A stretch of 64,000 bases of DNA. Source: Verrucomicrobiia bacterium (lineage in GTDB: Bacteria > Verrucomicrobiota > Verrucomicrobiia > Limisphaerales > DASXHY01). The translations under genes and the position numbers were made by a program. The stretch is from contig DASTXC010000007.1 of assembly GCA_035765675.1 (NCBI GenBank), forward strand, positions 7,696-71,695. The letters run 5' to 3'. Each line of letters starts with the position of its first letter. Within the stretch, counting starts at the first letter, position 1. Positions 1-64,000 of the stretch are shown here, one piece after another. The notes beneath the pieces are model-generated. The model saw only the letters and a program-made list of their open reading frames with translations. It made no database searches and had not been told where the DNA came from.

Positions 1-1
1 G

Positions 2-1126
2 GTTGCCGTCGTTTCTGGCGCCACCACAGATACCTATGAATGGGACGGGGCCAATCGCCTGACCGCCGTAGAACGTGTGACCAGCGGCGCGCGGGTGAGC
101 CGTTCGGAATTCAGCTATGATGGCCTGGGCCGGAGGGTTAAAATCGTGGAAAAGAATGGAACAGGAGCTACCACAAGCACGAAATTATTTCTCTGGTGTG
201 GATCAGAACTGTGTCAGGAGCAAAATTCCGGTGGCACCATTACAAAGGAGTTCTTCAGCCAAGGTGAAGTTCGGGGTGCTTCGAAGTATTTTTACACGCG
301 TGATCATTTGGGAAGCATTCGCGAGGTTGTTGATTATAGTGGTAACATATTAGCCAGATATGATTATGATCCCTACGGAGCACGCACAAAGGTAACCGGA
401 ACATTCGATTGTGATTTCGGATTTTGCGGCTATTATGTTCATGAGCCAAGCGGGCTATTCCTGACACTTTTCAGAGCCTACGGCTCCGATACAGGACGTT
501 GGCTGAATAGGGATCCAATCGGCGAACTCGGCGGTTTGAACCTCTACAACTACGTTTACAACAACCCGGTCAATTTCATCGACCCGTACGGACTATTCCA
601 AACAGGGATGTTTGTCCGTGGCGCGATTGGCGCGGTTGTAAGCGGCGTTGGTGCTGTCGTCGGATACGCAGCGGCGACTACCGGAGTTGGCACGATCCCG
701 GGAGGCGCACTGGGGATATATTCTTCCTATCAGTTTGGGGCGAACGTCGGGAACATGATCAATGCGTTCGGTGATGGTCCGGCTGGTCCGGCTGGTCCGG
801 CTGAAGCAGCGGCAACTCTGGCGACGGACAATCCGAATGTTCAGAAGTGCGGGCAAATTGCGGATTTGGCAATACCACTCGCGCTATCATTTGGAGCATC
901 GCCACAATGGTCACGGCTGCCTACAACTGCGCTGGGGCGGCCAGGGACAATTGCTGGTGCTGTGCAAAGAGTTCCAGGCGATCCAAATGTTGTCTATCCA
1001 TTCCTCCAAGCGTTCCAGTATGCCGATGCAGCCATCACTGTTTACGAAGGCTGGAATTGGGTCGGGCCTTCCTCGACAACACAAGTTAATCAACCACCGG
1101 CTCAAGTTGTTGGGCCAAGACCATAA
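2..1126 (+). CDS. RHS/YD-repeat protein, C-terminal part (5' end outside window), with RHS-associated core and variable C-terminal toxin domain
   Basis: The frame is open from nt 2 (..YEWDGANRLTAV..). YD repeats are present (FSYDGLGRR, YDYDPYG). The core ends in GRWLNRDPIGELGGLNLYNYVYNNPVNFIDPYGL (DPYGL = 581-595). A 176-aa Gly/Ala-rich tail follows. Confidence 0.85.
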   Translation, partial: VAVVSGATTDTYEWDGANRLTAVERVTSGARVSRSEFSYDGLGRRVKIVEKNGTGATTSTKLFLWCGSELCQEQNSGGTITKEFFSQGEVRGASKYFYTRDHLGSIREVVDYSGNILARYDYDPYGARTKVTGTFDCDFGFCGYYVHEPSGLFLTLFRAYGSDTGRWLNRDPIGELGGLNLYNYVYNNPVNFIDPYGLFQTGMFVRGAIGAVVSGVGAVVGYAAATTGVGTIPGGALGIYSSYQFGANVGNMINAFGDGPAGPAGPAEAAATLATDNPNVQKCGQIADLAIPLALSFGASPQWSRLPTTALGRPGTIAGAVQRVPGDPNVVYPFLQAFQYADAAITVYEGWNWVGPSSTTQVNQPPAQVVGPRP

Positions 1127-1135
1127 CGATGAAGT

Positions 1136-1426
1136 ATGGAATTGTTGCTCAAAATTGCTGTGGGACTGATGGCTTTGGGGCTTGGCTTCACGGTCATAGA
1201 CTTCTTCTTGGCGAAACTGTTGTTCAAGATGTATCCCGACCCGAACTGTTGGGATGAAGCGTTGAGTTCACCAGACCTCAGCCCGGAACAGCGGAGCAGT
1301 TTGGAGCAACGGCAACGTCTTTACCAAAACGGTATCTCTCACCGTTTTCGTAAATGGGGAATCACGCTCTTGTTGTTCGGTGTTCTGCTGTTCGCGACAG
1401 TCGGAATCATCCACGTCAGCCGCTAA
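1136..1426 (+). CDS. small two-helix membrane protein, candidate cognate immunity protein of the upstream RHS toxin
   Basis: It starts 10 nt after the RHS stop on the same strand. It has two hydrophobic helices (LLLKIAVGLMALGLGFTVIDFFLA; ITLLLFGVLLFATVGII). The call rests on position only. Confidence 0.5.
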   Translation: MELLLKIAVGLMALGLGFTVIDFFLAKLLFKMYPDPNCWDEALSSPDLSPEQRSSLEQRQRLYQNGISHRFRKWGITLLLFGVLLFATVGIIHVSR

Positions 1427-1891
1427 CCGAACAACCCAACGGCGGCTGTCCCGCACAAACGGTGAGAAGGATTTTGCACCGCTCGCGGTGGAGTTGGTCG
1501 GCCACCCGCGCTGCCGCACACTCAAATGGAAAAACCACGAGGTGCTCCGCGGGGTCTTCCAGGGTTGTGCCGTCACGGCCTGTGCGGGAAGCACCCTACC
1601 GCTCGGAGAAAAAACAAGTTTGCTCGCTCAGGTAAGACTTGAAACGGTTGGGCAATCAGAGACAATGATGTGCCAATAAGGCTCTTCAATTGTTCCTTTT
1701 TTTTGGCGTTAAATGGTGAAATTGACACCACCCGGTGGGTTACCAAAAATTCCTCCTCGACGATCTGTTATCGACAATTTTATTTGTTCTGATTCGAACA
1801 TGGACGAGTGTGTCTTTTCTTAACTGAAATGAGACGATTTGAAATCGTTTTGATCCAAGCATCTATGCAAGCGGAAACCTGGTATCGCCAG

Positions 1892-1925
1892 GAAAAAACC
1901 GCCAGTGCTTAAAAGCACGGCGGTT
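1892..1925 (-). terminator. rho-independent terminator downstream of the MTase-like gene
   Basis: The hairpin is accgccagtgctt/aagcacggcggt. It is followed on the minus strand by a T-run (the complement of gaaaaaa at 1892-1898). Confidence 0.55.
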
Positions 1926-1965
1926 ACAGGGAGAAACATCCTTTGTTGCGGGGTTGCGGCCGCAG

Positions 1966-2733
1966 TCAACCGAACTGCAACTCCTGCTTGTGCAGTGCAG
2001 TTCGAATCTGCTCCATTTCCTCCACTTTCGGCGGTTCTCCTTGGCCGATGTCCTTTCGTGGTTCCAGCGGGCACATGGCCGCAATCGGGTGCATTGGCAA
2101 TAATGATAGCCACGGCATAATCCAATGGATGTTGGACCATGCCGCCCAGCATTCGGGTGACAGTGAGTTTCCGTGAATGACCCTTGTGGGGATGCCCCAA
2201 AGAGTCGTGTTGATGAACGCCATGTCGCAGGCTGTGCGATTGATGTCGATTGCGGTGAACCGCAGTCGGCGTCGGACTTCCGGCGGACACGCTTCCGCGA
2301 ATGAGAGAATCATCGCTCCGGCACCGCAAGCCGGCTCGCAAACGTTGATTGGACTATCTGATTTAACGGAATCCAAATTGCCGACCGTGATCTGTGCCAT
2401 GAGATCACAAACAGGCTTCGGGGTGTGGAACTCTCCATTCCATTTTTGTCCCTTCGAAGATATGGCGCATTCCATATAGAATCCGCCAATCAGGTCTTCG
2501 AAGGGGTGCTGTTCCATTTCGGCGATAAGAGCGCCAAGCGCGTTTCCGAACAATTCCAATTCTGCCCGTTCCCACCGCCCGGCTTCTTCGAGGTATTCCG
2601 GTTCCCGTGTCTGTGCTGCAAGAGCGCAGGCCGAGAGCCGGACAAAGGCATCGAAGACGCGACGGATGTCGCGGCTGTGGGAAAGGTGCTTCAGAATGTC
2701 ACGGAAATCGCATTCTCGCGATTTCGTGCTCAT
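1966..2733 (-). CDS. N6-adenine DNA methyltransferase-like protein (HsdM/N6_Mtase type) with non-canonical motif IV
   Basis: GEFHTPKPVCDLMAQI matches motif X. VCEPACGAGAMIL matches motif I (SAM binding). GNSL is present, but no (D/N)PP(Y/F/W) motif follows. The nearest match is SNIHW. Confidence 0.65.
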   Translation of the reverse strand: MSTKSRECDFRDILKHLSHSRDIRRVFDAFVRLSACALAAQTREPEYLEEAGRWERAELELFGNALGALIAEMEQHPFEDLIGGFYMECAISSKGQKWNGEFHTPKPVCDLMAQITVGNLDSVKSDSPINVCEPACGAGAMILSFAEACPPEVRRRLRFTAIDINRTACDMAFINTTLWGIPTRVIHGNSLSPECWAAWSNIHWIMPWLSLLPMHPIAAMCPLEPRKDIGQGEPPKVEEMEQIRTALHKQELQFG

Positions 2734-3230
2734 GATGTGCTGTAGAAGTAACCGAGAGATTTGAGCGATTGGTGCCGATTGGCACCCATGATCACATGAT
2801 CGACAACTTCGATCTTGAGAAGTTGACCGGCCCGGATGAGGTCCCGCGTCACTTTCACATCGGCTTCGCTCGGCTCTGGTTCGCCCGATGGGTGGTTATG
2901 AACGAGGACGATGCCCCGTGCGCCGGCTGCCATCGCGCCTTTGAAGACAAGCGTTGGCGAGACAAGCAAACAATCCTGCGAGCCGATCGTGAGCAACTGA
3001 TGTCCCCGGATGCGCTTTCGAATATTGAGCCAAAGAGCCACCATGCACTCGCATTCCGGGTTGAAATACGGGTGGGTGACAATGTGCATCCGCCAGTATT
3101 CCGCCACCTTTTCCGGCGCATCACACAAAACCATGTGTTCTGGAACCGGGCATTCGCGCAAGGCGACAAGCTTCCATTCCTTGGGCTGTTTCAATATCGG
3201 TCGAGTGGGTATTTCTGAGGGTGATTCCAT
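2730..3230 (-). CDS. radC: RadC-like JAB/MPN domain protein
   Basis: GIVLVHNHPSGEPEPSEADVKVTRDL is the JAMM HxHPSG..S.D signature. There is a 4-nt overlap with the downstream MTase-like gene. Confidence 0.9.
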   Translation of the reverse strand: MESPSEIPTRPILKQPKEWKLVALRECPVPEHMVLCDAPEKVAEYWRMHIVTHPYFNPECECMVALWLNIRKRIRGHQLLTIGSQDCLLVSPTLVFKGAMAAGARGIVLVHNHPSGEPEPSEADVKVTRDLIRAGQLLKIEVVDHVIMGANRHQSLKSLGYFYSTS

Positions 3231-3376
3231 TTTAATCCTTTCAATCCGTCCGCCGTGAATCGGGTGCTTCTCGTGTGGGAATTCCTTCGCTGGAAGCCGG
3301 ACGGCAGCAGCGAGAGAATGCGGTAAACCGCGAAGAAGAAGGCAACCTCTCTCTCAGGCGAGAGAGGTTGGTTGAG

Positions 3377-3661
3377 TTAATAGTCTTCGGGGAGCAGAAT
3401 GGTAGTGTATGACTGGTCTGCTTCCGTGATGATCCAGAATTTCACTCTGTTCCGTGATTGGAATACGGAGAGAATGCGTGTGCCATGAATGATCGCTTTT
3501 TCATTTGCAGCTCGATCATGAGCATCAACATCTCCCCAATCGCCAGCCTGATGCCGGCCAATTCCAATAAGGATGTCATCTGGAGCGAGTTGGGCGGCGG
3601 CATTTGCCGTTGCCACGATGCGGCCGAGTCGGAAACGCGCAACTGGAGTATTGACGTTCAT
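3377..3661 (-). CDS. small conserved plasmid/ICE-type hypothetical protein
   Basis: 94 aa with a GDWGDVDAHD motif, overlapping the upstream ORF by 4 nt. I recognise the flavour from conjugative-element leading regions but cannot name the family. Confidence 0.5.
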   Translation of the reverse strand: MNVNTPVARFRLGRIVATANAAAQLAPDDILIGIGRHQAGDWGDVDAHDRAANEKAIIHGTRILSVFQSRNRVKFWIITEADQSYTTILLPEDY

Positions 3662-3987
3662 AGCTGGTAATCCTCAAAGGTTGCGGCCAAGCCGTCTTCG
3701 TCGTCGCCCAGCAGTTCTTCCAAGGCGGCCTTCGTCTGAAGACGATCAGGATTCGGTTTGGCGTCTTTGGGACAGCAGGGACAGCGAATGACGTTGATCA
3801 CACTTTGCCCGAACTCCCAGCCAGCGGCTCGGAATTCATCCCGATACCGTTTGATGAGCTTTTGGCTTCGCGGAAGGAATTGCCAGGCTTCGGCTTTTTT
3901 GACCGATATACCAGTTTCGAATACAGCGTCATTCCAGAGATGATCCACATCCCAGGGTTCGTTGCAGGTTGAACAATGCACATCCAT
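3658..3987 (-). CDS. Cys-rich (CxxC ... CPCC) small hypothetical protein, putative zinc ribbon
   Basis: CSTCNEPWD and RCPCCPKD form a four-Cys pair. The gene is part of an operon-like chain. Confidence 0.5.
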   Translation of the reverse strand: MDVHCSTCNEPWDVDHLWNDAVFETGISVKKAEAWQFLPRSQKLIKRYRDEFRAAGWEFGQSVINVIRCPCCPKDAKPNPDRLQTKAALEELLGDDEDGLAATFEDYQL

Positions 3988-3989
3988 AT

Positions 3990-4301
3990 TCAGACTCCTT
4001 TCTCCATGCGAAGTATGGACTGCACTGCTCGTTCGACTTCATTGCTGGTGAGCTTCCAGGTATCCGGCAAACCGGCAATGACCGTCCATTTGAAGCGCTG
4101 ATGTATATCGAGCGCCTGCGGATCGTCCTGTAGGTGACTGGAGAGAATTGCGAGCGCGAGCTGAGCTGGACCGCTGCCGCTGCATCCCCATTCGAAACCG
4201 TCGGGGCTGTGGCTGTGGAGGTCGAGCCTCGGATCGAGAAGTTCACCGTCGACGGTGACAATGGCACCGGCTTTGGTGCGACGTCCTTCATACACGCTCA
4301 C
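3990..4301 (-). CDS. small hypothetical protein
   Basis: 103 aa with a HSPDGFEWGCSGSGPAQLALAIL motif. It overlaps the primase stop by 4 nt. Confidence 0.5.
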   Translation of the reverse strand: MSVYEGRRTKAGAIVTVDGELLDPRLDLHSHSPDGFEWGCSGSGPAQLALAILSSHLQDDPQALDIHQRFKWTVIAGLPDTWKLTSNEVERAVQSILRMEKGV

Positions 4302-5329
4302 AGATATGCCTCCGTGATCGTTTGAATTTCTTCCGCCGTGAGTTGGTCGGGCTGGGTGCCTTCTCTTTCGAACGTGTGAACTTTTACGAAACAGAAGTTC
4401 GCCAACCGCGCGGCGATGTCAGCCCGACCAGTGATTCCCGCCTCATCTTCATCAAGCATGATGACGATTCGAGGGAACTTGTCTCTGTGGGCTTTCAACC
4501 GCTCTTCCTGGGCTGCCGACAGGGTGCTGCCCATGAGGGCGACAACCTTGCGACAGCCATATTGGAAGAGCCTCATGCAGTCGAAGAATCCTTCGACGAT
4601 GATGAGCGGCATTTCCGGCGGCTCCTGAAGTGCCTGATCCAGATGAAACAGTTCTAGGGACTTCTTGAATCCAGGCGGGAGTTTGTATTTTGCCTCGTCG
4701 TCGCCCGGTTCACCGATGAACCGCCCGGCATACGCCACAATGAAACCGGCCTGATCTCGGATGGGGATGGCAATTCTATCTGCCATTATCCCTTTGCCGC
4801 AGAAGCCGATCTCAAAATGGCTGATTGTTTCCGGGGAAAGGCCACGTTCCTCAAGATACGGATGTTCCGGATCGAGCTTCTCCAGTTTGAACTTCAGCGG
4901 CTTGTTGGGTGTGGTGTCTTCCGGTGGTGGTGTGGGTTTCGGTCTGGGTTTTGAATCAAGCTTCCGTTTCGGCGTTTCCACTTCCTCTTCGGTGTTTTCT
5001 GACTCCGCATCGCGTTCAAACGATTTCGGATCGAGATTGAACCATTCCACGGCTTTGAGTGCCGCAGCGTGAATGCTCACGTCTTCCATTTTGGCGATGA
5101 AATCCAAAACATTTCCGCCGTGTTTGCACTCGCTGAAACAGTTGAACACGTTTTTGCTGATGCTCACGCGGAACTGCGTCGGATTGCTTCCTTTGTGGAT
5201 CGGACAAGGACCAGAGAGGCTGTCGCCGCTGCGTTTGAACTTGTCGAGAAGACCGTATCGGTCGAGAACTTGTTCCATGGTGACGGCCGCTTTGATGGCC
5301 TTGAAGTCAACGAACATAGATTTGGGCAT
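4298..5329 (-). CDS. DNA primase (CHC2 zinc finger + TOPRIM)
   Basis: GPCPIHKGSNPTQFRVSISKNVFNCFSECKHGGNVLDF is a CHC2 finger. IIVEGFFDCMRL ... VALMGS ... MLDEDEAG is a Toprim domain. I chose the internal ATG at 5327-5329 because AGGAG lies 6 nt upstream. The longest ORF extends to 5455. Confidence 0.85.
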   Translation of the reverse strand: MPKSMFVDFKAIKAAVTMEQVLDRYGLLDKFKRSGDSLSGPCPIHKGSNPTQFRVSISKNVFNCFSECKHGGNVLDFIAKMEDVSIHAAALKAVEWFNLDPKSFERDAESENTEEEVETPKRKLDSKPRPKPTPPPEDTTPNKPLKFKLEKLDPEHPYLEERGLSPETISHFEIGFCGKGIMADRIAIPIRDQAGFIVAYAGRFIGEPGDDEAKYKLPPGFKKSLELFHLDQALQEPPEMPLIIVEGFFDCMRLFQYGCRKVVALMGSTLSAAQEERLKAHRDKFPRIVIMLDEDEAGITGRADIAARLANFCFVKVHTFEREGTQPDQLTAEEIQTITEAYL

Positions 5330-5482
5330 GATTGCTCCTGTAGTTGGAATTGTTAATGTGCTAACGCCGGCTCGAAGAAATGAGCCGACTCCTGAAAGCA
5401 ATCCTACTGAGAAAAAAGAAAAGTCGTAGGCATGGAATCCTGTCGCGGGCGGCAAGTTGTGAAAATCGAAAGCAAGCGACGT

Positions 5483-6385
5483 TCAACCCAGGATCGTCCC
5501 CGTCTGGCCCGTTCTTCCAGCCTGGCAAATGTGGGAAAGTATTTGTGCCGGCCGTTCGAGTATTTTTGTGTCCGTAAAAAGAAACAGGCCGTGGCCGGTT
5601 TTCAATCTGGAGCACGCCTCGATAAGCGATTTCACGCGCTCTGGACTGGTCGCCACGGTCAAAACTCGGAAACGATTGAAACCAAAATTCTTTTCGTGAA
5701 TTGCTTGCGCCCAAGTGGCTTCATACGCAAGCAACTTGCGATAAAAGGAAGATTGCGAAAGCGTTTTGCGAGTGACGGGCATGGTGCCTCGATCAGCTTC
5801 CAGGAAAAAATATGAGCGTTGAATATTTCCATCTGAGCCGGTGAACTCCAACGCGAACACGCGATCAGGTGCGACGCTGAACCTTTGTCCCTGCACATTC
5901 ATCTTCCACCGAAACGGTTGGTTGGCTTTCGCAAGGTCCTGTTCGGCCAAAAGACGGATTCCGTTCTGCCGACAAGCAAGCTCAATCGAAACCACGATGT
6001 CTGACACAAGCAAGGCGTGTTTCAGGAACACGCGCCGGTCTGAATTGTCATCTTCATCCCAAGGGACAAAGCGGAACATCGGACCTAACTCGTTCTTGAG
6101 CAGCGCGGCACCATGACGTCCAAGGCAATACACCATCACATTTGAGCCGCCATGATGGTAATAGTCTATTTGGGCGCGAGGCCGCGTCAGATATCCGTTG
6201 TGGTAAAGCAATTTCAACCTTCGCAATACCTGCTGCGTGCTGCCCGGAACGAGGGCGCAAATGTGTGACGAGCGCAAAAAGCGATGGCGATATACCAGCC
6301 GAAGTATCTGAACGTCACGCTCGGTCAATTGAAAAGCCGGGGCATCGGAGGAACGCTGGAAACGTGGAAGCCTGGATAAAGACAT
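5483..6385 (-). CDS. replication-relaxation family protein (wHTH), candidate relaxase-like/initiator protein
   Basis: The N-terminal LTERDVQILRLVYRHRFLRSSHICAL wHTH, the size, and the position between a primase and a coupling ATPase are typical of this family. The call is by recognition only. Confidence 0.6.
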   Translation of the reverse strand: MSLSRLPRFQRSSDAPAFQLTERDVQILRLVYRHRFLRSSHICALVPGSTQQVLRRLKLLYHNGYLTRPRAQIDYYHHGGSNVMVYCLGRHGAALLKNELGPMFRFVPWDEDDNSDRRVFLKHALLVSDIVVSIELACRQNGIRLLAEQDLAKANQPFRWKMNVQGQRFSVAPDRVFALEFTGSDGNIQRSYFFLEADRGTMPVTRKTLSQSSFYRKLLAYEATWAQAIHEKNFGFNRFRVLTVATSPERVKSLIEACSRLKTGHGLFLFTDTKILERPAQILSHICQAGRTGQTGTILG

Positions 6386-6388
6386 GAT

Positions 6389-7705
6389 TTAGTCGTTAGC
6401 TGCTAAACTTAACGGCCTCATCCAGCGGTTCAGTTTGTCTTCAATGACTGGTCGCCTCATGGCAAATCGTTGACGAGATCTCTTGATGAGCCTGTCGCTT
6501 CGCCCGACACGGTTTTCAAGCGGCGGCAGCGTCCGTGCGCGGAACGGCTCTTTGTTCGTGCCGTTATCAAGCAACTTCACGACAGCTTCATATCGGTTAA
6601 GGTCGGCAATGGCCGCCGCTGAAAATGTATGACCAAACTCTTTCTCTATGATTTCGGCATCCGCATATCCGACACGGAAGGAGATCAGCGTTCCGGCATT
6701 TCCGAACACCGCCTGACGGACTGGAAGCGAGAGCTGATCAACGTATTGGTGGGACAAAATCAAGCATGAACGATACTTGCGAGCCTCGGCGAGAATGGAA
6801 GCGAAAGCGTCAGTCGAGAAATTCTGAAACTCGTCGATGAACAGGTAGAAGTCTTTGCGTTCGTGTTCAGGGCGATTTGAACGGGCCATTGCCGCGAGTT
6901 GAAACTGTGTCGTGAGCAACGAACCAAGCAGGTTCGCTTTCTCGTGCCCGAGTTTTCCTTTGGAAAGATTCGCAATGAACAGCCGTTCGTTGTTCATGAT
7001 GTATGGGATCTTCACTCGGGCGCGGACTTGACCCAGAATGTTTCGCACTACCGGGTTCAACAGGAATTGCCCAAGCTTGTTTTGAATCGGCGCGATGGCC
7101 TCGCGGCGGAAGCGGTCGTCGTATCCTTCATATTCTTCGGCCCAAAAGGCTCGGATGAATGGGTCTTTGATTTGGTGCACAACTTTGGCGCGGAACACCG
7201 GGTCAACCAGCATTCGGTTCACGCCCAGGAGCGTGGCGTTTTTGCAGTCGAGGAGTGCCGCGACGGAATTGTAAAGGATGTATTCAAGGCGCGGGCCCCA
7301 CGAATCGCGCCAGATGCCTTTGAATGCGCTCACCACGCCTGAAGCCACCAGGTGCCGGTCGTCCGGTGCAACATTAGCGAGCACATTCATTCCAATCGGG
7401 TGCTCAAGATCACTGGGATTGAAATATGTAAGATCGTCCGCGCGTTTTGGCGGAATATGGTGCAACAATTCGTCCGCAAGGTCGCCGTGCGGATCAATGA
7501 CGCCCACGCCATGGCCCATTGCGATGTGTTGAACAATTAAATTCCGCAACAGGGTCGTCTTGCCAGTGCCGGTCTTACCGATGATATAGATATGTTGGCG
7601 CTGGTCCTCCTTGGACACGCCAAAACGCTGGGGATTGCCCCAGCCGTCGCGTTCACCAATTATGATGCAAGGTTCTGATTCCAAAACCAGTCGCCACTTC
7701 TGCAA
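6389..7705 (-). CDS. TraD/VirD4/FtsK-HerA-type DNA-transfer coupling ATPase (T4CP-like, no TM segment)
   Basis: Walker A is GKTGTGKTT and the Walker B-like motif is LFIDEFQNF. The context is a conjugative element. Confidence 0.75.
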   Translation of the reverse strand: MQKWRLVLESEPCIIIGERDGWGNPQRFGVSKEDQRQHIYIIGKTGTGKTTLLRNLIVQHIAMGHGVGVIDPHGDLADELLHHIPPKRADDLTYFNPSDLEHPIGMNVLANVAPDDRHLVASGVVSAFKGIWRDSWGPRLEYILYNSVAALLDCKNATLLGVNRMLVDPVFRAKVVHQIKDPFIRAFWAEEYEGYDDRFRREAIAPIQNKLGQFLLNPVVRNILGQVRARVKIPYIMNNERLFIANLSKGKLGHEKANLLGSLLTTQFQLAAMARSNRPEHERKDFYLFIDEFQNFSTDAFASILAEARKYRSCLILSHQYVDQLSLPVRQAVFGNAGTLISFRVGYADAEIIEKEFGHTFSAAAIADLNRYEAVVKLLDNGTNKEPFRARTLPPLENRVGRSDRLIKRSRQRFAMRRPVIEDKLNRWMRPLSLAAND

Positions 7706-8022
7706 CCCGAAAGTCCCGTGTCATCAGACCACCGCGGTTACCCGCGAAGCGGCGCCTGCAGGGTGTGTGGGGGCACGCTGGCGAGGTAATGGCGACTGGT
7801 TTTGAAATCCAACAAGTGGATTCAGATCAGAGAATATATCGAGGAGACAGATTGTTGCAGGCCCGGAACATTGTCGTGCACGGCAACATTAGACGGCAGA
7901 TTTGCCGCATTTTTATACGGTTGTATCGGTCGTGAATCCGTCGTTTTCTCCGCGCCTTGGCGTGAAGTCCCGCGGAGCGATTCAGTGTTTCGGCGCGAAG
8001 CGCCTCATCTTAAAACCAGTCC

Positions 8023-8165
8023 CCCCAACGTGTCGGCCCGTTTTGATAAAAACGGCTACCGGCCGACTTAACGCTTTTTGGTAAAGGACACCGGTTAGGG
8101 GGACTGCATCCCGATAGCCGCAGGAAAAAGCGTTAAGTCGGGCGGTAGCCGACGACACGTTGGGG
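8023..8165. other. long branched inverted repeat (candidate oriT / single-strand initiation site / structured RNA)
   Basis: The left arm is ccccaacgtgtcg..ggctaccggccgacttaacgcttttt (8023-8079). It pairs with aaaaagcgttaagtcgggcggtagccgacgacacgttgggg (8126-8165). The left arm carries a nested mini-hairpin, ccgtttt-gata-aaaacgg. Confidence 0.6.
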
Positions 8166-8387
8166 GAACTCGTGGTGCGGCGGTTAAGCCGTGGAATCGT
8201 GAAAGTGAGTGGCGTAAACCACTACATGTCATGTATATACACTCTAAAGTAAGGGCTTTTGAGGCTCCGTGTTCCGAACGAATTAAAGGAATTTAGCCTA
8301 TTACTCCAGTGATTTTGACAGTCAAAACAAAATATGCTTGAATTAAAGCCAGTTGCATTGTTGGCGGCAATTTTTCGGGAATCGCTC

Positions 8388-8909
8388 ATGAAAAAACAAT
8401 ACCCGCAAGAATCGTGGTGGATCGACGGTCTTAAGTTATCTGCTTCTGCAATTGATCGCACTGGTGTCTTTAGCTCTCGGTTTATACGGGAAGGCACTGT
8501 CGTAATACGATGGGGCGGAATCGTCTTTACAGGCTCTGAAATGCGTGAGGGAAAAGCATGCCAGCATACGTATGTAGGAATTGACGACGATCTATTTTTG
8601 GCAAATCCAGCAGCTCAGCCACCTGGCCTTGATGACTTTATGAATCATTCATGCGATGGGAACTTATGGATGGAAGATGACACAACACTGATAGCTCGAC
8701 GAGACATTATGGCGGACGAAGAATTAACCTCCGACTATGCACTGTGGCTCAACTTGCCCGAGTATCGAATGAAGACTCCATGCAATTGCCACTCACCTTT
8801 ATGTAGGCATACGATTACCGGTTTGGACTGGCGAATTCCCGAGGTTCAGAAAAGATATTTTGGTCACTTCTCTCCATTTATTAATAAACTCATTCTAAAA
8901 AACTCCTAA
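8388..8909 (+). CDS. SET-domain protein (lysine methyltransferase fold)
   Basis: FMNHSCDGNL ... ADEELTSDY are SET motifs, and a Cys-rich post-SET stretch CNCHSPLCRH follows. The start was chosen at MKKQYPQE. The longest ORF begins at 8334. Confidence 0.85.
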   Translation: MKKQYPQESWWIDGLKLSASAIDRTGVFSSRFIREGTVVIRWGGIVFTGSEMREGKACQHTYVGIDDDLFLANPAAQPPGLDDFMNHSCDGNLWMEDDTTLIARRDIMADEELTSDYALWLNLPEYRMKTPCNCHSPLCRHTITGLDWRIPEVQKRYFGHFSPFINKLILKNS

Positions 8910-8910
8910 T

Positions 8911-9618
8911 ATGCTCACTCTAATCACAGGCGGAAGTCGAGGTATCGGATACGCGATAGCTCAAGAAATGGCGAAAAAAGGAAGCGATTTGTTGCTGGTT
9001 TCACAGAATGCAAAAAAGTTGCAGACCGCATCGAACAAACTTAAAAAGCAATATCCGAAGTTAAAAATCAACTCCCATGTTTGCGATATGGGTTCGCAAG
9101 AAGAAATAAATATTCTCGCTGATGATTGTATCCGAACAAATCTCGTTCCAGATTTTTTGATACTGAACGCGGGTATCTTTCTTGAGGGAAGCTTAGTGAA
9201 CTCCAAGCCGCAGGACTACCGCAAAACCTTGGAGGTGAACCTGAACGCAATTTATTATTTAGTGCAGAGACTCGCTCCAAAAATGGCTTCCAAAAAAAAG
9301 CCGCGCATCGTTCTTATAGCATCTACAGCCGCATATGAAGCTTATCCTGTTGGGGCGTTATACGGCGTCGCGAAGTGGGCATTAAGGGGTTATGCTGTAA
9401 ACCTACGGAAGGAACTTATGAAGAACGGTATAGGAGTCACTCTAGTCGCTCCGGGTGGAACCCTGACGGACTTGTGGGCGGGTGAAGAGCTACCACCAAA
9501 TCGCCTATTAGAACCAAAAGATATCGGTACCATCATCGCTAACTTTGTAGATCTTAGTTCCCAGGCAGTTGTAGAAGAAGTAATTGTCCGACCAATGTTG
9601 GGCGATATGCACGAATAA
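8911..9618 (+). CDS. short-chain dehydrogenase/reductase (classical SDR)
   Basis: TGGSRGIGYAIA is the TGxxxGxG motif, LNAGI the NAG motif, and YGVAKWAL the YxxxK motif. It starts 2 nt after the SET stop. Confidence 0.9.
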   Translation: MLTLITGGSRGIGYAIAQEMAKKGSDLLLVSQNAKKLQTASNKLKKQYPKLKINSHVCDMGSQEEINILADDCIRTNLVPDFLILNAGIFLEGSLVNSKPQDYRKTLEVNLNAIYYLVQRLAPKMASKKKPRIVLIASTAAYEAYPVGALYGVAKWALRGYAVNLRKELMKNGIGVTLVAPGGTLTDLWAGEELPPNRLLEPKDIGTIIANFVDLSSQAVVEEVIVRPMLGDMHE

Positions 9619-9638
9619 AGCCCATCACCCTTAAAACC

Positions 9639-10475
9639 ATGGGGCTCGAAGTAATCACTGGCGGTATTGAAGTGGCCGGAAAGCTCTTTGAATCTTTCGG
9701 GAGTGTAATAGGGCGACGAATTAATATTAAAGAGCTAAAGAAATCAAATGATCGACATATCGACGATATATTAGATCTATATGAACGCATTTTTAAAGCA
9801 GAGCACAAGATTCCAGGATCAGATTTGATCGCTTGGCTTCAAACTCGAGACACGACAGAACCCGCAGAAGAACGAATTCAACAATGTTTACTTTTTGCCA
9901 AACGCAAATCCGCTGTCGTCGGAGTTCTCAAGGCGCTGTATTGTCCACAATCTCGGTATGTGTTGGTCTCCTATTTAGGGATTGATAAACAATCCGACAC
10001 CGTTAGTCGAAAAGTTGCCCGAAAGATGATGATTAGCTTTTTTGCTCGTTTCTTGAACCGGAAATGGAAGGATTATCGCGGGATAGTCTTTGAAATTGAG
10101 ACGGCACTTCCTGGCATGGTTAAGGCTGAAAAGGACGAATGCAGGGCCCGGCTCAGATTGTTTCGAGATATTGCAACGCAACAAAATAGCCGGGCATTGC
10201 ACATTAAGATGGATTACCACCAGCCGAAGATGGCGGATGAGGAGAATTACACCGGCACCGGACGTAAGATGACTTTAATGTTTATACCAAAAAAGCATAG
10301 CGGTGACTTTATTGCCAAAGCAATCGTGGAAAATCTGCTTAAATTTTTACTTTTCCGAGTTTACGGAACTACACAGACAATATCGGGAAGAAGGAAGGAA
10401 GCATACGGGAAGTATCTCAATGGTATTTACAAGTTAACAGTTAATCAACTCACCGAGCATGTAGATGTTGAATAG
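9639..10475 (+). CDS. hypothetical protein (orphan; possibly GNAT-like fold, unverified)
   Basis: 278-aa ORF with no competing ORF, AT-rich codon usage like its neighbours, and an 11-nt overlap with the downstream kinase-like gene. Confidence 0.55.
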   Translation: MGLEVITGGIEVAGKLFESFGSVIGRRINIKELKKSNDRHIDDILDLYERIFKAEHKIPGSDLIAWLQTRDTTEPAEERIQQCLLFAKRKSAVVGVLKALYCPQSRYVLVSYLGIDKQSDTVSRKVARKMMISFFARFLNRKWKDYRGIVFEIETALPGMVKAEKDECRARLRLFRDIATQQNSRALHIKMDYHQPKMADEENYTGTGRKMTLMFIPKKHSGDFIAKAIVENLLKFLLFRVYGTTQTISGRRKEAYGKYLNGIYKLTVNQLTEHVDVE

Positions 10476-11058
10476 GTTAGAACAAGAGTCTGCTTGCCCC
10501 TGTATTATTCTCATCGGAACTACTGGCGCGGGAAAGTCGCTGTCGTGTGAACTGGTTGAGCGATTTTATATGGCTGAAAGGGTAAGAAGATTTACCACCA
10601 GAGCACCGAGAAATGATGATGACGCGAAATTGGTAGTTCATGTGGAACACATTGCCCCTGAGAGGAATTCATTTGTGTATGAAGGTTGGGGTGACACCCG
10701 CTATTGTATACAATCGTCCGATATGATTGCGATTCGGGCCAAATTAAAAAGTCCATTGGTCGAATTGGGAGATCCAACGGACGCTATCAGATTTAGAATG
10801 CAATTTGCACCCGCTAAAATTGTTTGCCTCTGGCGAGATATGAATGTAGAAGGGCTCGAAAAGCTGTTTGGCACAAGGAACATTTCTGAAGAGCAAAAGA
10901 AACTTAGGTTGGAGTCACTTGAAGAGGATATTCTTAGGCTTCGAATTAGCTCTAACAATTATGATTTCGTTATTCAAAATAATTCATCTGCGGATGCTCT
11001 CTTCGAAAGCTGGCGGGAGATTCTAAAACAATTGAATGTGCCAGCAATCGAGAATTAG
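10465..11058 (+). CDS. guanylate-kinase-like P-loop kinase
   Basis: The P-loop is GTTGAGKS. RFTTRAPRNDDD matches the GK TTRxPR motif. The lid and C-terminal pattern is LRLESLEEDI...NYDFVIQNN. Confidence 0.65.
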   Translation: MLNRLEQESACPCIILIGTTGAGKSLSCELVERFYMAERVRRFTTRAPRNDDDAKLVVHVEHIAPERNSFVYEGWGDTRYCIQSSDMIAIRAKLKSPLVELGDPTDAIRFRMQFAPAKIVCLWRDMNVEGLEKLFGTRNISEEQKKLRLESLEEDILRLRISSNNYDFVIQNNSSADALFESWREILKQLNVPAIEN

Positions 11059-11073
11059 CGAGGGGCGTATTAA

Positions 11074-11972
11074 GAGCGTGTCTGAAAAATCATGAATGAA
11101 GCGGAATCAGGCCAGGCGGCGGAGTTGGATTCGGATCATGGCGATGTGGATCCAGGCTTCGGCGCTGGACTCGGTGGTTTCGTAATCGCGCACCAGACGG
11201 CGATGGCGCATCAACCAGCCGAAGGTGCGCTCCACGACCCAGCGACGCGGCAATACTTTGAATCCTTTGACGTCATCGGAGCGTTTGACCACCTCGACGT
11301 TCAGCCTGGGCCGAATGGTTTTAACCCACTGGGCGAAGGCTGGGCCGGTGTAGCCACCATCCACCCACAGAATTCGCAGCCAGGTGAACCAGCTCAGGGA
11401 TTGTTTCAAAAGCAGTTGCGCTCCGTCGCGTTCAGTGGTGCTGGCCGGAGTGACCATCACGCCCAGAATCAATCCCAGAGTGTCCACCAGCAAATGGCGT
11501 TTGCGGCCGTTGATCTTTTTGCCGGCGTCGTAACCCACAACTCCGCCGTGGCCGTCGGACTTGACGCTTTGGCTGTCGAAGAATCGCCGCCGTGGGTCGG
11601 CTGCGCTTGCCGTGCGTTCGGCGAACCAGGACGCGCAGCGCGTCATGGATCGCAGTCCAGTGGTCATTGGCGATCCATTGGCGGAAGACGTGGTAAACGG
11701 TTTTCCAGTTGGGAAAGTTGGCGGGCAGATAGCGCCAGGGGCAGCCGCTTTTGACCAGATAGAGAATGGCGTCCAGTATCCGTCGCCGGTCTTTGGGTGG
11801 ACGTCCGCGTTTGGCTGGTTTGGGAAGCATCGGTTTGAGGTAAGTCCATTGGGCGTCCGTAAGATCAGTGTCGTATTTGGCGATTTTCATCGCCTGACTG
11901 GCGCTACCGCGAATCAAAGCCAACCACATCGCCAGCAAAATCAAGCTCTTTCTCTATTTTTCAGACAGGCTC
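11074..11972 (-). mobile_element. IS5-family (IS427-group-like) insertion sequence
   Basis: The terminal IRs are gagcgtgtctgaaaaat (11074-11090) and atttttcagacaggctc (11956-11972), matching at 16/17. They are flanked by TAA on both sides (11071-11073, 11973-11975), which I read as a putative TSD. The element is 899 bp. Confidence 0.85.
11107..11890 (-). CDS. IS5-family DDE transposase in two overlapping frames (orfA 11432-11890, orfB 11107-11667)
   Basis: orfA reads MKIAKYDTDLTDAQWTYLKPMLP..GRPPKDRRRILDAILYLVKSGCPWRYLP. orfB reads FFDSQSVKSDGHGG..GKKINGRKRHLLVDTLG..WVDGGYTG..RRWVVERTFGWL. orfB is in the +1 frame relative to orfA. Confidence 0.8.
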
Positions 11973-12030
11973 TAAGACTTTGCCGATAAGCATGAATGTG
12001 GCAGATATTACTCACATTGGGTAATTTGGA

Positions 12031-12052
12031 AACTTGTCCCTCGCGACAAGTT
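12031..12052. promoter_or_regulatory. palindrome aacttgtc-N6-gacaagtt (operator or recombination site candidate)
   Basis: 8-bp perfect arms, upstream of the 12088 gene. It shares AACTTGTC..GCGACAA with the site at 12525-12544. Confidence 0.4.
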
Positions 12053-12087
12053 GCCGGGTCTGGGGCAATTAGCCTATCCGGTCTATT

Positions 12088-12366
12088 ATGGACGGCATGA
12101 CAGACAAAAAATATTTTTGGTCGTATCAGGAGGTAGCCGATTTTCTTAAGGAGAACGATTTTGAATTTATGAGCGGTTCAAATGGCTCGACCGGAGCATG
12201 GATAAGATTGAATGAGAATGGCGAGCCGGACACTGTGTTTGAATTAAAATTCACCCCCACCAATTACACAAAAAAGCAGATCAGTCGAATAATCCGCATG
12301 TCCGAGATTCCTGAGAGCAAGTGGATCGAATGGTTTGAAGAACGACTGAATGAAGCCGCACCATAA
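12088..12366 (+). CDS. small hypothetical protein (weak HicA/YcfA-like flavour)
   Basis: 92-aa ORF. The ADFLKENDFEFMSGSNGS pattern is reminiscent of HicA-type folds, with low certainty. Confidence 0.4.
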   Translation: MDGMTDKKYFWSYQEVADFLKENDFEFMSGSNGSTGAWIRLNENGEPDTVFELKFTPTNYTKKQISRIIRMSEIPESKWIEWFEERLNEAAP

Positions 12367-12494
12367 GCAGCTTAGCCACAATCTTAGGAATTCAATTCAC
12401 GCCAAAATTCCGGTTTTTCGCGTTGCCTTTTTCACTTTTTGAGCTTCGGAAGAAGTGGTAAACTTTGCTTGTCAAAACCCTCATTTTTTCCCTG

Positions 12495-12525
12495 CTGGTG
12501 CGAACATCCTTCAAGTCCCGCAGCA
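12495..12525. repeat. 31-nt perfect direct repeat, copy A (ctggtgcgaacatccttcaagtcccgcagca)
   Basis: Identical to 15172-15202. The flanking homology is much weaker. Confidence 0.85.
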
Positions 12526-12544
12526 ACTTGTCGTCCGCGACAAC
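12525..12544. promoter_or_regulatory. palindromic site aacttgtcg-tc-cgcgacaac abutting repeat copy A
   Basis: The arms are ttgtcg/cgacaa. The site sits exactly where homology to the intact recombinase gene ends. Confidence 0.4.
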
Positions 12545-12557
12545 ATTTTATGTCTGT

Positions 12558-12581
12558 AAAAGCCCTCAACTGAGGGCTTTT
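12558..12581. terminator. bidirectional rho-independent terminator
   Basis: The sequence is aaaa-agccctca-ac-tgagggct-tttt. Confidence 0.65.
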
Positions 12582-12756
12582 ATAATTTCAGGAGTTTCAC
12601 TTTTTACCTCCGAGCAACTTAGTAATTCTAAACACCATAAACGCGGTAAACGGCATACCCTGACATTGTGCATAAAAGCATTGCCCTAAAATTTCCATAA
12701 GTGTAGTCTTAGAGGGTAGGTTTTCTCCGTCTCATCTGTGGTGTTCAATTCATTAT

Positions 12757-14577
12757 ATGAAATTACGGTCTATTTCTATTAGGAACTTCCGATGCTTGGA
12801 CGAAGCGTCCATTTCCATTCGGGATCTAACAAGCCTTATCGGTCCTAACAATTGCGGTAAATCCTCTGTGCTCCGCGCCATTGAGATTTTTTTAAATCAG
12901 CAATCTCCTACGCTTCAAGAATGGCGTGTGGGTCACAGTGATAAAGCTATCGTGATCGAGGGAGAATTTGATAGCCTTCAAGAGTGGGAAAGATCGACAT
13001 CCGGCGTGGCAGGCCTTGTTTATAATGACAAAATAAAATTAAGGGTAAGTTTTTCAATTAATTCCGAAACGGAAAAAGTAGAAAAGGTTTATGAGGCCTT
13101 CAAACAGGAAGAGACCATTGCTGGATGGTCTGACAAATGGTCTGACCTTGCCGATAATATTAAGGCGATCGCCGAAGGTGCTGGCGTCAATGGCACTGGC
13201 TGGCGCACCGCCGGCAAGCGAGAACAAGTGAAAAGCGTCATCCGTCAGACCAAAGCGGACCTTGTCACCTACGGTGAGGCAAAATGGTCGACCGAAAATA
13301 TCAGTATTGACGCAGCGCTCCAGCAGGCTATCCCCCAGGCGCAGCTGATTCCAGCGGTCCGCGACGCGAGTGATGATAGTAAACCCGGGTCAAAAACTTC
13401 ATTCGGTCTGATTCTGAGCAAAATCCTTCTACCGGCGATTCAAGCATCAAGCGAATATACAGAATTGATGAGCGCTGTTCAAAAGCTTCAAACAAAACTC
13501 GCGGCAGAGGGCGCAGATCAAATTGAAAAAATCCGAGAAATCACAAAGTTGTTATCAGGCCGTCTTTCGTCGGTTATCGACGCAAAGGTGCTCCTTACAA
13601 TGACCACACCGGATGCGGAAAAGTTTATTGGATCCAATACCGGTCTTGAGCTCGATGACGGCACTCGGACATCAATAAATTTACAAGGTAATGGTCTTCA
13701 ACGTGCTCTCGTATTTGCATTAATGGAGACACTGGCCGCGCAAAATGCACAGATATTAGATGAGCAAGGAAAGCCTGCCCGTTCCCGGAGCACCCTGGTC
13801 CTTTTCGAAGAGCCGGAGCTTTTCCTGCACCCACACATTATGAGAAGTCTGAAACAGGCATTACATGTCATTTCTCAAAAATCGGATTGGCAAGTAATTC
13901 TAACGACACATTCACCGTTCATGATCGACATTGCTGATGACCCCTTGTCATTAGTGATTTTTAGGAGAGAAAATTCCAAAACTCCTCCAAAAGCAATTCA
14001 GTTGAAAGTTGATCCTTTCGGACAGGATGAGGATTCAAAGCGGGACAGAGAAGCGTTACGCGCCGCGCTCAATTTTCATCCAACCGTATGCGAAGCATTC
14101 TTTGCTAAACGGACGGTGCTCGTGGAAGGCGATTCCGAAATGGCGGTGCTTGTCAGGCAGCCAGAACTGTATGCAAAGGCTGAAGTAGATTTAGAAAAGC
14201 GACAACATTGCACTATGGTTTCGTGTGGAGGAAAGTGGACCATTCCGCCAATGGCAAATTTGCTCAAACAATTTGGTATTCCATTTCGCATAATTCATGA
14301 TCAAGATAAAAAAGGACGGTCGAATGCGGAACTGGCGGAAGCGGTGGCTATTGATCCATACCGAGCTAACGCGCGCATTGCTGCTTTTGCGTCACCAGAA
14401 AATATTCTTATTGTCGATGATACCCTAGAAGATTTGTTTTGGCCTCCTGACAAACGGCCAAAATCATCCGGTGATAAACCACATCGCATTTGGAAACGAG
14501 TGAAGGAGTTAGTAGAGGGTCAAGAACCGCTCAATGCGGAAATCAAAGCATTTGTTCAGTTTGCGTTCAACTGGTAA
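12757..14577 (+). CDS. OLD-family ATP-dependent nuclease (ABC-type ATPase + TOPRIM)
   Basis: The N-terminus is MKLRSISIRNFRCLDE. Walker A is GPNNCGKSS, the signature-like motif LQGNGLQRAL, Walker B LVLFEEPELFLHP and the H-loop LTTHSP. The C-terminal Toprim has VLVEGDSEMAVL and HDQDKKG. Confidence 0.85.
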   Translation: MKLRSISIRNFRCLDEASISIRDLTSLIGPNNCGKSSVLRAIEIFLNQQSPTLQEWRVGHSDKAIVIEGEFDSLQEWERSTSGVAGLVYNDKIKLRVSFSINSETEKVEKVYEAFKQEETIAGWSDKWSDLADNIKAIAEGAGVNGTGWRTAGKREQVKSVIRQTKADLVTYGEAKWSTENISIDAALQQAIPQAQLIPAVRDASDDSKPGSKTSFGLILSKILLPAIQASSEYTELMSAVQKLQTKLAAEGADQIEKIREITKLLSGRLSSVIDAKVLLTMTTPDAEKFIGSNTGLELDDGTRTSINLQGNGLQRALVFALMETLAAQNAQILDEQGKPARSRSTLVLFEEPELFLHPHIMRSLKQALHVISQKSDWQVILTTHSPFMIDIADDPLSLVIFRRENSKTPPKAIQLKVDPFGQDEDSKRDREALRAALNFHPTVCEAFFAKRTVLVEGDSEMAVLVRQPELYAKAEVDLEKRQHCTMVSCGGKWTIPPMANLLKQFGIPFRIIHDQDKKGRSNAELAEAVAIDPYRANARIAAFASPENILIVDDTLEDLFWPPDKRPKSSGDKPHRIWKRVKELVEGQEPLNAEIKAFVQFAFNW

Positions 14578-14603
14578 CATCATAAATTTGTTAACTTGTC
14601 TGG

Positions 14604-15041
14604 ATGCAAAACAATCATCCGTTCACGCTCTCCGAGCGCGCATTAGCAGAATACAAGAAAGTGTATCAAGATGAGTTCGGCAGTGGCGATTCCGATGAGG
14701 AGATATATGAATCCGCATACAACCTGATGAAGCTATTCCAGCTTCTTCTTAAATCTTCGCCGCAAAAGGTCGCAGACAGAAAGATTGGAGTTACCATACA
14801 AGAATTCAAAGCACTCAAATACCTCCATCACGCCATATATCATAAAGGAGAATCGCCGTCAGTCCGCGACGTGGGTGCTGCCATGGGGTTCCGATCCTCC
14901 CGCTCGGGCCAGGTAATCATAGAGAAACTGATGGAAAAGGGATTTGTGTATCGCGATCAGGACGGCCGGATGCAACTTTCTGAACCCGTCCGTGGATGTG
15001 ACGCCAACCTGTGGGAACTTGCCGTCCAAGACAAGAAATAG
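14604..15041 (+). CDS. LexA-type winged-helix DNA-binding protein (no peptidase domain) with a distinct 45-aa N-terminal module
   Basis: ESPSVRDVGAAMGFRSSRSGQVIIEKLMEKGFVYRD resembles the LexA N-terminal wHTH. The N-terminal LSERALAEYKKVYQDEFG..LMKLFQLLL is paralogous to the 46-aa ORF at 16942-17082. Confidence 0.65.
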   Translation: MQNNHPFTLSERALAEYKKVYQDEFGSGDSDEEIYESAYNLMKLFQLLLKSSPQKVADRKIGVTIQEFKALKYLHHAIYHKGESPSVRDVGAAMGFRSSRSGQVIIEKLMEKGFVYRDQDGRMQLSEPVRGCDANLWELAVQDKK

Positions 15042-15086
15042 GGTCTTCGTTGATTCGGCTGAGAGGCTATATTTAACCGACGGAAC

Positions 15087-16883
15087 CTAATTATTCGCGT
15101 TCGGCTCGAAAGCCGCCAATTCTTTGAAGTGGTGGTATACTTTGCTTATCAGAAGTTTAATTTTATCAGCTCTGGTGCGAACATCCTTCAAGTCCCGCAG
15201 CAGAGTTAAATACTGGTATTCCAAAGGACTTTTCCGCCTTTGTATGACCACGGCGTTTTCTGGTGCGACCGGCGCGATTTCTCCACGCTCCGTCGCAAGA
15301 AAATCTCCGAGCCAAACAAACGGTTTCTTGGCTTCCATCAATAGCCTTTTGTCATGCAAGGTCTGGTGCGATCCCATGGTCGTTAGAATCTGCTTTTTGG
15401 TTCGAAAATCACCTTTGGCAAACTTCTCACAAGCCGATTCGGCAAACTCAAATACTTCCTGAGCCTGGCGTAATGCCTGTTCTGCACTGGCACGATCATT
15501 TCTTGGAAGGTTTTCCAAAGCTGCTTTTTCACCAAGCAATTCACGACGCTGCATTGCGTATTCCTCGTCAGAAAGCAAGCTGCCGTCCATATTCGCGGGC
15601 GACATTTTGAATCGGATCAGGTTTTCGAGTCGTTTCAGGCAATTTGCGTAGGCCTTTTCGTAAGATTGCTTGATGTGGTAATCGCTCGTTGCATCTTCAC
15701 GGTGGATTTCTTTCAGAAAGCTGAACGACCAGTCTTTGAACGTGCCTGAGATTTCGATGCGCCTCAATTGTGCCACGATCTGTTCTTCAAGTTTTGCAGC
15801 TTCGATGCCGGGTTGTGTGCATCCGCCTTTTCTCCGGGCACAATGGTAGTAAGTGTAATCGCGGAAAACCGGCTTCGTCATTTTCGCAATCGGCGTGCCG
15901 CATCGCGGGCACTTGTCATGTTTGTGATAGACAAACTTCAACCGGCAATTTGTGCAACGCAAATTGTGCTTTTCCTCTGCTGTCACCATTCCGCTACAAG
16001 CACCGCAACGAATGATGCCGGTGTATGGGAACGCAGTGTGTTTGCTGGCCCGAGGATTACCTTTCCGCCATAAAATCGCTTGCACCCGATCAAACTCTGC
16101 TTTGGTAATCATTGGCTCGTGCTTGCCCTCATACCAGTTTCCGCTGCGACGAGGGTATTCAAACCAGCCATAATAGAACGGATTATGGAAAATATGATAC
16201 AGGGCGCTCACGCTCAGAGGGCTGTCACCCTGCCTTTTCGTTCGGCGCGTTCGAAATCCCCATTGCTCATTCGCAATTTTCGCAATCTGCGGCGGCGTGT
16301 AGGTGCCAGTGAGCATCATCTGCCACATTTGTTTGATAAGGGGGAAACGGTCGGCGTCTTTGTAAAGGTCGCGCTCGCCGCGCAATTTTGTTTTGTCATT
16401 AAGATATCCCATGGGGGCGACGCCGGGATACCAGCCCATGCTCGCTTTCTTTCGCAATCCGCGCTCCACATCTATGCCCTTATTATCGTTTTCGAGCTTC
16501 GCCTGGCCGCAAAAGAGAATGATAAGAAATTTGTCAGCCGGAATGTTCTTGAATGTTTGGCTCGGAGTGCGAATTTCCATCAGCTTGTTTTGGTCCATAA
16601 GTTCCACCAGAGCCGCGGCATCGCCAGCGTTTCGTGAAAGGCGGTTCAAGTGCCAGCACAGAATTGCGTTGCCCTCACCTCGTTTAATTCGGCGCAGCAT
16701 GTCGTTGAAATTCTTACGAGTGCCCGACGTTTTTGCGGATGCTTCTTCTTCAATCTGACCCGCAATCCGGAGGTTATCCCGCGATACAATCGGGTGTAGT
16801 TCGTCCCGCTGTGATTCGTTCGAGATGATTTGTTTCTCGTCATCCTCCTCTGATTTGCGACAATATATGAAGTGGGTAAGCAT
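15087..16883 (-). CDS. large serine recombinase
   Basis: The N-terminal resolvase domain reads IYCRKSEEDDEKQIISNESQ. A recombinase domain follows, then a zinc ribbon (CGACSG..CTNC..CPRCG) and a C-terminal coiled coil. Confidence 0.9.
   Translation of the reverse strand: MLTHFIYCRKSEEDDEKQIISNESQRDELHPIVSRDNLRIAGQIEEEASAKTSGTRKNFNDMLRRIKRGEGNAILCWHLNRLSRNAGDAAALVELMDQNKLMEIRTPSQTFKNIPADKFLIILFCGQAKLENDNKGIDVERGLRKKASMGWYPGVAPMGYLNDKTKLRGERDLYKDADRFPLIKQMWQMMLTGTYTPPQIAKIANEQWGFRTRRTKRQGDSPLSVSALYHIFHNPFYYGWFEYPRRSGNWYEGKHEPMITKAEFDRVQAILWRKGNPRASKHTAFPYTGIIRCGACSGMVTAEEKHNLRCTNCRLKFVYHKHDKCPRCGTPIAKMTKPVFRDYTYYHCARRKGGCTQPGIEAAKLEEQIVAQLRRIEISGTFKDWSFSFLKEIHREDATSDYHIKQSYEKAYANCLKRLENLIRFKMSPANMDGSLLSDEEYAMQRRELLGEKAALENLPRNDRASAEQALRQAQEVFEFAESACEKFAKGDFRTKKQILTTMGSHQTLHDKRLLMEAKKPFVWLGDFLATERGEIAPVAPENAVVIQRRKSPLEYQYLTLLRDLKDVRTRADKIKLLISKVYHHFKELAAFEPNANN
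15172..15202. repeat. 31-nt perfect direct repeat, copy B (inside the recombinase 3' end)
   Basis: Identical to 12495-12525. It encodes LLRDLKDVRT in both copies. Confidence 0.85.
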
Positions 16884-16941
16884 AAATTATTTGAAGAAAA
16901 GCAACCGCCTTGGGGCCATCCTATCGTACCGGTAAAAACCG

Positions 16942-17082
16942 TCAATCGGGCGCGAGGAGGAGCTTCAAAAGTTTCAAGAGAGCAGCGCCCGTTTCTTGAG
17001 CTGCATCGTCGGAAATCTCTTCACCAAATTCCTTTTTATAGATGGCCTTAAATTCATCAATCGCTTTCTGGCTCAACCTCAT
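16942..17082 (-). CDS. 46-aa ORF immediately upstream of the recombinase (candidate accessory/directionality factor)
   Basis: It reads MRLSQKAIDEFKAIYKKEFGEEISDDAAQETGAALLKLLKLLLAPD and is below the ORF-track cutoff. It shows about 38 percent ungapped identity (by eye) to residues 8-50 of the 14604 protein. Confidence 0.5.
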   Translation of the reverse strand: MRLSQKAIDEFKAIYKKEFGEEISDDAAQETGAALLKLLKLLLAPD

Positions 17083-17154
17083 GGTTCCACTTTACCCGGA
17101 ATAACAACACTGGACAGGCATGGAAAGGTGGCGCCCAGGACAATCCCATGTCCT

Positions 17155-17183
17155 TTGACAGATAGGTGAATATATGTTCTAAT
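17155..17183 (+). promoter_or_regulatory. sigma70-like promoter candidate
   Basis: TTGACA (17155-17160), a 17-nt spacer, then tctaat (17178-17183). Confidence 0.3.
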
Positions 17184-17224
17184 AACCCCTCTCCCGCCGA
17201 CCGTAGTAGGCCGGTTTTTTTAGC

Positions 17225-17248
17225 AAAGTTGCCGCCAACGACAACTTT
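17225..17248. promoter_or_regulatory. palindrome aaagttg-N10-caacttt (candidate att site/right element boundary)
   Basis: 7-bp perfect arms. It shares CGACAAC.TTTA with 12538-12550 and with 1771-1783. Confidence 0.35.
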
Positions 17249-17321
17249 ACGGGCCTACAAGAAACTTCGCTATCCGATAGTGTGCATTCAAAGCCCATGT
17301 TGCTTTTTGTGCTGAACCACC

Positions 17322-17657
17322 ATGCCTTCGCCACAGCTTCCTCATCATTTGCGGGCCAATAGAAAGCGTCTGGCGCTGTCGCAGGACGATGTGGCCTTTC
17401 TGCTGGGCGCTACGGATGGCGCACAAGTCTCAAAGTATGAACACTTCGCCAGAGTGCCTACACTCGAAACCGCTCTCGCCTACGAAGTGATCATGAAACG
17501 GTCTGCGAGCGAGCTTTTCGGCGGACTGTATCGGAGTGCGGAGCAAAAGGTGGCTGACCGTGCACAGATTCTTCTCAAACGCATCAAACATTTGCCTGGA
17601 AAATATTCCACCGAAAAACGCCGAATGCTGGAAAACTTAGCCGACATCAGGAATTAA
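17322..17657 (+). CDS. XRE-family helix-turn-helix regulator
   Basis: LRANRKRLALSQDDVAFLLGATDGAQVSKYE is an HTH_3-like motif. Confidence 0.75.
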   Translation: MPSPQLPHHLRANRKRLALSQDDVAFLLGATDGAQVSKYEHFARVPTLETALAYEVIMKRSASELFGGLYRSAEQKVADRAQILLKRIKHLPGKYSTEKRRMLENLADIRN

Positions 17658-17663
17658 ACTTCC

Positions 17664-18179
17664 ATGAACAATAAGCCATTCAAAAACTCGCTTATTTTCG
17701 CAATTGCGCCTTCATTCTGGGGCGTCGGATTTGCAGTGGTTGAAAACGGAACTCTTGTGGATTGGGGCATGAAGGCGACCAAGGGCGACAAGAATTCAGC
17801 TGCGGTGGCGCAGATGGAAAAATTAATCGCGCAGTATAGACCTTCTGTGTTCGTCATGGAGGATGTGCATGGTCAGGACTCCCTGCGTTCAGAACGAATT
17901 CGTTCTCTCGCAAAGCGGCTTTGCGCCCTCGCTGAACAAGCAAAGATTAAAACAGCGGCTATGCCGCGACGGGAGATTCGGAAGATATTTTTTGCTGACG
18001 GACGAGGATCCAAAGACGCTTTGGCCGCTATGATCGGAGAACGGTTTTCCGAAGAACTTGGACGCATATTGCCTCCGAAGCGAAAAGCGTGGATGAACGA
18101 GCATTTCCGAATGCCGGTATTTGAAGCGGTAGCATCTGCATTGGCTTTTGAAAGCTTTAGAAGACAGCAGCTTCTATGA
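17664..18179 (+). CDS. RuvC/RNase-H-like fold protein with degenerate catalytic residues
   Basis: The pattern is IFAIAPSFWGVGFAVVENG..LIAQYRPSVFVMEDV..IKTAAMPRREIRK..FEAVASALA. It parallels the RuvC GIDPG..E..DAADA layout, but the first Asp is Ala. Confidence 0.4.
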   Translation: MNNKPFKNSLIFAIAPSFWGVGFAVVENGTLVDWGMKATKGDKNSAAVAQMEKLIAQYRPSVFVMEDVHGQDSLRSERIRSLAKRLCALAEQAKIKTAAMPRREIRKIFFADGRGSKDALAAMIGERFSEELGRILPPKRKAWMNEHFRMPVFEAVASALAFESFRRQQLL

Positions 18180-18303
18180 TTCGACGAGGGCTAAATTTGC
18201 GAGATATTAAAGCTGGTTTCGAGTTACGGGCACTGTCCCTAAACGACATGATGGCAGTGAAAGAAGCCCGTTTTAACCTCCAAACGGCAAAAGGTGAATA
18301 GTG

Positions 18304-18549
18304 TTACTTCTTCTTTTCCGCTCGGACCTTGGCCCAGCGAGAACGTGCGGCGGCGGCAATCTTTGCGCGGCCTGCGGCACTCATAGTGCGCTTTTTCGGA
18401 GTAGAAGCCGCTGGAGATGAGACCGAGCCGTGGCCGGCCAAACCGCCATTGCCAGAAAGTATGCGATCCAATTCATTCTGGAGGCTTTCGATCTTGTCCT
18501 GAATATCCGCTGCTTGTCTCAACTGTTTCGATGTTAATGGAGTCATCAT
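18304..18549 (-). CDS. small coiled-coil / basic C-terminal hypothetical protein
   Basis: 81 aa. The basic tail SAAGRAKIAAAARSRWAKVRAEKKK recurs in many small bacterial proteins. Confidence 0.45.
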   Translation of the reverse strand: MMTPLTSKQLRQAADIQDKIESLQNELDRILSGNGGLAGHGSVSSPAASTPKKRTMSAAGRAKIAAAARSRWAKVRAEKKK

Positions 18550-18678
18550 AATTAAGAGCCGAGTGATACCCTTGTTGAGAATGTATCCCGTGATTACATT
18601 TTATCAATCTCGAACCAGGGAGCAGCAACTCCGTCGAAGTTAATCGGATCAGGAGCCGCCGGATCGAAAGATAGAGAG

Positions 18679-19176
18679 TTAGATTTCAGAGATGGCGGCC
18701 CACAAAGGTTCAAATTCCTGATCTTCCAGTGCCAGAAGCCTGACTTTTGTTGATGAGTCGAGGTCAATTGCTTTTTCAAGCCAATTGAATGCCTCTTTAT
18801 GCCTTCCAAGTCGGCAAGTATAACGGGCCAAATGAAAAGGAATCAGGTAGTCATCGGGAAAACGATCTATAATCGACAGCAAAACATTTAAAGCATCTTC
18901 CGTTCGCTTCAACTGGTGCAAGGCGGCCGCCCAAGAGGTCCAATTGGAGGCTGTTCCGGGGTTCGAAACGCAAATAGCGCGGGCCACTTCAACAGCCAAA
19001 TCCCACTTTCCGGCAGCTTCATAGATTTTCAATCTGACACGCAACACTTCCGGATTCGCCCGCAATTTTGGCGTAATGGTATCCAGTTCATTATTAGCTT
19101 CATTCCAATCGCCCAGTTCCAACCAGCCTTCAGCCGCTTTGAGCCGAAAATTGTCAGCGGGATTTGGTAGAGGCAT
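18679..19176 (-). CDS. TPR-repeat protein
   Basis: Repeated W/A/Y/A/P helix-pair pattern (AEGWLELGDWNEA, YEAAGKWDLA, LARYTCRLGRHKEA). The start overlaps the PLD gene end by 23 nt. Confidence 0.7.
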   Translation of the reverse strand: MPLPNPADNFRLKAAEGWLELGDWNEANNELDTITPKLRANPEVLRVRLKIYEAAGKWDLAVEVARAICVSNPGTASNWTSWAAALHQLKRTEDALNVLLSIIDRFPDDYLIPFHLARYTCRLGRHKEAFNWLEKAIDLDSSTKVRLLALEDQEFEPLWAAISEI

Positions 19177-19678
19177 GGTCTGATCTTCCGGTGTAAACTG
19201 CCGAATGTTTTAGGTGTCCTTGCCAGTTGGTGAGGTAACGCTTGGCAAGATCGACATCATGCAGCACCAACAGGTTCTCCGCATTGCTTTCCTCGGCCGC
19301 TTTGGTGAAATTGAATGAACCCGTCAGAACGACATTATTGTCGATGATCATGACTTTGTTGTGAGCGATAGCATGGCGGGCGTCGATGAATGTTGCGATG
19401 CCGGCATTCCTCACGAAATCGGCCGAGGAATACCGCTGTGATTGTTGTGATTTGTCCAAAATCACTTGGACCTTCACCCCGCGCCGGTGCGCTTCGACCA
19501 GGGCTTTTGCGATGGGCGCACTGGTAAAGGAATATGCCTGAACGAGGACGTTGCTCTTTGCCTGATTCAGGTTTTCGACCACTGCCTCGGTGCAACCACC
19601 TTTGGGCGAGAAAAAGACCTGAACTTCCGCCGCGCGCAACGAAAAGGCGAAGAACAAAACCAACAGAACGTGTCGCAT
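19154..19678 (-). CDS. secreted phospholipase-D-family endonuclease (Nuc-like, single HKD)
   Basis: The signal peptide is MRHVLLVLFFAFSLRA. The HKD motif is HNKVMIIDNNVVLTGSFNFTKAAEESNAEN. Confidence 0.85.
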   Translation of the reverse strand: MRHVLLVLFFAFSLRAAEVQVFFSPKGGCTEAVVENLNQAKSNVLVQAYSFTSAPIAKALVEAHRRGVKVQVILDKSQQSQRYSSADFVRNAGIATFIDARHAIAHNKVMIIDNNVVLTGSFNFTKAAEESNAENLLVLHDVDLAKRYLTNWQGHLKHSAVYTGRSDHASTKSR

Positions 19679-19789
19679 GGAATCTGTTTAACAATTGCTC
19701 CATTCAAGCACCAGACTTTGTATTTGGTAAAGAATTGACTGCTTCGGAAATGCTGTGTAAATCAGAACGCGTTCAGCAAGGAAGTCCCG

Positions 19790-20701
19790 ATGAAAAAAGC
19801 ACATTATCTCGTCTGCCTCGTCTCCGCTCTTTTGGTCTATGCTTCTCAGTTATGGGCCGACGTCGTTATTTTGAACAACGGCAAAATTGTCGCAGGCGAA
19901 ATTCTACAGCATGACGATCAAGGAGTGTTGATTAAACTCGACTATGGCACCTTTCGTTATCCCGAGTCGTTGATAAAAGATGTGCGGAAGGAAGAAGACC
20001 CCGACGCTGTGGAATATGCAGGGACTAACGGCATTCCGCATTGGGGTGTGATTATTTCGCATCTGGCAAAGAGTTCCTGGGCACATGATTTGAAGCAAAT
20101 CCCTGCCACTGTGATCGACAGTGGGATTTTCAAGGATGTGCCGTATGTGTCCTTTCGTTGCGCGACCAGCGGGTATGAGGTCAACATCTATGGCGATCTT
20201 GATCGTCCGGCGGGTATTGAAATCGGCGCACTGAATTATCTGCTTCGTAACAACGCTGCCAAAAGCAATTGCATCGAATTTATTTCGAAAGTGCTCATGC
20301 GGACAGAAGATGCCCGAGTCGTTCAAGCGTTGAAATGGAATCAAAAGGAGCTGGTTGAGACGAACGGGATGACGTTTGAAATCACCTTGCCAAAAGAAGC
20401 AGATGCGTATGGAGGATGGTGGGTTTCGGTTTACGATCAGAAAGCATTGGAAAGCGCCAGAGCGTCAGGTCCCGAGTTGTTAGCCATCACTGAACCGAGA
20501 ACGCCACCACCCCGAACGATTCAACCGGTTCCTGTCGCTCGTCCTGTTACGTGGAGTTCAGAGGAAATTGCGATTTCAAGAATTCCAAGATATTCAGATT
20601 CCACAGGAAACACCGGAGGACGGGTGTTTGTTCGGGGTTATTATAGAAAAGACGGAACCTATGTTCATTCATATACCAGACGCTCGCCACGTCGTCATTA
20701 G
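19790..20701 (+). CDS. secreted hypothetical protein
   Basis: It has a signal peptide (MKKAHYLVCLVSALLVYASQLWA). The C-terminal motif is GYYRKDGTYVHSYTRRSP. Confidence 0.55.
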   Translation: MKKAHYLVCLVSALLVYASQLWADVVILNNGKIVAGEILQHDDQGVLIKLDYGTFRYPESLIKDVRKEEDPDAVEYAGTNGIPHWGVIISHLAKSSWAHDLKQIPATVIDSGIFKDVPYVSFRCATSGYEVNIYGDLDRPAGIEIGALNYLLRNNAAKSNCIEFISKVLMRTEDARVVQALKWNQKELVETNGMTFEITLPKEADAYGGWWVSVYDQKALESARASGPELLAITEPRTPPPRTIQPVPVARPVTWSSEEIAISRIPRYSDSTGNTGGRVFVRGYYRKDGTYVHSYTRRSPRRH

Positions 20702-21010
20702 ACCTTGATTTATGGCCTGCTTATTTGGCCCTTTGCAATCCGTGAGAAGCTTTTTAGAAGAGGCAAAATTTTAAAAATGATTTACCGGGCAGCGGACGTT
20801 TCTTCAGCGGGATTCTCCATCCCCACCTCCTCTGCGTCCCTGCCCGGAAGTTTTTGAGAAAATGCGCGACTAGCCATCAAAGGGGCATCTCTCCCCAATG
20901 ATTGATCTGACCGGTGTTCGAAGTATGGACTCGCGGAATCATTCGTGATATTCGATTAAAAAGCACTTCAAAGGCAGAGACGTTCTTTGTGCCATTACAA
21001 TTTCTGGCAG

Positions 21011-21892
21011 ATGAGAGACAACAGGTTCAATTTCGTGCGATGGCTTCCGCTTATCGGATCAATCTCCCTCACAGTATTGGTCGCCCTGATTTCGACGGTC
21101 ACCATCCGGGAACTGAAAGAGGCAACCGCCTGGCGCAAACACACGTTTGAAGTCATTTTAGAGGCCCAGGCCCTTGAAGACGGGCTGATTCATTCTCAAA
21201 GCCACATCCGGAGCTACGCACAAAAAGGAAATTCAAATTTTCTCATTCAGTATAAGAACGACACCAATTCAGAAGTTCAGGAACTTAAAAAACTCGCCGA
21301 GCTGACCAGTGATAATCCCGCACAGCAAAAACGGCTTCAAAGCCTGGATACTGCCATGAAAGCGGTATTTGATAACGACAGCCGCATCATCGGAGTTTAT
21401 GCCCGAAATGGGCCAGAAGCAGCGATGAAGCTTGAAGAAGAAGGACGAGGTGCGGTTGAGGAAGAAGTCGGTCGGCTGGAACAAATCAAAGCAGAAGAAA
21501 AACATCTTTTAGATAAACGAGACGCGGCAGAACAGGCGGACTTCCATCGTGCAGCCCGCGTGCTCACCATCGGCAGCATTGCCGCTGCGGTAATGTTGGT
21601 TTTGTCCAATTATTTTGTCGGGCGCGAAATGGCTGGCCGACGACGAGCCGAGATCAAACAACGAGAGCTGATAGAAGAACTTCAAAAAGCTCTTTCTGAG
21701 GTAAAAACCCTTTCCGGGCTTATCCCGATTTGTGGCTGGTGCAAGAAAGTCCGCTCAGACCAGGGTTATTGGCATACCGTTGAACATTATGTGAGCGCGC
21801 ACACGGATGCGAAATTCTCCCATGGGATGTGCCCCGAATGCGTCGAAAAGTGGAAAGCCGGTCTTTCCAGGCCCAAATCCTCAGCTGGCTAA
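21011..21892 (+). CDS. CHASE3-like membrane sensor with C-terminal Cys4/His motif
   Basis: An N-terminal TM is followed by a TAWRKHTFEVILEAQALE CHASE3-like helix and a second TM. The tail is IPICGWCKKVRSDQGYWHTVEHYVSAHTDAKFSHGMCPECVEKW. The start was chosen at 21011 and the longest ORF begins at 20987. Confidence 0.65.
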   Translation: MRDNRFNFVRWLPLIGSISLTVLVALISTVTIRELKEATAWRKHTFEVILEAQALEDGLIHSQSHIRSYAQKGNSNFLIQYKNDTNSEVQELKKLAELTSDNPAQQKRLQSLDTAMKAVFDNDSRIIGVYARNGPEAAMKLEEEGRGAVEEEVGRLEQIKAEEKHLLDKRDAAEQADFHRAARVLTIGSIAAAVMLVLSNYFVGREMAGRRRAEIKQRELIEELQKALSEVKTLSGLIPICGWCKKVRSDQGYWHTVEHYVSAHTDAKFSHGMCPECVEKWKAGLSRPKSSAG

Positions 21893-22344
21893 CTTATCGC
21901 AATCTGGGATCGAAATCGGTGATTTGACGGAATACCTGGAAACTCCTCAAAACCAGGATTCTCAGAATTAAACAGCAATGATATACGTCGTTTGTGATTG
22001 ATTTACAGGCGTTTACGGTTTTCAATTTAATCGTGAAAATGGTTCAAATCGAAGTTCCGCCGACGAATTTGAAAACCTTTATCAAGTTTCCTTTGTGGGA
22101 CTCCCCACAATCAGAGCGCTCGAGGATCGTCGCTTTAATGAGAAACGGATGCTCAATCGATTTGGAAAACCGTTCGTTCGCAGAAGTTCGAGTTCTCGAA
22201 CACGAGATACTTGAAAACAATTATCAAGTCCTCTTCATACCTGCCTCCAACAGCCCTAATCAGGCTCGATTTTTTCTGGTCAGCCAAAAATCTGAACCGA
22301 AGACCTGACAATTGGAGTCTATCCTCAGGCGGTTGAATTGGTGA

Positions 22345-22753
22345 TTAACACCTTGTGAAATTAAACTTTAGAAAAACGATCTTGGTATCGTTGGTCGAAG
22401 AATCACCAATTGTCCCTCTGCGGCTCTCACCAAGCAAACGACCGGGATATCCGGGATTATATCGGATTGGATCACGAAAACATCGCCTGTATGCTTCAGG
22501 CTGTTTGGCTGAGAATTTCGAGATGTAGTCGTTCTTCAGGCAATTCTCCAACTCCTGGGCCGCATCGAAACCGACCCAAAAGTCTTGTAACTCCCCAGAT
22601 GAAGCCATTTCTTTTATTTCTTCTGCCGTCTGTGAAAAGGGACTGTTTGGAGCCTGTTTTGAAAACGGCAAGAAAATGCCCCGACAGAAACTCTGTCGAG
22701 GCAGTGCTCCATGATTAAATTTCGTCCTGCTATCGGAACCAATTACCAACGCT
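22345..22753 (-). pseudogene. 3' half of an ORF split by the IS1182-family element
   Basis: Deleting 22754-24374 joins it in frame to 24375-24664 (..AVKVFS|ALVIGSDSRTKF..). Confidence 0.55.
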
Positions 22754-24374
22754 CTAGCAGCCTGTCGGACTTAGGCTGAAGATTTTTGAAAAACTTTTGA
22801 ATGCGAAGGCGGGCGCGGGTATCAACAAATTATGCCCGCACGCTTCGTCAACCTCGACCGCCAGACGCCGATGTTCCTGCCCTGCGATCTGCGCGAATGG
22901 ATTCCCGACGACCATATCGTTCACTTCATTCTAGATGCCGTCGAGCAACTGCCCCTGGCTCGCTTCCATATCAATCATCGCGGCACCGGCAGCGAACAAT
23001 ACCCTCCGGCCATGATGCTGGCCCTGCTCATTTACTGCTACGCGACCGGGCGTTTCGGTTCGCGCACCATCGAGGCGGCCACTTACAGCGACGTGGCGGT
23101 GCGTTACATCTGCGCCAACACGCATCCCGATCACGATTCGATTTGCACCTTCCGCGCCAACAATGAGGCGGCCTTCCGCGCCGCCTTTGTCAGCGTGCTG
23201 CAACTGGCCCAACAATTGAAGTTGAGCCAATTTGGAACCGTCAGCGTGGACGGCACCAAGATCCAGGCCAACGCCAGCAAACACGCGGCGGTGAGCTATC
23301 AGCGCGCCGGCGAACTGATCGCGCAACTGGAACTGGAAGTGAACCAACTGCTGGAGCGGGCCAAAGCGGCAGAGACACAGGAAAAACAGGAAGGGCTGGA
23401 CATTCCCGCCGAACTGAAACGCCGGGAGCAGCGCCAGGCCGCGCTGCAAAAAGCGCGGGCTGTCATCGAAGAGCGGGCCAAAGAAATGGCGGCGGCGCAG
23501 CAAGCGGAGTACGAAGCCAAGGCGGCGGCGCGCCAACAACAACGCGACGAGGGAAAGAAGCCGCGCGGCAAAGACCCCCAGCCGCCCGGCGCGGAACCGG
23601 ACCCCAACGCGCAATATAACTTCACCGATCCGGAGAGCCGGATCATGAAAGCGGGCAGCGGCAACCATTTCGAGCAGGCGTACAATGCGCAAGCGGCGGT
23701 GGACGAGGCGATGTTGATCGTGGGCCAGCGCGTCAGCGACGCGCCCAACGACAAAGAGCAACTGGCGCCCAGCGTGGCGGCGATCAGCCCGGTGGTGGCG
23801 CCGGAAGTCAAAGCCGTGTTGGTGGACAGCGGATTTTACAGCGAAGCGGCGGTGGCGGCGGTGGAGCAAAAAGCCGACGGGACACCCAGCGGCATCACGG
23901 TTTACGCGGCGGTGGAAAAACATTCCCATCACAAAACGGTGGAGGACTTGTTGACGGCGGTCGAGCCTGCCGCGCCGGGAGAGCAAGCCAGCGCCAAAGA
24001 GAAGATGGCGCACCGCTTAAACACGGCGTCAGGAAGAGCGCTCTACAAGTTGCGCAAGCAGACAGTGGAGCCGGTGTTTGGGATCATCAAGGAGGTGATG
24101 GGCTTTCGGAGATTTTTATTGAGGGGGCGGGCCAAAGTGAGTTTGGAATGGACGCTGGTGTGCGTGAGTTACAACCTCAAGCGGCTCTTCGCGCTCAGAA
24201 ATCCGGCTCTGGCGGGATAAAAGCGGTCGGGGCGGGGCAAAAATCGGGGTGAACGATTTGCCAAAGCCTATCCAAGCCATCGGGAGAAAACGAAAAGTCA
24301 GTTTTCGTCAGCGGTCAGGGAACATATAGAGACGCGCTCCCCAAAACCTTCTCTCAAGTCCGACAGGCTGCTAG
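22754..24374 (+). mobile_element. IS1182-family insertion sequence
   Basis: The 19-bp perfect terminal IRs are ctagcagcctgtcggactt (22754-22772) and aagtccgacaggctgctag (24356-24374). There is a single transposase ORF. Confidence 0.85.
22832..24220 (+). CDS. IS1182-family DDE transposase
   Basis: The N-terminus is FLPCDLREWIPDDHIVHFILDAVEQL. A central Lys/Glu/Ala coiled-coil insert follows. The C-terminus is KLRKQTVEPVFGIIKEVMGFRRFLLRG. Confidence 0.9.
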   Translation: MPARFVNLDRQTPMFLPCDLREWIPDDHIVHFILDAVEQLPLARFHINHRGTGSEQYPPAMMLALLIYCYATGRFGSRTIEAATYSDVAVRYICANTHPDHDSICTFRANNEAAFRAAFVSVLQLAQQLKLSQFGTVSVDGTKIQANASKHAAVSYQRAGELIAQLELEVNQLLERAKAAETQEKQEGLDIPAELKRREQRQAALQKARAVIEERAKEMAAAQQAEYEAKAAARQQQRDEGKKPRGKDPQPPGAEPDPNAQYNFTDPESRIMKAGSGNHFEQAYNAQAAVDEAMLIVGQRVSDAPNDKEQLAPSVAAISPVVAPEVKAVLVDSGFYSEAAVAAVEQKADGTPSGITVYAAVEKHSHHKTVEDLLTAVEPAAPGEQASAKEKMAHRLNTASGRALYKLRKQTVEPVFGIIKEVMGFRRFLLRGRAKVSLEWTLVCVSYNLKRLFALRNPALAG

Positions 24375-24664
24375 GAAAAAACTTTGACGGCGGATGAGAG
24401 CCGGTTGGAGATATTGTCACGCATTGCTGATGGTCGAACCGAAGGCACGGGAATAGCAAAACTTTCGGCTGCACTACCGAACCAATAAACCGCCAGCATA
24501 TTTTTGAGCCCGCTTCTCCAGGCTTTGCTCAACGCGTGAGCGCCAGTCGGGAAGTTTTGAGCTTCTTCCATTTTCTCCGTCCAGGAGTCATCTCCAGCGA
24601 AATAATGGCCCGTGATTTTGTCGCGCAACAGAATTCTCATAAAGTTGCCGCCGGTCTTGATCAC
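24375..24664 (-). pseudogene. 5' half of the ORF split by the IS1182-family element
   Basis: The stop codon of the 97-aa ORF is supplied by the IS terminal ctag. See 22345-22753. Confidence 0.55.
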
Positions 24665-25130
24665 CCGAGACCTGCCCCCTGGCGGATCCCGATCAAGAAC
24701 CTAATGCGGCAACACTGGTAATACGTGGATTTTTTGAAAATCTTTCAAAAAATCTTTCTGAAGGCATCAATTGTTGCTTTGGTTGCTTTTCACATCTTTG
24801 TATTTGATCGGGCGAACTTTTCCGGACAGCAGCCGTTTGGCGGGATAGCTGCGCCACGCTCCAGTTTCATCTCGATAGGCAAGGCAACGAAAGCCTTCGC
24901 ATTGAACATGAATTGGAACTGCCAGTGGAGGAAGAAACCCTTTAACGCCCTTTGAATGTAGCGTTTTCACAATCGGCAGCCTACGAAATCTCGCCTGATC
25001 TTACAAGAATCCATTCTCATTGAGATTTTGTCTGCGCGAAGGCCGGCTTTTAGAAGATCAAGATGAATTAATTTTCTGATTTCTTGTATCTGCTTGATGG
25101 GCAATGGAATTCTTCTGTTTACAAAGTGCT

Positions 25131-25142
25131 GGGGGGGGGGGG
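25131..25142. repeat. G12 homopolymer tract
   Basis: gtgct-gggggggggggg-tacat, about 85 nt upstream of the 25229 start codon. Confidence 0.9.
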
Positions 25143-25228
25143 TACATACTTTGGGATGCGGTTAACCCAAAATTCGTCGCCAAAGCGGATTCTTTGGCGG
25201 CGTTCATCAGAAAGGAACCTGAACCGGT

Positions 25229-25483
25229 ATGACCATCCTCTGCATTCTCTTCATTTCACCCCTATATTTTCTACAGCGAAAAAAGTGGGGCGCGTTCATC
25301 ATTAACGCTTTCATCTATCTCGCCGCCTGTATCTGTGTGATTTCGATCATCGGAATTCCATTTGCCATAATTCCATGGGCAATCGCTCTCATTCACGCCG
25401 TTTATTACTACCGGTCCGAAATGAGAACGCAAAACGCTGAACTCCTCGCCACAAAAATGGCGGAAAAGATGAAAGAACGCTGA
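25229..25483 (+). CDS. small integral membrane protein
   Basis: 84 aa with two or three hydrophobic helices. Its stop lies 1 nt before the next start. Confidence 0.55.
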   Translation: MTILCILFISPLYFLQRKKWGAFIINAFIYLAACICVISIIGIPFAIIPWAIALIHAVYYYRSEMRTQNAELLATKMAEKMKER

Positions 25484-25484
25484 C

Positions 25485-26231
25485 ATGAAAGCCACTGCAT
25501 ATCTCACCAGCATCGCCGCAGCCCTTGCATTTTCCGGCTGCGAAGCACCGCGTCAAGCTACCCCGAAAACGATGTCCATTTCAGTCAAAGTTCCGGTATT
25601 CCAGACCGCCGCTGAAACCAAAGAAGCACAGGAAAAAGGGGGTATCGAAATTGCCGTGGTTCCTGCCCTCTACAAAGCAGTCCAAAAGCAGCGAACAACG
25701 ATTGAACAGGCACAGCAGCCGGGACTTTCGCTGTTGCTGGTACCAGCCGGTGATCAAAACAGCAAAGTATATGTGGAAGAGCGCATCACGCCGTATTTTG
25801 AAACCCAGCCGCGCCGACTGCAGTTTTCCGTTCGGGTGAACAACAAACTCTCCCGCGTATTCCGCGGCCAGGGTGCAGTCGTCCAGTTCAACGTCGCTGG
25901 AAAACTCGTGCCGTTCGGCGAGGCTGATTACAAAGAGTTCTTAAATAGCATCGTGCCACCGCGCAACGAAGCTGAATTCACAATCTACGGCCCCACGCTC
26001 GATGCGCTCCCGGAGAATGGCACAATCGGCATCTTCCTCTACGACGTGGTAACGGCAACCGATGTGGCTGGAAACATCACGGAAAAGCAGAACTTCGAAT
26101 GGTATTTCACCTACACCAACCGGATCGAACAATCCACTGCGCCATGGACATTGAAACGCGGCTACATGGACGCCAATGCGTTCCAGCAGCGGAAAATTCG
26201 GGAACAGATTCAGACACAAACCCTTCATTGA
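25485..26231 (+). CDS. lipoprotein, unknown function
   Basis: The lipobox is LAFSGC, at residues 15-20. Confidence 0.65.
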   Translation: MKATAYLTSIAAALAFSGCEAPRQATPKTMSISVKVPVFQTAAETKEAQEKGGIEIAVVPALYKAVQKQRTTIEQAQQPGLSLLLVPAGDQNSKVYVEERITPYFETQPRRLQFSVRVNNKLSRVFRGQGAVVQFNVAGKLVPFGEADYKEFLNSIVPPRNEAEFTIYGPTLDALPENGTIGIFLYDVVTATDVAGNITEKQNFEWYFTYTNRIEQSTAPWTLKRGYMDANAFQQRKIREQIQTQTLH

Positions 26232-26240
26232 CAAACCCAC

Positions 26241-27140
26241 ATGAAAACCGCGTGCCGCCTCATCGCGATATGTATCATCGCTCTTTCAGCATGGATTCCA
26301 AAGGAAGCCAAAGCGCTCGACATTTCGAGCAGCGTTATTCTGGAGCGTTATACGGTTCTCGCCAACTACGCCATTCGTTATGAATCCGGCTACCTGCTAA
26401 AGAACGGTCAATTCAAGGTCATCACTTCGGACATTCTTGATCCAATCTTTTATGATTCATGGCTTGAATTCGCTGATATTTCCGGCCGACCGATCATGCT
26501 GGCCGGCCTTTTTGACGGCTACAAATTCAACGGCGTCCTGCCGCATTGGGTGCGTTCCCGTGATTCGTTTTTCATCGGTTTTGCCGAATACGTGATCGTG
26601 GCGGTGAAAGGCAAAGGTGATCCCAATCCCGTGGCAATGATCATTACGCAGCCGAGAAGCCAACGCGCTTTGGCTGGAGATTATGTCAGGCTCTTTGTCG
26701 ATGCGGCTCCGGTGTATATATCCTGTCAGTGGTATTTCAACAGTCGCCCGATTCCCGACGCCATAGATTTCATATTGGATATTGAAAATGTGAGCAAAGC
26801 CGACGCAGGGCTCTATTCCGTTGCTGTGTTCGACAATCACAAACGTGTGGTGAGCAAAAAGGCGAAGCTCACGGTCGTTGATCCGGTGTCGATCAAAACA
26901 CAACCCAAATCGCAGACAGTGAAAGCCCGGAAGAATGTCGCGTTGCGGGTGGCCGTCGCGGGAACCGGGCCGTTTAAGTATCAATGGTATTTCAAAGATC
27001 AGCCGATTGCGCGGGCGACGAAATCCTTTTACACGATCAAGAAAGCGAAATTGTCTGATTCCGGCTGGTATTCCGTGGTGGTGGACAATGGTTTGAGTTC
27101 CGCTACCAGTGACAATGCTTTTGTTACCATAACCCCCTGA
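26241..27140 (+). CDS. secreted protein with two Ig-like (I-set-type) domains
   Basis: It has a signal peptide. The repeated patterns are QWYFNSRPI..DAGLYSVAVFDN and YQWYFKDQPI..DSGWYSVVVDN. Confidence 0.7.
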   Translation: MKTACRLIAICIIALSAWIPKEAKALDISSSVILERYTVLANYAIRYESGYLLKNGQFKVITSDILDPIFYDSWLEFADISGRPIMLAGLFDGYKFNGVLPHWVRSRDSFFIGFAEYVIVAVKGKGDPNPVAMIITQPRSQRALAGDYVRLFVDAAPVYISCQWYFNSRPIPDAIDFILDIENVSKADAGLYSVAVFDNHKRVVSKKAKLTVVDPVSIKTQPKSQTVKARKNVALRVAVAGTGPFKYQWYFKDQPIARATKSFYTIKKAKLSDSGWYSVVVDNGLSSATSDNAFVTITP

Positions 27141-27147
27141 TCCCCAA

Positions 27148-27189
27148 TGCGGCCGCCGTTCTCAAAAGAGACGGCGGCCGCACTTTTTT
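27148..27189 (+). terminator. rho-independent terminator
   Basis: tgcggccgccgt-tctcaaaaga-gacggcggccgca followed by cttttttg. Confidence 0.8.
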
Positions 27190-27289
27190 GAAGATTTTTT
27201 GAAAGATTTGGAAATTTTCTCCGTATTACTTGTGATCTGTTGTTTTCAGCGTCCGCAAACCCGTCCGGTGTTCAGAAAGGAATCTATAA

Positions 27290-30200
27290 ATGAAAAAACA
27301 AAGCCTGCTGTTCCGAGTCCTCACCTGGTTCTTCATCGCATACATGGCTGCACCGCTCAATGTGGTCGTCGGCCAAGTCCTTTTGGAACAGCCGATCATG
27401 ATGCCGAACAACACGATTCGCCTGGTGGTGGACGGGCCGACTACCGATGTCCGCTATGACGTTTACGGCACGAACACGTTGAGCAGCAGCATCTCCTCCT
27501 GGCCGCTTTTGATTACCGGCGAACCCAATCAGGTCATTTTTGATTTCGCCAATCCCTTCACCAACGCCGGGTTTTTCATCGTCACTTCCAATTACGTCGC
27601 GACGACCAACCCGCCGCCCAAAGTCGCGACACCGGTTTTCGATCCGCCGAGCGCCAGCGGCAACGCTTCCGTTCAGGTGACAGTCATCTGCGACACTCCC
27701 GGAGCCGTGATCTATTACACCATCGACGGCAGCACGCCGACGACATCCAGCACCTATATTCCCTCAGGCGGAACCGTGGCGATTCAGTGTGCAACGACCT
27801 TGAAAGCGCGGGCGTTCCGCTCTGGATTCGATGACAGCGACGTAGCAAGTGGCGTCTTTGCGATCAACTGCCAGCCAGAAATATTCGCCGGGTTGCAACA
27901 GATCATTTCCGGGAATTCAACTACGCTGGAAGGCGTGGTTTTTGACGACGGCTTGAGCCAACCGCTTTCAAACTATTGGGAAAAGATCAGCGGACCGGGC
28001 ACGGTCGCATTTACTGACGTTCATTCGACGAATACAACGGCGACGTTTTCACAAGACGGCATCTATGTGCTTCAGTTGAATTCATTCGACGGCTTCTGGA
28101 CGATTTCCGATCAGGTGACGATTGCCCGTAATCCGACCATCAGTGTCGCAATCACCGCTCCCGTTGCGAGCAGCACGTATTCGGTGCCGACAAATATCGC
28201 GCTTTCAGCTTCCGCGAGTTGCACGAGCGGCAGCATCACGCAGGTTCAGTTCTTCGCGGATTCACAATTGATCGGCACGGATGACGCGGAACCTTTCACT
28301 TACGAATGGCGCAATGTCCCTGCCGGAAATCATGCCTTGTATGCCGTGGCAATTTCCACCGATCCCGATAATTACAGTCTCCTATCCGATCCGGTGAACG
28401 TCACGATTAATTATCCGACCGACATCGGCCGATTCACGCTCGCTGCGAATGATCTGACCATTCCGGTAGCCGGTATGCCGATCACGGTCAATCGGAGTTT
28501 CGATCCTCGATACGGCAGCGGCTGGAGCCTGGGCGAAAACATGCGCTTTGATTTTGAATCGGTTCACATCGACAAATCCGCTGCACTCGGCTCCGGCTAT
28601 TTGGCGCAATACAACCTGGGACAGGATTGCATTCAGCCCAATCACGATACTTTGGTTACGGTGTCGCTGAGTCCAACCGAACAATATTATTTTCGTCCGC
28701 GCATTGTGTTTCAAGCCGGTGGTGGCAGTCCATGCGTGGGTGACAGTTCGGTAACGTATCTGGCGCCCATTAAATTCGTGTTTGATGCGGTCGGGCCGCT
28801 TGGTGGTGAACTCGCCTCGTTCAATGCGCCGAGTGATGTGGGCATGATGAATGATGATGTTTTCTTTGGTGATTGGAGCGGGTCGATTCAAGCGGGAACG
28901 GAAGACTTCTTTGAAGTGGAACCTTATGAACCGGACTGGTCGCTGTTTACATTCATCGCTCCGGACGGGACGCAGTATAAATTTGATTCCAGCGGCAAAC
29001 TGTATCAACGCATCGACCGGAACAACAATTCCCTCACTTTCAATTACGGCGACATCACGCACAGCAGCGGCAAGCAGGTGACGTTCACGCGAGATGGTTT
29101 CGGCCGCATCACCGAAGTCTATGATCCCATCGCAATTGCCACGAGCGGCAATCCCGCCGTCAAATATGATTACGACGACAGCGGCAATCTGACGAACGTC
29201 GCACGCCTGGTGGATCGCGCGGGCACGTATGAAAACACGGGCTATCGTTACGATGATTCCTCCTTTCCGCACTCGATCACGCGCGTCATTGATGCGCGAG
29301 GCGTCACGACTGTGAGCAACGTGTTTGATGAATTCGGACGATTGCAGCGGCAGTATGATGCCTCCGGCCGTTATACGAGCTTCACCTACGAAGACAACGG
29401 TCGCCGTCAGATCGTGACAGATCGCAACAGCAAAACCACTCAGCAGGAATTCACCGAGTCCGGCCAATTGAAGAGCGTGAAGGACGCAGAAAACGCGGTC
29501 ACAACCTATCAATATGATTCCAATGGCAGGCCGATTGCCCAGATTGACCCGCTCGGCTCCACCAACAGCTATGCCTACAACGAACGGGATGAACTGGTCG
29601 GCATGACCAATGAACTGAATCTCACGTCCAGTTCCACCTACAATGAATTCGGCCAACCGCTCATTCTTATCGATGCCGCCGGTTACGGAACAACCAACGG
29701 ATATGATTCCGTGGGCAATCTCATCGCGACGACCAATGCGCTCGGAATTGTGAGCCGTTACGGTTACGACACTCAAGGCAACCGCACTGCGGAAACCAAT
29801 GCGTTTGGTCGAGCAGAACAAACGGTCACGACGTATCAATACAACGAGTTCGGCTACCTCACGAATGTGATCGACGCCCTGGGCAACCAGACCGCCTATA
29901 CCTACGACGAAAATGGCAATCAACTGACGACAAAGCGGCAACGGACACTTGCCACCGGTTCATTGCAGTCGTTGTGGACAACGAATGTCTATGACGCGAT
30001 GAATCGCTCGATTGCCATCATTGATCCGGACGGCTTCACGAATCGAACGGTGTTCAATGCCATCGGACAAGTGGCCTATACCACGAACAAAGCAGGCGTG
30101 GTGATGCGCTTTGATTTTGACGAACGCGGGCTTTTGACAAACTCGGTTTTCGCGCTCGGCACCGCGCAGCAAGCCAGCGAGCAATTCCGCTATGATGCCG

Positions 30201-32809
30201 AAGGCCGCAAAACAAACAGTGTGGATCGTGCGGGCTATCATACCTCCTACACCTACGACGGCCTTGGCAGATTGACCCGCACGACCTTTGCGGACGGCAC
30301 GTTCACGGAAAATCAATATGACGCAGGCGGTCGTTTGTTTGCCACGTTGCAAGGAGCGCACGGCGACGGAATGGTTCCCGGCCCGCAATCGCTCGAAACG
30401 CATTATGAATATGATGCTGCTGGACGAAGGACGGCGGTTATCAATGCGCTCAATCAGACGAACAGCTACGCCTACGATCCCAGCGGCAATCAGACGAATT
30501 TCATCGATGCCCTGGGCCGGACCAACTCCTACACCTTCGACCGCCTCAATCGGCAAACGCGCATCATCTATCCCGACAACACCAGCGAAAGCTACGGCTA
30601 CGATGCCCTGGATCGAAAAATCGCCGTGACCAATCAGGCCAATGTTGTCGCCCGATTTGGCTTCGATAAACTCGGACAACTGCTCGCGGTCACCAATGGT
30701 TTTGGTTCCGGCACGATGAATTGGGCCACCTATGCCTATGATCAGGTTGGCAACCAAACCAATCAAGTTGATGCTCTCAAACGGCAGACGCGCTTTGAAT
30801 ATGACGTGATGGGTCGGCGTGTCCGCACGATTCTTCCTGGCGATCAAAGCGAAGGTTTCGCCTACAACGCGCTCGGAAGCGTCAGCCGATACACCAACTT
30901 CAACAATGTCGTCATAACGAATCAATATGACGCGCTGAATCGGATCACGAACAAAGCCTCCATTGGTGGCTACAATATCGCCTTCACCTATACCGCAATG
31001 GGCCAGCGCTCAACGATGGCCGACCAAAGCGGCAACTACAGCTTCGTCTATAACAACCGCAATCAGCTCCTGACGCAAAGCGGCCCCGCCGGAACGCTCA
31101 CCTACACCTACGACAATTTCGGTCGCTTGGACTCGATCACCAGCAGCCATGCAGGTGGTGCCTCGATGATGTATGATTACGATTCCCTGAACCGGCTTTC
31201 AAATGTCGTCGATACGGTGATTGGAACGACAACCTACGGCTACGACGATGTGGGCAATCTCCAGACCGTTCGTTATCCGAACGCCGTAACTAACAGCTAT
31301 ACCTATGACGCGCTCAATCGGCTGACCAACCTCACCGCTCGAACCAGCAGTGGCACGCTTGCGAGCTTCGCCTACAAACTGGCCGCTGCGGGAAATCGGA
31401 CGAACCTGGTCGATAACGTGGGCGGCACCAGTCGCACGTTCAATTGGTCTTACGATCCGCTGTATCGCTTGACAAATGAAGTTGTCACCGGCGCATCGCC
31501 GACCGGCACGATCAGCTACAAATATGATGCGGTCGGCAACCGCACGAACCGGACTTCCACCGTTGCAGGCCTTTCGAATCAAAGCTCCGCCTACAACACC
31601 AACGACTGGCTTACGACCGACGTTTACGACAGCAATGGCAGCACGCGAACGAATGGCTCAAACGTCTTCTTCTACGATGTGGAAAATCATCTGACGAACG
31701 CGACGGTGGGCGGCGTTTCAGTGAGCTACACGTATAACGGCGATGGATTGCGTGTGAGCAAAACCACCGGCGGCGTGACAACGCTTTACCTCGTGGATGA
31801 CCGCAATCCGAGCGGTTACGCGCAGGTGCTGGAAGAACTGACCGTGAGCGGCGGCGTCACCAACGTTTCCAAAGTCTTCACCTACAGCCACGATCTGATC
31901 GCCCAACGCACCGTGAGCAGCGGCGTGAAGAACTTCTACGGCTACGACGGCAACGGAAACACCCGTTACCTGACGGCGAACGACAGCACGATCAGCGACA
32001 CCTACGTTTACGACGCCTTCGGTACGCTGCTTACCAGCACCGGTTCAACGGCAAACAATTACCTCTACACCGGCGAACAATATGACAGCAGTCTGGGATT
32101 GTATTATCTGCGGGCGCGGTATCTGAACACTGGAACGGGAAGGTTTTGGACACGCGACACCTTTGCGGGAAACAACAATGATCCGGCTTCGCTGCATAAA
32201 TATCTTTATTGTTCAGCAAATCCCATAAACTTGGTTGATCCGAGCGGTTTATTGGGGATTTTCAAGTTTACACAAAAGTTCGGTTTTGAAGCTCATGATA
32301 AAATCCAATCCGCTTACCAAGCTGAGAATCCAGCAGCAATTGTCGGCTCGACAACAGGAATCCTCGGACCTCTTAAGCCTGATATTTTCAATCCGGTTAA
32401 GATGACCTATGGAGAAATAAAACCTCTTTCCTTGAGCGGCGTCGCCGCAGGGATTACACAAATCGCAACCTACGAACTTGCCTTTCGAGGAAGAGGATAT
32501 ACAGCCGAAACCTGGCCCGACGGCATTCGGGGAAGCACCGTCGGACAAATTCCAATCGCCTATTTCAACGTGGCCGGAGTTATCTTCTACACGGATATGG
32601 TTGATAATACCGAAGATTTATTGGCCCTCACGACGTTTGCGGCCGCAAGGCAGTTTATTCTAAAGAATTCGGCACTGCTCGGCAGAACTCTCATCCAGAG
32701 CGCCCCGAGAATTGCAGCATTAGTAAACGCACGAGGCCAGGGAGACACGGCGAGGTTTCAAGCAGAGTTCAGCACAGCAACTTTGCTCGCCTCCCTCGGT
32801 GTATTATGA
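27290..32809 (+). CDS. giant RHS/YD-repeat polymorphic toxin (signal peptide, chitobiase-C/Ig-like N-terminal domains, RHS shell, C-terminal PD-(D/E)xK-like toxin)
   Basis: Tens of YD repeats are present (YxYDxxGNL/RLT). The core is GRFWTRDTFAGNNNDPASLHKYLYCSANPINLVDPSGL. The 185-aa tail at 32252-32806 contains H..KPD..GEIKP. Confidence 0.95.
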   Translation: MKKQSLLFRVLTWFFIAYMAAPLNVVVGQVLLEQPIMMPNNTIRLVVDGPTTDVRYDVYGTNTLSSSISSWPLLITGEPNQVIFDFANPFTNAGFFIVTSNYVATTNPPPKVATPVFDPPSASGNASVQVTVICDTPGAVIYYTIDGSTPTTSSTYIPSGGTVAIQCATTLKARAFRSGFDDSDVASGVFAINCQPEIFAGLQQIISGNSTTLEGVVFDDGLSQPLSNYWEKISGPGTVAFTDVHSTNTTATFSQDGIYVLQLNSFDGFWTISDQVTIARNPTISVAITAPVASSTYSVPTNIALSASASCTSGSITQVQFFADSQLIGTDDAEPFTYEWRNVPAGNHALYAVAISTDPDNYSLLSDPVNVTINYPTDIGRFTLAANDLTIPVAGMPITVNRSFDPRYGSGWSLGENMRFDFESVHIDKSAALGSGYLAQYNLGQDCIQPNHDTLVTVSLSPTEQYYFRPRIVFQAGGGSPCVGDSSVTYLAPIKFVFDAVGPLGGELASFNAPSDVGMMNDDVFFGDWSGSIQAGTEDFFEVEPYEPDWSLFTFIAPDGTQYKFDSSGKLYQRIDRNNNSLTFNYGDITHSSGKQVTFTRDGFGRITEVYDPIAIATSGNPAVKYDYDDSGNLTNVARLVDRAGTYENTGYRYDDSSFPHSITRVIDARGVTTVSNVFDEFGRLQRQYDASGRYTSFTYEDNGRRQIVTDRNSKTTQQEFTESGQLKSVKDAENAVTTYQYDSNGRPIAQIDPLGSTNSYAYNERDELVGMTNELNLTSSSTYNEFGQPLILIDAAGYGTTNGYDSVGNLIATTNALGIVSRYGYDTQGNRTAETNAFGRAEQTVTTYQYNEFGYLTNVIDALGNQTAYTYDENGNQLTTKRQRTLATGSLQSLWTTNVYDAMNRSIAIIDPDGFTNRTVFNAIGQVAYTTNKAGVVMRFDFDERGLLTNSVFALGTAQQASEQFRYDAEGRKTNSVDRAGYHTSYTYDGLGRLTRTTFADGTFTENQYDAGGRLFATLQGAHGDGMVPGPQSLETHYEYDAAGRRTAVINALNQTNSYAYDPSGNQTNFIDALGRTNSYTFDRLNRQTRIIYPDNTSESYGYDALDRKIAVTNQANVVARFGFDKLGQLLAVTNGFGSGTMNWATYAYDQVGNQTNQVDALKRQTRFEYDVMGRRVRTILPGDQSEGFAYNALGSVSRYTNFNNVVITNQYDALNRITNKASIGGYNIAFTYTAMGQRSTMADQSGNYSFVYNNRNQLLTQSGPAGTLTYTYDNFGRLDSITSSHAGGASMMYDYDSLNRLSNVVDTVIGTTTYGYDDVGNLQTVRYPNAVTNSYTYDALNRLTNLTARTSSGTLASFAYKLAAAGNRTNLVDNVGGTSRTFNWSYDPLYRLTNEVVTGASPTGTISYKYDAVGNRTNRTSTVAGLSNQSSAYNTNDWLTTDVYDSNGSTRTNGSNVFFYDVENHLTNATVGGVSVSYTYNGDGLRVSKTTGGVTTLYLVDDRNPSGYAQVLEELTVSGGVTNVSKVFTYSHDLIAQRTVSSGVKNFYGYDGNGNTRYLTANDSTISDTYVYDAFGTLLTSTGSTANNYLYTGEQYDSSLGLYYLRARYLNTGTGRFWTRDTFAGNNNDPASLHKYLYCSANPINLVDPSGLLGIFKFTQKFGFEAHDKIQSAYQAENPAAIVGSTTGILGPLKPDIFNPVKMTYGEIKPLSLSGVAAGITQIATYELAFRGRGYTAETWPDGIRGSTVGQIPIAYFNVAGVIFYTDMVDNTEDLLALTTFAAARQFILKNSALLGRTLIQSAPRIAALVNARGQGDTARFQAEFSTATLLASLGVL

Positions 32810-32821
32810 TATGAAGCGCAT

Positions 32822-33244
32822 ATGAGTTCACAAATCCGACGTTTATTTCATCCGAATGGTCGAATTCGCACAGAAATTCCGACGAAAAACGGCAAAACTC
32901 ATGGAATAAAACGTGATTACCATCCCAATGGGCAGTTGGCAGCGGAAATTTCTTATGAACACGGTCTCCAACACGGAACTGCGAAAATCTGGGCATCTGA
33001 TGGTCGACTGCTCGGTGAATATTCCCTGAGTCATGGAACCGGGATTGCCAAAGTTTGGTATGATAATGGGAATCTGCAATCCGAAGTTACCTTAGTTCAA
33101 GGTCTTCCAACTGGTCGACAAAAGGCATGGTATGAAGACGGGCATCCGGCGCCCGACACCTACTGGATTAATGGAAGGAAAATATCTCGAAAAAAATATT
33201 TAGAAGCATCTCAATTGGACTCGCAGCTCCCACGTTACGGTTAA
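32822..33244 (+). CDS. YwqK-family / MORN-repeat-variant immunity protein
   Basis: Repeated G..HG....Y.NG.L units (NGKTHGIKRDYHPNGQLAAEISYEHGLQHGTAKIW..). It starts 13 nt after the RHS stop. Confidence 0.85.
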   Translation: MSSQIRRLFHPNGRIRTEIPTKNGKTHGIKRDYHPNGQLAAEISYEHGLQHGTAKIWASDGRLLGEYSLSHGTGIAKVWYDNGNLQSEVTLVQGLPTGRQKAWYEDGHPAPDTYWINGRKISRKKYLEASQLDSQLPRYG

Positions 33245-33399
33245 TATATTCAGTTCATGAGAAGGTCCATTTTGATCCGAAAACAGTGTTAATAGAAAAT
33301 CGAGTGAAATCACGATCTGCTGCTGAGTTACGCCTTTTTCCAGCTGTTTAAGACGGATATTATCTTCGAGCGTTTTCGGTGCGACGGAAACCGCCTTGA

Positions 33400-33561
33400 A
33401 GGGTCTCCGCTTCGCCGGAATATCGCGTCGAGATGTATGAATGGTGCGGTGGCTAATAACCAACAGCTGCACTGCGTTCCGAGCAGGCGATGGCTTCGCT
33501 CGATTCCCGTTCGTGAGTTGCTGACAAAGCGAGCAAATGCACGTCGACGTGGAATTATCAC
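33400..33561 (-). pseudogene. possible decayed C-terminal fragment of a tyrosine recombinase (frameshifted)
   Basis: One frame reads IIPRRRAFARFVSNSRTGIERS, compared with PH.LRH.FA..L...G. The adjacent frame reads AVQLLVISHRTIHTSRRD, compared with vq.LLGHssi.tT.rY. The catalytic residues are not preserved. Confidence 0.25.
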
Positions 33562-33570
33562 AGAGAGCGG

Positions 33571-34677
33571 CTATTTTCCTTTGAGTGGCGTCACTGGAAA
33601 AGCGCGGCCACGCGGATTTCCAGTGAAACCGGCGAAATTTACCGGAATTCCATCATCGGGCTTGTCGCCGTAGAAGCTCTCTCGATGAAAAAAATAATCC
33701 TCTGAATTCTGAGTTTTGATGAAACCCCATGGGCTACGGTTGACTTGGTAATTGTAAATGTAGCCGACCTCTCGTTCAGCGGTCGAATAGCAGATTTGAG
33801 ATAATCTCGCGACTAATTGATCAGCGGTCAGACGTTTGTTCGCGTCCTTCTGCAAACAGCCTTCAATAATATGCCACAGTTCGTCTAGCAGCGGCTTGAA
33901 TTGAAGGCTTTCGCGCTTGTAGACGCCAGCTTTGGACGGCAATCCTTGCTGCACAATCTTCGCGATTACGGCCAGACCCGAACCAAATGGTTTCTCACCG
34001 CTCAAAAGATAGAACAAGATCGCGCCTAAAGACCAGATATCTGCGGATTTGGTCGTGTTCTTAGAATCCAAAAGGAGTTCTGGTGCCATATAAGGTAAAG
34101 CGCCTACTACAGTTTGAGAACTGGTTATCGTTTCTGTTTCTCCTTTTCCCAAGTCCGAGCCTTCGATCGCTTGTCCGATCTCGGCTTCAGCCATTTTCGC
34201 GATTCCGAAGTCAGTCAACTTCAAGACGGACATGCTGGGGTCTTGAGACACCATTACATTGCTTGGCTTCAAATCACGGTGAAAGACATCGACGTGATGG
34301 CATGCTGCGACGCCTTTTGCTAAATGATGAATTATGTGAGCAGCGAGATGTGGATCTAGGTAATAGAATTCAGTGTTCAGCCGAAGCTGCAAATCTGCTC
34401 CATTAATGAACTCCTCTACCAGATAAAATGTCTCTTCAGTTTCGAAGTAGTCCAGTGTTTTGGCGACGTTCGGATGCACGACCCGGGCGCTAACTTCTGC
34501 GCTTCTACGAAATCGTTTTGTCGCTGATGGATTCTTCGGAACTTTAACTACAACAGGACGTGCGAACGCGCTATCGATAGCCTTATAGACCTGCTGCATA
34601 CCGCCTTCTCCAATAAATTTATTGATTTTGTAACGTGAGGCGATCACATCTCCGACTGCATGAATTCGATTTGTCAT
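33571..34677 (-). CDS. Hanks-type Ser/Thr kinase fused to a C-terminal cold-shock (OB-fold) domain
   Basis: The kinase motifs are GEGGMQQVY, VVVKVPK, HRDLKPSNVMV, DFGIAK and YMAPE. The tail is GYIYNYQVNRSPWGFIKTQNSEDYFFHRESF..DDGIPVNFAGFTGNPRGRAFPV. It parallels the CspA pattern G.V.WF....GFGFI....D.FVH.S....G..V.F...G.kG..A..V. Confidence 0.8.
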   Translation of the reverse strand: MTNRIHAVGDVIASRYKINKFIGEGGMQQVYKAIDSAFARPVVVKVPKNPSATKRFRRSAEVSARVVHPNVAKTLDYFETEETFYLVEEFINGADLQLRLNTEFYYLDPHLAAHIIHHLAKGVAACHHVDVFHRDLKPSNVMVSQDPSMSVLKLTDFGIAKMAEAEIGQAIEGSDLGKGETETITSSQTVVGALPYMAPELLLDSKNTTKSADIWSLGAILFYLLSGEKPFGSGLAVIAKIVQQGLPSKAGVYKRESLQFKPLLDELWHIIEGCLQKDANKRLTADQLVARLSQICYSTAEREVGYIYNYQVNRSPWGFIKTQNSEDYFFHRESFYGDKPDDGIPVNFAGFTGNPRGRAFPVTPLKGK

Positions 34678-35762
34678 TACAGAATTACCTCCGGATGTGA
34701 AATGTCAAAGGTCAGAAAACGTCGGTCACGGCGCCGGTTATCGGCAGAGATGGTTATCACACACGAACCGGGAAGAACCATTTCATCGGAAGCTCGAATA
34801 TTATTGATATCCACAATGCCTGAGATATTGCGGAGACGAAAATCAAAACCCTCATACACAATGGTGAAGCTTGCGAAACCTGGCGTTTTAACGCCGATGC
34901 CTTTACCAATCTCTGCAATTTGGTAAACTTTATCACCGTAAGTCAGCCTTCCTTCATGCTTTCCGAACAACAGATGAGCAGCTATTTCATCTCGCATGAA
35001 TGCCATCTCAGGACGTTTAGCAGGGATAACATTCAATGTCGAGTTAAGAGCGTCCGAAAGCCGTTTCGGGAGTCCAATAGTGTGAGTTGAGAAGGATGGT
35101 GGCGGAACAGTATCGAAGGGAGGAACTTCCAAAAAACCTTTTGGAAATCTCGGATCAAGCAACTCCCACGCAGTGACTCCGAATGCATACGTATCGACAG
35201 CGGCTGTGACTGTCGCAGGGGCGGCGGTATATAACTCGGGCGCACGGTAAACATCGGTGCCTCTCCCGGTTGTAGTCACAGGAGGCGGTTTGTGGTCACA
35301 CGCCAATCCAAAATCGAAAATTTTCAAAATTTTCTCAGAATCGAATTTCATGTTCACTGGTTTTATATCCCGGTGGATTTTCCCATGCGAATGGATGTCG
35401 GCGATTCCCGAAGCGATCTGGAATATAACTTTAAGGTAATCTTGAACCCCTTTCACTCCGCCCGAAGCAAAGTCCGGAAGCTCGTCTCCGGAAAGATACT
35501 CTTGCACTACTGCTGCAACTGAGGCTCCTTCATCCTTGAAGAAATCGAAAATTCGCACCACGTGCTTGGATTCGATTGTAGAGAGAGCAGCGACTTCATT
35601 TTGGAGCGTCTGACAGTCAGTTACCTCCTTTACAATTTTGATCGCCACTTCTCGGCCCAACCATTTATCCCGACAAACCATTACCTTGCCCTGACCTCCG
35701 CTGAAGGTCTTTGTCGCCGGACCATACCGATTGGGAATGGTCAACCCGCCTTTTGCACTCAT
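34677..35762 (-). CDS. Hanks-type Ser/Thr kinase with C-terminal beta-rich (FHA-like?) domain
   Basis: The kinase motifs are GGQGKVMV, VAIKIV, HRDIKPVNM, DFGLA and YRAPE. The roughly 110-aa tail (..FTIVYEGFDFRLRNISGIVDINNIRASDEMVLPGSCVITIS..) is loosely FHA-patterned. Confidence 0.8.
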   Translation of the reverse strand: MSAKGGLTIPNRYGPATKTFSGGQGKVMVCRDKWLGREVAIKIVKEVTDCQTLQNEVAALSTIESKHVVRIFDFFKDEGASVAAVVQEYLSGDELPDFASGGVKGVQDYLKVIFQIASGIADIHSHGKIHRDIKPVNMKFDSEKILKIFDFGLACDHKPPPVTTTGRGTDVYRAPELYTAAPATVTAAVDTYAFGVTAWELLDPRFPKGFLEVPPFDTVPPPSFSTHTIGLPKRLSDALNSTLNVIPAKRPEMAFMRDEIAAHLLFGKHEGRLTYGDKVYQIAEIGKGIGVKTPGFASFTIVYEGFDFRLRNISGIVDINNIRASDEMVLPGSCVITISADNRRRDRRFLTFDISHPEVIL

Positions 35763-36868
35763 GTTTCTGGATTTTCAGTGATTTCTATCTCAGGAAGACC
35801 TTGACCCTTCGCAGACAGTTTTTTCCTCTTTTTCTGAATGGGCTTTTTCTTCTGAGAATCTGTAAAAACATGTTGAGGACCATGAAAACTAGCGTCCTCT
35901 CTTAAAATGAGACAACGGCTTCTTTCCACGTCCTCAGAATTCACAAACATTTCGAGCTTCCCAAAGCTGTCCCAAACCTCCAATAGGCCGGGCGAACGGA
36001 AGCTCTCTCGAAAAATGTGATTGTAGTCAGTTGTCCTCGGCAGACAAATTATCGTTCCATTGTCAGCTCCTTTCGCCCACGTCACCACAGATGTGATTCT
36101 CTTCACTGTTTCACTTGCCGTAGGAGCGCGCTCAACGAACTCTGAAAGCATTTTCTCGCCGAGGTAATGGATGCCATCTGATGTAATGAAAAGGTTCTTT
36201 TCGTCAGGAAGGCGAACCGATTTCGGCTGCAAACTTGGCCCCATTCCCAAGTATTGAGTCAATTGCTTCGAAAAAGTGCCGCCGGAGCCGAAATTTCCAA
36301 GAAGTTGCAGTTGGCTCTCAATATTGTCATCAGAGGAGATTTGGACTAGACCGGTTTGATCTCGTGCGTAAATTCGACTGTCTCCTACGTTTATACCCTG
36401 CGGTCTGAAGGACGGTGTAAGGCAAACTGCTGAGTATGTGCAGCCGCCATTTTCATGATAGAAACGAAAAATATCTTCATTCGCTGCGAAAGCTGCGTCC
36501 CTCATCCGTCGAAAAAGTTCTTCTCGGCAGTTGGCTATCAATTCGAGAATGGCACCCGAGAGCGCGAGACTGGCGCAAACACCACCATCACGTAAACCTC
36601 CGATACCGTCACACAATCCATAAAACACGAACGATTCAGATGGAAATCTTGAAGAGTAACGTGCGATCACGGCGCGATCTTGATTTTCTGATCGGACGTT
36701 TCCAACGGTCGTTCCGATTGCCCCAAGACCATCAGCGTCATTTATTCCATCCGGTCGGGTTGGTCGATCAAGCCATTTTGCGAGGCGTTGCTGGAATTTC
36801 TGTTTCACCTGTCGAAAAAAACATTTTGGTTTTGAAGTGGGCCAAATGCAATCCGTAAACGCAGACAT
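35759..36868 (-). CDS. PP2C-family Ser/Thr phosphatase with Lys-rich C-terminal extension
   Basis: The PP2C motifs are VRSENQDRAVI, GLCDGIGGLRDG, INVGDSRIY, ITSDGIHYL and ADNGTIICL. The stop overlaps the kinase start (ATGA). Confidence 0.85.
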   Translation of the reverse strand: MSAFTDCIWPTSKPKCFFRQVKQKFQQRLAKWLDRPTRPDGINDADGLGAIGTTVGNVRSENQDRAVIARYSSRFPSESFVFYGLCDGIGGLRDGGVCASLALSGAILELIANCREELFRRMRDAAFAANEDIFRFYHENGGCTYSAVCLTPSFRPQGINVGDSRIYARDQTGLVQISSDDNIESQLQLLGNFGSGGTFSKQLTQYLGMGPSLQPKSVRLPDEKNLFITSDGIHYLGEKMLSEFVERAPTASETVKRITSVVTWAKGADNGTIICLPRTTDYNHIFRESFRSPGLLEVWDSFGKLEMFVNSEDVERSRCLILREDASFHGPQHVFTDSQKKKPIQKKRKKLSAKGQGLPEIEITENPET

Positions 36869-36975
36869 TGCAATCCTTTGAAGTTGGCGGCATGACCCGG
36901 TTTACAAAGACAAAAAATCGATCAACAGGCATTCGCCGCCCGGGCATCCGAAGAGCACTGTTGTGCTGTATAGGC

Positions 36976-37167
36976 TTAAGGTTTGCCGCTGACGAGGCGC
37001 TGGTATGTTCCCAAAACACCCACCATTTCCCGAATGTGGCACGCTTTCGGTCGCATCACACCGTCTTTCCAGGCTTTCACCAGGGCTGATGCAATTCCCA
37101 TTTTAAACGCCAGGTGATATGGAGCCATTTCATGCTCCCGGAGCTTCACCTGAATCCAGTCAGCCAT
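36976..37167 (-). CDS. small HTH (XRE-like) protein
   Basis: MADWIQVKLREHEMAPYHLAFKMGIASALVKAWKDGVMRPKACHIREMVGVLG fits an HTH_3-type layout. The start was chosen at the internal ATG. The longest ORF (to 37260) runs into a repeat or tRNA-like fragment. Confidence 0.45.
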   Translation of the reverse strand: MADWIQVKLREHEMAPYHLAFKMGIASALVKAWKDGVMRPKACHIREMVGVLGTYQRLVSGKP

Positions 37168-37380
37168 CGTTTTCACGCTTGCAGGCAAGGGTTTAGGTTG
37201 CGACGGTTTCCTTGCAATTGGCGCGAATTTAACTGAAATTTGCCGGTATGCAAAACCCAACTGAGCTACTCTCCTCCGGCTTCGCCCGGAGGAGAGGGAG
37301 TGATCAGCCGTTTTGAATTTCGAAAGTTCAACCCGTTGTTTGGTGCGGGTGCCAAGTTGCGCCCCTTTGAACCCGCGCGA

Positions 37381-39489
37381 TCAGCGTTTCAAACGATAAA
37401 ATTTCGGACCGGCACCCAGGGTTTCGGTGACAACTTTCTGATCGCCTTCGAATTGCGGTTCAATCGCCACGTTTTCCCACGAATTGCTGGACGCCAGGTC
37501 ATCGCTGGATTGCAAAACAAACTGTGAAAGATTCACCGACCACGAGAGACGCGCCTGGCCATCCGAGACCTGGAGCTTCAGTGTCGGGATCACATAAATC
37601 GTGGTGCTGGCGGACGCGAGATTGTTTGCGGGATCAGGATCGGGAAAATCACTCGCCACGGCGGCGGAATCGGAAAGCGTTGTGGCTTCATGCGGCGTCA
37701 CTGTCAACGTGACTGTGGCTTTGCTGAACGCCGGGATGGTGCCGAGTTCGCCCGTGACGGGATTGCCGCTGGTGTTGAGTGTTCCCTGAGTTTTCGAAGC
37801 GGACTTCAAGGTTACTTGACCCGGCAGCCAGTTCGTCAACGTCACGGCGGGCGCGGCGAACGGTCCGTTGTTCGTGATCGTAATGACGTAAGTAAAATCG
37901 TTGCCGAGCAAAACGGATTGCGGCGCGGCAATGGAAACCGCGATGTCGCTGGAATAATCCAGCGTGAACGGCAACGCGCTGGCCGAGGTGCCCGCGGGTG
38001 TGGTTACGGAAATCGGGCCGGTGGTCGCATTCGTCGGCACAATCGCGGTCAGCACGCCATTGGTGCCGAGCGTGAAATTGGCGTTGCTGCCATTGAATTG
38101 CACGGCGGTCGTTCCGAGAAAATTCGTTCCCAGAATCGTCACGTTCGTTCCTGGCATTCCGTGCAGCGGCGTGAATCCGGTGATGATCGGCACGCCGTAA
38201 AACAGATGGTTTTCATCGCTGGTAACGGTTCCGTACGGCGTGGTGATGGAGATTGGACCGGTGATGACTCCGGGCGGAATCACGGCACCAATGATTCCGT
38301 TGTTGGTAACGGTGAAGGCCGCTGCAGGTTGGCCATTGAATGTTACTGCGCTGGCATCGAGGAAATTGGTTCCCACGATTTTCACCGTTGAACCTTCCGG
38401 TCCAAATGTGGGCGTAAACGAAGTAATGGCCGGCGGCAGATAAAATCGCTCGCTGCTCGTGAAACTGCCGTTCGGGGTTTGCACGGTGAGCAAACAATTC
38501 GTCGCGCCGGCGGGAACTTTGGTCGTGAGTTGCCCATAACTGACGGCACTCGGCTGACCGGCTTTGATGCTGCCGAACAGAACGTTCGTTGCGCCCAGAA
38601 GATTTTCGCCAAAGATCGTGACGTTGGTTCCCGGCTGGCCTTTGTGCGGAGTGAAGCCGGTGATCAAAGGTTGAACGACGAAGTTGCTGGTGGAAAACAC
38701 CGGGCCGGCCGGAGTGTCAATTTCGAATGGACCGGTCATGGCGCCCGCGGGAATGGCGACGTGGATTGTGTTGTTATCCACGACTTCAAAGTCCGGGCTG
38801 AAGTTCGTAAAACCTGGATTGAAACGCACCGCGTACGCGCCGAGGAAATTGGTTCCTTTGATGACAACGTTGGTGCCAATGCGGCCAAAGCTCGGAGTGA
38901 AACTTTTGAGAATTGCGGACGCGTAGAAATATTCAGTGGAAGTCCAGCTTCCCGCGCCCGTTGTAACTTTGATCGGACCCGTGGTGACGCCGAGGGGCGG
39001 TTTGACTGAAATCTGTCCATCGGTGCCAGCGAAAGCGCCGCGGCCGCCTACGCCATTGAATTTCACATTACTCAATCCGGTGAAATGTGCGCCGGTGATC
39101 GTGACTTGGGTTTCCGAGCTTCCCGCGTTGGGCGAAAATCCGGAAATGTAAGGGCCCGCTCCGATGACCTGAAAATCATCTACACTGAAAGCCTGTGCGC
39201 CATTAACAACAACGCGAATTCGCACTGGTCCAAGTGGCGTCCCGCTTCGGACTCGCGCCTGGATTTCAGTGCCATCAGCCGCTGTGGCCGCGTAACCGGC
39301 CGCAGCCTCAGTCGAACCAAAATAGACCTTCAATGTTCCGGGATAGAATCCGCTGCCCTTGATAACGACGTAATTGGGGTCGGCTGACGATCCAAACGTG
39401 GGAGAAAAGGACGTGATCACCGGCGCGGCGAATCCGGAAGCTGTGAAAAGAAATGCGGCGATCCAACTGAGGCAGGCTTTGAACTTCAT
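37381..39489 (-). CDS. secreted multi-IPT/TIG-domain protein with DUF11-type C-terminal repeat
   Basis: It has a signal peptide and about eight repeats of I(T/S)(S/G)F(S/T)P..G..GT.V.I.G.NF. These are followed by ITITNNGPFAAPAVTLTNWLP. Confidence 0.85.
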   Translation of the reverse strand: MKFKACLSWIAAFLFTASGFAAPVITSFSPTFGSSADPNYVVIKGSGFYPGTLKVYFGSTEAAAGYAATAADGTEIQARVRSGTPLGPVRIRVVVNGAQAFSVDDFQVIGAGPYISGFSPNAGSSETQVTITGAHFTGLSNVKFNGVGGRGAFAGTDGQISVKPPLGVTTGPIKVTTGAGSWTSTEYFYASAILKSFTPSFGRIGTNVVIKGTNFLGAYAVRFNPGFTNFSPDFEVVDNNTIHVAIPAGAMTGPFEIDTPAGPVFSTSNFVVQPLITGFTPHKGQPGTNVTIFGENLLGATNVLFGSIKAGQPSAVSYGQLTTKVPAGATNCLLTVQTPNGSFTSSERFYLPPAITSFTPTFGPEGSTVKIVGTNFLDASAVTFNGQPAAAFTVTNNGIIGAVIPPGVITGPISITTPYGTVTSDENHLFYGVPIITGFTPLHGMPGTNVTILGTNFLGTTAVQFNGSNANFTLGTNGVLTAIVPTNATTGPISVTTPAGTSASALPFTLDYSSDIAVSIAAPQSVLLGNDFTYVITITNNGPFAAPAVTLTNWLPGQVTLKSASKTQGTLNTSGNPVTGELGTIPAFSKATVTLTVTPHEATTLSDSAAVASDFPDPDPANNLASASTTIYVIPTLKLQVSDGQARLSWSVNLSQFVLQSSDDLASSNSWENVAIEPQFEGDQKVVTETLGAGPKFYRLKR

Positions 39490-39625
39490 GTGCTGTGATT
39501 AAATTCTCCAGGGCTTACACCAACCGGCTTGATTCCCTTTCGAGAACCAAGGTGAAAGCTTATAGCTGTCCCGCATTTCAAAATCAAATCCTGAATGGCC
39601 AACGGGTGTGATTACAACTGGTGGT

Positions 39626-39790
39626 CACTCTCGCCCCGTGAGGAACGAACGGGGAGAGAGCCGGAGAGAGGGGATTTTGATTTTCTTATCGATCGGGATT
39701 GTCCGCCAGGTTGAAATTTCAAACGGTTCAAAACCTCCTCTCCCCATCCTTCTCCTCCTTCCTTCGTCAGGAAGAGAGGGGTTGACCATC
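39626..39790 (+). repeat. dispersed ~150-bp REP/MITE-like repeat, family 1 (full copy)
   Basis: cactctcgccccgtgaggaacgaacggggagagagccggagagagggg ... ttccttcgtcaggaagagagggg. It is near-identical in layout to 62061-62205. Confidence 0.8.
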
Positions 39791-40055
39791 AGTTGCAATC
39801 GCACCCATGGCCAATGAACGCCGCGCGACGAGGCGGAACGTGAAATAGTGTCACAGCCTGTGATCCTGCCGCAAATTCCAGTTGGCTGTAGCTTTCGCGG
39901 CTACCTTGCTTTGCCCGAGGCTGCGGCGTATGCTCCGCGAATTGTGCAACGGTTCGAAGCGATTGCGGCGGATCCTGGAACGGCGGGTGATTTGGATTTC
40001 GTGAATCACGACCGCGCGAGTCACCGCCAAACGCTTCAATTATTTTCAAATTGTT

Positions 40056-41165
40056 ATGACCGATCCTCGTTATTCGAAACTGGCAAAGCTGCTCGTGGAA
40101 TATTCCACCGCGCTGAAAAAGGGCGATCGCATCCTGCTCGACATGGTGGATGTGCCGGATGAGTTCACGATTGAACTGATTCGCGCCGCGCGAAAGGTGG
40201 GAGCCATTCCGGTTGTCGAAACGCGCCACACTCGCGTTAGCCGCGAACTGTTGCGCGACACCAGCGAACCGCAGGCGCAACTCGCGCGCGATCTGGAATT
40301 GTTTCGCATGAAAAAAATGCAGGCGTACATCGCCATTCGCGGCAGTCAGAACGCGAGCGAAAATGCGGATGTGCCAAGCGACAAGATGTCGATGTATTCG
40401 CGCGTGATCCGGCCGGTGCTGAATCATCGCGTGAACAAAACCCGCTGGTGCGTCTTGCGCTGGCCGACGCCGAGCATGGCGCAGGGCGCGGGCATGAGCA
40501 CCGAAGCGTTCGAGAATCTTTATTTCGATGTCTGCACGATGGATTACCGCAAGATGGCGCGGGCGATGGTGCCTTTGGAAACGCGAATGAAACGCGCGGA
40601 TCGCGTTCACATCAAAGGCCCGGGAACCGATCTGCGTTTCAGCATCAAAAATATCGGCGCGAAAATGTGCAAAGGAGATCGCAATATTCCCGACGGCGAA
40701 GTGTTTTCCTGCCCCGTGAAAAATTCCGTGAATGGCCGGATTCAATTCAACACACCGACGCTCTATTCCGGAACGAAGTTCGAAAATGTGATGCTCGAAT
40801 TCAAAGACGGAAAAGTGGTCAACGCAACATCGAACAACACCAAGCGCCTGAACGAAATTCTCGACACCGACGCCGGCGCGCGTTACGTCGGTGAATTTTC
40901 ACTCGGTTTCAATCCCTACATCCTGAATCCGATGTGCGACATTTTGTTCGATGAAAAAATCGCCGGCTCGATGCATTTCACGCCCGGCCAGGCCTACGAG
41001 GAATGCGACAACGGCAATCGTTCCGCCGTGCATTGGGACATGGTGCTGATTCAGCGTCCGGAATGGGGCGGCGGCGAAATCTGGTTTGATGACGAATTGA
41101 TCCGCAAAGATGGCATGTTCTTGCCGAAAGATCTGAAGCCGCTGAATCCAGCCAATCTGAAATAA
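40056..41165 (+). CDS. M29-family aminopeptidase (AmpS/PepS type)
   Basis: The N-terminus is [28 protein letters not shown]. The size and the IPDGEVF..EF..G motifs fit the family. Confidence 0.85.
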
Positions 41166-41228
41166 TTTACGATTTACGATTGGCGATTTACGAACGTGCG
41201 GTCGTCGAAAATCTGTTGAAACAATTTA

Positions 41229-41258
41229 CGCGCTGGTCAGCTTTCGCCGATCAGCGCG
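41229..41258. terminator. bidirectional terminator hairpin between convergent genes
   Basis: cgcgctggtcag-ctttc-gccgatcagcgcg. It is flanked by inverted atttacgatt repeats. Confidence 0.55.
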
Positions 41259-41280
41259 TAAATCGTTAATCGTAAATCTT

Positions 41281-42165
41281 TCAGCCTTCTTTCAGAATCG
41301 TGAGGAATTGTTTCATCGCCGGCGACAGCACCTTGTTCTTTTTGTAAATCGCGGCGAGTGGGCGATAAAATTCCCCATCTTCAAACGGCACGGAAATCAG
41401 TGTTTGCTTGTTCACTTCCTGGCCGATGGTGCTGACGGGCACAATGGAAATGCCAGCATCGATTTCCACCGCGCGTTTCACGGTTTCGATGTTGTCGAAT
41501 TCCATGACCGTGTTCACCTCCACCTCGTGATCTTTCAGGATTTTGTCCAACGCCTTGCGCGTGGGAATATCAGGTTCGAAACCGATGAATTTTTGTCCGG
41601 CCAAAGTCTTGAGCTTGGCGGTTTTCAGTTTCGCAAACGGATGCTGCGGATGACAGATCAGCACCAGCGGATCTTTGCGCAGCGAAATCACTTCCACCTT
41701 CGGATCGCGCGTTGGATAGGCAACGAGCCCGAGATCAACCACGTTGCCGAGAACGTCTTCGTAAACCTGATTCGCACGGCGATATTCCACGTGAACATTC
41801 ACCGTGGGATAGTCTTTTAGAAAACGTTTGATGTACGGCGGAAGATCATGCAGCCCGATGCTATAAATCGTCGCGACGCGGATGGTTCCGGAAATGATGT
41901 CTTTGATTTCCTGAAGCTTGCTGTGCAGCGCGTCGTAGGTCTGGATGATCTGCTTGCTGAAATCGTAAAGCACCTGGCCTTCCCGCGTGAGGCGGAATTT
42001 CTTTTTGCTGCGTTCAATGAGAAGCGATTTGAACTGGCGTTCCAACGAACTGATCTGCTGGCTGACGGCGGATTGCGTTACTTCGTTGATCTGGGCGGCT
42101 TTCGTAAAACTTTCGGTTTCGGCGAGGTCACAGAAAACTTTCAGACTTTCAATTTGCATAAGCAA
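41281..42165 (-). CDS. LysR-family transcriptional regulator
   Basis: The N-terminal HTH is LKVFCDLAETESFTKAAQINEVTQSAVSQQISSLE. A LysR substrate-binding domain follows. Confidence 0.9.
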   Translation of the reverse strand: MLMQIESLKVFCDLAETESFTKAAQINEVTQSAVSQQISSLERQFKSLLIERSKKKFRLTREGQVLYDFSKQIIQTYDALHSKLQEIKDIISGTIRVATIYSIGLHDLPPYIKRFLKDYPTVNVHVEYRRANQVYEDVLGNVVDLGLVAYPTRDPKVEVISLRKDPLVLICHPQHPFAKLKTAKLKTLAGQKFIGFEPDIPTRKALDKILKDHEVEVNTVMEFDNIETVKRAVEIDAGISIVPVSTIGQEVNKQTLISVPFEDGEFYRPLAAIYKKNKVLSPAMKQFLTILKEG

Positions 42166-42355
42166 AGTGAATACGAAAAATTCTTATGCAAGTCAACTTA
42201 TGCGAATGAGGCTGCCGGTAGGCACATAAAGGAAGCCGAAGCGAAAGGGATGCGCAGCTTCGATTGCGTTTCAGATCGACTGTCGGAAATGCGGAGAGAT
42301 CCAGAAAGGCAAATGCGTCGTCGAGATTTGCCAATCCAATTCAAAATTCTACGCG

Positions 42356-43873
42356 TCAGGAAATCTGGTCAGATTCGCCGTCCGATAAGATGGATCGCAC
42401 CTTGAGCAACAGTTCGTGGCTCGTGAACGGTTTCTGCAAATAGCTGAGTGTGTCATCCTGATTCGCCGAACGCACAAAACCGCTCGTGCAAAGAATGGGG
42501 GTTTGCGGTGAAAGTTGTCGCAGATGCTCCGCCAATTCCCGCCCGCTCATCGCGGGCATCACCATGTCGGTAATCACCAGGTCAATCCGCGGTTCCGGTT
42601 TGGAAAATTGTTCCAGCGCTTTTTGGCCACTGTTCGCAATCAATACATTGTAGCCGTAAGCGCTGAGAATGGTTTTCGCCATCGTCAGCACCAGATCCTC
42701 GTCATCGACAAACAGGATCGTTTCCCGACCCGTTAAATCATGCGAGCCGAGGGATTGATCCTGAACGATGCGTTTCTCCGCCGGCAGATAAACACGCACG
42801 GAAGTTCCCACGCCCGGCTGACTGGAAACTGCCACGCCGCCGCCGTGATTGGTCACAATTCCGTAAACCAGCGCCAGTCCCAAACCGCGATGCCCGCTCG
42901 CTTTTCGGGTCGTAAAAAACGGTTCGAAAATGCGCGGCAAAACATCCGGCGCGATGCCCGTGCCGCTATCGCTGATTTCCACGCAAACGTAAGTGCCGGG
43001 CGCGAGCCGCAGATCGCGATCCTGCGTGCCCTGGGATAATTCCACATTGCGCGTTTGCACCGTGATGCGCCCGCTGGTGACGATAGCTTCGTTCGCGTTC
43101 TCCAGAATTTTCACGAACGCCTGCTGCATCTTGGCTTCGTCGAATTTCGCGGTGAACAGCTTCCGCTCCAACTGCACGTTCCAGGAAATCTGTTTTGTGG
43201 TCGCGCCGCGCAGAATCTCCGCGCTGCGTTGCGCGATGGAATTCAGATTGCCGCTCGCCTGCGTGCGCGCCTCTTTTTCCTGGCGGCTGAACGTTCCCAG
43301 GTCATTCGCAATCTCCGCCGCTTTCGATGCTGATTTTTCAACCTCGACCAGCAGATGACGCCATGGATTGTTCGATTCCATTTGGCTCAGAATGAGCGAC
43401 GTGTAACCGAGGATGCTTGTCAGCGCGTTGTTGAAATCGAGCGAAACCGTTCGCGCCAGTTGCAGCGCGACATCGAGCTTATGTTTTTGCGCGAGAGTGA
43501 AATCTGTGGGCGGCCCTTTGGAATCCGCGGCGAAGGACCAATCCGGCAGGAGCTGAAAGAGAAAGTAACGTTGCGCGTCTTTGTGAAACGAGCAGATGGA
43601 AACGGAAAACGAGCTGACGCCGCCGCCTTTCACCCGAAATTTCAACGAGAGATTCGCGGCGGGTGAACGTTCCCATTGTGCGAGAAATTGTTCCGCTGCC
43701 GGACCGTTTTCCGCCGCCCAGATGGCTCCCAACAACGGCGCCGCCCCTTCCAATGCCGGACCGAACAGCTTGCGGGCTGTTTGGTTCGAACGCAGGATGG
43801 TGCAGGCGTCATTGACCAGCAAAGCGGGCCAGCCGGCATTTTCCAGCGCGAAGACTTCGTCCAGTTTAATCAC
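42356..43873 (-). CDS. hybrid sensor kinase-like protein (HisKA-like + HATPase + receiver) lacking the canonical H-box histidine
   Basis: The N, G1, F and G2 boxes are present (ILENANEA, DSGTGI, FEPFFTT, GLGLALV). The receiver has VITDMVMP. The H-box reads VSLDFNNALTSILGY instead of AHDFNN. Confidence 0.85.
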   Translation of the reverse strand: MIKLDEVFALENAGWPALLVNDACTILRSNQTARKLFGPALEGAAPLLGAIWAAENGPAAEQFLAQWERSPAANLSLKFRVKGGGVSSFSVSICSFHKDAQRYFLFQLLPDWSFAADSKGPPTDFTLAQKHKLDVALQLARTVSLDFNNALTSILGYTSLILSQMESNNPWRHLLVEVEKSASKAAEIANDLGTFSRQEKEARTQASGNLNSIAQRSAEILRGATTKQISWNVQLERKLFTAKFDEAKMQQAFVKILENANEAIVTSGRITVQTRNVELSQGTQDRDLRLAPGTYVCVEISDSGTGIAPDVLPRIFEPFFTTRKASGHRGLGLALVYGIVTNHGGGVAVSSQPGVGTSVRVYLPAEKRIVQDQSLGSHDLTGRETILFVDDEDLVLTMAKTILSAYGYNVLIANSGQKALEQFSKPEPRIDLVITDMVMPAMSGRELAEHLRQLSPQTPILCTSGFVRSANQDDTLSYLQKPFTSHELLLKVRSILSDGESDQIS

Positions 43874-43879
43874 GTTTTG

Positions 43880-44809
43880 TCAGCTTCGCAGCTTACGGCC
43901 AGAGCCCGTTTTCTCCAAGAATTCTTTGCCGTGCAGCTCCGCAAATCCGGCCAGCAACTGCGCCGCGGTACGCTTCACGCGCTCGCCGGTTTCCAGAACT
44001 TCCGCATGGGAAATCTTTCCGCGGCTCCGTCCTGCGGCGAGATTCGTAATGCACGAAACGGCCGCGACGCGCAATCCGCATTGCCGCGCCACAATGACTT
44101 CCGGCACGGTGCTCATCCCGACCGCATCCGCGCCCAGCCGCGCGAACGCGCGAATCTCCGCGGGCGTTTCGTAACTTGGACCCGAAACCGCGAGATAAAT
44201 TCCGGAGTGTAATTTCATCTTCGCACTTCGCGCCGCGCGCTGGAGGAGCTTTCGCAAAGCCGGATCGTAAGCGTTCGTCAAATCCACGAAGCGATTCAAT
44301 CCTGGAAACGCTTCGCCGCGCAATGGGTTGACGCCCATGAAATTGATGTGATCGGAAATCGCCATGAAATCGCCGGGGGCCAACGCGCAATTGATTCCGC
44401 CCGCTGCGTTGGTCAGCAAAAGATCGCGAATTCCCAACGCTGCCAGCACGCGAATGGGGAAGGTGATTCCTGAAAACGAAAGCCCTTCATAAAAGTGCGT
44501 GCGACCGTTCAGGATCAGCACCGAGGTGCCGGCCAAAATTCCGACGATCAATTCTCCGGCGTGGCCCACAACGCCCGTTTGCGGAAAGCCGGGAAGTTCG
44601 GCATACGAAATCCGGCGCTCGACCTTCAGGCGGGTCAACGCGTGTTGAAATCCGCTTCCCAGCACAATGGCCAGGGCGGGCCGTGAGCGGGTGAGTTTTC
44701 GGATTTTTGCTACCGCAATTTTCACCCGCGGATTAAGCCACACCCGCCCGCGCCGGAGCAAGCAGCGATGGGAAAGTGAGGTTTGATTGAAGCTGATGTT
44801 CCATTTCAC
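43880..44809 (-). CDS. punA: purine nucleoside phosphorylase (PNP/PunA type)
   Basis: The motifs are ALAIVLGSGF, GFPQTGVVGHAGELIVG, GRTHFYEG, GPSYETPAEIRAF and GMSTVPE. The true start is probably downstream of 44809. Confidence 0.9.
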   Translation of the reverse strand: MKWNISFNQTSLSHRCLLRRGRVWLNPRVKIAVAKIRKLTRSRPALAIVLGSGFQHALTRLKVERRISYAELPGFPQTGVVGHAGELIVGILAGTSVLILNGRTHFYEGLSFSGITFPIRVLAALGIRDLLLTNAAGGINCALAPGDFMAISDHINFMGVNPLRGEAFPGLNRFVDLTNAYDPALRKLLQRAARSAKMKLHSGIYLAVSGPSYETPAEIRAFARLGADAVGMSTVPEVIVARQCGLRVAAVSCITNLAAGRSRGKISHAEVLETGERVKRTAAQLLAGFAELHGKEFLEKTGSGRKLRS

Positions 44810-44947
44810 TCTCGCCGCGTGAAGAACGATCGGGAAGAGCTGGAGAGACGGGCTTTTGATTTCTCGGCAATCGTTTCAATCACATCTGAAAACCTCGCTT
44901 GACTTGATTTTTCTGTCGGGTGCCATACGCTACGCTGCCTTTGATTT

Positions 44948-46096
44948 ATGCAACTGAACAATGAAGAAATCCGCCGGTACTCGCGGCATTTGATCCTGCC
45001 GGAAGTCGGATTGGCCGGACAAAAGAAAATTAAAGCGACGAGCGTTTTCTGCATCGGCGCGGGCGGCCTCGGTTCTCCGATCGCGATGTATCTCGCCGCG
45101 GCGGGCATCGGTAAAATCGGCATTGTGGATTTCGACACTGTGGATCAGTCCAATCTGCAGCGCCAGATTCTCCACACCGACGCCGATGTCGGACGTTCCA
45201 AAGCGCAATCGGCCAAGGAAACGATCAACGCCATCAATCCCAACGTTGAAGTCGTCCTGCACGAAACCCGCATCACTTCCGAAAACGCGCTCGATCTGAT
45301 TCGTCCCTACGACATCGTGGTGGACGGCACGGATAATTTTCCGACTCGTTATCTTACGAACGACGCCTGCGTGCTGTTGAACAAGCCGAACGTTTACGGT
45401 TCCATTTTCCGATTCGAAGGCCAGGCCAGCGTGTTCGCGCCGCATCTGGGCGGACCGTGCTATCGTTGTCTTTATCCCGAACCGCCGCCGCCGGGAATGG
45501 TTCCGAGTTGCGCGGAAGGCGGCGTGCTGGGTGTGTTGCCGGGATTGATCGGTTGTATTCAAACCACCGAGATTTTGAAACTCGCACTCGGCGCGGGCAC
45601 TTCCCTCGTTGGCCGGTTGATGTTGTTCAACGCCCTCGACATGAAGTTCCGCGAACTCAAGCTGCGCAAAGATCCGGCCTGCCCGGTCTGCGGCGAAAAT
45701 CCCACGATCAAGGAATTGATCGATTACGAAATGTTCTGCGGCATCACGCCCGAATCGGCGGAGCCGACGGAAAATCCGGACGAAGTCACCGTTCAGGACA
45801 TGAAGAATGCACTGGAGAATCCGAGCCTCGGCATCAAGGTCATCGATGTCCGCGAGCCGGACGAATACGAGATTGCGCATGTGGAAAACGTGCCGTTGCT
45901 GCCGCTGAGTCAGTTGCAGGAACGTTTCACCGAGCTGGATCCGAACCAGCAATATTATCTGCACTGCAAAGGCGGCGTGCGTTCGCTCAAGGCGCTGAAC
46001 TTCCTGCGCGATCAGGGATTCAAATACATCAAGAGCGTCAAAGGCGGCATCAGCGCCTGGTCGGAGGAAATCGATCCGAACGTGCCGCAGTATTGA
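44948..46096 (+). CDS. moeB: MoeB/ThiF-type adenylyltransferase fused to rhodanese domain (MoeZ-like)
   Basis: The motifs are RYSRHLILPEVGLAGQKK, GAGGLGSP and CxxC pairs (CYRC, CPVC). The C-terminal rhodanese motif is LHCKGGVRS. Confidence 0.9.
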   Translation: MQLNNEEIRRYSRHLILPEVGLAGQKKIKATSVFCIGAGGLGSPIAMYLAAAGIGKIGIVDFDTVDQSNLQRQILHTDADVGRSKAQSAKETINAINPNVEVVLHETRITSENALDLIRPYDIVVDGTDNFPTRYLTNDACVLLNKPNVYGSIFRFEGQASVFAPHLGGPCYRCLYPEPPPPGMVPSCAEGGVLGVLPGLIGCIQTTEILKLALGAGTSLVGRLMLFNALDMKFRELKLRKDPACPVCGENPTIKELIDYEMFCGITPESAEPTENPDEVTVQDMKNALENPSLGIKVIDVREPDEYEIAHVENVPLLPLSQLQERFTELDPNQQYYLHCKGGVRSLKALNFLRDQGFKYIKSVKGGISAWSEEIDPNVPQY

Positions 46097-46282
46097 GCGT
46101 GGCGTTTGATTGCTGAGCATTCGGAGCGCGGAGCATTGCTTCGCGCTCCGTTTGCGTTTTGCCGTTGAGTTGGCTTCCCACAGTCCTTCTCAGTTCCTTC
46201 CGTTTCCTTCTGTTAAAGATTCAATTCGAAATTCGTAAATGCGTTGAACCTTTTCTCGCGTTCGGCATTCCACTGATTGTAA

Positions 46283-46834
46283 ATGCTGGTGGTGGCTGAA
46301 CCCGAACAATTGCCCGTGACACAGGCCAAGGCTGGCGAAGCCGCGGCCTGGGACGCTCTCTTCAAACGCTACCAGCTCCCGCTTTACGTGTATGTGTTTG
46401 AACTCGTTCACGACGAACAGGCGAGCCTCGATCTCGTTCAGGAAACATTCATTACCGCCGTTCGGTACATCAGCGGATTGCGCGACGATGCGAAGTTTGG
46501 AAGCTGGATCTTCGGCATTGCGCATCAGAAATGGATTCAACGCTGGCGCAAACAATCACGGGAAAACAGCGCGCTGGAAGAACTGGAAAACGCGCCGCCC
46601 GACTTCCATGAAAGTCCCGACGACTGGCTCATCCGGCAGGAGGACGAAAGTGAATTCATGAACCTGTTGAATCAATTACCTCCGCCGCAGCGCTCGGCTT
46701 TGCTGCTGTTTTTCGTGGAGGAATTTTCGCTGGAAGAAATCGCGGAAATTACCAGCGCGTCGATTGGAACCGTGAAATCGCGGCTGCATTACGGCAAACG
46801 TGCCTTGCGGGAACTGTTGAAAGAAACACGATAA
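46283..46834 (+). CDS. ECF-type sigma-70 factor
   Basis: Region 2 is DLVQETFITAVR..FGSWIFGIA. Region 4 is LEEIAEITSASIGTVKSRLHYGKRAL. Confidence 0.85.
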   Translation: MLVVAEPEQLPVTQAKAGEAAAWDALFKRYQLPLYVYVFELVHDEQASLDLVQETFITAVRYISGLRDDAKFGSWIFGIAHQKWIQRWRKQSRENSALEELENAPPDFHESPDDWLIRQEDESEFMNLLNQLPPPQRSALLLFFVEEFSLEEIAEITSASIGTVKSRLHYGKRALRELLKETR

Positions 46835-46835
46835 T

Positions 46836-47186
46836 GAAGACCCTTGAATTCAACGCAAAGACGCAAAGGAGCCAGGGCGCAAAGGAAACGCAAACGGAAT
46901 TCTGCAGCAACGATGGATCGAACTCCAGCAGGTCGAGGTGGCCGATCACTCCCTCTCTTCCGAGCGAAGCCGGAGGAGAGGGTCGGGGTGAGGAGGTTTT
47001 CAGCTCAAAATCCGTTCGCCCTGACTCTCTCCTCACGCTTCACGTCCGCGGAATCGGAGCGCGAGTCTGCGACTCGCAGCACGTTCGAAAGGCGGCAGGC
47101 TGGAAATCTTTTTCGCGCGCTCGTTGCCAGCTTCGTTGCTGCGGCTCACAGAGTCGCGCTCCGATGGCGCCTTCGATCAAGCCGTT
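46836..47186. repeat. mosaic of dispersed repeats (family 1 inverted copy ~46940-47040 plus ggagcgcg..cgcgctcc hairpin units)
   Basis: ccctctcttccgagcgaagccggaggagaggg and ggagcgcgagtctgcgactcgcagc ... gagtcgcgctccg. These are the same units seen at 51326-51430 and 56586-56650. Confidence 0.7.
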
Positions 47187-47630
47187 ATGAAAACACCTCG
47201 CGACATTTTGCTGTACCGGCATCAATCCGCCAACGCCCGGTTGGATTCAATTCGAGGAAGCGTCCTCACCACGGAATGCCAATCCGAAACCCGAAATTCC
47301 AAACCCGAAACAAGGAATTTCAGAACGTTGCCATGGCGAGTTTTTGAGACGTTATGGAACGAACTGATTTTGCCAGCACGCCGCATCTGGGTGGGATTCG
47401 CTTTCATCTGGCTGGTCATCGCCGCCATCAATCTCGCTCAATTCAGCGGGTCACCAAACATGGAAGCGAAGTCAAAACCCGTCTCGACCGAAACGCTGCT
47501 GGCCTGGCGTGAGCAGGAGAGGATTCTGGCTGACCTCAGCGGCTGGACTGATTCGCGCGACGCGGACAAACCCAGATCGTTCAGTCCCAAACCGCGCAGT
47601 GAGCGGGAAGGTCGCTGGTGCGTTGTTTAG
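47187..47630 (+). CDS. single-pass membrane protein, candidate anti-sigma factor
   Basis: It starts MKTPRDILLYRH.. and has a TM helix (IWVGFAFIWLVIAAINL). Its position after the ECF sigma fits. No recognisable domain. Confidence 0.45.
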   Translation: MKTPRDILLYRHQSANARLDSIRGSVLTTECQSETRNSKPETRNFRTLPWRVFETLWNELILPARRIWVGFAFIWLVIAAINLAQFSGSPNMEAKSKPVSTETLLAWREQERILADLSGWTDSRDADKPRSFSPKPRSEREGRWCVV

Positions 47631-47684
47631 TCGTTGGCAAAAACCAGAAACTCCTCACGTCGTTACCTGCGAATTCAAATATTT

Positions 47685-49244
47685 ATGGAAAATCCGACGC
47701 AACCTTCCCGACCCGCGCGCCCCATCCGATTTTTTCGCTGGCTGTTCAGTTGGCGAATAATGCGGCGCGCGTTGATTGCCTTGATCGCGTTAATTACAGC
47801 AGTTGGAATTTTGATCACGGAAGAAAATTGGCGAGGTAAACGAGCGTTCGAAAATTACAAACGCGAAGCTGAAAAGAAGGGCGAACGATTTGATCTGGCC
47901 GATCTCATTCCGGCGCCTGTGCCTGACGATCAGAATTTTTTTAAAGATTCGTTTGTGGCTCGCACACTCAATCCAAGCCCAAATCTGGCCGGCAATGTGG
48001 AGTCGGTTGATCGTGAAGAATTTAATGTCATCCGAGGAAACTCAGAAAATTGGCCGAGCAAGGATGGTTCCTGGCAAAAAGGAAACGTGACCGACTTGGA
48101 AGAGTGGCAGCAATATTTTCGGAAGCTTGCGAATTCCGCATCGACCAAGGCTGATGCTTTTCCTGTTCCAACCAAACCCGGACTACCAGCGGTCGATGTG
48201 TTGCTGGGGCTAAGTCCTTTTGATGCTGCTGTCGAAAAGCTGCACGCAGCGGCGCGCCGTCCTTATGCCCGATTGCCTTTAAATTATGAAAGCGGTTTTG
48301 AAGTTGTCGGTGAAATGCTCCCCAGTCTGGCTGGAATAAAACGGTACGGGACATTTCTTAAGTTGCGAACGGTCGCCGAATTGCAGAACGGCGAAAGCAA
48401 GAAAGCATTGGCTGATGTGAGATTGTTACTTCGCCTGACAGACTCCCTCCGCAATCAACCGTTTGTCATCTCACATTTGGTCCGCCTTGCGATGGTCTCC
48501 TTGACAATTCAGCCAATTTACGAAGGTCTGGCTCAACATCGCTGGTCGGATGATCAACTGATCGAACTGGATCGGCAATTGGCGCAATTGGATTTTCTGG
48601 CTGATTATCGATTCGCGATGCGCGGCGAGCGGGCGTTCGCGATCGATTCTCTCGAACGGCAACGAATTACTCGTGAACAGAAAATCGTGGACGACAGTTC
48701 CGGAACGAACCAGGTGATCACCGTCAGTTTCCGTTTTACGCCCAGCGCTTTCTTTTATCAAAACGAGCTCGCCTTCGCCCGCCTGCATGAACAATTCGCT
48801 TTGCCACTGGTTGATTTGGACGCTCGAATTGTTTCGCCCGCTGCCACTCGAAAAGCCACCGCGGCCGTGCAGGAACAGACGAAACATTACTCACCTTACA
48901 AAATGATCGCGTTAATGACTTTCATTGGCGTTAACCGGAGTGTGATAAGATTTGCCGTCGGTCAGAATTCGGCGGATTTGGCCCGGGTTGCGTGCGCGTT
49001 GGAACGTTACTTTTTGGCTCACGGCAATTATCCGGAATCGCTGGAGTTGCTGGCACCACAATTTATCGAAAAACTTCCTCACGACATCATCAACGGCCAG
49101 CCATTAAAATATCGGCGCGGGACAAATGGCCGGTACATTCTCTACTCCGTTGGCTGGAATGAAACCGACGATAGTGGTGTGAGAGGGACTGGAAAACACG
49201 GTTGGGAAAATGGCGATTGGGTCTGGCAATTGCCGGCGCAATAG
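47685..49244 (+). CDS. membrane-anchored hypothetical protein
   Basis: The N-terminal TM is ALIALIALITAVGILI. The C-terminal GRYILYSVGWNETDDSG resembles pseudopilin-like C-terminal motifs. The start was chosen at 47685 and the longest ORF begins at 47634. Confidence 0.55.
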   Translation: MENPTQPSRPARPIRFFRWLFSWRIMRRALIALIALITAVGILITEENWRGKRAFENYKREAEKKGERFDLADLIPAPVPDDQNFFKDSFVARTLNPSPNLAGNVESVDREEFNVIRGNSENWPSKDGSWQKGNVTDLEEWQQYFRKLANSASTKADAFPVPTKPGLPAVDVLLGLSPFDAAVEKLHAAARRPYARLPLNYESGFEVVGEMLPSLAGIKRYGTFLKLRTVAELQNGESKKALADVRLLLRLTDSLRNQPFVISHLVRLAMVSLTIQPIYEGLAQHRWSDDQLIELDRQLAQLDFLADYRFAMRGERAFAIDSLERQRITREQKIVDDSSGTNQVITVSFRFTPSAFFYQNELAFARLHEQFALPLVDLDARIVSPAATRKATAAVQEQTKHYSPYKMIALMTFIGVNRSVIRFAVGQNSADLARVACALERYFLAHGNYPESLELLAPQFIEKLPHDIINGQPLKYRRGTNGRYILYSVGWNETDDSGVRGTGKHGWENGDWVWQLPAQ

Positions 49245-49424
49245 GAGCGCGGAATTTATTCCGCGTGATCGCATCCGCCGGAAGACTCGCGGAATGAATT
49301 CCGCGTTCCGGCCAGTTTTCCGTTTCCTCCGCTTCCACCTGTTGAAAAATTCCGCTGCCGTTTCCAGCTCGCTTGACTGGATGGCGTTTGCGTCTAAGCT
49401 CGCGCACTAAACTAAATTCACATC

Positions 49425-49808
49425 ATGGCTACCAAAACTGTCATCAAACCCGCGAAATCTCCCGCGGCTGTCGGCCCTTACAATCACGCCGTGCGCGTCG
49501 GCGAACTGCTGTTCTGCGCGGGACAAATTCCCATCGATCCTAAAGACGGCAATCTCATCCCCGGCGATATCAAAGCGCAGACCGAACGCGTGCTGCAAAA
49601 CGTGAAAGCGATTCTCGAAGATCAAGGCCTGAGCTTCGCGAATGTTGTTAAGAGCACGGTGTTCATGACCAATCTCGCCGACTTCGCCGGGATGAACGAA
49701 ATTTATTCCAAACATTTCACCAGCGATTTTCCGGCGCGTTCCACGGTTCAGGTTGCCGCGCTGCCTAAAGGCGCGAACGTGGAGATCGAAGTCATCGCGC
49801 ATTTCTGA
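49425..49808 (+). CDS. ridA: RidA/YjgF-family reactive-intermediate deaminase
   Basis: The motifs are PAAVGPYNHAVRVGELLFCAGQIP, VKSTVFMTNLADFAGMNEIY and ARSTVQVAALPKGANVEIE. Confidence 0.9.
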   Translation: MATKTVIKPAKSPAAVGPYNHAVRVGELLFCAGQIPIDPKDGNLIPGDIKAQTERVLQNVKAILEDQGLSFANVVKSTVFMTNLADFAGMNEIYSKHFTSDFPARSTVQVAALPKGANVEIEVIAHF

Positions 49809-49866
49809 TTCGCAGCGGCAACTCGTCAGAGCGCCGCAAATATTTTCGTTCGCAAACACACCAGCC

Positions 49867-51231
49867 ATGTCGAGTGGAGCTTATTTCCTGATCGGAATCG
49901 CAGCGGGCGGGCTGATCGGTTTGTTGATCGGCTGGCTGCTGGGACGGAATCGTCCAAGCGTCACCGACAATCGTTTGGAAAACGAATTGCGCCAGCAGGT
50001 CAGCCAGCGCGAATCCGAACTGGTTCAATTGCGGACACAGCTCTCCGAAAGCAACAACGCCCGCGCCAGTGCCGAAGCGCAACGCAGCGCGGCGGAAAAG
50101 CTCATCAGCGAACAACGCGTCTTGCACGAGCGCGCCATGCTGGATGCAAAGGAATCGCAGGCGAAAGCGCTGGCCGATTTGCGTGACGCGTTCAAAGCGT
50201 TGAGCGCCGACACGCTCAAGCAAACCGCGCCGGAATTTCTGCGATTGGCGGAACAGAGTTTTGGAAAATTCCAGGAAACGGCGAAGGGCGATCTGGAAAA
50301 GCGCCAGGAATCCATCAAGACTCTCGTCGAACCGCTCAAGCAACAACTGGAGGCATATCAGAAACGACTTCAGCAAAGCGAATCCGCGCAATCCTCCACG
50401 CTGGGCGAAGTGAAGAAGCAACTGGATTTGCTCTCGCAACAAAGCCAGTCGCTTGCGAACGAAACGCAGCAGTTTCGCATGGTGCTGAAGTCGAATCAGG
50501 CGCGCGGACGCTGGGGCGAAGAAACGTTGCGGCGCGTCGTGGAAGCGGCGGGAATGAGCGCGCATTGCGATTTCAGCGAGCAGATCAAAGAAGGTGAATC
50601 GAAACCGGATCTGATGGTTCGCTTGCCGGGCGAGCGCGTCATTATTGTGGATGCGAAAGTTCCGGATTTTGATTTTCTCAATGCGTTGGAATCGGCCGAT
50701 CCGCTGAAGCGCGCGGAGTCACTGGCGGCTCATGCGACGAAATTGAAATCCACGATTCGTTCGCTGGCGGATCGTGATTATCCAAAACAATTTCCCAGCG
50801 CGCTGGATTATGTGGTGTTGTTCGTGCCGGCTGAATCACTGTTCAGCGCCGCGCTGGAAGGCGATCACGATCTGATTGTCTGGGCCGCGGAGAAACGGAT
50901 CCTGCTCGCGACTCCCGCATCGTTGATCGCGCTGCTGCGTTCAGTGGCGGTGAGCTGGCAGCAATACGCGCAGACGGAAAACGCAGCGGCGATTGCGGAA
51001 GCGGCGCAGGAACTGTTCAATCGCGTCTGCAAGTTCACTGAACATTTCGAACGCATTCGCTCCAGTCTGGAGCAGGCGAACAACGCCTACAACGCGGCGG
51101 TGGGCAGTTACGAACGCATGGTGCGGCCCGCAGGTGAACGCATTCAAAAACTGCGCGGCGAAACTACCGGGAAGGAACTCGCGGATATTCCGCCGGTGGA
51201 AGGGGTGTTGCGATTGCCGCCGGGAGCGTGA
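49867..51231 (+). CDS. rmuC: DNA recombination protein RmuC
   Basis: It has an N-terminal TM, a long coiled coil, then RGRWGEETLRRVVEAAGM..PDLMVRLPGERVIIVDAKVP..YVVLFVPAE. Confidence 0.9.
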   Translation: MSSGAYFLIGIAAGGLIGLLIGWLLGRNRPSVTDNRLENELRQQVSQRESELVQLRTQLSESNNARASAEAQRSAAEKLISEQRVLHERAMLDAKESQAKALADLRDAFKALSADTLKQTAPEFLRLAEQSFGKFQETAKGDLEKRQESIKTLVEPLKQQLEAYQKRLQQSESAQSSTLGEVKKQLDLLSQQSQSLANETQQFRMVLKSNQARGRWGEETLRRVVEAAGMSAHCDFSEQIKEGESKPDLMVRLPGERVIIVDAKVPDFDFLNALESADPLKRAESLAAHATKLKSTIRSLADRDYPKQFPSALDYVVLFVPAESLFSAALEGDHDLIVWAAEKRILLATPASLIALLRSVAVSWQQYAQTENAAAIAEAAQELFNRVCKFTEHFERIRSSLEQANNAYNAAVGSYERMVRPAGERIQKLRGETTGKELADIPPVEGVLRLPPGA

Positions 51232-51845
51232 TTTCGGGTGAGTGGGTGAGTCGGTGGGCCGGTGAGTGTCATGCCGGATAACTCCCTCTCTTCCTGACGA
51301 AGGAATTTTGAAATGCGAACGGAGCGCAGGTCTGTGACCTGCAGCAGCGAGATTTTGCAGGCGGGCGATCGGATCAGTGGAAGCTACGGATTTGCGAAGC
51401 CGCTGCGAGTCACAGACTCGCGCTCCGATAAAGAGAGTTCATGGGGAGGAGGATTTTTAGTTCGTCATTTAAAGCGTTTCTCGAATTCATTTCCGGAAAG
51501 CCCTCATTCCCAGCCCTTTTCCCATCGGATGGAAGAAGGTGGCCAGAGGCCGGAGGAGGGTTTCACCACCCGCTTTTCGGAAATAACTTTTGGGAATCAC
51601 TCTGGTTCAGAATCTCCTCTGGCTTGCGTTCTCCCGGAGTCGGCCACATTCGCTGCGTCACAAAATGCTTCAAGTTTTCTGCGTTTCATCCGATAGGCTG
51701 ATGTTGCGCCCCGAAACGGCGTGACGAATGGGTGTTGGTGTCCGTTTGTTTGCCGCCTGTCGCCAGGCCAGAACTTCGTTTCGCGTTCTGACCTTCCTTC
51801 TTCCGGCATTTCGCCGACCGCTCCCGATGAACTTTTAGTCTGACT

Positions 51846-53393
51846 ATGAAAAACCTGACGCTCGCCAAACGCATTGTTCTCGGCTTCGCCGCAGTCATCG
51901 TGATTGCTGCCACGCTGGGCCTCGTTGCCTATTCGCGCCTCATTGCCATTCACCATTTCTCCGACTCGATTACAAAAGAAACGTTGCCCGTTATGGCCGC
52001 GTGCGACGACATCAAGGTCAACATGGAGGCGAATCTCGCTTGCGTGTACCAGCACATCAGCACACGCGACACGAACGAAATGGCGCGTATCGAAGGCGAG
52101 ATCAAGGCGGCCAGCAAAGGCAATGCCCAATCGTTGGAAGTTCTGCGGCGTTCGGTCAAAACCGACACCGGCCGCGCTCTGCTCGCCAAACTGGAAGTGG
52201 ACCGACAGAACTACATCGACACGCGGAAAAAAGTCCTGGCGTTCAGCTCCAGCGGCGCAGTGCAAAACGAGGCTTACAAGATGGCTGTGACGCTGATGAC
52301 GCCGGCGCTTAAGCAATACGCCGCCGCGCTGACAGCTTTGAATCGAAACAACGACGAGCATTCCGAGGCGGACACGACGGGCATTCAATCCGCGGTTCGA
52401 ATTTCGGAAGTGGGAATTCTCATCGGCCTGGTTGTCGCGATCTTGGTTGCGATTGGCGTCGCGTGGTTGATCGTTCGCAGCACGCGCAAGGTTTTGATTT
52501 CGATTTCTTCCTCGCTCAATGACGGTTCCCATCAGGTGGCATCGGCCGCCGGGCAGGTTTCCATTTCCAGCCAGACGCTGGCCGAGGGCGCGAGCGAGCA
52601 GGCGGCGTCGTTGGAGGAAACGAGTTCTTCGCTCGAACAACTGGCGAGCATGACGCGGCGCAATGCTGAAAACGCCGAGCGTTCGAATCATCTCGCGCGC
52701 GAAGCCCGCAGTGCGGCAGAAAAAGGTTCGCTCGACATGCAGGCGATGTCAGAGGCAATGGGAGCCATCAAAGGTTCCAGCGATGATATTGCGAAAATCA
52801 TCAAAACGATTGATGAGATTGCATTCCAGACGAACATTCTCGCGTTGAACGCCGCGGTCGAAGCCGCGCGCGCGGGTGAAGCGGGAATGGGCTTTGCCGT
52901 GGTCGCGGATGAAGTCCGCAATCTCGCACAACGCAGCGCGCAGGCGGCGAAGGAAACTTCCGCAAAGATCGAAGGCGCAATCAATCGCACGGCGCACGGC
53001 GTGGAGATCAGCACGAAGGTGGCGGCGGCATTGAATGAGATTGTCACCAAAGCGCGGCAGGTGGATGAGTTGGTGGCGGAAGTCGCCAGCGCTTCCCGCG
53101 AGCAAACCCAGGGCATCACGCAAATCAACAGCGCGGTTGGGCAGATGGATAAAGTCACGCAGTCCAACGCCGCGAACGCGGAGGAAAGCGCGAGTGCCGC
53201 GGAGGAATTGCACGCGCAGGCGCAAACGATGAAAAGCGCGGTGACGGAATTGTTGAAGCTGGTCAGCGGAACTCACGAAACGATTGAAAACGAAACTGCG
53301 AATCCGCCTGCGAACGTTGCGAACTTCACGCGTTCGCGCGAAGGCCGGTTGACGGCTTCACGCACTGAATCGTTTACGATGTCAGCGCGCTGA
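51846..53393 (+). CDS. methyl-accepting chemotaxis protein (4HB_MCP sensor, HAMP, MA domain)
   Basis: The core is EIAFQTNILALNAAVEAARAGEAGMGFAVVADEVRNLAQRSA. Confidence 0.9.
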   Translation: MKNLTLAKRIVLGFAAVIVIAATLGLVAYSRLIAIHHFSDSITKETLPVMAACDDIKVNMEANLACVYQHISTRDTNEMARIEGEIKAASKGNAQSLEVLRRSVKTDTGRALLAKLEVDRQNYIDTRKKVLAFSSSGAVQNEAYKMAVTLMTPALKQYAAALTALNRNNDEHSEADTTGIQSAVRISEVGILIGLVVAILVAIGVAWLIVRSTRKVLISISSSLNDGSHQVASAAGQVSISSQTLAEGASEQAASLEETSSSLEQLASMTRRNAENAERSNHLAREARSAAEKGSLDMQAMSEAMGAIKGSSDDIAKIIKTIDEIAFQTNILALNAAVEAARAGEAGMGFAVVADEVRNLAQRSAQAAKETSAKIEGAINRTAHGVEISTKVAAALNEIVTKARQVDELVAEVASASREQTQGITQINSAVGQMDKVTQSNAANAEESASAAEELHAQAQTMKSAVTELLKLVSGTHETIENETANPPANVANFTRSREGRLTASRTESFTMSAR

Positions 53394-53526
53394 GATTTGC
53401 TGGCGACCGGAGAGAATTGATCGCGCTGATTGGGAAGCGCGGGGCGGCTGTGAAATATTTACGGCCGCCGACTGACAATCGGCGACACAGCAGGTTGCCA
53501 ACCTGCGCTACGGGCGGACGGCGACT

Positions 53527-53718
53527 TCACGCTAACTGTTCTTCGTCCAGGCGATTCACCAGATCTTTTTCCGCCAGCACCCAGTCTTCGAGCGTGAGCG
53601 GATGGTCCGGCAGTTTGTCGCGGAACATCGTGTAAGCGTGCTGACGAACCGCGGCTTTGCTCAGGCCGGGCGTGAACGGCTTCGGCTGTTCGATCGGTTG
53701 TTCGTTTTGTTTTTTCAT
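53527..53718 (-). CDS. DUF2934-like small protein
   Basis: MKKQNEQ..VRQHAYTMFRDKLPDHPLTLEDWVLAEKDL fits the AY..W....g...eDW..AE pattern. The internal start was chosen. Confidence 0.55.
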   Translation of the reverse strand: MKKQNEQPIEQPKPFTPGLSKAAVRQHAYTMFRDKLPDHPLTLEDWVLAEKDLVNRLDEEQLA

Positions 53719-53979
53719 GGCAACTCCTGTCATGAGAAAACATAAGCCTGCAAGACGAGTTTTCAATTGGAGGGAACATTCAAAATGAACTCCGAACAAG
53801 GAACATTGAACTTCGAACTCAGAACGCATATTCCGGGTTCGGCAGTGCTGTCGGCGCTTGAACCTTCCGGCGAAAAGCGGCGCTGAAGCGCACGCAGTCC
53901 AAACGCTTCGCGCCGTTTCGATGCGCAATGATTCGCGGAGCGTCTGGAGTGCGCGTGCTTCAGCACCGCTTTCTGAAGG

Positions 53980-54052
53980 GAACAATGAACATCGAACTTG
54001 GAACTTCCGCGCTTCGCAAAGTTCGGAGTTCAGAGTTCGATGTTCATTGTTC
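53980..54052. repeat. 18-bp perfect inverted repeat with nested hairpin
   Basis: The arms are gaacaatgaacatcgaac (53980-53997) and gttcgatgttcattgttc (54035-54052). The inner hairpin is gaactt..aagttc. Confidence 0.8.
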
Positions 54053-54075
54053 GTTGTTCGTTGTTCGTTGTTTCG

Positions 54076-56088
54076 TCAGTTCTCCCGCATCAAAGTCGCT
54101 TCGGCTTCACGCAACGCTTTCAACATTTCCGCGGCGGAAGCGTAGCGCTGCTCCACCGTCAATTGACACGCTTTCAGAATCACGCGATTGAGCGCGTTGA
54201 ATTCAATCGTCGTTTTGCTTTCAATCAAGGTGCTCGAAAGTTCCGGAAACGCGGACGCCGAATTGCCGGTGCTGAGAACATAAAGCACCATGCCCAGCGC
54301 GTAGATATCGGCCTGCGGCGTGCCCGGCGCCTCCGGCGGCGGCGGCATGTATCCCGGCGTGCCGACCAGCGTGCGCGGCTGTTCAGGGGAACGGATTTCC
54401 GCGATCAATCCCACATCCGCGAGCCGCGGTTCGCCATTCACGAAAATCACGTTCTGCGGTTTGATGTCGCGATGCGTCAGTCCGCTGCGATGCAGAAAAT
54501 CGAGCGCGTCGCACAGCTTCAATCCGATGCGAACGCATTCAATCGTCGGCAAACGATGCTTGAGCAAATCTTCGCGCACGCTGACCAGATCGCGCGGACG
54601 GTAGCTCGCGGGATTTCCGTTCCAGTCCGGATCAACCGCGTCACCGAGTTCCATGATGTAATAAAAATGGCCCGGCAGTTTTTCGCTGACGAAATGCACG
54701 CGCAACAATCCTGGGTGCTGATCGGAGAACGGCTGGTAACGGCTCACGCCATTGAACTCGCGATCATACGGGCCGACGTTCGCATCGAATCGCGCGAGAT
54801 AGACAATCTTCAACGCTTCCCAACGTCCTCCAGGCTTGCGCGCGAGCCAGACTTTTCCATAAGCGCCTTCACCGAAAGGCGTCGGCGCGAGTTCGTAACC
54901 AGGAATTTTTGGAACCGGTTCGGGCGCGGCTTTTTCCGCAACGGCCGGCGCGGTTGCGAGCGTTCGCGTCCATTCGGTGGCGGCGCGCACGCGAGTCACG
55001 AACGTCCACGCCAAAGCGCATGGCGCCTGACCACCGACGATCACCAGCCAGGGAAACCATCGATCCAGGAAATAACTTGAGCAGATCGCAGCCACCGTTC
55101 CGCCGAGCATCACGGCCACGGTAATTCCCATCGCGGGAAGCAGGTGCAACTGGCACAGCTTCCAGCCGAGAACGCCTCCGATGATTACGAGAATCAAAAA
55201 CTCCATCGCACCGGGCAACCGCTCCAGCCAATCCCCGTTCAGCAGGTTGAGCGTTGAAGTAATCAGGATGTCCACGCCGCCGATCGATTCGCCTGTCCAG
55301 CGCGTGTAAGGACTGGAAAACTCGTCCGCTTCATCGTCAGGCATGGGCGTTTTAGGATGATTTCCAATGAACACAATGGCGTCGCGGAAAAAACCTTTGG
55401 GTTGCGACAACGCAAAGCGATAGCTCAGTTCCGTCCACGCGGCGGTCTGGCCGTAATAGCGCAACCAGCGTTCGCGCGGTTCATCTTCGGTCGTTGCGCC
55501 CATGAGTTTGGCGACGGTTTCAGGCAGGCTGGGATAAAGCGCGGGCGAAGGAAACGGCCAGTGGCGGCGCACAACGGAATCCAGATCCGGCGCGACCCAC
55601 GCCACGCCCCAGTTCGTGGCCGCGTTTAGAAATAATTCGCCGGGAAGAATGGGATGCGCGCCGGTCAATGACGGATGCGTGAGCCGGCTTTGTTCCGCCA
55701 TCAGAACCACCGCGCGCTGGCGTTGGAGCGCGTCGGCCAATGCGGCGTCGGAAACGGGATCGCGTGGCGCACGAAAAAAGGAATCGAACACCGCCACCGC
55801 GCAGCCGTCGTCGGCGAGGCGATTCAGCAATTGCGCGTGCAAAGCGCGATCCCACGGCTGGCCGCGGGTTTGATGAAAGTAATCGTAGGCTTCGTTGTCC
55901 AACTGGATCAGCACGACGCGATTCGTGACCGCATGGGAGCCGAAGCGAAACAGGTAATCGTAGCTCGCGTTGGTCCAGCTTTCGCCGAGGGACATTTTCC
56001 AAAGCGCCAATCCGCAGAGCATCACCAGCAAAGCGCCCACGGCGGAATTCGCCGTTCGCTTGAGGGATTTGGATTTCGCGTTTGGCAC
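54076..56088 (-). CDS. CHASE2-domain Ser/Thr protein kinase
   Basis: The N-terminal CHASE2 region reads VVLIQLDNEAYDYF..GQPWDR. Three or four TM helices follow. The C-terminal kinase has HRDIKPQNVIF and GTPGYMPPP. Confidence 0.85.
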   Translation of the reverse strand: MPNAKSKSLKRTANSAVGALLVMLCGLALWKMSLGESWTNASYDYLFRFGSHAVTNRVVLIQLDNEAYDYFHQTRGQPWDRALHAQLLNRLADDGCAVAVFDSFFRAPRDPVSDAALADALQRQRAVVLMAEQSRLTHPSLTGAHPILPGELFLNAATNWGVAWVAPDLDSVVRRHWPFPSPALYPSLPETVAKLMGATTEDEPRERWLRYYGQTAAWTELSYRFALSQPKGFFRDAIVFIGNHPKTPMPDDEADEFSSPYTRWTGESIGGVDILITSTLNLLNGDWLERLPGAMEFLILVIIGGVLGWKLCQLHLLPAMGITVAVMLGGTVAAICSSYFLDRWFPWLVIVGGQAPCALAWTFVTRVRAATEWTRTLATAPAVAEKAAPEPVPKIPGYELAPTPFGEGAYGKVWLARKPGGRWEALKIVYLARFDANVGPYDREFNGVSRYQPFSDQHPGLLRVHFVSEKLPGHFYYIMELGDAVDPDWNGNPASYRPRDLVSVREDLLKHRLPTIECVRIGLKLCDALDFLHRSGLTHRDIKPQNVIFVNGEPRLADVGLIAEIRSPEQPRTLVGTPGYMPPPPEAPGTPQADIYALGMVLYVLSTGNSASAFPELSSTLIESKTTIEFNALNRVILKACQLTVEQRYASAAEMLKALREAEATLMREN

Positions 56089-56330
56089 GGATTCGGTGCC
56101 GGAGTTTAGAAAAGCGGACTGGCGGAGAACAGAAATTTACTTCGAGGGACAGAAGCCAGGTGAACAGAAGGAAACGAACGAAACGAAGTCGAAGAAGTTT
56201 GGGGCGAGTGAGGCCGTTCGCATTTCGGACAAGGTTCATTTCGCGGTGCAATTCGGAAGGACGAGTTATACGAGTCCCTAATCGCCGAGTTCCATTCCGC
56301 CGTAGCGCAGGTTTCGAAACCTGCTGTATC

Positions 56331-56473
56331 GCCGATTTCCAAATCGGCGGTGGGGAAATGTTTCAAGCGTTTGGAATTTTCCAGCGCCGCAGGTTTTGAA
56401 ACCTGCGATACGGCAGATTTGGAAATCTGCGCTACGACGGCTTGCTTTGTCGCGGAGCAATGCTCCGCGCTCC
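56331..56473 (+). repeat. 143-bp composite REP-like unit, copy 1
   Basis: gccgatttccaaatcggc..gcaggttttgaaacctgc..gcagatttggaaatctgc..ggagcaatgctccgcgctcc. It has about 7 mismatches to copy 2, by eye. Confidence 0.85.
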
Positions 56474-56652
56474 AGGGCGTAACTTGGCGCCCGCACCGTT
56501 TTTCAATTCCCTCGCTCCGCAGCGCGGAGAGAATTCTCCGGAACAAATCTTTTCGCACATTGAACCGGTGATCTTGGAATATGCACGGAGCGCAGGTCTG
56601 CGACCTTGCAGCAGCGAGATTTTTCGCGAAGGCGGTCGGATCAGTGGAAGCT

Positions 56653-56795
56653 GCCGATTTGCAAATCGGCGGTGGGGAAATGTTTCAAGCGTTTGGAATT
56701 TTCCAGCGCCGCAGGTTTCGAAACCTGTGATACAGCAGATTTGGAAATCTGCGCTACGCCGGTTTGCTTTCTCGCGGAGCAATGCTCCGCGCTCC
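56653..56795 (+). repeat. 143-bp composite REP-like unit, copy 2
   Basis: See copy 1. The offset is 322 bp. Confidence 0.85.
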
Positions 56796-56879
56796 GGGAG
56801 TTGTTCAAATGTCGATTGTGATGGGATTGCGCTTTCTATAATTTCCCGGTTTGAGGGAAAACATTAACAAGGTAACCAC

Positions 56880-57368
56880 ATGAAAAAATACATTGGCTGG
56901 ATGACAGGATGCACGGCGGCGGCGCTGCTCACGATGGCGGGCTGCTCCACGAATGAACACAACGGAAACATGGAAAGCACGCTGGCGGCAAAGCCGACGA
57001 TGCGCGCAGCGTTTATGCCGTCGCAAGATGCGTTTGGAGCATTCGTTTCTCAAAACGGAACGGTTTCCTGCTGCGGGTCCTACAAAGGATTCGCCTACAT
57101 CACCAACAGCATCACGGAAACCCTGTGGTTCACGCCGCCCGCGGGAACGACCAACTGCATTGCAACCGATTCTTCGGGATTTGCCAGCCCGTATGTTTCA
57201 GTGGTGAAAGCGGCACGAAGGGCCGACGGGGCCTCATGGTGCGGAACGAACGAGGTGAGCTTTGCTGCTTCCAGTTCCCAGCAATACAAATTCATGATTT
57301 ACATCAAGAACACGCCGCCGCCGCCGACCAATGGCGCGACTTTGACGCTGGATATTCAGTGGCAGTGA
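56880..57368 (+). CDS. lipoprotein, unknown function
   Basis: The lipobox is LTMAGCS. Confidence 0.65.
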   Translation: MKKYIGWMTGCTAAALLTMAGCSTNEHNGNMESTLAAKPTMRAAFMPSQDAFGAFVSQNGTVSCCGSYKGFAYITNSITETLWFTPPAGTTNCIATDSSGFASPYVSVVKAARRADGASWCGTNEVSFAASSSQQYKFMIYIKNTPPPPTNGATLTLDIQWQ

Positions 57369-57556
57369 AGCAGGGACGATTTAGTGACGATTCTGTTCGG
57401 TGCGCCTTTCGCGGAACATGGCGGCGCAAAGGAATATCAAGCGTTCGTCAGTTTAACGCGGCAGAAATCAGCCGCGAGGGCGCGGCTGATTGCGCCCGGG
57501 GCGGGCGCGCTCCCCAATTTGGGACTCGTGTAACTCGTCCTTCCGGATTTTGAGGG

Positions 57557-60500
57557 CTAGAAATTGAATTGGAGGCGCGTGACGAAGGTGCGTTCGCGGG
57601 GCGGTTCATCGTGCCAGACGAGCGGGTTGAGCCGGTAATCCTGGTCGCTCAAGTTCAGGATGCCGGCTTCGATCATGGCACGGCGATGGAAGAAGCGATA
57701 ACCGCCCAGCAGATTGAAATGCCAGAATTCGTCGCCGGGCTGGGGCGAGCCAAAACCGGTGTTGTCCTGCAAATACCAGACGGCTTCGAAACTGGCGAAG
57801 AATCCGGACGCATGATTGAAGTTCGCGTGCAGATTGACCTGGTGCAACAGGCTTTCCAAATGTTGATGAAGGTCGATTGCAATCGACTCCGGCCCGAGTG
57901 GGCTAAATGAATCCGTAAAGTCTTGATTTAACTCTGCCTGGGTCAGGCGATAGCGCAGGCCAACCGTCCATTCGCGATCAATCAATTGATCCAGAGTAAA
58001 AACTATCGAACGTTCCCGCGAATGAAGCTGTTGGTGAAGTGTGAAATCAGTCACCACGCCCTGCCAAATATCCTCGGCAGTGTCCAAGAAATACGTGCCA
58101 CGGTCACGGCTCACATCCGAATAGAGCAACTCACCGCGCAACCCGATGTAAGTTCCGGTCGGGAATTTTTGTTCGAGAGAAAGTCCGAACGTTTCAAGGC
58201 GCGCCCCTGAAGTGGCGCCCACCAGTGATTCAGACATCAGACTGCGAAACGATTGATTCAGACCCGCCACCTGGCTGGGTTCGATGCGAAAACTCTGATC
58301 GAGGCTGGCTCCGGAAAGCGACCGCGTGTAGGCGGCGCGAATCGTTGTGTCTTTCCCCGGAGTCCACACCAGCCCTGCTTTAGGCGAAACCTGATCCTTC
58401 GTGGTTTGCCGGTCCGAAACCGGCGGGGCATTCCAATTCCGCGGAAGCTCAATCCGGTCATAGCTCAGGCCGCCAACGAGCAGCAGCGGATCCAGGATTT
58501 GCCAGGAATGATAACCATAGACGCTCGTTCGTTGAAAATCTGGTTCAAGGTTGAGCGAGGCGATCGTTAAAGGTCCTTCGCCATCTACCACCGGGAAAAA
58601 AGTGGGATCCAAAGTTGTTTCATAATCTCGGATATTGAAATCCGTATGCTGGTATGACGCGCCCAGAATCGTGCTGTGATTCGCTTGTTGAAAGATTTGC
58701 TGCAACTCGGCGGAATAGAGTTCCTGCCGCCCTCGGAGGTGGAGTGTCTCGGGAAAGAGTTGCAGGCCCATAGCTTTCCCGTCCGTCACAAGTGTCACTA
58801 GTCCTGCAATGTTCGCCTCGGAATCCGCCTCAGCCTGCTGGCGCCCCAACAGCAGCAGCGTGTGAACGCCGGGACTCCATTCGTGATGATAACCCAGCGT
58901 CAGATTCGGAATCTGTTCTTCCTTGGTGCGAAGAGCCGGTGAAACGTCGGCAGGGCTGTAATGCTGGCTCAGGTCGCCGCCTTCCAGTTTGGCTCCATCC
59001 ACGCGGAAATAAATGCTGTCCTGCGCGGTGATCTGTTGTTTGAGCGAAAGCGAGAGCTGTTTGTTCTCCAGGTCGTTGTTGCGATACTGGCCGGGATCGC
59101 TGAGGTAAGCGGCTTCGAGCGTGTAGTTGAACGTGTCGAACGTGCCGTATTGCGCGAAGCTCTGCGACCACGCGCCGCGGCTCAGATATTGCGTGTCAGA
59201 ATAAACGCCGAAACCATTCTGGTTGAACAGCCGCGTGTATTCGCTTTGGGAAATCGCGGGCGAAAGCGGCCCGGCATCGACCGGCGCGAGCAGATTCGCC
59301 ACGAGATATTCGGTGAAGGTCGGTGTTGCATAGCGAAGGTTCACGAAATTGCCGCGCATTTCCTCGTAACTGTTGACCAGGAACCAGTGCGCGGAATAAT
59401 TCGCGTAATCATAACTCACCGCGCGCGACGCTTCGCGCATTCCCAGATCGGTAAATCCGGCATCGGAATAAATCTGCGCCAGATTCGCGCTGCGCATGGC
59501 GTGATCCTGCTCGATCAACAACTGCGAGCGATACACGCTGCGGTTGTCGTTCAGTTCCAGGGATTTTTCCAGATCGCGAATCGCGTCGTTCACGTGGTTG
59601 TTCTGTTGATTGACGACGGCGGAATAGAGCCACGGCGTCGGATCGCCAGGATCGAGTTGCTTGGCGAGATCCAGTTCGCGATCCGCGTGGACGAAATCGC
59701 CGCTGTCACCAAACGATTTGCCGAGATAACTGCGCAGCGCGGCGCGTTGCGGTTCCAGCGCGGCAGCGATCAACAAATCCTCGCGGCCGGTCGCGATGTC
59801 ACCCTGCCGAATGCGGCACAATCCGCGGCCAAGCCAGGCGTTGCCGAGCGCGGCATCGACTTCCAAAGCGCGATTGAAAGAAGCGATGGCTTCGGTGGTC
59901 TGGCCTTTGGCGCTGCGCAGAAAGCCTTGAAGCGCGAGCGATTGGGCGTTGCGCGGCGCGAGTGCGAGACTTTTTTCCAAAGCATCCAAAGCCGGGCCGG
60001 TGTTGCCGAAGCTGAATTCCAGTTCAGCAACATGCGCCCAGCCGAACGCGAAATCCGGCGATTGCGCCACCGCCTGGCGCGCGAGTTTCAAGGCGTTTTC
60101 CAGCGAGCGCTGACGGACGTTGCGGGATTGTTCGAAATAACTGGCGGCGAGCAGTTCGCTGGCGAGCGGCGCGTTGCTGACGGAAAGCGTGGTGGAAAAC
60201 GAATCGTGTTTGACGGCGGCGACCAATTCGCGAAGTGCGTTGGCGAGCGCTTGCGCGTGAGTATCGTCGGACGGCAAATCGGCCAAGGCGGATTCGGTTT
60301 GATTCACCTGACCGACCGCGAGCAGCAGCGCGGCGTGATAAATCTGTTCGTCAGTGGAAGCGGGTTGGCGGTCAGCAGGATATTTCGCCAGCGCCTGAAG
60401 CAGATCGCCGGAACGGTACGCGGCGAGGGAATCGGCGAGCGCGGATTGCGTTTCGAAATTGAGGTTCAGTTCGGAAAGATCAATGACGGCGGGATAATAG

Positions 60501-61210
60501 AAGCACCATTGAAGAACGTTATTCGCGCGAAACCCAGCGGTTTGAACCGGCTGCTGGTTTAGATCGGCGATGGCTTGCTGGCCATTGGTCAGGAGGAGCG
60601 AAGTTTGTGCGCTGGCGAAACGCACTTTGCCATCGATCACCGACATCGTGGTTTGGCCGGCGTCGTTCGCGGCCAGGACGAATTCCGTGCCTTCAATTCC
60701 TGCCGTGGCGCCGCGCGTGATGATTTGAATGCGCCCGGGTTTATCGCGGTGAAAAAACGAAAGCACACCGCGAACGAGATGCAGTCCGGCCTGGGAATCG
60801 GCGTTTTGCGGCGGCAGAATTTCCAGTTCCGTGGACGCGCCAAATGGCACGACACTTTGATCCGACCAGCGCAAAGCGACGCGGCTGTTGGCGGCGGTGC
60901 GGAGGCGGTCGAAGGGTTGGAGAGCCTGGTTGGTTTGAGCGGGCGTCCAGCTTTTGGCAGGAGGCCGGAAGATTTCGACTTTGCCCTGGAGTTCCACGAT
61001 GCGAATGGAGTTGGGCGGGTAATTCGAAAAGGTTTGAGCGTGGGCGGACGGAGCCGCTGCGGCCAGGTGGAAAAACAAACCGAGCAAAATGCCAGGGCAG
61101 GCGCGTTGAAAAACTTTCACTGTTCCTTCTGATGAGTGGTTCAGCTCTGAGCCAGTAACTGCGACCGGAAATCCCGAACAACACCGGCCAAAGTGAGCAC
61201 AAGAGAGCAA
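57557..61210 (-). CDS. giant secreted FecR-domain / TPR / C-terminal beta-barrel-like protein
   Basis: It has a signal-like segment (GILLGLFFHLAAAAPSAHA). The FecR-type segment reads RTAANSRVALRWSDQSVV..GVLSFFHRD..GIEGTEFVL. Multiple TPRs follow. The C-terminal ~550 aa has alternating beta pattern and ends ..TRLQFNF. The true start may be internal. Confidence 0.75.
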   Translation of the reverse strand: MLSCAHFGRCCSGFPVAVTGSELNHSSEGTVKVFQRACPGILLGLFFHLAAAAPSAHAQTFSNYPPNSIRIVELQGKVEIFRPPAKSWTPAQTNQALQPFDRLRTAANSRVALRWSDQSVVPFGASTELEILPPQNADSQAGLHLVRGVLSFFHRDKPGRIQIITRGATAGIEGTEFVLAANDAGQTTMSVIDGKVRFASAQTSLLLTNGQQAIADLNQQPVQTAGFRANNVLQWCFYYPAVIDLSELNLNFETQSALADSLAAYRSGDLLQALAKYPADRQPASTDEQIYHAALLLAVGQVNQTESALADLPSDDTHAQALANALRELVAAVKHDSFSTTLSVSNAPLASELLAASYFEQSRNVRQRSLENALKLARQAVAQSPDFAFGWAHVAELEFSFGNTGPALDALEKSLALAPRNAQSLALQGFLRSAKGQTTEAIASFNRALEVDAALGNAWLGRGLCRIRQGDIATGREDLLIAAALEPQRAALRSYLGKSFGDSGDFVHADRELDLAKQLDPGDPTPWLYSAVVNQQNNHVNDAIRDLEKSLELNDNRSVYRSQLLIEQDHAMRSANLAQIYSDAGFTDLGMREASRAVSYDYANYSAHWFLVNSYEEMRGNFVNLRYATPTFTEYLVANLLAPVDAGPLSPAISQSEYTRLFNQNGFGVYSDTQYLSRGAWSQSFAQYGTFDTFNYTLEAAYLSDPGQYRNNDLENKQLSLSLKQQITAQDSIYFRVDGAKLEGGDLSQHYSPADVSPALRTKEEQIPNLTLGYHHEWSPGVHTLLLLGRQQAEADSEANIAGLVTLVTDGKAMGLQLFPETLHLRGRQELYSAELQQIFQQANHSTILGASYQHTDFNIRDYETTLDPTFFPVVDGEGPLTIASLNLEPDFQRTSVYGYHSWQILDPLLLVGGLSYDRIELPRNWNAPPVSDRQTTKDQVSPKAGLVWTPGKDTTIRAAYTRSLSGASLDQSFRIEPSQVAGLNQSFRSLMSESLVGATSGARLETFGLSLEQKFPTGTYIGLRGELLYSDVSRDRGTYFLDTAEDIWQGVVTDFTLHQQLHSRERSIVFTLDQLIDREWTVGLRYRLTQAELNQDFTDSFSPLGPESIAIDLHQHLESLLHQVNLHANFNHASGFFASFEAVWYLQDNTGFGSPQPGDEFWHFNLLGGYRFFHRRAMIEAGILNLSDQDYRLNPLVWHDEPPRERTFVTRLQFNF

Positions 61211-61374
61211 AATACCGGACGCGGTTCAAACCAATTCAGCAGGGAATCCGGGACAAATTGAATGGATGACCATGGGTTGCTGTGTGGATGCCAATTCAGG
61301 ATGGCGATTGAAACCTGCGCTTCGGCTCAATTTGATTGCCAATCGCCGGCGCAAATGACTTTAATGTGCGGGTC

Positions 61375-61974
61375 ATGTCTATGGACGAGTTGATTCCAAC
61401 CCGAGCGACTTTGCTCAATCGACTTAAAGATTTGCAGGATCAGCCGAGTTGGCGCGACTTCTACAACATCTATTCCCGGCTCATTCTCGATCGCGGTTTC
61501 AAAGCCGGATTGACGCGGGTGGAAGCGGAAGATGTGTTGCAGGAAACCATGGTCACCGTCGCGCGGCACATGCCGACCTTTCAATACGATCCCAGTATTG
61601 GCTCGTTCAAATCGTGGTTGTTTACGATCACGAAATGGCGCATTGCAGATCAATTGCGCAAACGCGAACCGGGCAACAAATCGTCTGAAACCGCGACAAT
61701 GGAAAGCATTGTCGATCCCACGACGGATCAGATCGATGCCGGCTGGGAAAAGGAATGGGAACAAAGCGTGGTGGAAGCGGCGATGGCGAACATCAAGCAT
61801 CGCGTCGATCCCGAGAAATTTCAGATGTTCGATCTCACCGCCACCAAGGGAATGAAACCGGATCGCGTGGCCGAATTGTTTCAGTTGCCGGTCAGCCAGG
61901 TTTATTTGGCGCGGCATCGCGTGAAGGAGTTGTTGGTGGATGAAGTGGAGCGTTTGAAACACGCGATCACTTAG
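61375..61974 (+). CDS. ECF-type sigma-70 factor
   Basis: Region 2 is EAEDVLQETMVTVARHMPTFQYDPSIGSFKSWLFTI. Region 4 is RVAELFQLPVSQVYLARHRV. The start was chosen at 61375 and the longest ORF begins at 61336. Confidence 0.8.
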   Translation: MSMDELIPTRATLLNRLKDLQDQPSWRDFYNIYSRLILDRGFKAGLTRVEAEDVLQETMVTVARHMPTFQYDPSIGSFKSWLFTITKWRIADQLRKREPGNKSSETATMESIVDPTTDQIDAGWEKEWEQSVVEAAMANIKHRVDPEKFQMFDLTATKGMKPDRVAELFQLPVSQVYLARHRVKELLVDEVERLKHAIT

Positions 61975-62060
61975 CTGTCAGGGGCAGAACGGTTTTTTTC
62001 TTCGGGTGGATTTTCTTCCTTGGGGCTTTCTTTAATCGGGTGATCGAAGCGGAGTCCGTT

Positions 62061-62205
62061 CACTCTCGCCCCATGAGGAACGAACGGGGAGAGAGCCGGA
62101 GAGAGGGGATTTTGAGTTTCTCGTCCGATTGAAGTTTCAAATGGTCAGAAACCTCCTCTCCCGACCCTCCTCCTTCCTTCGTCAGGAAGAGAGGGAGCAT
62201 GATCG
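62061..62205 (+). repeat. dispersed REP/MITE-like repeat, family 1 (full copy)
   Basis: cactctcgccccatgaggaacgaacggggagagagccggagagagggg ... ttccttcgtcaggaagagaggg. Confidence 0.8.
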
Positions 62206-62286
62206 TCAGTTTTGTCGCGTCTCGTTCCTTCAGTTGCCTTTCGCTCCTCGCGACATTGTTCGTTGTTGCTTCAGCCGTGAGAACTC

Positions 62287-62889
62287 TTGGCTCAACGTCA
62301 AGCGCAATCAGGCTTGGCAGGTTTTCCGGATTTCCCTAAGGTCACTTCCGTGATTGGCCTTTTGCGATTGATCGGAGTGTTCAACGCGGCGATCTGGTTG
62401 GGCGGAGCAGTCTTCTTTGCTGCTGTGGCCAGTCCGGCGCTCAGTTCTGACGCAATGTCTGCGGTGCTCCAGCCGAGGAATTTTCCTTATTTTTCTCCCG
62501 CGATTCTGCATGTCGCGCTCTCAGCTTATTTTGAATTTTCCATTGTCTGCGCGTTGATCGCGCTGCTGCATCTGTCCATCGAATGGATGTATCTCGGACG
62601 GCCCGCATCGCGAAAATTTCCGCTGGGTCTGCTGCTCGGTCTGCTGGTTTATGCGATGGTCGGATCGAATCTTTTGGCGCCGCATTTGAAGCGTCTTCAC
62701 GCGACGCATTTTTCAGCCGCAGCCAAGCCGGTGGAACGCGTGATTGCCGGCAAATCCTATCATCGCTGGCGCGTTTTTGTGTCGGTCATGGACTTCGTGA
62801 TGGTGGGCAGTCTGGTCGTTTATTTCTGGCGGATTACCAAACCTTCTGACACCCCGCGCTTCATCAGTTCCGTAAAATTCCGGGGTTGA
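62287..62889 (+). CDS. four-TM membrane protein (DUF4149/TMEM205-like)
   Basis: The hydrophobic helices include LLRLIGVFNAAIWLGGAVFFAAV. The start is uncertain. Confidence 0.5.
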   Translation: MAQRQAQSGLAGFPDFPKVTSVIGLLRLIGVFNAAIWLGGAVFFAAVASPALSSDAMSAVLQPRNFPYFSPAILHVALSAYFEFSIVCALIALLHLSIEWMYLGRPASRKFPLGLLLGLLVYAMVGSNLLAPHLKRLHATHFSAAAKPVERVIAGKSYHRWRVFVSVMDFVMVGSLVVYFWRITKPSDTPRFISSVKFRG

Positions 62890-62962
62890 CCAAATATAGG
62901 TTATCGTCAAAGGTTTAGACATTAAACCAACGAGCGCCTCGGGGCGTCTCACGGGAATAAGT

Positions 62963-63247
62963 ATGATCTCAAACGAACGACCATCGCCTTACGGTAACCG
63001 CCCTCCCTACGGATCACCAAAGCCTCCCGTAAACGAACAGACTCTGAAGACTGACCGGGTCCAGATTGAACGGAAAATGTTCGTCTTCACGCTGAAGGAA
63101 AATCCACGCGGCCGCTTCCTGCGCATAACGGAAGATGTCGGTGGCCGGCGCGATACAATCATCATTCCGGCTCCGGGCCTGGAAGATTTCAAGAAGCTTC
63201 TGGATGAAATGGTGAAGACTGCGGCAGAAACTCCTCCGAAAGCCTGA
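62963..63247 (+). CDS. bacterial Pur-alpha-like ssDNA/RNA-binding protein (DUF3276)
   Basis: The sequence is LKTDRVQIERKMFVFTLKENPRGRFLRITEDVGGRRDTIIIPAPGLEDF. Confidence 0.8.
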   Translation: MISNERPSPYGNRPPYGSPKPPVNEQTLKTDRVQIERKMFVFTLKENPRGRFLRITEDVGGRRDTIIIPAPGLEDFKKLLDEMVKTAAETPPKA

Positions 63248-63293
63248 ACGCTTTCTGATTCTCTCTCCTCCGGCGTTTCCGCCGGTTTGCGGA

Positions 63294-63698
63294 CTAACGG
63301 GCAGCTTTGCTTTTTGCTGAGCTTTTTCGCGGTTTAACTCTCGGTGCATCGCCCCAAAGTGTTTCCAGGTCGTACTTTTCCCGCACGTCCTGTTTCATCA
63401 CGTGGACGATGACATCGAAGTAATCCAACACAATCCAGGCTGTCTGCAATGCGCCGTCCACCGCCCGCGGACGAAGCTCGTAATCATCCCGCAAATGATC
63501 CGTGATTTCATTCACGATGGCCCGTAAATGCGGCTCGCTCGTGCCGGAGGCAATCACGAAATAATCCGTCACCGACGACAGCTCACGCACGTCGAGGATC
63601 GTGATATTTTCCGCCTTTTTGTCATCTGCAAATCCGCGGCAAAGCAAAGCCAGTTTTTTTGAATCCATCGGAGGGAACAATGCCCCGGCCCCGCTCAA
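63294..63698 (-). CDS. rsfS: ribosome silencing factor RsfS (Iojap)
   Basis: The motifs are ENITILDVRELSSVTDYFVIASGTS..HLRAI and DYFDVIVHVM..REKYDLE.LW. Confidence 0.9.
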   Translation of the reverse strand: MSGAGALFPPMDSKKLALLCRGFADDKKAENITILDVRELSSVTDYFVIASGTSEPHLRAIVNEITDHLRDDYELRPRAVDGALQTAWIVLDYFDVIVHVMKQDVREKYDLETLWGDAPRVKPRKSSAKSKAAR

Positions 63699-64000
63699 AG
63701 ATAAAGCCGATTGTTGTGAATCGCTTCCGCCACCGGGGAGGAAACCAGATGATCAATCGGCAAACCGGCTTTGACCCGGGCGCGAATTTCCGATGACGAA
63801 ACGCCCAGCGGAAAACCTTTCAAACGCCGGCCCCGAAACGGCGGGGGAAATTCCACTTCCGCCTGGCCGGGACGCGGAATCACGACAAACTCCGCCAGCC
63901 GCGACAGTTCTTCCGCGGCGCGCCATTGCGGGAGTTTGGCAACGTGATCCCCGCCGATCAGATAAAACAGTTCCGCGCCCGGAAAACGTTTCGCGTAATC
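63695..64000 (-). CDS. nadD: nicotinate-nucleotide adenylyltransferase NadD, C-terminal part (5' end outside window)
   Basis: The frame is open to nt 64000. It reads ..ELFYLIGGDHVAKLPQWRAAEELSRLAEFVVIPRPG..VSSSEIRARVKAGLPIDHLV. Confidence 0.85.
   Translation of the reverse strand, partial: DYAKRFPGAELFYLIGGDHVAKLPQWRAAEELSRLAEFVVIPRPGQAEVEFPPPFRGRRLKGFPLGVSSSEIRARVKAGLPIDHLVSSPVAEAIHNNRLYL

Follow-up and report, generated by a model that had tools for sequence, protein, structure and literature searches.

Results

Organisation and base composition of the locus

Four genes lie on the plus strand between positions 8388 and 11058 of the window, the whole stretch of 64,000 nucleotides analysed here. 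The cassette and its flanks contain the following features.

4298-5455: primase, in one flank of the cassette
5483-6385: Replic_Relax (relaxase), in the primase-side flank
6389-7705: TrwB-like coupling protein, in the primase-side flank
8388-8909, plus strand: SET methyltransferase gene, 173 aa, PF00856
8911-9618, plus strand: SDR (short-chain dehydrogenase/reductase) gene, 235 aa, PF00106
9639-10475, plus strand: GNAT-like gene by fold match, the "orphan" of the initial annotation, 278 aa
10465-11058, plus strand: putative P-loop kinase gene, 197 aa, with Walker A and TTRAPR motifs
Opposite flank of the cassette: IS5-family element, Old nuclease and serine recombinase

The ORF coordinates leave a gap of 1 nt between the SET and SDR genes and of 20 nt between the SDR and GNAT-like genes, and the GNAT-like and kinase genes overlap by 11 nt, in agreement with the tight packing described in the initial annotation. 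Lying on one strand, with short or overlapping junctions and a synteny that is kept despite differing flanks, the four genes form an operon-like unit. Translation from an alternative ATG at 8334 would give a SET protein of 191 aa; the alignment of homologues favours 8388, and likewise 10465 as the start of the P-loop gene, a start that is placed later in the public annotation, which for this reason misses the Walker A motif. The cassette had also been described as the most AT-rich block of the window, and its GC content is indeed 0.436 against 0.529 in the remainder, ranking 1 of 1227 for low GC among sliding windows of 2671 nt. Its position as cargo between a transfer backbone and an IS/Old nuclease region was correctly recognised as well, with the relaxase and coupling protein on one side and the IS5-family element, the Old nuclease (PADLOC Old match, 7.8e-84) and the serine recombinase on the other. 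A hairpin upstream of the cassette had no match in Rfam.

The SET and SDR proteins

The SET protein scores 44.6 bits with PF00856, above the Pfam cut-off of 22.4, and carries the motifs RWGG (residues 41-44), NHSC (86-89), ELTSDY (112-117, with the catalytic Tyr) and post-SET CNCHSPLC (132-139), the last containing the CxCx4C zinc-cluster motif. The NHSC and EL-T-x-DY motifs and the post-SET cysteines are invariant across five aligned SET homologues, and GHFSPFIN at the C-terminus is invariant as well. MLL-type SET domains are the best PDB sequence matches (1.4e-7), and BurB (PDB 9l4t) matches partially, over residues 78-146, with an E value of 7.8e-4. Since the motifs are fully canonical for a lysine methyltransferase and the nearest SETs are of histone type, a protein substrate is equally compatible with the sequence. 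Resemblance to MLL-type SETs does not in itself fix the substrate. The initial annotation had noted that bacterial SET proteins usually act on proteins; there is a solved small-molecule precedent in BurB, a Burkholderia SET-domain methionine S-methyltransferase whose substrate is a metabolite (PMC12542666), and action on a protein is therefore not to be presumed. In a tree of 119 tips the cassette-linked SETs form a single clade of 20, and the four SETs that come from unlinked contexts all lie outside it; stand-alone SETs exist among more distant family members (45-51% identity).

The SDR scores 133 bits with PF00106 (adh_short; Pfam cut-off 26.6), and the classical motif set (TGxxxGxG, NNAG-type, Ser-Tyr-Lys) is complete, with TGGSRGIG at 6-13, LNAG at 85-88, Ser139 and Y151-x3-K155. 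In the PDB, 3rkr matches best (5.7e-31), ahead of FabG, sepiapterin reductase and tropinone reductases. Judged by motifs and matches, the protein is a classical, FabG-like SDR. It probably uses NADP(H), a preference suggested by an Arg in the glycine motif and by the lack of an acidic residue after beta-2.

A divergent GNAT fold in the 278-aa protein

The 278-aa protein, which gave no match in Pfam, NCBIfam or PADLOC, had been taken as belonging to no recognisable family. This description needs revision. The AF2 model is of moderate quality (pLDDT 69, pTM 0.71) and has the topology b1-a1-a2-b2-b3-b4-a3-b5-a4-b6-b7 of a GNAT fold. With this model Foldseek returned 284 PDB matches at E<=1e-3, the 50 best all being GNATs, and 54 matches at E<=1e-3 in BFVD, the matches in both databases being essentially all GNATs. 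Weak PF00583 matches occur in 14 of 60 stand-alone relatives (best E 6e-4) and in 3 of 27 fusion proteins (best E 1.2e-5). On the predicted structure, the former orphan is a divergent GNAT-fold protein of a previously unrecognised family. A profile search of a 50%-identity cluster library gave 371 representatives of this family at E<=1e-3, and no Pfam model covers it.

Ten residues (Y112, R124, A127, E152, A170, R173, Y193, P196, Y242 and Y256) are invariant in alignment A6, which comprises 13 closer relatives, G114 and R171 being almost so. P196 and Y242 alone stay invariant in the 60-sequence alignment A5, in which Y112 and Y193 are almost invariant. The motif Q/R-x-x-G-x-G/A, which binds the pyrophosphate of acyl-CoA, would lie between b4 and a3; this site reads R124-K-V-A127, with the glycines absent and with both R124 and A127 among the residues invariant in the closer relatives.

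Recurrence of the SET, SDR and GNAT-like genes

The triad of SET, SDR and GNAT-like genes is present in all recovered related loci with a contig long enough to show the neighbours. These represent nine lineages, Verrucomicrobiae, Sediminibacterium and Xanthomonadaceae among them, and at least three bacterial phyla. When loci were retrieved via the GNAT-like protein alone, a SET and/or SDR gene adjoined it in 8 of 8 distinct places, and retrieval via SET also yielded the triad in L016, L018 and L027 and a decayed copy in L015. The cassettes measure 2.1-3.3 kb, the tight gene spacing is found in other triad loci, and the flanking genes differ from lineage to lineage. A conserved gene order, which had been raised as a check, holds in part: linkage is kept across the loci, but L018 and L023 have the rearranged order GNAT-like/SET/SDR. 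Pairs of loci that differ more in one of the three proteins also tend to differ more in the other two (Spearman 0.68-0.78 for pairwise identity), the SDR being the most conserved (52-80% identity between lineages) and the GNAT-like protein the fastest-evolving.

Recurrence of the gene set in unrelated contigs means that the arrangement is not due to chance. If unrelated cargo genes had come together by chance and did nothing jointly, this would agree with the annotation of the window, in which each gene is named separately. Such a chance assembly is effectively refuted by the synteny: nine lineages have the gene set, at 24-80% identity, the proteins co-diverge and linkage survives rearrangement. 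We give it hardly any credence. The four genes had originally been read as one unit; they do co-occur elsewhere, but only SET, SDR and the GNAT-like gene are constant, and the kinase varies. The conserved unit is three genes, not four.

The kinase and the variable fourth position

The P-loop protein contains a Walker A motif (GTTGAGKS, residues 18-25), TTRAPR (44-49) and GWGDTRY (74-80), so that the TTRxPR motif is retained, as had been noticed at the outset. Its assignment to the GK fold is less secure. Pfam and NCBIfam gave only weak AAA_22 and guanylate-kinase matches, with 15.9 bits for TIGR03263 against a cut-off of 160.45 and no PF00625 match at E<=1. Across four members of the kinase family, TIGR03263 matches three (best 6.7e-4) and PhnN one (6.2e-4). 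An hhalign comparison with a sequence taken to be that of E. coli Gmk gave a probability of 56% and an E value of 1.1e-4 over 150 colinear columns, and the AF2 model, built from a two-sequence input, is unusable (pLDDT 39). Taken together, motifs and profiles suggest a P-loop kinase that is a distant relative of guanylate kinase and PhnN, with a GK fold that is marginally supported.

Homologues of this kinase take the corresponding place in L002 (44% identity) and L016 (49%, with the same 11-nt overlap as in the window), and GK/PhnN-like kinases are found in the lineage of the window and in two further ones. In two other lineages, Sediminibacterium (L020/L024) and Xanthomonadaceae (L027), the fourth slot holds a CPT-like kinase (PF07931; 2e-46 and 2.5e-39), followed in L020/L024 by a His_Phos_1 phosphatase gene. 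The fourth gene of L008 is unrelated to the window kinase and weakly NAS-like, and the P0004 lineage has no fourth gene. CPT-like and GK/PhnN-like kinases have only the P-loop in common (hhalign probability 3.5%). A fourth gene as a universal member of the cassette was consequently rejected, the slot containing one kinase, another kinase, a NAS-like gene or nothing, and the P-loop kinase is an accessory, replaceable member.

The contents of this slot bear on whether the cassette might encode a protein-modifying effector set. In such a set the target would be a protein of the host, a phage or a plasmid, perhaps a nucleoid or translation factor. Its lysines would be methylated by SET and acetylated by the GNAT-like protein, with phosphorylation left to the kinase, and the outcome would be a recipient cell reprogrammed in favour of the mobile element. 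The canonical lysine-methyltransferase motifs and the similarity to MLL-type SETs are in keeping with this, as are GCN5 and protein acetyltransferases among the structural neighbours of the GNAT-like protein and the transfer genes that adjoin the cassette. For the SDR, in contrast, which is the most conserved partner, no activity on proteins readily suggests itself; the kinases are of small-molecule families (GK/PhnN-like, CPT) and alternate with a histidine phosphatase or a NAS-like gene, and neither a secretion signal nor a conserved target-like gene was found. We consider an effector set of this kind decidedly improbable.

Domain fusions in the GNAT-like family

A hydrophobic N-terminal helix is present in 77 of 106 stand-alone representatives of the GNAT-like family; the window protein is without it. 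Twenty-seven members are multidomain proteins, in which the GNAT-like domain is combined with TIR (7), DUF4062 (4) or PNP (2) and, in single members, with Metallophos, a lipase-like hydrolase or Pkinase; fusions to the transcription-factor modules MmyB-type HTH and Trans_reg_C also exist. One of the TIR domains resembles ThsB (1e-48). DUF4062 has been reported as an immune NADase domain, in a preprint in which a GNAT-like partner is not mentioned (bioRxiv 10.64898/2026.09.04.749371). The immune-type fusions belong to distant family members, at about 20-28% identity, and the range of membrane helices and domains attached across the family is typical of immune effectors.

A GNAT-like domain with swap-in N-terminal effectors follows a pattern known from CBASS, Pycsar and Thoeris. 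The cassette could, on this basis, be part of a signalling-type immunity in which SET and SDR, with a kinase or phosphatase, make or edit a signal and the GNAT-like protein is not primarily an enzyme, acting instead as a ligand sensor that switches the attached effector. Fusion to transcription-factor modules, seen here with MmyB-type HTH and Trans_reg_C, is frequent in ligand sensors, SAM and NAD(P), bound by the triad partners, are known sources of immune messengers, and the GNAT-like protein evolves fastest of the three. Against these points, a CD-NTase, cyclase or TIR domain is absent from every cassette examined, the window protein has no clear effector part, and catalysis is suggested by the location of the conserved residues, which coincide with motifs A and B of ordinary GNATs. 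We judge signalling of this type to be quite unlikely.

Mobile and defence neighbourhoods

The GC content of the cassette lies below that of its flanks in 12 of 13 loci. The neighbours of L002-L004 include nSTAND/NACHT NTPases, a SymE toxin and the same relaxase/T4CP backbone as in the window; a tyrosine integrase lies near L015, a serine recombinase near L016 and IS66 near L027, and L020 neighbours a PDC-M54A-like STAND protein and AbiEii. The contexts of L018 and the L010/L011 lineage look ordinary, with no defence genes seen. The SET, SDR and GNAT-like proteins had no match in PADLOC-DB v2.0.0, the kinase matched mad8 only (E 0.0044), and the L020 versions of the cassette proteins had no PADLOC match; a known defence system was rejected on these grounds for the window and for L020. 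The literature searched likewise yielded no paper that combines SET, SDR and GNAT-like components, and the initial view that the cassette corresponds to no pathway or defence system on record was upheld.

Searches with tblastn found no cassette copy in 72,556 plasmids (GNAT-like, SET and SDR queries) and nothing related in 50,697 phage records (GNAT-like query), and pattern scans of IMG/VR were equally negative; the family member P0176 matched plasmids via its PNP domain alone. Because no plasmid, phage or IMG/VR copy was found, the description as mobile cargo rests on metagenomic contigs.

The ordinary contexts would suit an accessory metabolism in which the triad makes or tailors a host metabolite and is carried on mobile DNA because the trait is dispensable. 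The metabolite could for example be an N-acylated, N-methylated amino-lipid or amino-acid derivative or a compatible solute; alternatively, the triad might detoxify a xenobiotic or an aminophosphonate. In an amino-lipid route the reductase would provide the hydroxyacyl group, a membrane-anchored GNAT-like protein would N-acylate and SET would methylate the free amine. Every component is of a standard small-molecule enzyme class, the SDR being FabG-like, and the N-terminal helix of the GNAT-like family fits a membrane or lipid substrate. The phn operon, in which the GK-family kinase PhnN stands beside the GNAT PhnO, offers a lead. Repeated fusion to TIR, DUF4062, PNP and phosphoesterase is, however, unexpected of a biosynthetic acyltransferase family; the distribution over phyla is patchy, the GC content is consistently atypical, and the cassette often lies near integrases, IS elements and defence genes. 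The triad is also not accompanied by any conserved gene for transport, regulation or precursor supply. Ordinary metabolism, including the examples and the amino-lipid route given here, seems to us rather unlikely.

Discussion

In the present study we propose, tentatively and with a confidence that falls short of an even chance, that the cassette is a mobile module whose enzymes alter a small molecule and whose role lies in genetic conflict. Its core would consist of a SAM-dependent SET methyltransferase, a FabG-like reductase of NADP(H) type and a GNAT-fold acyltransferase-like protein, which in the window are joined by the GK/PhnN-like kinase, apparently in translational coupling through the 11-nt overlap. 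We infer that the enzymes may work sequentially on one low-molecular-weight compound bearing an amine together with hydroxyl or phosphate groups, by carbonyl reduction, N-acylation, methylation and (de)phosphorylation; the small-molecule substrate, the order of the reactions and the role in conflict are all conjectural. Mobile elements and defence islands would carry the module for the sake of a product or activity that counts in genetic conflict or in conflict between microbes, for instance in defence, counter-defence or toxin handling.

Small-molecule chemistry is favoured because SET and SDR retain their catalytic motifs, because the fourth slot accommodates two families of small-molecule kinases, a phosphatase and a NAS-like gene, and because BurB provides a precedent. 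That the genes act as a unit is suggested by their tight spacing, the linkage retained under rearrangement, the co-varying identities and the monophyly of the linked SETs, and a role in conflict or on mobile DNA by the low GC content, the defence and mobile-element neighbours and the immune-type domain fusions. The triad might even lie at the heart of an immune system not yet described, one that works through small-molecule chemistry, a proposal that we hold to be improbable. SET and SDR, aided by the kinase or phosphatase, would then make a messenger or an antiviral compound, or alter one, with the GNAT-like domain as receptor or executor of that compound; the attachment of this domain to membrane helices, TIR and DUF4062 (NADases), PNP (nucleosidases), phosphoesterases, lipases and kinases would thereby be accounted for.

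If the triad works as a unit, it defines a new GNAT-like family of about 370 clusters at 50% identity and ties bacterial SET enzymes, whose functions in bacteria are little understood, to two constant partners. Its links with mobile elements, defence islands and immune domains make the triad a candidate for a new conflict system that works by small-molecule chemistry, and its compact size makes cloning tests direct. Should ordinary metabolism prove true, the cassette would represent a novel metabolite pathway spread horizontally among phyla.

Several known systems resemble parts of the cassette. Guanylate kinase/PhnN and CPT families are P-loop small-molecule kinases, like those of the fourth slot. 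Guanylate kinase has the phosphate-binding TTRxPR motif in common with the window kinase and, at the hhalign probability of 56%, would align with it colinearly; the window kinase differs in having DDD in place of the guanine-binding motif after TTRxPR and in scoring far under the family cut-offs. The GNAT superfamily (SpeG, PA1377, GCN5, AAC(6')) has in common with the 278-aa protein the predicted fold and the conserved residues at the motif A/B positions; unlike its members, the window protein has no Pfam match, a degenerate Q/RxxGxG/A motif (RKVA) and an extra C-terminal helical extension of 50 residues with conserved tyrosines, and most of its family bears an N-terminal membrane helix or effector domains.

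The bacterial and archaeal SET protein-lysine methyltransferases, after which NCBI names the gene, share PF00856 and all catalytic motifs with the window SET. Known enzymes of this group act alone, on chromatin-like or host proteins, whereas in the clade of the window SET linkage with an SDR and a GNAT-like gene is without exception. We know of no report of BurB with SDR or GNAT-like partners. BurB, which belongs to the DMSP and malleicyprol pathways, is similarly a small stand-alone bacterial SET enzyme of about 180 aa (PMC12542666); unlike it, the window SET is nearer to the MLL type, with a cysteine cluster in post-SET position, and its conserved tail GHFSPFIN is unique.

Among defence systems, the effectors of CBASS and Pycsar and the Thoeris proteins are the closest parallels. 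Their shared domain is SAVED, SLOG or cNMP-binding and not GNAT-like, the cassette has no cyclase or CD-NTase partner, and the GNAT-like protein of the window differs from these effectors in having no clear effector part. Taken as a whole, the GNAT-like family nevertheless follows the same design as Thoeris ThsA/ThsB, CBASS Cap and Pycsar effectors, in which a constant domain is combined with interchangeable modules, and it has the TM, TIR, PNP, phosphoesterase and lipase modules in common with them.

Composition and gene models of the cassette

The cassette is formed by four packed plus-strand genes, which in gene order are separated by 1 nt and 20 nt and then overlap by 11 nt, in agreement with the initial annotation:

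8388-8909, plus strand, SET gene (Pfam SET domain, 44.6 bits)
8911-9618, plus strand, SDR gene (Pfam classical SDR, 133 bits)
9639-10475, plus strand, GNAT-like gene, 278 aa, without Pfam or NCBIfam match
10465-11058, plus strand, P-loop kinase gene, 197 aa (weak P-loop and guanylate-kinase matches in Pfam/NCBIfam)

Its description as the most AT-rich part of the window also holds, the GC content being 0.436 versus 0.529 in the remaining window and the lowest of 1227 equal-length sliding windows. Alignment of homologues favours starts at 8388 for the SET and at 10465 for the kinase. In the public record, the latter is annotated as a 162-aa protein (P0276) with a downstream start, which cuts off the Walker A motif (within 10465-10572) although relatives conserve it; judged from sequence, the gene is better modelled as 197 aa long, overlapping its neighbour by 11 nt. 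The catalytic motifs of the SET (RWGG, NHSC, ELTSDY and the post-SET Cys cluster) and of the SDR (TGGSRGIG, S139, Y151 and K155) are intact, and both proteins passed the tests of superfamily membership.

Surroundings in the mobile element

The cassette had been placed as mobile-element cargo between a transfer backbone and an IS/OLD region, and the same flanking genes were identified here. To the left, all on the minus strand, lie genes for an N6-methylase, RadC, a primase, a Replic_Relax protein and a TrwB-like coupling protein. The window ORFs that were scanned include no gene for type IV secretion, so the element looks mobilisable and not fully conjugative. To the right are:

11074-11972, IS5-family element, 899 bp, with 27-nt inverted repeats and a two-ORF transposase (DUF4096 and DDE_Tnp_1)
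12088-12366, 92-aa ORF of no family, the nearest cassette neighbour after IS removal
12757-14577, Old-family nuclease, 606 aa, AAA_15 and OLD-like TOPRIM (PADLOC Old, 7.8e-84)
15087-16883, serine recombinase, right of the Old nuclease

The IS5-family element entered 15 nt past the kinase stop codon and represents a clean insertion, since a TAA target duplication is present on both sides (11071-11073 and 11973-11975). With a GC content of 0.577 it splits an otherwise continuous AT-rich cargo block (~8.2 to 14.6 kb); once it is removed, the cassette and the Old nuclease are one such block. The serine recombinase probably marks the element end.

The 680-nt gap between the coupling-protein and SET genes contains a near-perfect, GC-rich long hairpin of ~150 nt (8016-8170), with a dG of -103 kcal/mol when folded as RNA (z = -8.6 versus shuffles). 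It had no Rfam match and no second copy in the window, and the related loci lack it. An oriT-type inverted repeat is one possible role, a single-strand promoter/initiation signal of the mobile element another. By protein source names the window derives from a Verrucomicrobiae MAG. Elsewhere, it carries an RHS-repeat fragment (77-1126), a DDE transposase where GC rises locally (22832-24220; GC 0.634, AT skew 0.32), an RHS protein of 1839 aa (27290-32809) and two tandem Ser/Thr protein kinase genes (33571-35762).

Recurrence and co-inheritance of the triad

The co-occurrence analysis called for in the initial annotation revealed the triad of SET, SDR and GNAT-like genes in unrelated contigs. Among loci reached via the GNAT-like protein alone (P0002, P0003, P0004, L020 from a Sediminibacterium MAG, L021, L022, L023 and L024), SET and/or SDR adjoin it at 8/8 distinct places, four of which are on contigs too short to display all three genes. 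Of the SET-derived loci, L016 contains the complete four-gene cassette, again with an 11-nt overlap (GNAT-like 50% and kinase 49% identity). L018 and L019 have the order short SET / GNAT-like / SET / SDR (GNAT-like match at an hhalign probability of 99.85%); this variant (L018 4653-7270, also in L019 and L022) has an extra upstream short SET of 130 aa (PF00856, 2e-16), and in L018 its GNAT-like protein has a clear hydrophobic N-terminal helix. In L027 (Xanthomonadaceae MAG) the order is CPT-like kinase / SET / SDR / GNAT-like. A decayed cassette (L015 2330-3975) keeps SET and SDR intact beside a tyrosine integrase, the GNAT-like gene being only a fragment (E 1.5e-6) overlapped on the opposite strand by an AAA_15 ATPase fragment. 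The conserved unit is the triad; the proposed four-gene set stands in its first three genes, and the fourth varies or is absent.

The three proteins diverge in step: their pairwise identities are correlated over nine lineages (Spearman 0.68-0.78) and range over 52-80% for SDR, 41-78% for SET and 24-68% for GNAT-like. When 119 SET homologues are placed in a neighbour-joining tree, every linked SET falls inside one 20-tip clade, and the SETs from unrelated contexts lie outside it (4/4: L025, L026, L028 from an Asgard archaeon and L029 from Patescibacteria). Furthermore, in 12 of 13 loci the cassette is poorer in GC than its flanks, with differences of 2-16 points (at least 4 points in 11 of these loci). 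We show that the triad is one operon-like, co-inherited and horizontally mobile unit; chance juxtaposition of its genes is effectively refuted.

In L026 (Chloroflexi MAG, 6001-7581) the non-clade SET is immediately upstream of an extended-SDR/epimerase gene, so a looser pairing of SET with NAD(P)-Rossmann proteins may exist beyond the triad.

The fourth gene

Occupants of the fourth position
Window, P0275 (87% identity), L002, L016: GK/PhnN-like P-loop kinase
L020, L024: CPT-like kinase (PF07931; 2e-46 in L020), then a His_Phos_1 phosphatase
L027: CPT-like kinase (2.5e-39), upstream of SET
L008: unrelated, weakly NAS-like gene broken off by the contig end
P0004 lineage: empty

The window kinase failed the score test for the GK family; three of four members of its own family show weak guanylate kinase matches and one a PhnN match, and hhalign against a manually entered E. 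coli Gmk sequence gave a colinear alignment at a probability of 56%. The GK/PhnN-like and CPT-like kinases have only the P-loop in common. As an accessory, the fourth gene can be exchanged. Its slot has taken up a phosphatase, a NAS-like enzyme and small-molecule kinases of two unrelated types, which argues for a pathway acting on a small molecule that can be phosphorylated. That the cassette instead encodes a protein-modifying effector set appears improbable.

Fold and family of the GNAT-like protein

The 278-aa protein had been considered of no recognisable family, a view superseded by the structure prediction that had been suggested for it. The AF2 model, of moderate quality (pLDDT 69, pTM 0.71), has the strand/helix order of GNAT plus a helical extension at the C-terminus. 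Foldseek against the PDB gave 284 matches at E<=1e-3, the top 50 all GNAT acyltransferases and the top matches including SpeG, PA1377, GCN5 and AAC(6'); a viral structure library returned GNATs again. The assignment is made by fold and not by profile: weak PF00583 matches occur in 14/60 stand-alone relatives and 3/27 fusion proteins, and no other family is recurrent. Conserved positions sit at the GNAT motif A/B sites (YxGxDK...RxxA in b4-a3, E152 in b5, ARxRLF in a4 and YxQP in b6) and are invariant or nearly so in 13 closer relatives; over a 60-sequence family alignment, invariance is limited to P196 and Y242. From its sequence, the protein is probably an active, atypical acyltransferase.

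A word-indexed search with this protein found only three further clusters, and a profile search of a 50%-identity library 371 representatives at E<=1e-3 (232 at E<=1e-10). A hydrophobic N-terminal helix is present in 77 of 106 stand-alone representatives; the window subgroup has an amphipathic N-terminus only. Fusions account for 27 of the top 150 (fusion proteins among P0138-P0269), with TIR (7), DUF4062 (4), PNP_UDP_1 (2), MmyB-type HTH (2) and one each of Metallophos, lipase-like hydrolase, Pkinase and Trans_reg_C; P0236 carries two GNAT-like copies after a kinase domain. One fused TIR resembles Thoeris ThsB (1e-48), and DUF4062 is a reported immune NADase domain (bioRxiv 10.64898/2026.09.04.749371; bioRxiv 10.64898/2026.05.01.722283). 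As in immune proteins, effector parts are swapped in across the family at large. A signalling immune system with the GNAT-like domain as sensor is a rather unlikely reading of the cassette itself.

Discussion

Cassette neighbourhoods are often mobile or defensive:

Window: Old nuclease and transfer backbone
L002-L004: nSTAND and NACHT NTPases, SymE toxin, backbone of the window type
L020: PDC-M54A-like STAND protein, AbiEii
L015: tyrosine integrase
L016: serine recombinase
L027: IS66

We tentatively propose a small-molecule-modifying cassette serving in conflict, in which all enzymes would act on a single small amine-bearing, phosphorylatable compound. The SDR, FabG-like and probably NADPH-using, would thus catalyse a reduction, with N-acylation falling to the GNAT-like protein, methylation to the SET and control of a phosphate to the kinase or phosphatase; the module may serve in defence, in counter-defence or in the handling of toxins. 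A possible, less probable explanation is a pathway for an ordinary accessory metabolite or aminolipid.

As had been stated, the cassette matches no known pathway or defence system: PADLOC, run as suggested, gave no match for any cassette protein, nothing resembling it turned up in the plasmid, phage and IMG/VR collections, and the literature searched gave no account of such a gene combination. Each protein is a member of a known superfamily. Neither the gene combination nor the SET clade dedicated to it nor the GNAT-like family has a described counterpart; thus the system, of putative function and evidenced mostly from metagenomic contigs, is new as a combination and as a family. For the proposed methylation step, BurB, also a small bacterial SET and able to methylate a metabolite, provides a precedent for such a substrate (PMC12542666).

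Follow-up and report, generated by a model that had tools for sequence, protein, structure and literature searches.

CIMEs and ICEs such as ICESt1 and ICESt3 of Streptococcus thermophilus use a tyrosine integrase and an attB in the 3' end of fda. SCCmec and the ccr-less SCC-like cassettes are found at rlmH (orfX) and are moved by CcrAB or CcrC. The accretion of CIMEs and ICEs is covered by related reviews (PMC5704250, PMC4701971). In archaeal viruses and plasmids, SSV1-type ("suicidal") integrases have their att site within the integrase ORF, and the integrase gene is split when the element enters a tRNA gene (PMC7253208, PMC8371274). Integrons include sedentary chromosomal integrons that store defense cassettes (bioRxiv 10.1101/2024.07.02.601686). 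Among tRNA-targeting islands and tycheposons, tyrosine integrases drive 910 of 937 tycheposon-like elements (PMC4383910; bioRxiv 10.1101/2020.12.28.424599), and tRNA targeting is usually credited to tyrosine integrases (PMC4383910). Our full-text literature searches found no case of a serine recombinase with an att site in its own gene, or of recombinase-less accretion at such a site.

The locus described here would combine two of these known ideas, an att site in the integrase gene and recombinase-less accretion there, in an enzyme class for which we found no precedent. In the window (the whole stretch of 64,000 nucleotides that was analyzed), a large serine recombinase (LSR) gene and a short cassette share an exact 31-nt repeat. 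We consider it likely that this repeat is the attachment site of the LSR and that the recombinase-less cassette accreted there, with LSR catalysis being inferred. Relatives are referred to by locus number (L160 and the like), and the features of the window are as follows:

4298..7705, minus strand: mobilization/replication module with a DnaG-like primase, a Replic_Relax protein, and a TrwB-like ATPase; syntenic with L159
12088..12366, plus strand: conserved 92-aa gene, convergent on tail A
12392..12494, minus strand: orphan tail A, with an intact reading frame (tail HMM E = 5e-12)
12495..12525, minus strand: site 2 (copy A), putative second recombination-site copy and distal cassette boundary
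12528..12543, no strand: palindrome TTGTCGtccgCGACAA, 6-bp stem, 2 nt from site 2
~12558..12581, no strand: GC hairpin AAAAGCCCTCaactGAGGGCTTTT with flanking A and T runs, at the distal cassette end
12757..14577, plus strand: OLD-family ATPase/TOPRIM nuclease, single gene (AAA_15, OLD-like_TOPRIM, PADLOC Old)
14604..15041, plus strand: gene for a 145-aa protein with a LexA-type winged helix (LexA_DNA_bind 2.4e-7)
15087..15171, minus strand: tail B, the last 27 LSR codons
15087..16883, minus strand: LSR gene, 598 aa, with Resolvase, Recombinase, and Zn_ribbon_recom domains; tail RADKIKLLISKVYHHFKELAAFEPNANN
15172..15202, minus strand: site 1 (copy B), putative recombination site within the LSR ORF, codons 562-571 (LLRDLKDVRT)
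16942..17082, minus strand: small ORF, 46 aa, upstream of the LSR and conserved in ~90 loci
17322..18179, plus strand: XRE-type HTH protein (111 aa) and 171-aa protein, a conserved pair upstream of the LSR

The 31-mer CTGGTGCGAACATCCTTCAAGTCCCGCAGCA occurs in two exact copies on the plus strand (12495-12525 and 15172-15202, 0 mismatches); no further match at up to 3 mismatches was found in the window, and 0 were expected from 100 shuffles. Similarity extends beyond the 31-mer (12449-12525 versus 15126-15202, 83% by self-BLAST), and both copies encode (L)LRDLKDVRT in frame on the minus strand. Alignment places the end of similarity at the right edge of copy A. These results agree with the initial annotation, which had described exact 31-nt direct repeats encoding LLRDLKDVRT, a related but diverged recombinase C-terminus to the left of each copy (tails A and B, both in frame), and a loss of homology at the right edge of copy A followed by a palindrome and a terminator; we place the palindrome at 12528-12543. 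Its prediction that deleting one repeat plus the 2646 bp between the repeats (12526-15171) would give an in-frame recombinase with the alternative tail also holds, as this deletion fuses the recombinase to tail A. Comparable 6-bp-stem palindromes precede orphan sites in relatives: TTGGTAtatcTACCAA in L078 and L120 (with variants in L076 and L001), TTGTTActtcTAACAA in L156, and TTTGCGcaattaCGCAAA in L064. With its A and T runs on both sides, the GC hairpin at 12558-12581 resembles a bidirectional terminator, and like hairpins (..CTC-NGTT-GAG..) precede orphan sites in L064, L098, L123, and L155.

The LSR has the domain order of serine integrases, a resolvase catalytic domain (Pfam Resolvase, 4.3e-20, residues 5-150), then a recombinase domain (Recombinase, 8.1e-12, 181-271), and then a zinc ribbon (Zn_ribbon_recom, 5e-9, 324-374). 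It matches a PHROG integrase (1.3e-60) and, distantly, the A118 and SPbeta integrases in the PDB; it is 100% identical to a Verrucomicrobiae MAG protein, and its 90% cluster has a single member. Its present 3' end, tail B, is in our reading a replacement that was carried in with the cassette; L072 and L158 likewise have a tail of class B, and genes sister to theirs have tail A. The displaced original end would be orphan tail A, which lies within a 44-codon orphan ORF headed by copy A (12392-12526; SREKMRVLTSKVYHFFRSSKSEKGNAKNRNFGVN) and aligns to two tails in relatives, the functional one of the L160 LSR and the orphan one of L158. Across relatives, the tail classes form a mosaic on the LSR-body tree and do not track body phylogeny. 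In L070 and L072, for example, the LSR bodies are 91% identical while the tails differ, and divergence begins exactly after ..GTTCGCACCA.

In the sense of the gene, site 1 reads TGCTGCGGGACTTGAAG, GATGT, and TCGCACCAG, i.e., an arm like the 3' end of tRNA-Gln, GATGT, and a T-loop-like core. Three parts of tRNA-Gln(CTG), the discriminator, the 3' acceptor strand, and the T-stem, are reproduced in the left arm (C-TGCGGGA-CTTG), and the GATGT that follows the arm is succeeded by the T-loop-like TCG(A/C)AC. A minus-strand tRNA gene lies at the LSR 3' end in 24 loci. Among the 22 tRNA-fused loci that were checked, the LSR ORF runs into the antisense tRNA gene in 20; in 17 of these the stop codon falls within the tRNA, and in three it comes 4-24 nt after the tRNA ends. 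Across the two-site cassettes and >20 relatives with tRNA fusions, the junctions fall at one position, which does not resolve the crossover dinucleotide. In L005, a bounded island lies between an orphan tail and tRNA-Gln, with host genes on its flanks. The site is also the stretch of the recombinase gene with the strongest conservation of synonymous positions: third-codon-position identity over the 10 site codons is 0.88 versus a gene mean of 0.50, at the top of ~670 windows. A 30-mer is invariant across both copies in the window, L064, and L070, and the 31-mer is intact in L072, while the genes are 74-77% identical. The repeat had been annotated as an insertion junction; that stands, but given the tRNA arm and the antisense tRNA fusions it is, as predicted from these comparisons, more than a scar, namely the LSR's own attachment site, a mimic of the tRNA-Gln 3' end inside the LSR ORF.

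Relatives contain this site in empty and in differently filled states. In L160, the recombinase continues through the site into a tail-A-class end (..KVYHFFRSSKS..NFGVN), and an 89-aa homolog of the 92-aa ORF, convergent on it, stops 24 nt beyond the tail, compared to 26 nt in the window. Synteny extends to both sides of this empty site, with genes for an 81-aa protein, the 171-aa protein, the HTH protein, and the small ORF upstream and the 92-aa homolog downstream. L158 and L159, which are syntenic with the window from RHS/Ig to TrwB-like/relaxase, have site 1 and a tail-B-class end, then an unrelated 206-aa gene, followed by site 2, whose tail-A-class end is an orphan, and the 92-aa homolog. 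A 69%-identical OLD and an NYN gene lie between two sites in L156, which has a 613-aa LSR of a different lineage. The two outcomes for which the initial annotation had suggested searching, an empty site and other payloads between the same repeats, were thus both obtained, and its reading of an insertion in which the gene's 3' end is replaced by an incoming one is supported. Homologs of the 92-aa gene directly follow the LSR tail in L160, L086, and L097 and the orphan tail in L158, and occur further downstream in L070, L064, and L007; from this gene order, the gene appears to mark the ancestral downstream neighbor of the LSR.

In more than 10 lineages, the recombinase is followed downstream by an orphan tail. 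Such tails were found in 14 of the 29 loci with at least 3 kb of downstream sequence, or in nine of 24 once L064-L069, six contigs with the same LSR protein P0005, are collapsed; all orphan tails in the fetched loci (24/24) are on the LSR strand, and L151 has two. The arrays are short, with one or two cassettes seen. L076, L078, L120, and L156 share a common backbone (XRE HTH, palindrome, arm, and tail) with differing cargo, and the cargo of sister cassettes includes NYN/HEC-09, AbiEii with a TIR-like effector, Fic/SoFic, and proteases; in recurrent cassettes, most cargo genes are for defense or toxins (OLD, NYN, AbiEii, Fic, and others). As a point against accretion, the LSR of L070 is followed by 5.3 kb of other cargo and no second site. 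In L155, the junction is permuted, with OLD, hairpin, and site joined to tail and wHTH gene, the arrangement that a circle junction or a tandem copy would show. Also against accretion, no excised circle or deletion junction of the window cassette was found in the database, and the filled state was present in 6/6 contigs of L064-L069, with no polymorphism found within one population. Collinearity of L072 with the window spans tail B and the wHTH gene, with a DNA identity of just 76%, and judging from this divergence, the insertion in the window may be old and now fixed rather than mobile.

Only two genes, for OLD and the winged-helix (wHTH) protein, lie between the window repeats, and no recombinase was found there; domain searches and the repeat interval confirm the annotated payload of a nuclease and a DNA-binding protein without an integrase of its own. 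The OLD protein has the family's arrangement, an N-terminal ABC/AAA ATPase (AAA_15, 2.9e-46, residues 1-390) and a C-terminal TOPRIM nuclease domain (OLD-like_TOPRIM, 7.2e-16, 448-517), and homologs with 65-72% identity adjoin LSR tails or sites in L154-L157. Its best PADLOC match is "Old" (7.8e-84), and like phage P2 Old and Class 1 OLD it is a single-gene ATPase plus TOPRIM protein. The setting in the window is not that of a P2-like prophage, however, and the likeness covers membership of the cargo only, not activity or phenotype. Because of its family and the defense-rich cargo of sister cassettes, we regard OLD as a defense candidate; a defense role for OLD and the wHTH protein, including any activity, is inferred. 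The 145-aa protein has, ahead of its LexA-type winged helix, an N-terminal domain with homology to the small ORF that precedes LSRs (in tblastn, residues 6-58 match this ORF in many loci), and the C-terminal part has matches in L072, L070, L098, and L155.

Site-specific accretion of recombinase-less cassettes is the most likely explanation of these patterns, with LSR catalysis inferred, not shown. In relatives, element integration joins the LSR 5' part to the tRNA gene read in antisense, by a crossover near the T-stem/T-loop border, and leaves a tail of 27-45 codons at the other end of the element. The LSR of the window is unsplit. The 2,677-bp unit there runs from tail B through the wHTH gene, OLD, hairpin, and palindrome to the site, the topology expected if a circle had recombined here with an LSR gene whose end was tail A. 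Such a cassette would rely on the resident LSR, while its own copy of the gene's 3' end would keep the LSR full-length. By the inferred route, the cassette would enter the tRNA target beside a resident element, as full elements do in tandem, and the composite would then be co-excised via the outermost sites; the same product would also result if the cassette recombined directly with the LSR gene's site. The right sides of both window sites look P-type. To our knowledge, characterized large serine integrases do not recombine two like sites. Since both sites look P-type on the right and a direct reaction of site 1 with site 2 would be unusual, we favor the accretion route. LSR catalysis of the cassette steps, the pairs of sites that react, and the direction of reaction are all inferences, and excision or co-excision by the resident recombinase has comparative support only (empty, filled, and alternative states and the L155 junction). 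The proposed hitchhiking of a defense cassette is retained, although the step is most simply ordinary accretion at the site.

The closest likenesses are each partial. As in the SSV1 type, the att site lies in the ORF and a C-terminal piece is left at the far end of the element after tRNA integration, and the self-splitting pattern (att site in the ORF, gene partitioned) is met in relatives by 20/22 tRNA fusions and the L005 orphan tail. SSV1-type enzymes are archaeal tyrosine recombinases in which the split removes a large, essential part, whereas here a bacterial large serine recombinase exchanges only its last 27-45 codons and its ORF runs antisense into the tRNA; as the window enzyme is a serine recombinase, we reject membership of the SSV family and say only that it works like that type. 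CIMEs are likewise att-flanked units without a recombinase, in tandem with a recombinase-bearing element and co-excisable via the outermost sites, and the window meets this description, as two identical sites flank only OLD and wHTH, without recombination or transfer genes of their own. The difference is that the shared site is inside the recombinase gene rather than a host gene, and each accreted unit therefore rewrites the recombinase C-terminus. SCC elements share large serine recombinases, cassette arrays with short direct repeats, some without ccr, and restoration of the target 3' end, but their target is the host gene rlmH, not a recombinase gene or a tRNA. Membership of SCC/Ccr was rejected: the NCBIfam scores (CcrB 60.9, CcrA 52.1, CcrC 36.2 bits) are far under the cut-offs of CcrA 900, CcrB 700, and CcrC 900 bits by one listing and CcrB 900, CcrA 700, and CcrC 900 by another, and the target is tRNA-type. 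Integrons also have a recombinase at the edge of an array of short recombinase-less cassettes, many of them for defense, and a structured site at the cassette end; IntI, however, is a tyrosine recombinase acting on folded single-stranded attC, and insertion occurs beside intI, not inside it. The window recombinase is of the serine type and its cassette ends bear a copy of the LSR site, not attC, so it is not an integron. tRNA islands and tycheposons resemble the locus in integrating into the 3' part of a tRNA gene that is restored, in tandem arrays with partial tRNA repeats, and in defense cargo, but their att site is not within the integrase ORF.

Several other histories could produce two such repeats. 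If LLRDLKDVRT were kept for the sake of the protein, homologous recombination or gene conversion at a conserved coding stretch might suffice, leaving a cargo-swap hotspot in which the recombinase is uninvolved. The 70-85% identity among tails could seed such recombination, and L070 and L072 differ by only ~130 nt (the tail); the right breakpoint falls where the wHTH gene's 3' end is conserved, and this side resembles a homologous exchange. We consider this unlikely because synonymous positions are conserved too, also in orphan copies that encode no functional protein, and because the same position is the tRNA-gene junction in >20 relatives, a site-specific event; moreover, orphan sites retain only the arm without upstream coding sequence, which better fits a minimal protein-binding site than a stretch of homology. 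A deletion between two complete tandem elements, removing the 5' part of the second recombinase and leaving its tail at 12.4 kb, would mean that nothing recombinase-less had moved. Accretion of full elements in tandem does occur at tRNA-Asn (L022, L031, L061), and the cassette regulators (XRE HTH, small-ORF domain) are homologous to those of full elements, yet the regulator pair is in the reverse order (small ORF leftward and HTH rightward, adjoining the site). In 7/7 aligned loci, the start of similarity between sites deviates from the arm's left edge by a few nucleotides at most, a constancy that independent deletions would not yield, cassettes are as small as 0.8-1.2 kb (L080, L158), and the empty site of L160 links the recombinase straight to tail A and the 92-aa gene. 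No recombinase remnant was found between the sites in the window or in any two-site-aligned locus. The initial annotation had named a second complete recombinase at 12.4 kb as a refuting case; neither this nor a remnant was found, the only tail HMM matches in the window being the two sites, and we judge the deletion history improbable.

It is even harder to regard OLD and the hairpins as resident DNA downstream of tRNA-Gln, with site 2 as the left junction of another element and no insertion in the recombinase gene. The site 2 arm does match the tRNA-Gln 3' end, terminator-like hairpins lie beside it, and a syntenic relative has OLD without the recombinase. The direct junction in L160 contradicts this history, no tRNA gene or second recombinase was found in the window, site 2 reads ..CTTGAAG (recombinase type) rather than ..CTTGGAC (tRNA type), and the wHTH gene is tied to the recombinase tail, not to OLD, in L070, L072, and L155, all of which makes it very unlikely. 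An assembly artifact, such as a chimeric join at a shared k-mer, could be suspected in a contig from a metagenome-assembled genome with a repeat of 31 nt, a common k-mer size. This concern, also raised in the initial annotation, is scarcely tenable: many assemblies made independently (JGI, ENA, NCBI, and Logan), including six samples for L064-L069, show this architecture, with repeat lengths of 29-196 nt, and neither junction disturbs the coherence of reading frames, hairpins, or gene order.

Beyond accretion itself, we tentatively raise a larger idea, which we think is possible but rather doubtful: an integron-like platform for the capture of defense genes that dock at the recombinase's last codons, in which a cassette rewrites the tail and tRNA integration removes it. 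The tail would be an exchangeable switch of activity, directionality, or partner choice, possibly via the small ORF (the wHTH protein of the cassette carries the same domain as a fusion), and cassettes would compete through tails that promote their own retention or spread. An exchangeable C-terminal tail opens a testable question on LSR regulation. Site-specific accretion, for its part, would give a sequence-defined route for shuffling OLD, NYN, AbiEii, Fic, and similar defense genes among Verrucomicrobiota. The same recombinase family occurs at tRNA genes in Patescibacteria, and the mobile elements of both groups are little known. LSRs are sought-after tools for genome engineering, and there are possibly many natural LSR/site pairs aimed at different tRNAs, for which the identity of the arm with the target tRNA's 3' end makes attP and attB readable from sequence.

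The 46-aa small ORF could be a recombinase cofactor or regulator, its function not being established, and no family match was found for the 171-aa protein. The mobilization/replication module probably belongs to the same element as the LSR. One point against our best explanation is that it does not account for how an element whose attachment site is unsplit comes to lie among chromosomal-looking genes on the contig. Another comes from L152 and L153, where a 72%-identical OLD lies near a syntenic TrwB-like gene without the site, the wHTH gene, or the LSR; the OLD gene therefore also travels or persists outside such cassettes.

The repeat and the cassette noticed in the initial annotation hold. 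The window contains exactly two copies of a 31-mer direct repeat, both perfect as had been reported, and chance alone would give none. The features concerned are as follows.

Features of the cassette region (window positions)
12088-12366 (+): 92-aa gene
12392-12494: orphan end (tail A)
12495-12525: copy A of the repeat (site 2), orphan
12528-12543: palindrome adjoining copy A
~12558-12581: GC hairpin beyond the palindrome, on the copy A side
12757-14577 (+): OLD-family nuclease gene (OLD)
14604-15041 (+): 145-aa LexA-type winged-helix (wHTH) gene
15087-16883 (-): large serine recombinase (LSR) gene, 598 aa, ending in tail B
15172-15202: copy B of the repeat (site 1), inside the LSR gene

To the left of the repeats, similarity continues at 83%, to 12449 and 15126. 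Copy B lies within the LSR gene (domains Resolvase, Recombinase and Zn_ribbon_recom), and copy A starts a 44-codon orphan frame on the minus strand. Both copies encode LLRDLKDVRT, again as described, and the tails that follow differ: tail B reads RADKIKLLISKVYHHFKELAAFEPNANN and tail A reads SREKMRVLTSKVYHFFRSSKSEKGNAKNRNFGVN. The 2646 bp between the copies hold the OLD (PADLOC Old match, 7.8e-84) and wHTH genes.

That this arrangement reflects insertion of a cassette, as initially proposed, is borne out by three states at syntenic loci. An empty site and other payloads between the same repeats had been suggested as checks, and both were found. In the relative L160, the LSR passes through the site straight into a tail-A-class end, with nothing between its 5' part and tail A; a convergent 89-aa gene stops 24 nt past the tail, compared with 26 nt for the 92-aa gene in the window. 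In relatives L158 and L159 another payload fills the locus: an unrelated 206-aa gene, preceded by site 1 and its tail-B-class end and followed by site 2, its orphan tail-A-class end, and a homologue of the 92-aa gene; this unit is 1,237 bp, and its two sites differ at 1 base in 33. The window is filled with tail B, the wHTH gene, and OLD. Upstream of the LSR, all of these loci have the 81-aa, 171-aa, HTH, and small-ORF genes in common, and the 92-aa gene is found downstream in each; L158/L159 and the window additionally share RHS/Ig and TrwB-like/Replic_Relax genes.

Loci L152 and L153, where OLD lies near the syntenic TrwB-like gene without a recombinase, prompted a different reading: OLD could be resident DNA, with site 2 and the hairpins forming the downstream flank of a tRNA-Gln entered by another element. 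We rejected this because in L160 the LSR leads straight into tail A and the 92-aa gene. A tandem pair of elements followed by deletion was rejected as well; no recombinase remnant remains between the sites in the window or in the other aligned loci. For the cassette insertion that we retain, no polymorphism within one population was found. Locus L072 matches the window collinearly across tail B and the wHTH gene, with DNA identity of only 76%, which suggests that the insertion may be old. L070 has cargo but no second site. The LSR-bearing element with an unsplit site shares its contig with chromosomal-looking genes, and the basis of its retention is unexplained; no att-like ends of the whole element were found at ~18.1-18.3 kb or in L078, L070, and L072.

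The 31-mer is, judged by its conservation, constrained as DNA. L064, L070, and L072 are the closest relatives; their genes are 74-77% identical at the DNA level, and the 30-31-mer in them is identical or one base off. In a codon alignment of six genes, third-position identity reaches 0.88 over the site's 10 codons, more than in any other window of the alignment; the mean for the gene is 0.50. The orphan copy is equally perfect, although it encodes no functional protein. Dyad symmetry in the 31-mer, judged by eye, is weak and not general across clades, and it was left unused as evidence. The site had no matches in IMG/VR viral contigs.

A minus-strand tRNA gene lies exactly at the LSR 3' end in 24 fetched loci (Gln, Asn, Ser, Asp, Trp, His, or Arg), mostly from Patescibacteria and some from metagenomes. 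The LSR stop falls inside the antisense tRNA in 17 of the 22 loci checked and 4-24 nt past it in 3 of the 22. In these tRNA-fused LSRs, protein similarity to tailed LSRs ends exactly between ..D and DVRT. In L100 the LSR is fused to a tRNA-Gln(CTG) whose discriminator, acceptor strand, and T-stem are identical to the window's arm, the left part of the site (C TGCGGGA CTTG); the TCG(A/C)AC after the arm is T-loop-like. The pentamer GATGT is present in intact genes and orphan sites and absent from tRNA junctions, which puts the crossover to the left of this pentamer, close to the T-stem/T-loop border; the crossover dinucleotide is resolved no further than this. An island in L005 (4738-11680) has an orphan tail at one boundary and tRNA-Gln at the other, with host genes flanking. 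From these comparisons we infer that the recombinase crosses over at this site, which mimics a tRNA.

SSV1-type "self-splitting" integrases are archaeal (PMC7253208, PMC8371274). Based on the tRNA fusions, the break before DVRT, and the L005 island, the LSR family behaves like them: both have the site within the ORF and a tRNA target, but the LSR family is a serine recombinase, and we found no serine-recombinase case of such self-splitting in the searchable literature. The system also resembles CIME/ICE accretion in its recombinase-less units with att sites on both sides, SCC arrays in its serine recombinase and repair of the target gene's 3' end, and integrons in having a recombinase at the cassette array's edge. 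It fails a defining enzyme or target feature of each of these, SSV-type integrases included.

Searched with a tail profile, the fetched loci yielded 24 orphan tails, every one on the LSR strand. Such a tail lies downstream in 14 of the 29 loci with at least 3 kb beyond the intact site, or 9 of 24 after collapsing six contigs (L064-L069) that encode one and the same LSR protein (P0005); in L151, two such tails follow one another. In every aligned case, similarity between LSR-internal and orphan sites begins at the same point, and a perfect stem of at least 6 bp occurs within 100 nt before 12 of 18 orphan vs. 9 of 45 LSR-internal sites. Loci L076, L078, L120, and L156 share a backbone of XRE HTH gene, GGTTCGATTG flank, palindrome, arm, and tail, with differing cargo. 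Defence or toxin types make up most of the cargo: OLD, NYN/HEC-09, AbiEii plus a TIR-like effector, Fic/SoFic/PDC-S04, and proteases. OLD homologues (65-72% identity) were seen in six other contexts, and in four of these they adjoin an LSR tail or site. One is within a two-site cassette of a different LSR lineage (L156), one at a permuted junction of OLD, hairpin, and site with tail and wHTH (L155), and one at a tail junction against host genes (L157). In the fourth, L154, OLD (67% identity) is convergent on a truncated 471-aa LSR without a site, which is suggestive but uninformative, and in L152/L153 it is alone, outside any cassette.

The tails are mosaic, and the tree of recombinase bodies does not agree with tail class. 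The bodies of L070 and L072 share 91% identity, yet their tails differ (A-long and B, respectively); similarity breaks exactly after ..GTTCGCACCA and returns at the wHTH stop codon. On the body tree, L158 (tail B) is sister to L160 and the LSR protein P0016 (tail A).

The topology of the window equals that of a 2,677-bp circle, comprising site, tail B, wHTH, OLD, hairpin, and palindrome, recombined with an LSR gene that would formerly have ended in tail A; this is a reading of sequence only. Characterised serine integrases recombine unlike sites, and since they do, we favour a route of accretion at a tRNA target. The cassette would integrate into the tRNA target beside a resident element, restoring a full-length LSR with the cassette's tail, and the composite would then excise via its outermost sites. 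For the integration step, full elements provide direct comparative support, in the form of tandem arrays at tRNA-Asn in L022, L031, and L061, where the first LSR reads into the next element's tail; unlike these tandem loci, L045 and L024 have the LSR fused directly to the tRNA. Catalysis of the cassette steps by the LSR, and which sites pair, are inferred and have not been shown. A further reading, compatible with these data but unproven, takes the exchangeable tail for a functional switch and the platform for a true cassette-capture system.

Several further features were observed. A ~39-nt stretch of tail A, AAGCAAAGTTTACCACTTCTTCCGAAGCTCAAAAAGTGA, is the same in the window's orphan tail and L160's functional tail and one base off in L158 (alignment A3; window 12400-12450, L160, L158). 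The LSR bodies of the three are only 57-58% identical as proteins; the tail DNA is far better conserved than the gene it completes. Window 4298-7705 and L159 8639-10856 encode TrwB-like ATPases with 91% identity (aa) and Replic_Relax proteins with 78% identity, whereas the LSR bodies of these two loci share only ~58%; the mobilisation and recombinase modules thus have different histories.

A ~45-residue domain (LSxxAIxEFKxIYxxEFGxxLSDxEAxExGxxLLxxF) is encoded by a small ORF that directly precedes almost all LSR genes of this family, and it also occurs within cassettes, free or wHTH-fused. It is found in the window (upstream small ORF, 16942-17082; wHTH fusion, 14604-14780), L078 (9685-9909 and 12628-12810), L098 (9204-9623), and L123 (12500-12775). 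Pfam (wHTH fusion), NCBIfam, and PHROGs gave no family match for it, and it is a candidate recombinase cofactor or directionality factor. The 171-aa upstream protein had no match in Pfam, NCBIfam, PHROGs, or PDB sequence searches; a RuvC-like identity was only a motif impression and was dropped. In the P0005 loci, the upstream pair (~170-aa and HTH proteins) is tandemly duplicated (L064, 3077-3948 and 4373-5228).

Between the 92-aa gene and the TrwB-like gene there is a second variable region, and no recombination site bounding it was found. It holds SET, SDR, 278-aa, and 197-aa genes in the window (8197-12030), a GATase/NAD-synthase-like gene and Peptidase_M78 in L158 (12461-15550), and TIR, PIN_12, and AAA_18 genes in L160 (5093-10315). 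An IS5-family transposase (11107-11944, -) sits between the 92-aa and 197-aa genes; its split into two overlapping ORFs (DUF4096 and DDE_Tnp_1) suggests a frameshifted or programmed-frameshift insertion sequence. An IS with the same Pfam domains is similarly placed in L070.

Elsewhere, an Ig-domain protein is followed by a large RHS-repeat protein (27290-32809, +; 1839 aa), in synteny with L158, and a second RHS fragment lies at the window's left edge (77-1126, +). Three tandem paralogues of ~365 aa each occupy 33571-36868 (-), the first a Ser/Thr protein kinase (Pkinase, 3.9e-51). Several repeats, 60-160 nt long and 82-95% identical, are scattered through the right half of the window; they have no relation to the recombinase site and may be a small repeated intergenic element: 56331-56477 vs. 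56653-56798, 39625-39780 vs. 62060-62195, 44784-44866 vs. 62041-62123, and 51319-51395 vs. 56585-56662.

Follow-up and report, generated by a model that had tools for sequence, protein, structure and literature searches.

A predicted KKP phosphatase-kinase-kinase module in a Verrucomicrobiae metagenome-assembled genome, located outside a recognisable prophage

KKP is a toxin-antitoxin and anti-phage module composed of PfpC, PfkB and PfkA, in which two kinases are jointly toxic and are neutralised by a phosphatase (Guo et al., Nat Commun 2024, PMC11341870; preprint 2022, bioRxiv 10.1101/2022.09.05.506569). The system is triggered when a phage protein inhibits the phosphatase, leading to growth arrest; for the E. 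coli system this protein is T4 Gp59, and all four KKPs tested, which came from different hosts, gave protection from T4 and T-odd phages (PMC11341870). More than 1200 KKP clusters have been reported, over 90% of published KKPs are found in prophages, and the hosts named in the paper are Proteobacteria, Cyanobacteria and Bacteroidetes (PMC11341870). Here we analysed a stretch of 64,000 nucleotides from a Verrucomicrobiia bacterium (GCA_035765675.1, DASTXC010000007.1:7696-71695; hereafter the window), in which the block at 33571-36868 is very likely a member of the KKP family that would act, by homology, as a three-part phosphorylation-based toxin-antitoxin and abortive-infection system (Table 1). 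What is new is confined to the phylum and to the location of the module outside a prophage.

Table 1. Coordinates of the predicted KKP module and of neighbouring features in the window
Feature	Position	Strand	Size and other details	Predicted role or context
RHS toxin	27290-32809	plus	RHS_repeat x10, Big_7, CHB_HEX_C	
MORN_2 putative immunity protein	32822-33244	plus	MORN_2 E 3e-18	
Candidate decayed second HTH-family copy	33317-33460	minus		spacer between CSD-kinase stop and RHS immunity gene
PfkA-like Hanks Ser/Thr kinase, cold-shock-domain (CSD) tail	33571-34677	minus	368 aa, 1107 bp	predicted co-toxin
PfkB-like Hanks Ser/Thr kinase, FHA-like tail	34677-35762	minus	361 aa, 1086 bp	predicted co-toxin
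PfpC-like PP2C phosphatase	35759-36868	minus	369 aa, 1110 bp	predicted antitoxin
Small XRE/MBF1-type HTH gene (probable extent)	36976-37260	minus	94 aa, TTG start	
REP-like hairpin repeat	37269-37305	minus	37 nt	directly upstream of HTH gene

A preliminary description of the window had placed the three enzyme genes at these positions, and we recovered all three ORFs together with both overlaps, an ATGA shared by the PP2C stop and the PfkB-like kinase start (35759-35762, 4 nt) and a TAATG at 34675-34679 where the two kinase genes overlap by 1 nt. Judging by sequence, the three genes are translationally coupled. The PP2C motifs and both kinase cores had been called intact, as is borne out by the family alignments, where the catalytic and metal-binding motifs of the triad all fall on invariant columns. 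The domain calls, a PP2C, two Hanks kinases, a CSD tail and an FHA-like tail, likewise held in profiles, alignments and models, the FHA fold being the weak point among them. What had been proposed was a four-gene operon including a small HTH gene; of this the PP2C-kinase-kinase triad is real, but the HTH gene is no conserved member, occurring in 0 of 22 other KKP loci.

The catalytic core of the PP2C occupies aa 53-275 (about 36044-36712) and is followed by a C-terminal extension (aa 276-369) that includes the conserved block LEVWDSFGKL and has a Lys-rich tail. The protein matched NCBIfam Stp1_PP2C over profile positions 2-230 of 232 (E 3e-20, far below the family cut-off) and the phage protein family phrog_17277 (E 1e-63); no Pfam model, PF13672 included, was matched at E<=0.1, and no model in PADLOC-DB v2. 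Many of its 235 homologues are named PrpC/PP2C, with the close ones labelled PrpC/PPM by JGI. It aligned full length with the prophage PP2Cs of two loci (L006 and L007), an alignment in which R59, N62-R65, D87, G88, G90, G91, G162, D163, D231, G232, D269 and N270 are invariant. Its start position is uncertain: an AAGGA motif lies upstream of the ATG at 36868, the NCBI annotation gives a protein of 349 aa, and there is an alternative start about 20 codons downstream.

The PfkB-like protein has its kinase domain at roughly aa 21-262 (Pfam Pkinase, E 5e-35) and a tail at aa 265-361 (about 34680-34970); identity to the second gene of P2-prophage triads was 35-37% over the full length, tail included. 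An AF2 model (pLDDT 92) gave the tail eight strands at aa 271-354, forming an all-beta domain. PF00498 (FHA) was matched by one of 27 family tails, at E 0.046, and hhalign against real FHA domains returned a probability of 13% (P 0.002) in the right register. The tail profile found no matches in the PDB, the canonical FHA GR and SxxH phosphothreonine-binding motifs were not recognisable in the tail, and a Foldseek search of the PDB with the whole model, kinase included, returned kinases only; an FHA fold is a tentative assignment. In the PfkA-like protein the kinase domain (aa 16-290; Pfam Pkinase, E 4e-51) precedes a cold-shock domain (aa 302-365, about 33583-33774) whose GFI motif is at G318-F-I, and over its full length the protein was 42-46% identical to its counterpart, the third gene, in P2-prophage triads. 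The CSD tail proposed in the preliminary description is well founded, since the tail-family profile matched the cold-shock domains of CspB and Unr in the PDB (E 1e-6 to 8e-6), PF00313 was matched by 23 of 30 family tails (the window tail alone had no match), and an AF2 model (pLDDT 91, tail above 90) showed five strands at aa 302-365.

The dual-kinase layout with a CSD had at first been assigned to no named system, with TerY-P and Stk2-type kinases put forward as the nearest described relatives; the layout is in fact that of the published KKP, which is closer than TerY-P, as there is no vWA gene here and two kinases replace one. The window triad has the KKP gene order of PP2C, kinase and kinase, adjacent and on the same strand, and all three genes fall within the 900-1300 bp required of each gene by the length filter of the paper (PMC11341870). 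All three proteins were collinear, end to end, with the triad of the Klebsiella P2-like phage Kp4865-2 (33%, 35% and 42% identity) and aligned full length with the triad that an E. coli S40 P2 prophage carries between its replication endonuclease and portal genes. Identities to the enterobacterial prophage versions were 26-46%, the comparison being with P2-prophage triads of the same architecture and not with the experimentally used MPAO1, 15EC039 and CT18 proteins. This full-length homology to an experimentally validated system supports the earlier reading of the block as a phospho-signalling defence module.

Triad order was kept in all 22 loci holding the PP2C family, 12 of which are IMG/VR viral contigs. 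Searched against complete E. coli genomes, the Klebsiella triad gave no match by megablast and matched 17 genomes in a distant mode. A genome-contig search with generic kinase peptides from the CSD-kinase alignment yielded ordinary kinases in 79 of 80 loci, the locus of Massilia eburnea being the only KKP. Among the neighbours of the relatives were Lamassu-like genes (L008), McrBC with a methyltransferase (L001) and an integrase (L002), and the neighbourhoods are variable and defence-island-like. The preliminary description would have given way had homologous operons proved to be syntenic core genes free of mobile elements; instead, neighbours vary and the triad occurs on viral contigs and in P2 prophages. 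As the block is a copy of a module already published as KKP, the finding is largely ordinary. By analogy with the KKP literature, from which toxicity, antitoxin action, trigger and anti-phage phenotype of the window triad are inferred, the two kinases would work jointly by way of their tails, phosphorylating numerous essential proteins of the host and arresting growth, while the co-translated PP2C would continuously reverse this phosphorylation. A phage protein that blocks the phosphatase would then unleash the kinases and phage production would stop.

The HTH gene was initially given as 63 aa starting at 37167. The gene is real, but that start is the less likely one, and a 94-aa protein from 37260 is favoured because about 70 of the 80 homologous metagenome loci retrieved show conservation of its N-terminal 31 residues. 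Its homologues form 82 clusters, HTH_3 was found in 20 of 30 family members, and family matches in the PDB were MBF1, PbsX and P22 C2, so that the ORF is probably of XRE type. A convergent RHS gene lies downstream in 12 of 29 HTH loci, and in related HTH/RHS loci the slot holds other genes, with KKP in 0 of 80; cassettes in other copies of the slot include a type II Wadjet JetA (DUF2397) and a ResIII helicase. On this comparison the HTH gene is a neighbour of KKP from a lineage-specific small XRE-type family, not a component, and it may be a local regulator of downstream cargo. Between the CSD-kinase stop and the RHS immunity gene, the preliminary description had seen a decayed recombinase-like fragment (33400-33561). 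This found no support: a remnant at 33328-33561 had no Pfam, PHROG or PDB match, and BLASTP against two integrases was non-significant, with a sole alignment at E 7.3 on an R-H-x-x-A...LLG motif. The spacer looks more like a decayed HTH copy. An ORF that partly overlaps the claimed fragment was the second-best match to the HTH-family HMM among 907 six-frame window ORFs (E 0.0099), and comparison with the family gave P 3e-4 in hhalign and, by tblastn to one HTH locus (L125), an E of 3e-4; this borderline evidence points to a probable decayed second copy of the HTH family.

The surroundings were in large part as first described. The block adjoins an RHS toxin with ten repeats followed by a MORN_2 protein, a pair that is convergent with KKP and is context, not part of it; the RHS protein has a signal peptide and Ig/PKD domains, with no PAAR/T6SS context. 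The proposed host REP-type repeat is a real dispersed repeat with a second copy in the window at 46944-46980 (chance matches expected, 0); DNA homology of several HTH loci reaches across this hairpin, which marks the right edge of the islet. The AT-richness of the block is real but modest, with 47.2% GC in KKP vs 52.5% in the window (6th percentile of 3.3-kb windows), and the GC dip starts at about 32250, inside the RHS C-terminal tip. Neighbour genes encode RHS, MORN, TIG/DUF11, M29 peptidase and LysR proteins; no phage genes, integrase, tRNA, att-like direct repeats or known RNAs were found around the block, and the closest mobile gene, which encodes an IS transposase (22832-24220), is about 9 kb away. 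The triad is outside a recognisable prophage, as low-GC cargo between the XRE-type HTH gene and the convergent RHS/immunity pair. Because HTH relatives are often convergent to RHS genes, an HTH/RHS slot appears to hold KKP as its cargo. We further speculate, with considerable doubt, that in this Verrucomicrobia-like lineage the hairpin-preceded HTH gene marks a recurrent cargo slot convergent to RHS toxin loci, and that the HTH/RHS junction would be a hitherto undescribed hotspot at which defence genes integrate; the HTH protein would regulate it locally, and recombination between copies of the HTH family would have brought in KKP.

The three enzymes might instead belong to a housekeeping or developmental PknB/Stp1-type pathway of host Ser/Thr signalling, serving envelope, division or transcription and not conflict. 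The best NCBIfam names, PknB_PASTA_kin and Stp1_PP2C, and the missing prophage context at the block lean that way, as does the regulatory output of the Pseudomonas KKP, where MvaU phosphorylation controls Pf lysogeny (PMC11341870). Both NCBIfam matches are far below their cut-offs, however, and PASTA and transmembrane segments are absent from the window proteins. The relatives occur patchily over the phyla, their neighbours changing while the triad stays fixed, a distribution that counts against a housekeeping module; the occurrence of the triad in 12 viral contigs and in P2 prophages, the low GC of the block and the position of the closest relatives of the window copy beside Lamassu-like and McrBC genes argue in the same direction, and we consider a housekeeping role highly unlikely.

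Coupling to the adjacent RHS toxin, with KKP as a threonine-phosphorylation switch for delivery or immunity in the manner of PpkA/PppA/Fha1, is suggested by the physical adjacency to the RHS/immunity pair and by the presence of an FHA-like module with a kinase/phosphatase pair. It is nevertheless extremely unlikely, given that RHS is no conserved neighbour in the other 22 KKP loci, that the slot of related HTH/RHS loci lacks KKP, that the RHS protein has its own signal peptide and Ig/PKD domains outside a PAAR/T6SS setting, and that the window kinases lack the transmembrane segment and periplasmic domain of PpkA. The module could also be mainly an addiction cassette by which the variable HTH/RHS islet is kept stable, or selfish cargo that brings the host no net benefit against phages: KKP is a genuine toxin-antitoxin system (PMC11341870), and the cassette lies in a variable slot flanked by an intact and a probably decayed HTH-family copy. 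The protection afforded by every KKP tested makes this very unlikely as the main function, though addiction is compatible with, and not exclusive of, a KKP acting in toxin-antitoxin and abortive-infection roles.

A KKP at this locus extends the family to a Verrucomicrobiae metagenome-assembled genome and indicates that such modules can sit outside prophages, beside polymorphic-toxin loci; judging by the genes around related metagenome loci, carriage may be wider within the PVC group. With KKP published and mechanistically studied, the locus matters little as a discovery. It carries a warning for annotation, since Pfam misses the window PP2C, PADLOC-DB v2 has no matching PP2C model and the PD-T4-6 and mad6 models of PADLOC give the window kinases strong scores (E 6e-54 and 9e-64, kinase domain only), so automatic pipelines may mislabel such loci.

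Among known systems, the T6SS threonine-phosphorylation pathway (PpkA/PppA/Fha1) has a kinase that sits in the membrane and bears a periplasmic domain, its Fha is a protein in its own right, and T6SS core genes lie next to it; at the window block the neighbours are not T6SS core genes, the FHA-like part belongs to a kinase polypeptide, and the kinases, at ~360 aa, had no further domain matches beyond the kinase domain and no periplasmic-domain match. The TerY-P triad (vWA TerY, PP2C and Ser/Thr kinase), reportedly found in the 2020 screen of Gao and colleagues, resembles the block in its kinase/PP2C writer-eraser pair and defence context, but requires vWA TerY and has a single kinase, whereas the window block has two, with FHA-like and CSD tails; no vWA match was found in the block or the flanking genes scanned, nor did its PP2C match a PADLOC model. 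PD-T4-6, Stk2 and MADS mad6 have the Hanks kinase domain in common with the window kinases, but each is a lone kinase or belongs to another system and has no partner kinase, PP2C or CSD/FHA tail. The prpZ-prkY-prkX locus of Salmonella Typhi, on a P4-like phage in SPI-10, likewise combines, within a prophage-like element, a PP2C with two Ser/Thr kinases of eukaryotic type, although the passage of PMC6267989 that cites Faucher et al. 2008 describes it as a macrophage-survival locus and not a defence system; the locus very probably corresponds to the CT18 KKP that Guo et al. tested. The window triad differs from published KKPs in its Verrucomicrobiae host, in lying outside a recognisable prophage and in a PP2C diverged enough to escape Pfam PF13672, where KKP PP2Cs are defined by PF13672 or COG0631. 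With the KKPs of Pseudomonas aeruginosa MPAO1 prophage Pf6 and of P2, P4 and Mu-like prophages it shares gene order, sizes and coupling, a PP2C with an intact N-terminal catalytic core and a CSD kinase with the GFI motif; in the place of the FHA-type tail of PfkB it has a tail that is tentatively FHA-like.

The three tightly packed minus-strand enzyme ORFs proposed in the preliminary description were found, as were both overlaps claimed between them (ATGA and TAATG). NCBI contains proteins 100% identical to them, which places the window in a Verrucomicrobiae metagenome-assembled genome. In both kinases, said to be intact, the Hanks kinase domain was complete (Pkinase E 5e-35 in the 361-aa and 4e-51 in the 368-aa protein). 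A Pfam search of the PP2C returned zero matches at E ≤ 0.1; NCBIfam Stp1_PP2C matched it across the whole profile (E 3e-20), phage family phrog_17277 also matched (E 1e-63), and the motifs previously read as intact (RSENQD, CDGIGG, VGDSRIY, TSDGI and DNGT) all aligned to columns that are invariant across the family. The PP2C start is ambiguous: the longest ORF (369 aa) begins at an ATG at 36868 with an AAGGA motif upstream (region 36808-36868), the NCBI annotation has 349 aa, and residue 21 is close to where most homologues start. The suspected AT-richness of the block was borne out and is moderate (47.2% GC vs 52.5% for the window, the 6th percentile of 3.3-kb windows), with the GC dip beginning within the C-terminal tip of the RHS protein.

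Coordinates of the KKP block and surrounding features in the window
Feature	Position	Strand	Details
PP2C phosphatase (PfpC-like)	35759-36868	-	ORF, 369 aa
Hanks kinase with FHA-like tail (PfkB-like)	34677-35762	-	ORF, 361 aa
Hanks kinase with CSD tail (PfkA-like)	33571-34677	-	ORF, 368 aa
HTH gene	36976-37260	-	probably 94 aa, TTG at 37260, conserved N-terminal block
RHS protein, 1839 aa, with MORN_2-repeat protein following	27290-33244	+	CHB_HEX_C, PKD-like and Big_7 domains, 10 RHS repeats
REP-like hairpin repeat, 37 nt, GATCACTCCCTCTCYTCCGRGCGAAGCCGGAGGAGAG	37269-37305; 46944-46980; partial 51280-51294	-; +; 	
IS-type DDE transposase	22832-24220	+	DDE_Tnp_1, DDE_Tnp_1_6, DUF772

The combination of two kinases plus a cold-shock domain, not recognised at first as a named system, is already published as KKP, in which a PP2C (PfpC), a kinase with an FHA tail (PfkB) and a kinase with a cold-shock domain bearing a GFI/GFA motif (PfkA) follow in the order phosphatase, kinase, kinase (PMC11341870). 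Judged by sequence, the block is a KKP module, a new copy of a known system, and homology of all three proteins to this anti-phage system agrees with the earlier proposal of a phospho-signalling defense module. Every KKP feature that sequence can test was found, except for independent confirmation of the FHA fold. The PP2C search recovered 235 relatives of ~350-400 aa from Pseudomonas, Janthinobacterium, Yersinia, Rheinheimera and many metagenomes; in every neighborhood fetched the PP2C preceded two kinases of ~355 and ~360 aa, while flanking genes varied. By local tblastn, the same-order triad with both tails occurred in 22/22 loci holding the PP2C family, 12 of them IMG/VR viral contigs. In a P2-like Klebsiella phage, which matched the CSD-kinase across 97% of its length, the full triad adjoined a phage integrase, and in an E. 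coli P2 prophage it sat between replication endonuclease and portal genes. End-to-end alignments gave 33%, 35% and 42% identity (PP2C, PfkB-like and PfkA-like, respectively) to the Klebsiella phage triad and 26%, 37% and 46% to that of the prophage. The closest relative (locus L008, CSD-kinase 74% identical) lay directly downstream of the Lamassu-like genes LmuB_C, CTD7 and MC3 (L008 3119-6797), and another (L001 11273-12508) beside McrBC and an N6/N4 DNA methyltransferase, which is typical defense-island company. Other relatives were flanked by a phage integrase (L002), by queA/tgt in a Pseudomonas genome, or by unrelated genes (L009). Elsewhere in the window, a weak kinase-like tblastn match to both KKP kinases (27% identity, E 0.002-0.004) at 54265-54540 (-), inside ORF 54076-56088, suggests a further Ser/Thr kinase gene.

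There is good support for the proposed cold-shock identity of the PfkA-like tail. A profile built from 30 family tails matched bacterial CspB and Unr cold-shock domains in the PDB (E 1e-6 to 8e-6), Pfam CSD matched 23/30 of these tails, the window tail contained the GFI motif, and an AlphaFold2 model (pLDDT 91) ended in a five-strand domain; the window tail alone had no Pfam CSD match. The claim of an FHA-like PfkB tail stood in part. Its model was confident (pLDDT 92) and all-beta, with eight strands, and the tail showed full-length homology to those of the prophage triad proteins, but FHA identity is unproven: its profile had no PDB match, only 1/27 family tails reached PF00498 (E 0.046), and neither GR nor SxxH, the canonical motifs for phosphothreonine binding, was evident. 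When the tail profile was compared with seven verified FHA domains, the probability was 13% (P 0.002); the alignment spanned just the C-terminal half, although in the expected register, and Foldseek with the whole model returned kinases only. The putative FHA nature of this tail is thus accepted by homology, from the published description of PfkB.

The small HTH gene upstream, annotated by NCBI as a hypothetical protein, is a real ORF but not the fourth operon member it was taken for: it was absent from other KKP loci (0/22), and KKP was absent from HTH-bearing metagenome loci (0/80). Since homologues share an N-terminal block (LGFAYRxISVKF...KPLPASVKT) upstream of the ATG chosen earlier, the gene probably starts at the TTG. 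Its family (82 homologue clusters) is by sequence XRE/MBF1-like, with HTH_3 matching 20/30 members and PDB matches including MBF1, a PbsX-family regulator and P22 C2 repressor. Soil and peat metagenomes commonly contain the family. Many metagenome contigs bearing the HTH gene start <~100 nt upstream of it, as if a repeat at that point breaks assemblies. The REP-type repeat reported upstream is genuine, with a second copy in the window, and several HTH homologues are preceded by a conserved copy of the hairpin. No support for a recombinase fragment came from the spacer that separates the stop codon of the CSD-kinase from the immunity gene; instead, 33317-33460 (-) was the second-best window match to the HTH-family HMM (E 0.0099, among 907 six-frame ORFs; hhalign P 3e-4) and is probably a decayed second HTH copy, so that one intact and one decayed copy may bracket KKP.

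Among the 29 HTH loci whose sequence continued for 3 kb or more downstream, 12 had a convergent RHS gene 0.4-3.9 kb downstream (2.1-3.9 kb in 11 of them), a geometry like that of the window. In the metagenome locus L107 (HTH 77% and RHS 49% identical to the window's), the slot between HTH and RHS immunity genes was ~1 kb with an unrelated ORF, vs the 3.3-kb KKP triad here. Other HTH copies were followed on the same strand by type II Wadjet JetA (DUF2397, L161), a ResIII helicase (L163), an ECF sigma factor (L112) or surface proteins. The HTH gene may mark a cargo or defense hotspot at RHS loci. The N-terminus of the window RHS protein resembles a signal peptide by eye, its C-terminal tip is low-GC, and the MORN_2-repeat protein presumably confers immunity to it. 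Searches around the block found no tRNA, integrase, att-like repeat or Rfam family, and the only mobile-element gene seen nearby was the IS transposase, ~9 kb away.

Neither KKP kinase is toxic by itself; jointly they autophosphorylate and phosphorylate many essential replication, translation and division proteins, causing growth arrest that needs both tails and the HRD/DFG motifs and is neutralized by the catalytic motifs of the PP2C (PMC11341870). Modules from four hosts were protective in E. coli, both against T4 and against T-odd phages, and T4 Gp59 binds and partly inhibits PfpC, releasing the kinases (PMC11341870). The window copy keeps all family-invariant catalytic and motif residues in family alignments, which makes a predicted active KKP-type module the best reading. 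By analogy, its kinases acting jointly would phosphorylate many essential proteins and arrest growth, its PP2C would neutralize them through its catalytic motifs, and a phage protein inhibiting the PP2C, as Gp59 does, would release them.

A TerY-P reading was rejected, there being no vWA gene in the block or the flanking genes scanned and no match of the PP2C to PADLOC v2 models, as was a type VI phosphorylation switch. The PADLOC models mad6 (E 9e-64 and 1.5e-39) and PD-T4-6 (E 6e-54 and 1.6e-30) gave very strong scores for both kinases, owing to the kinase domain alone, and automatic defense annotation could mislabel KKP loci. The older prpZ-prkY-prkX cluster of Salmonella Typhi, placed on a P4-like phage (PMC6267989), very probably represents another triad of the KKP kind. 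The KKP paper counts more than 1200 clusters, most of which lie in P2, P4, Mu-like and Pf prophages (PMC11341870). The original observation was correct, yet of a known system; what is new is the host phylum, absent from those named in the KKP paper and part of its supplements (PMC11341870), the position outside a prophage and next to an RHS locus, and a possible HTH/RHS cargo slot.
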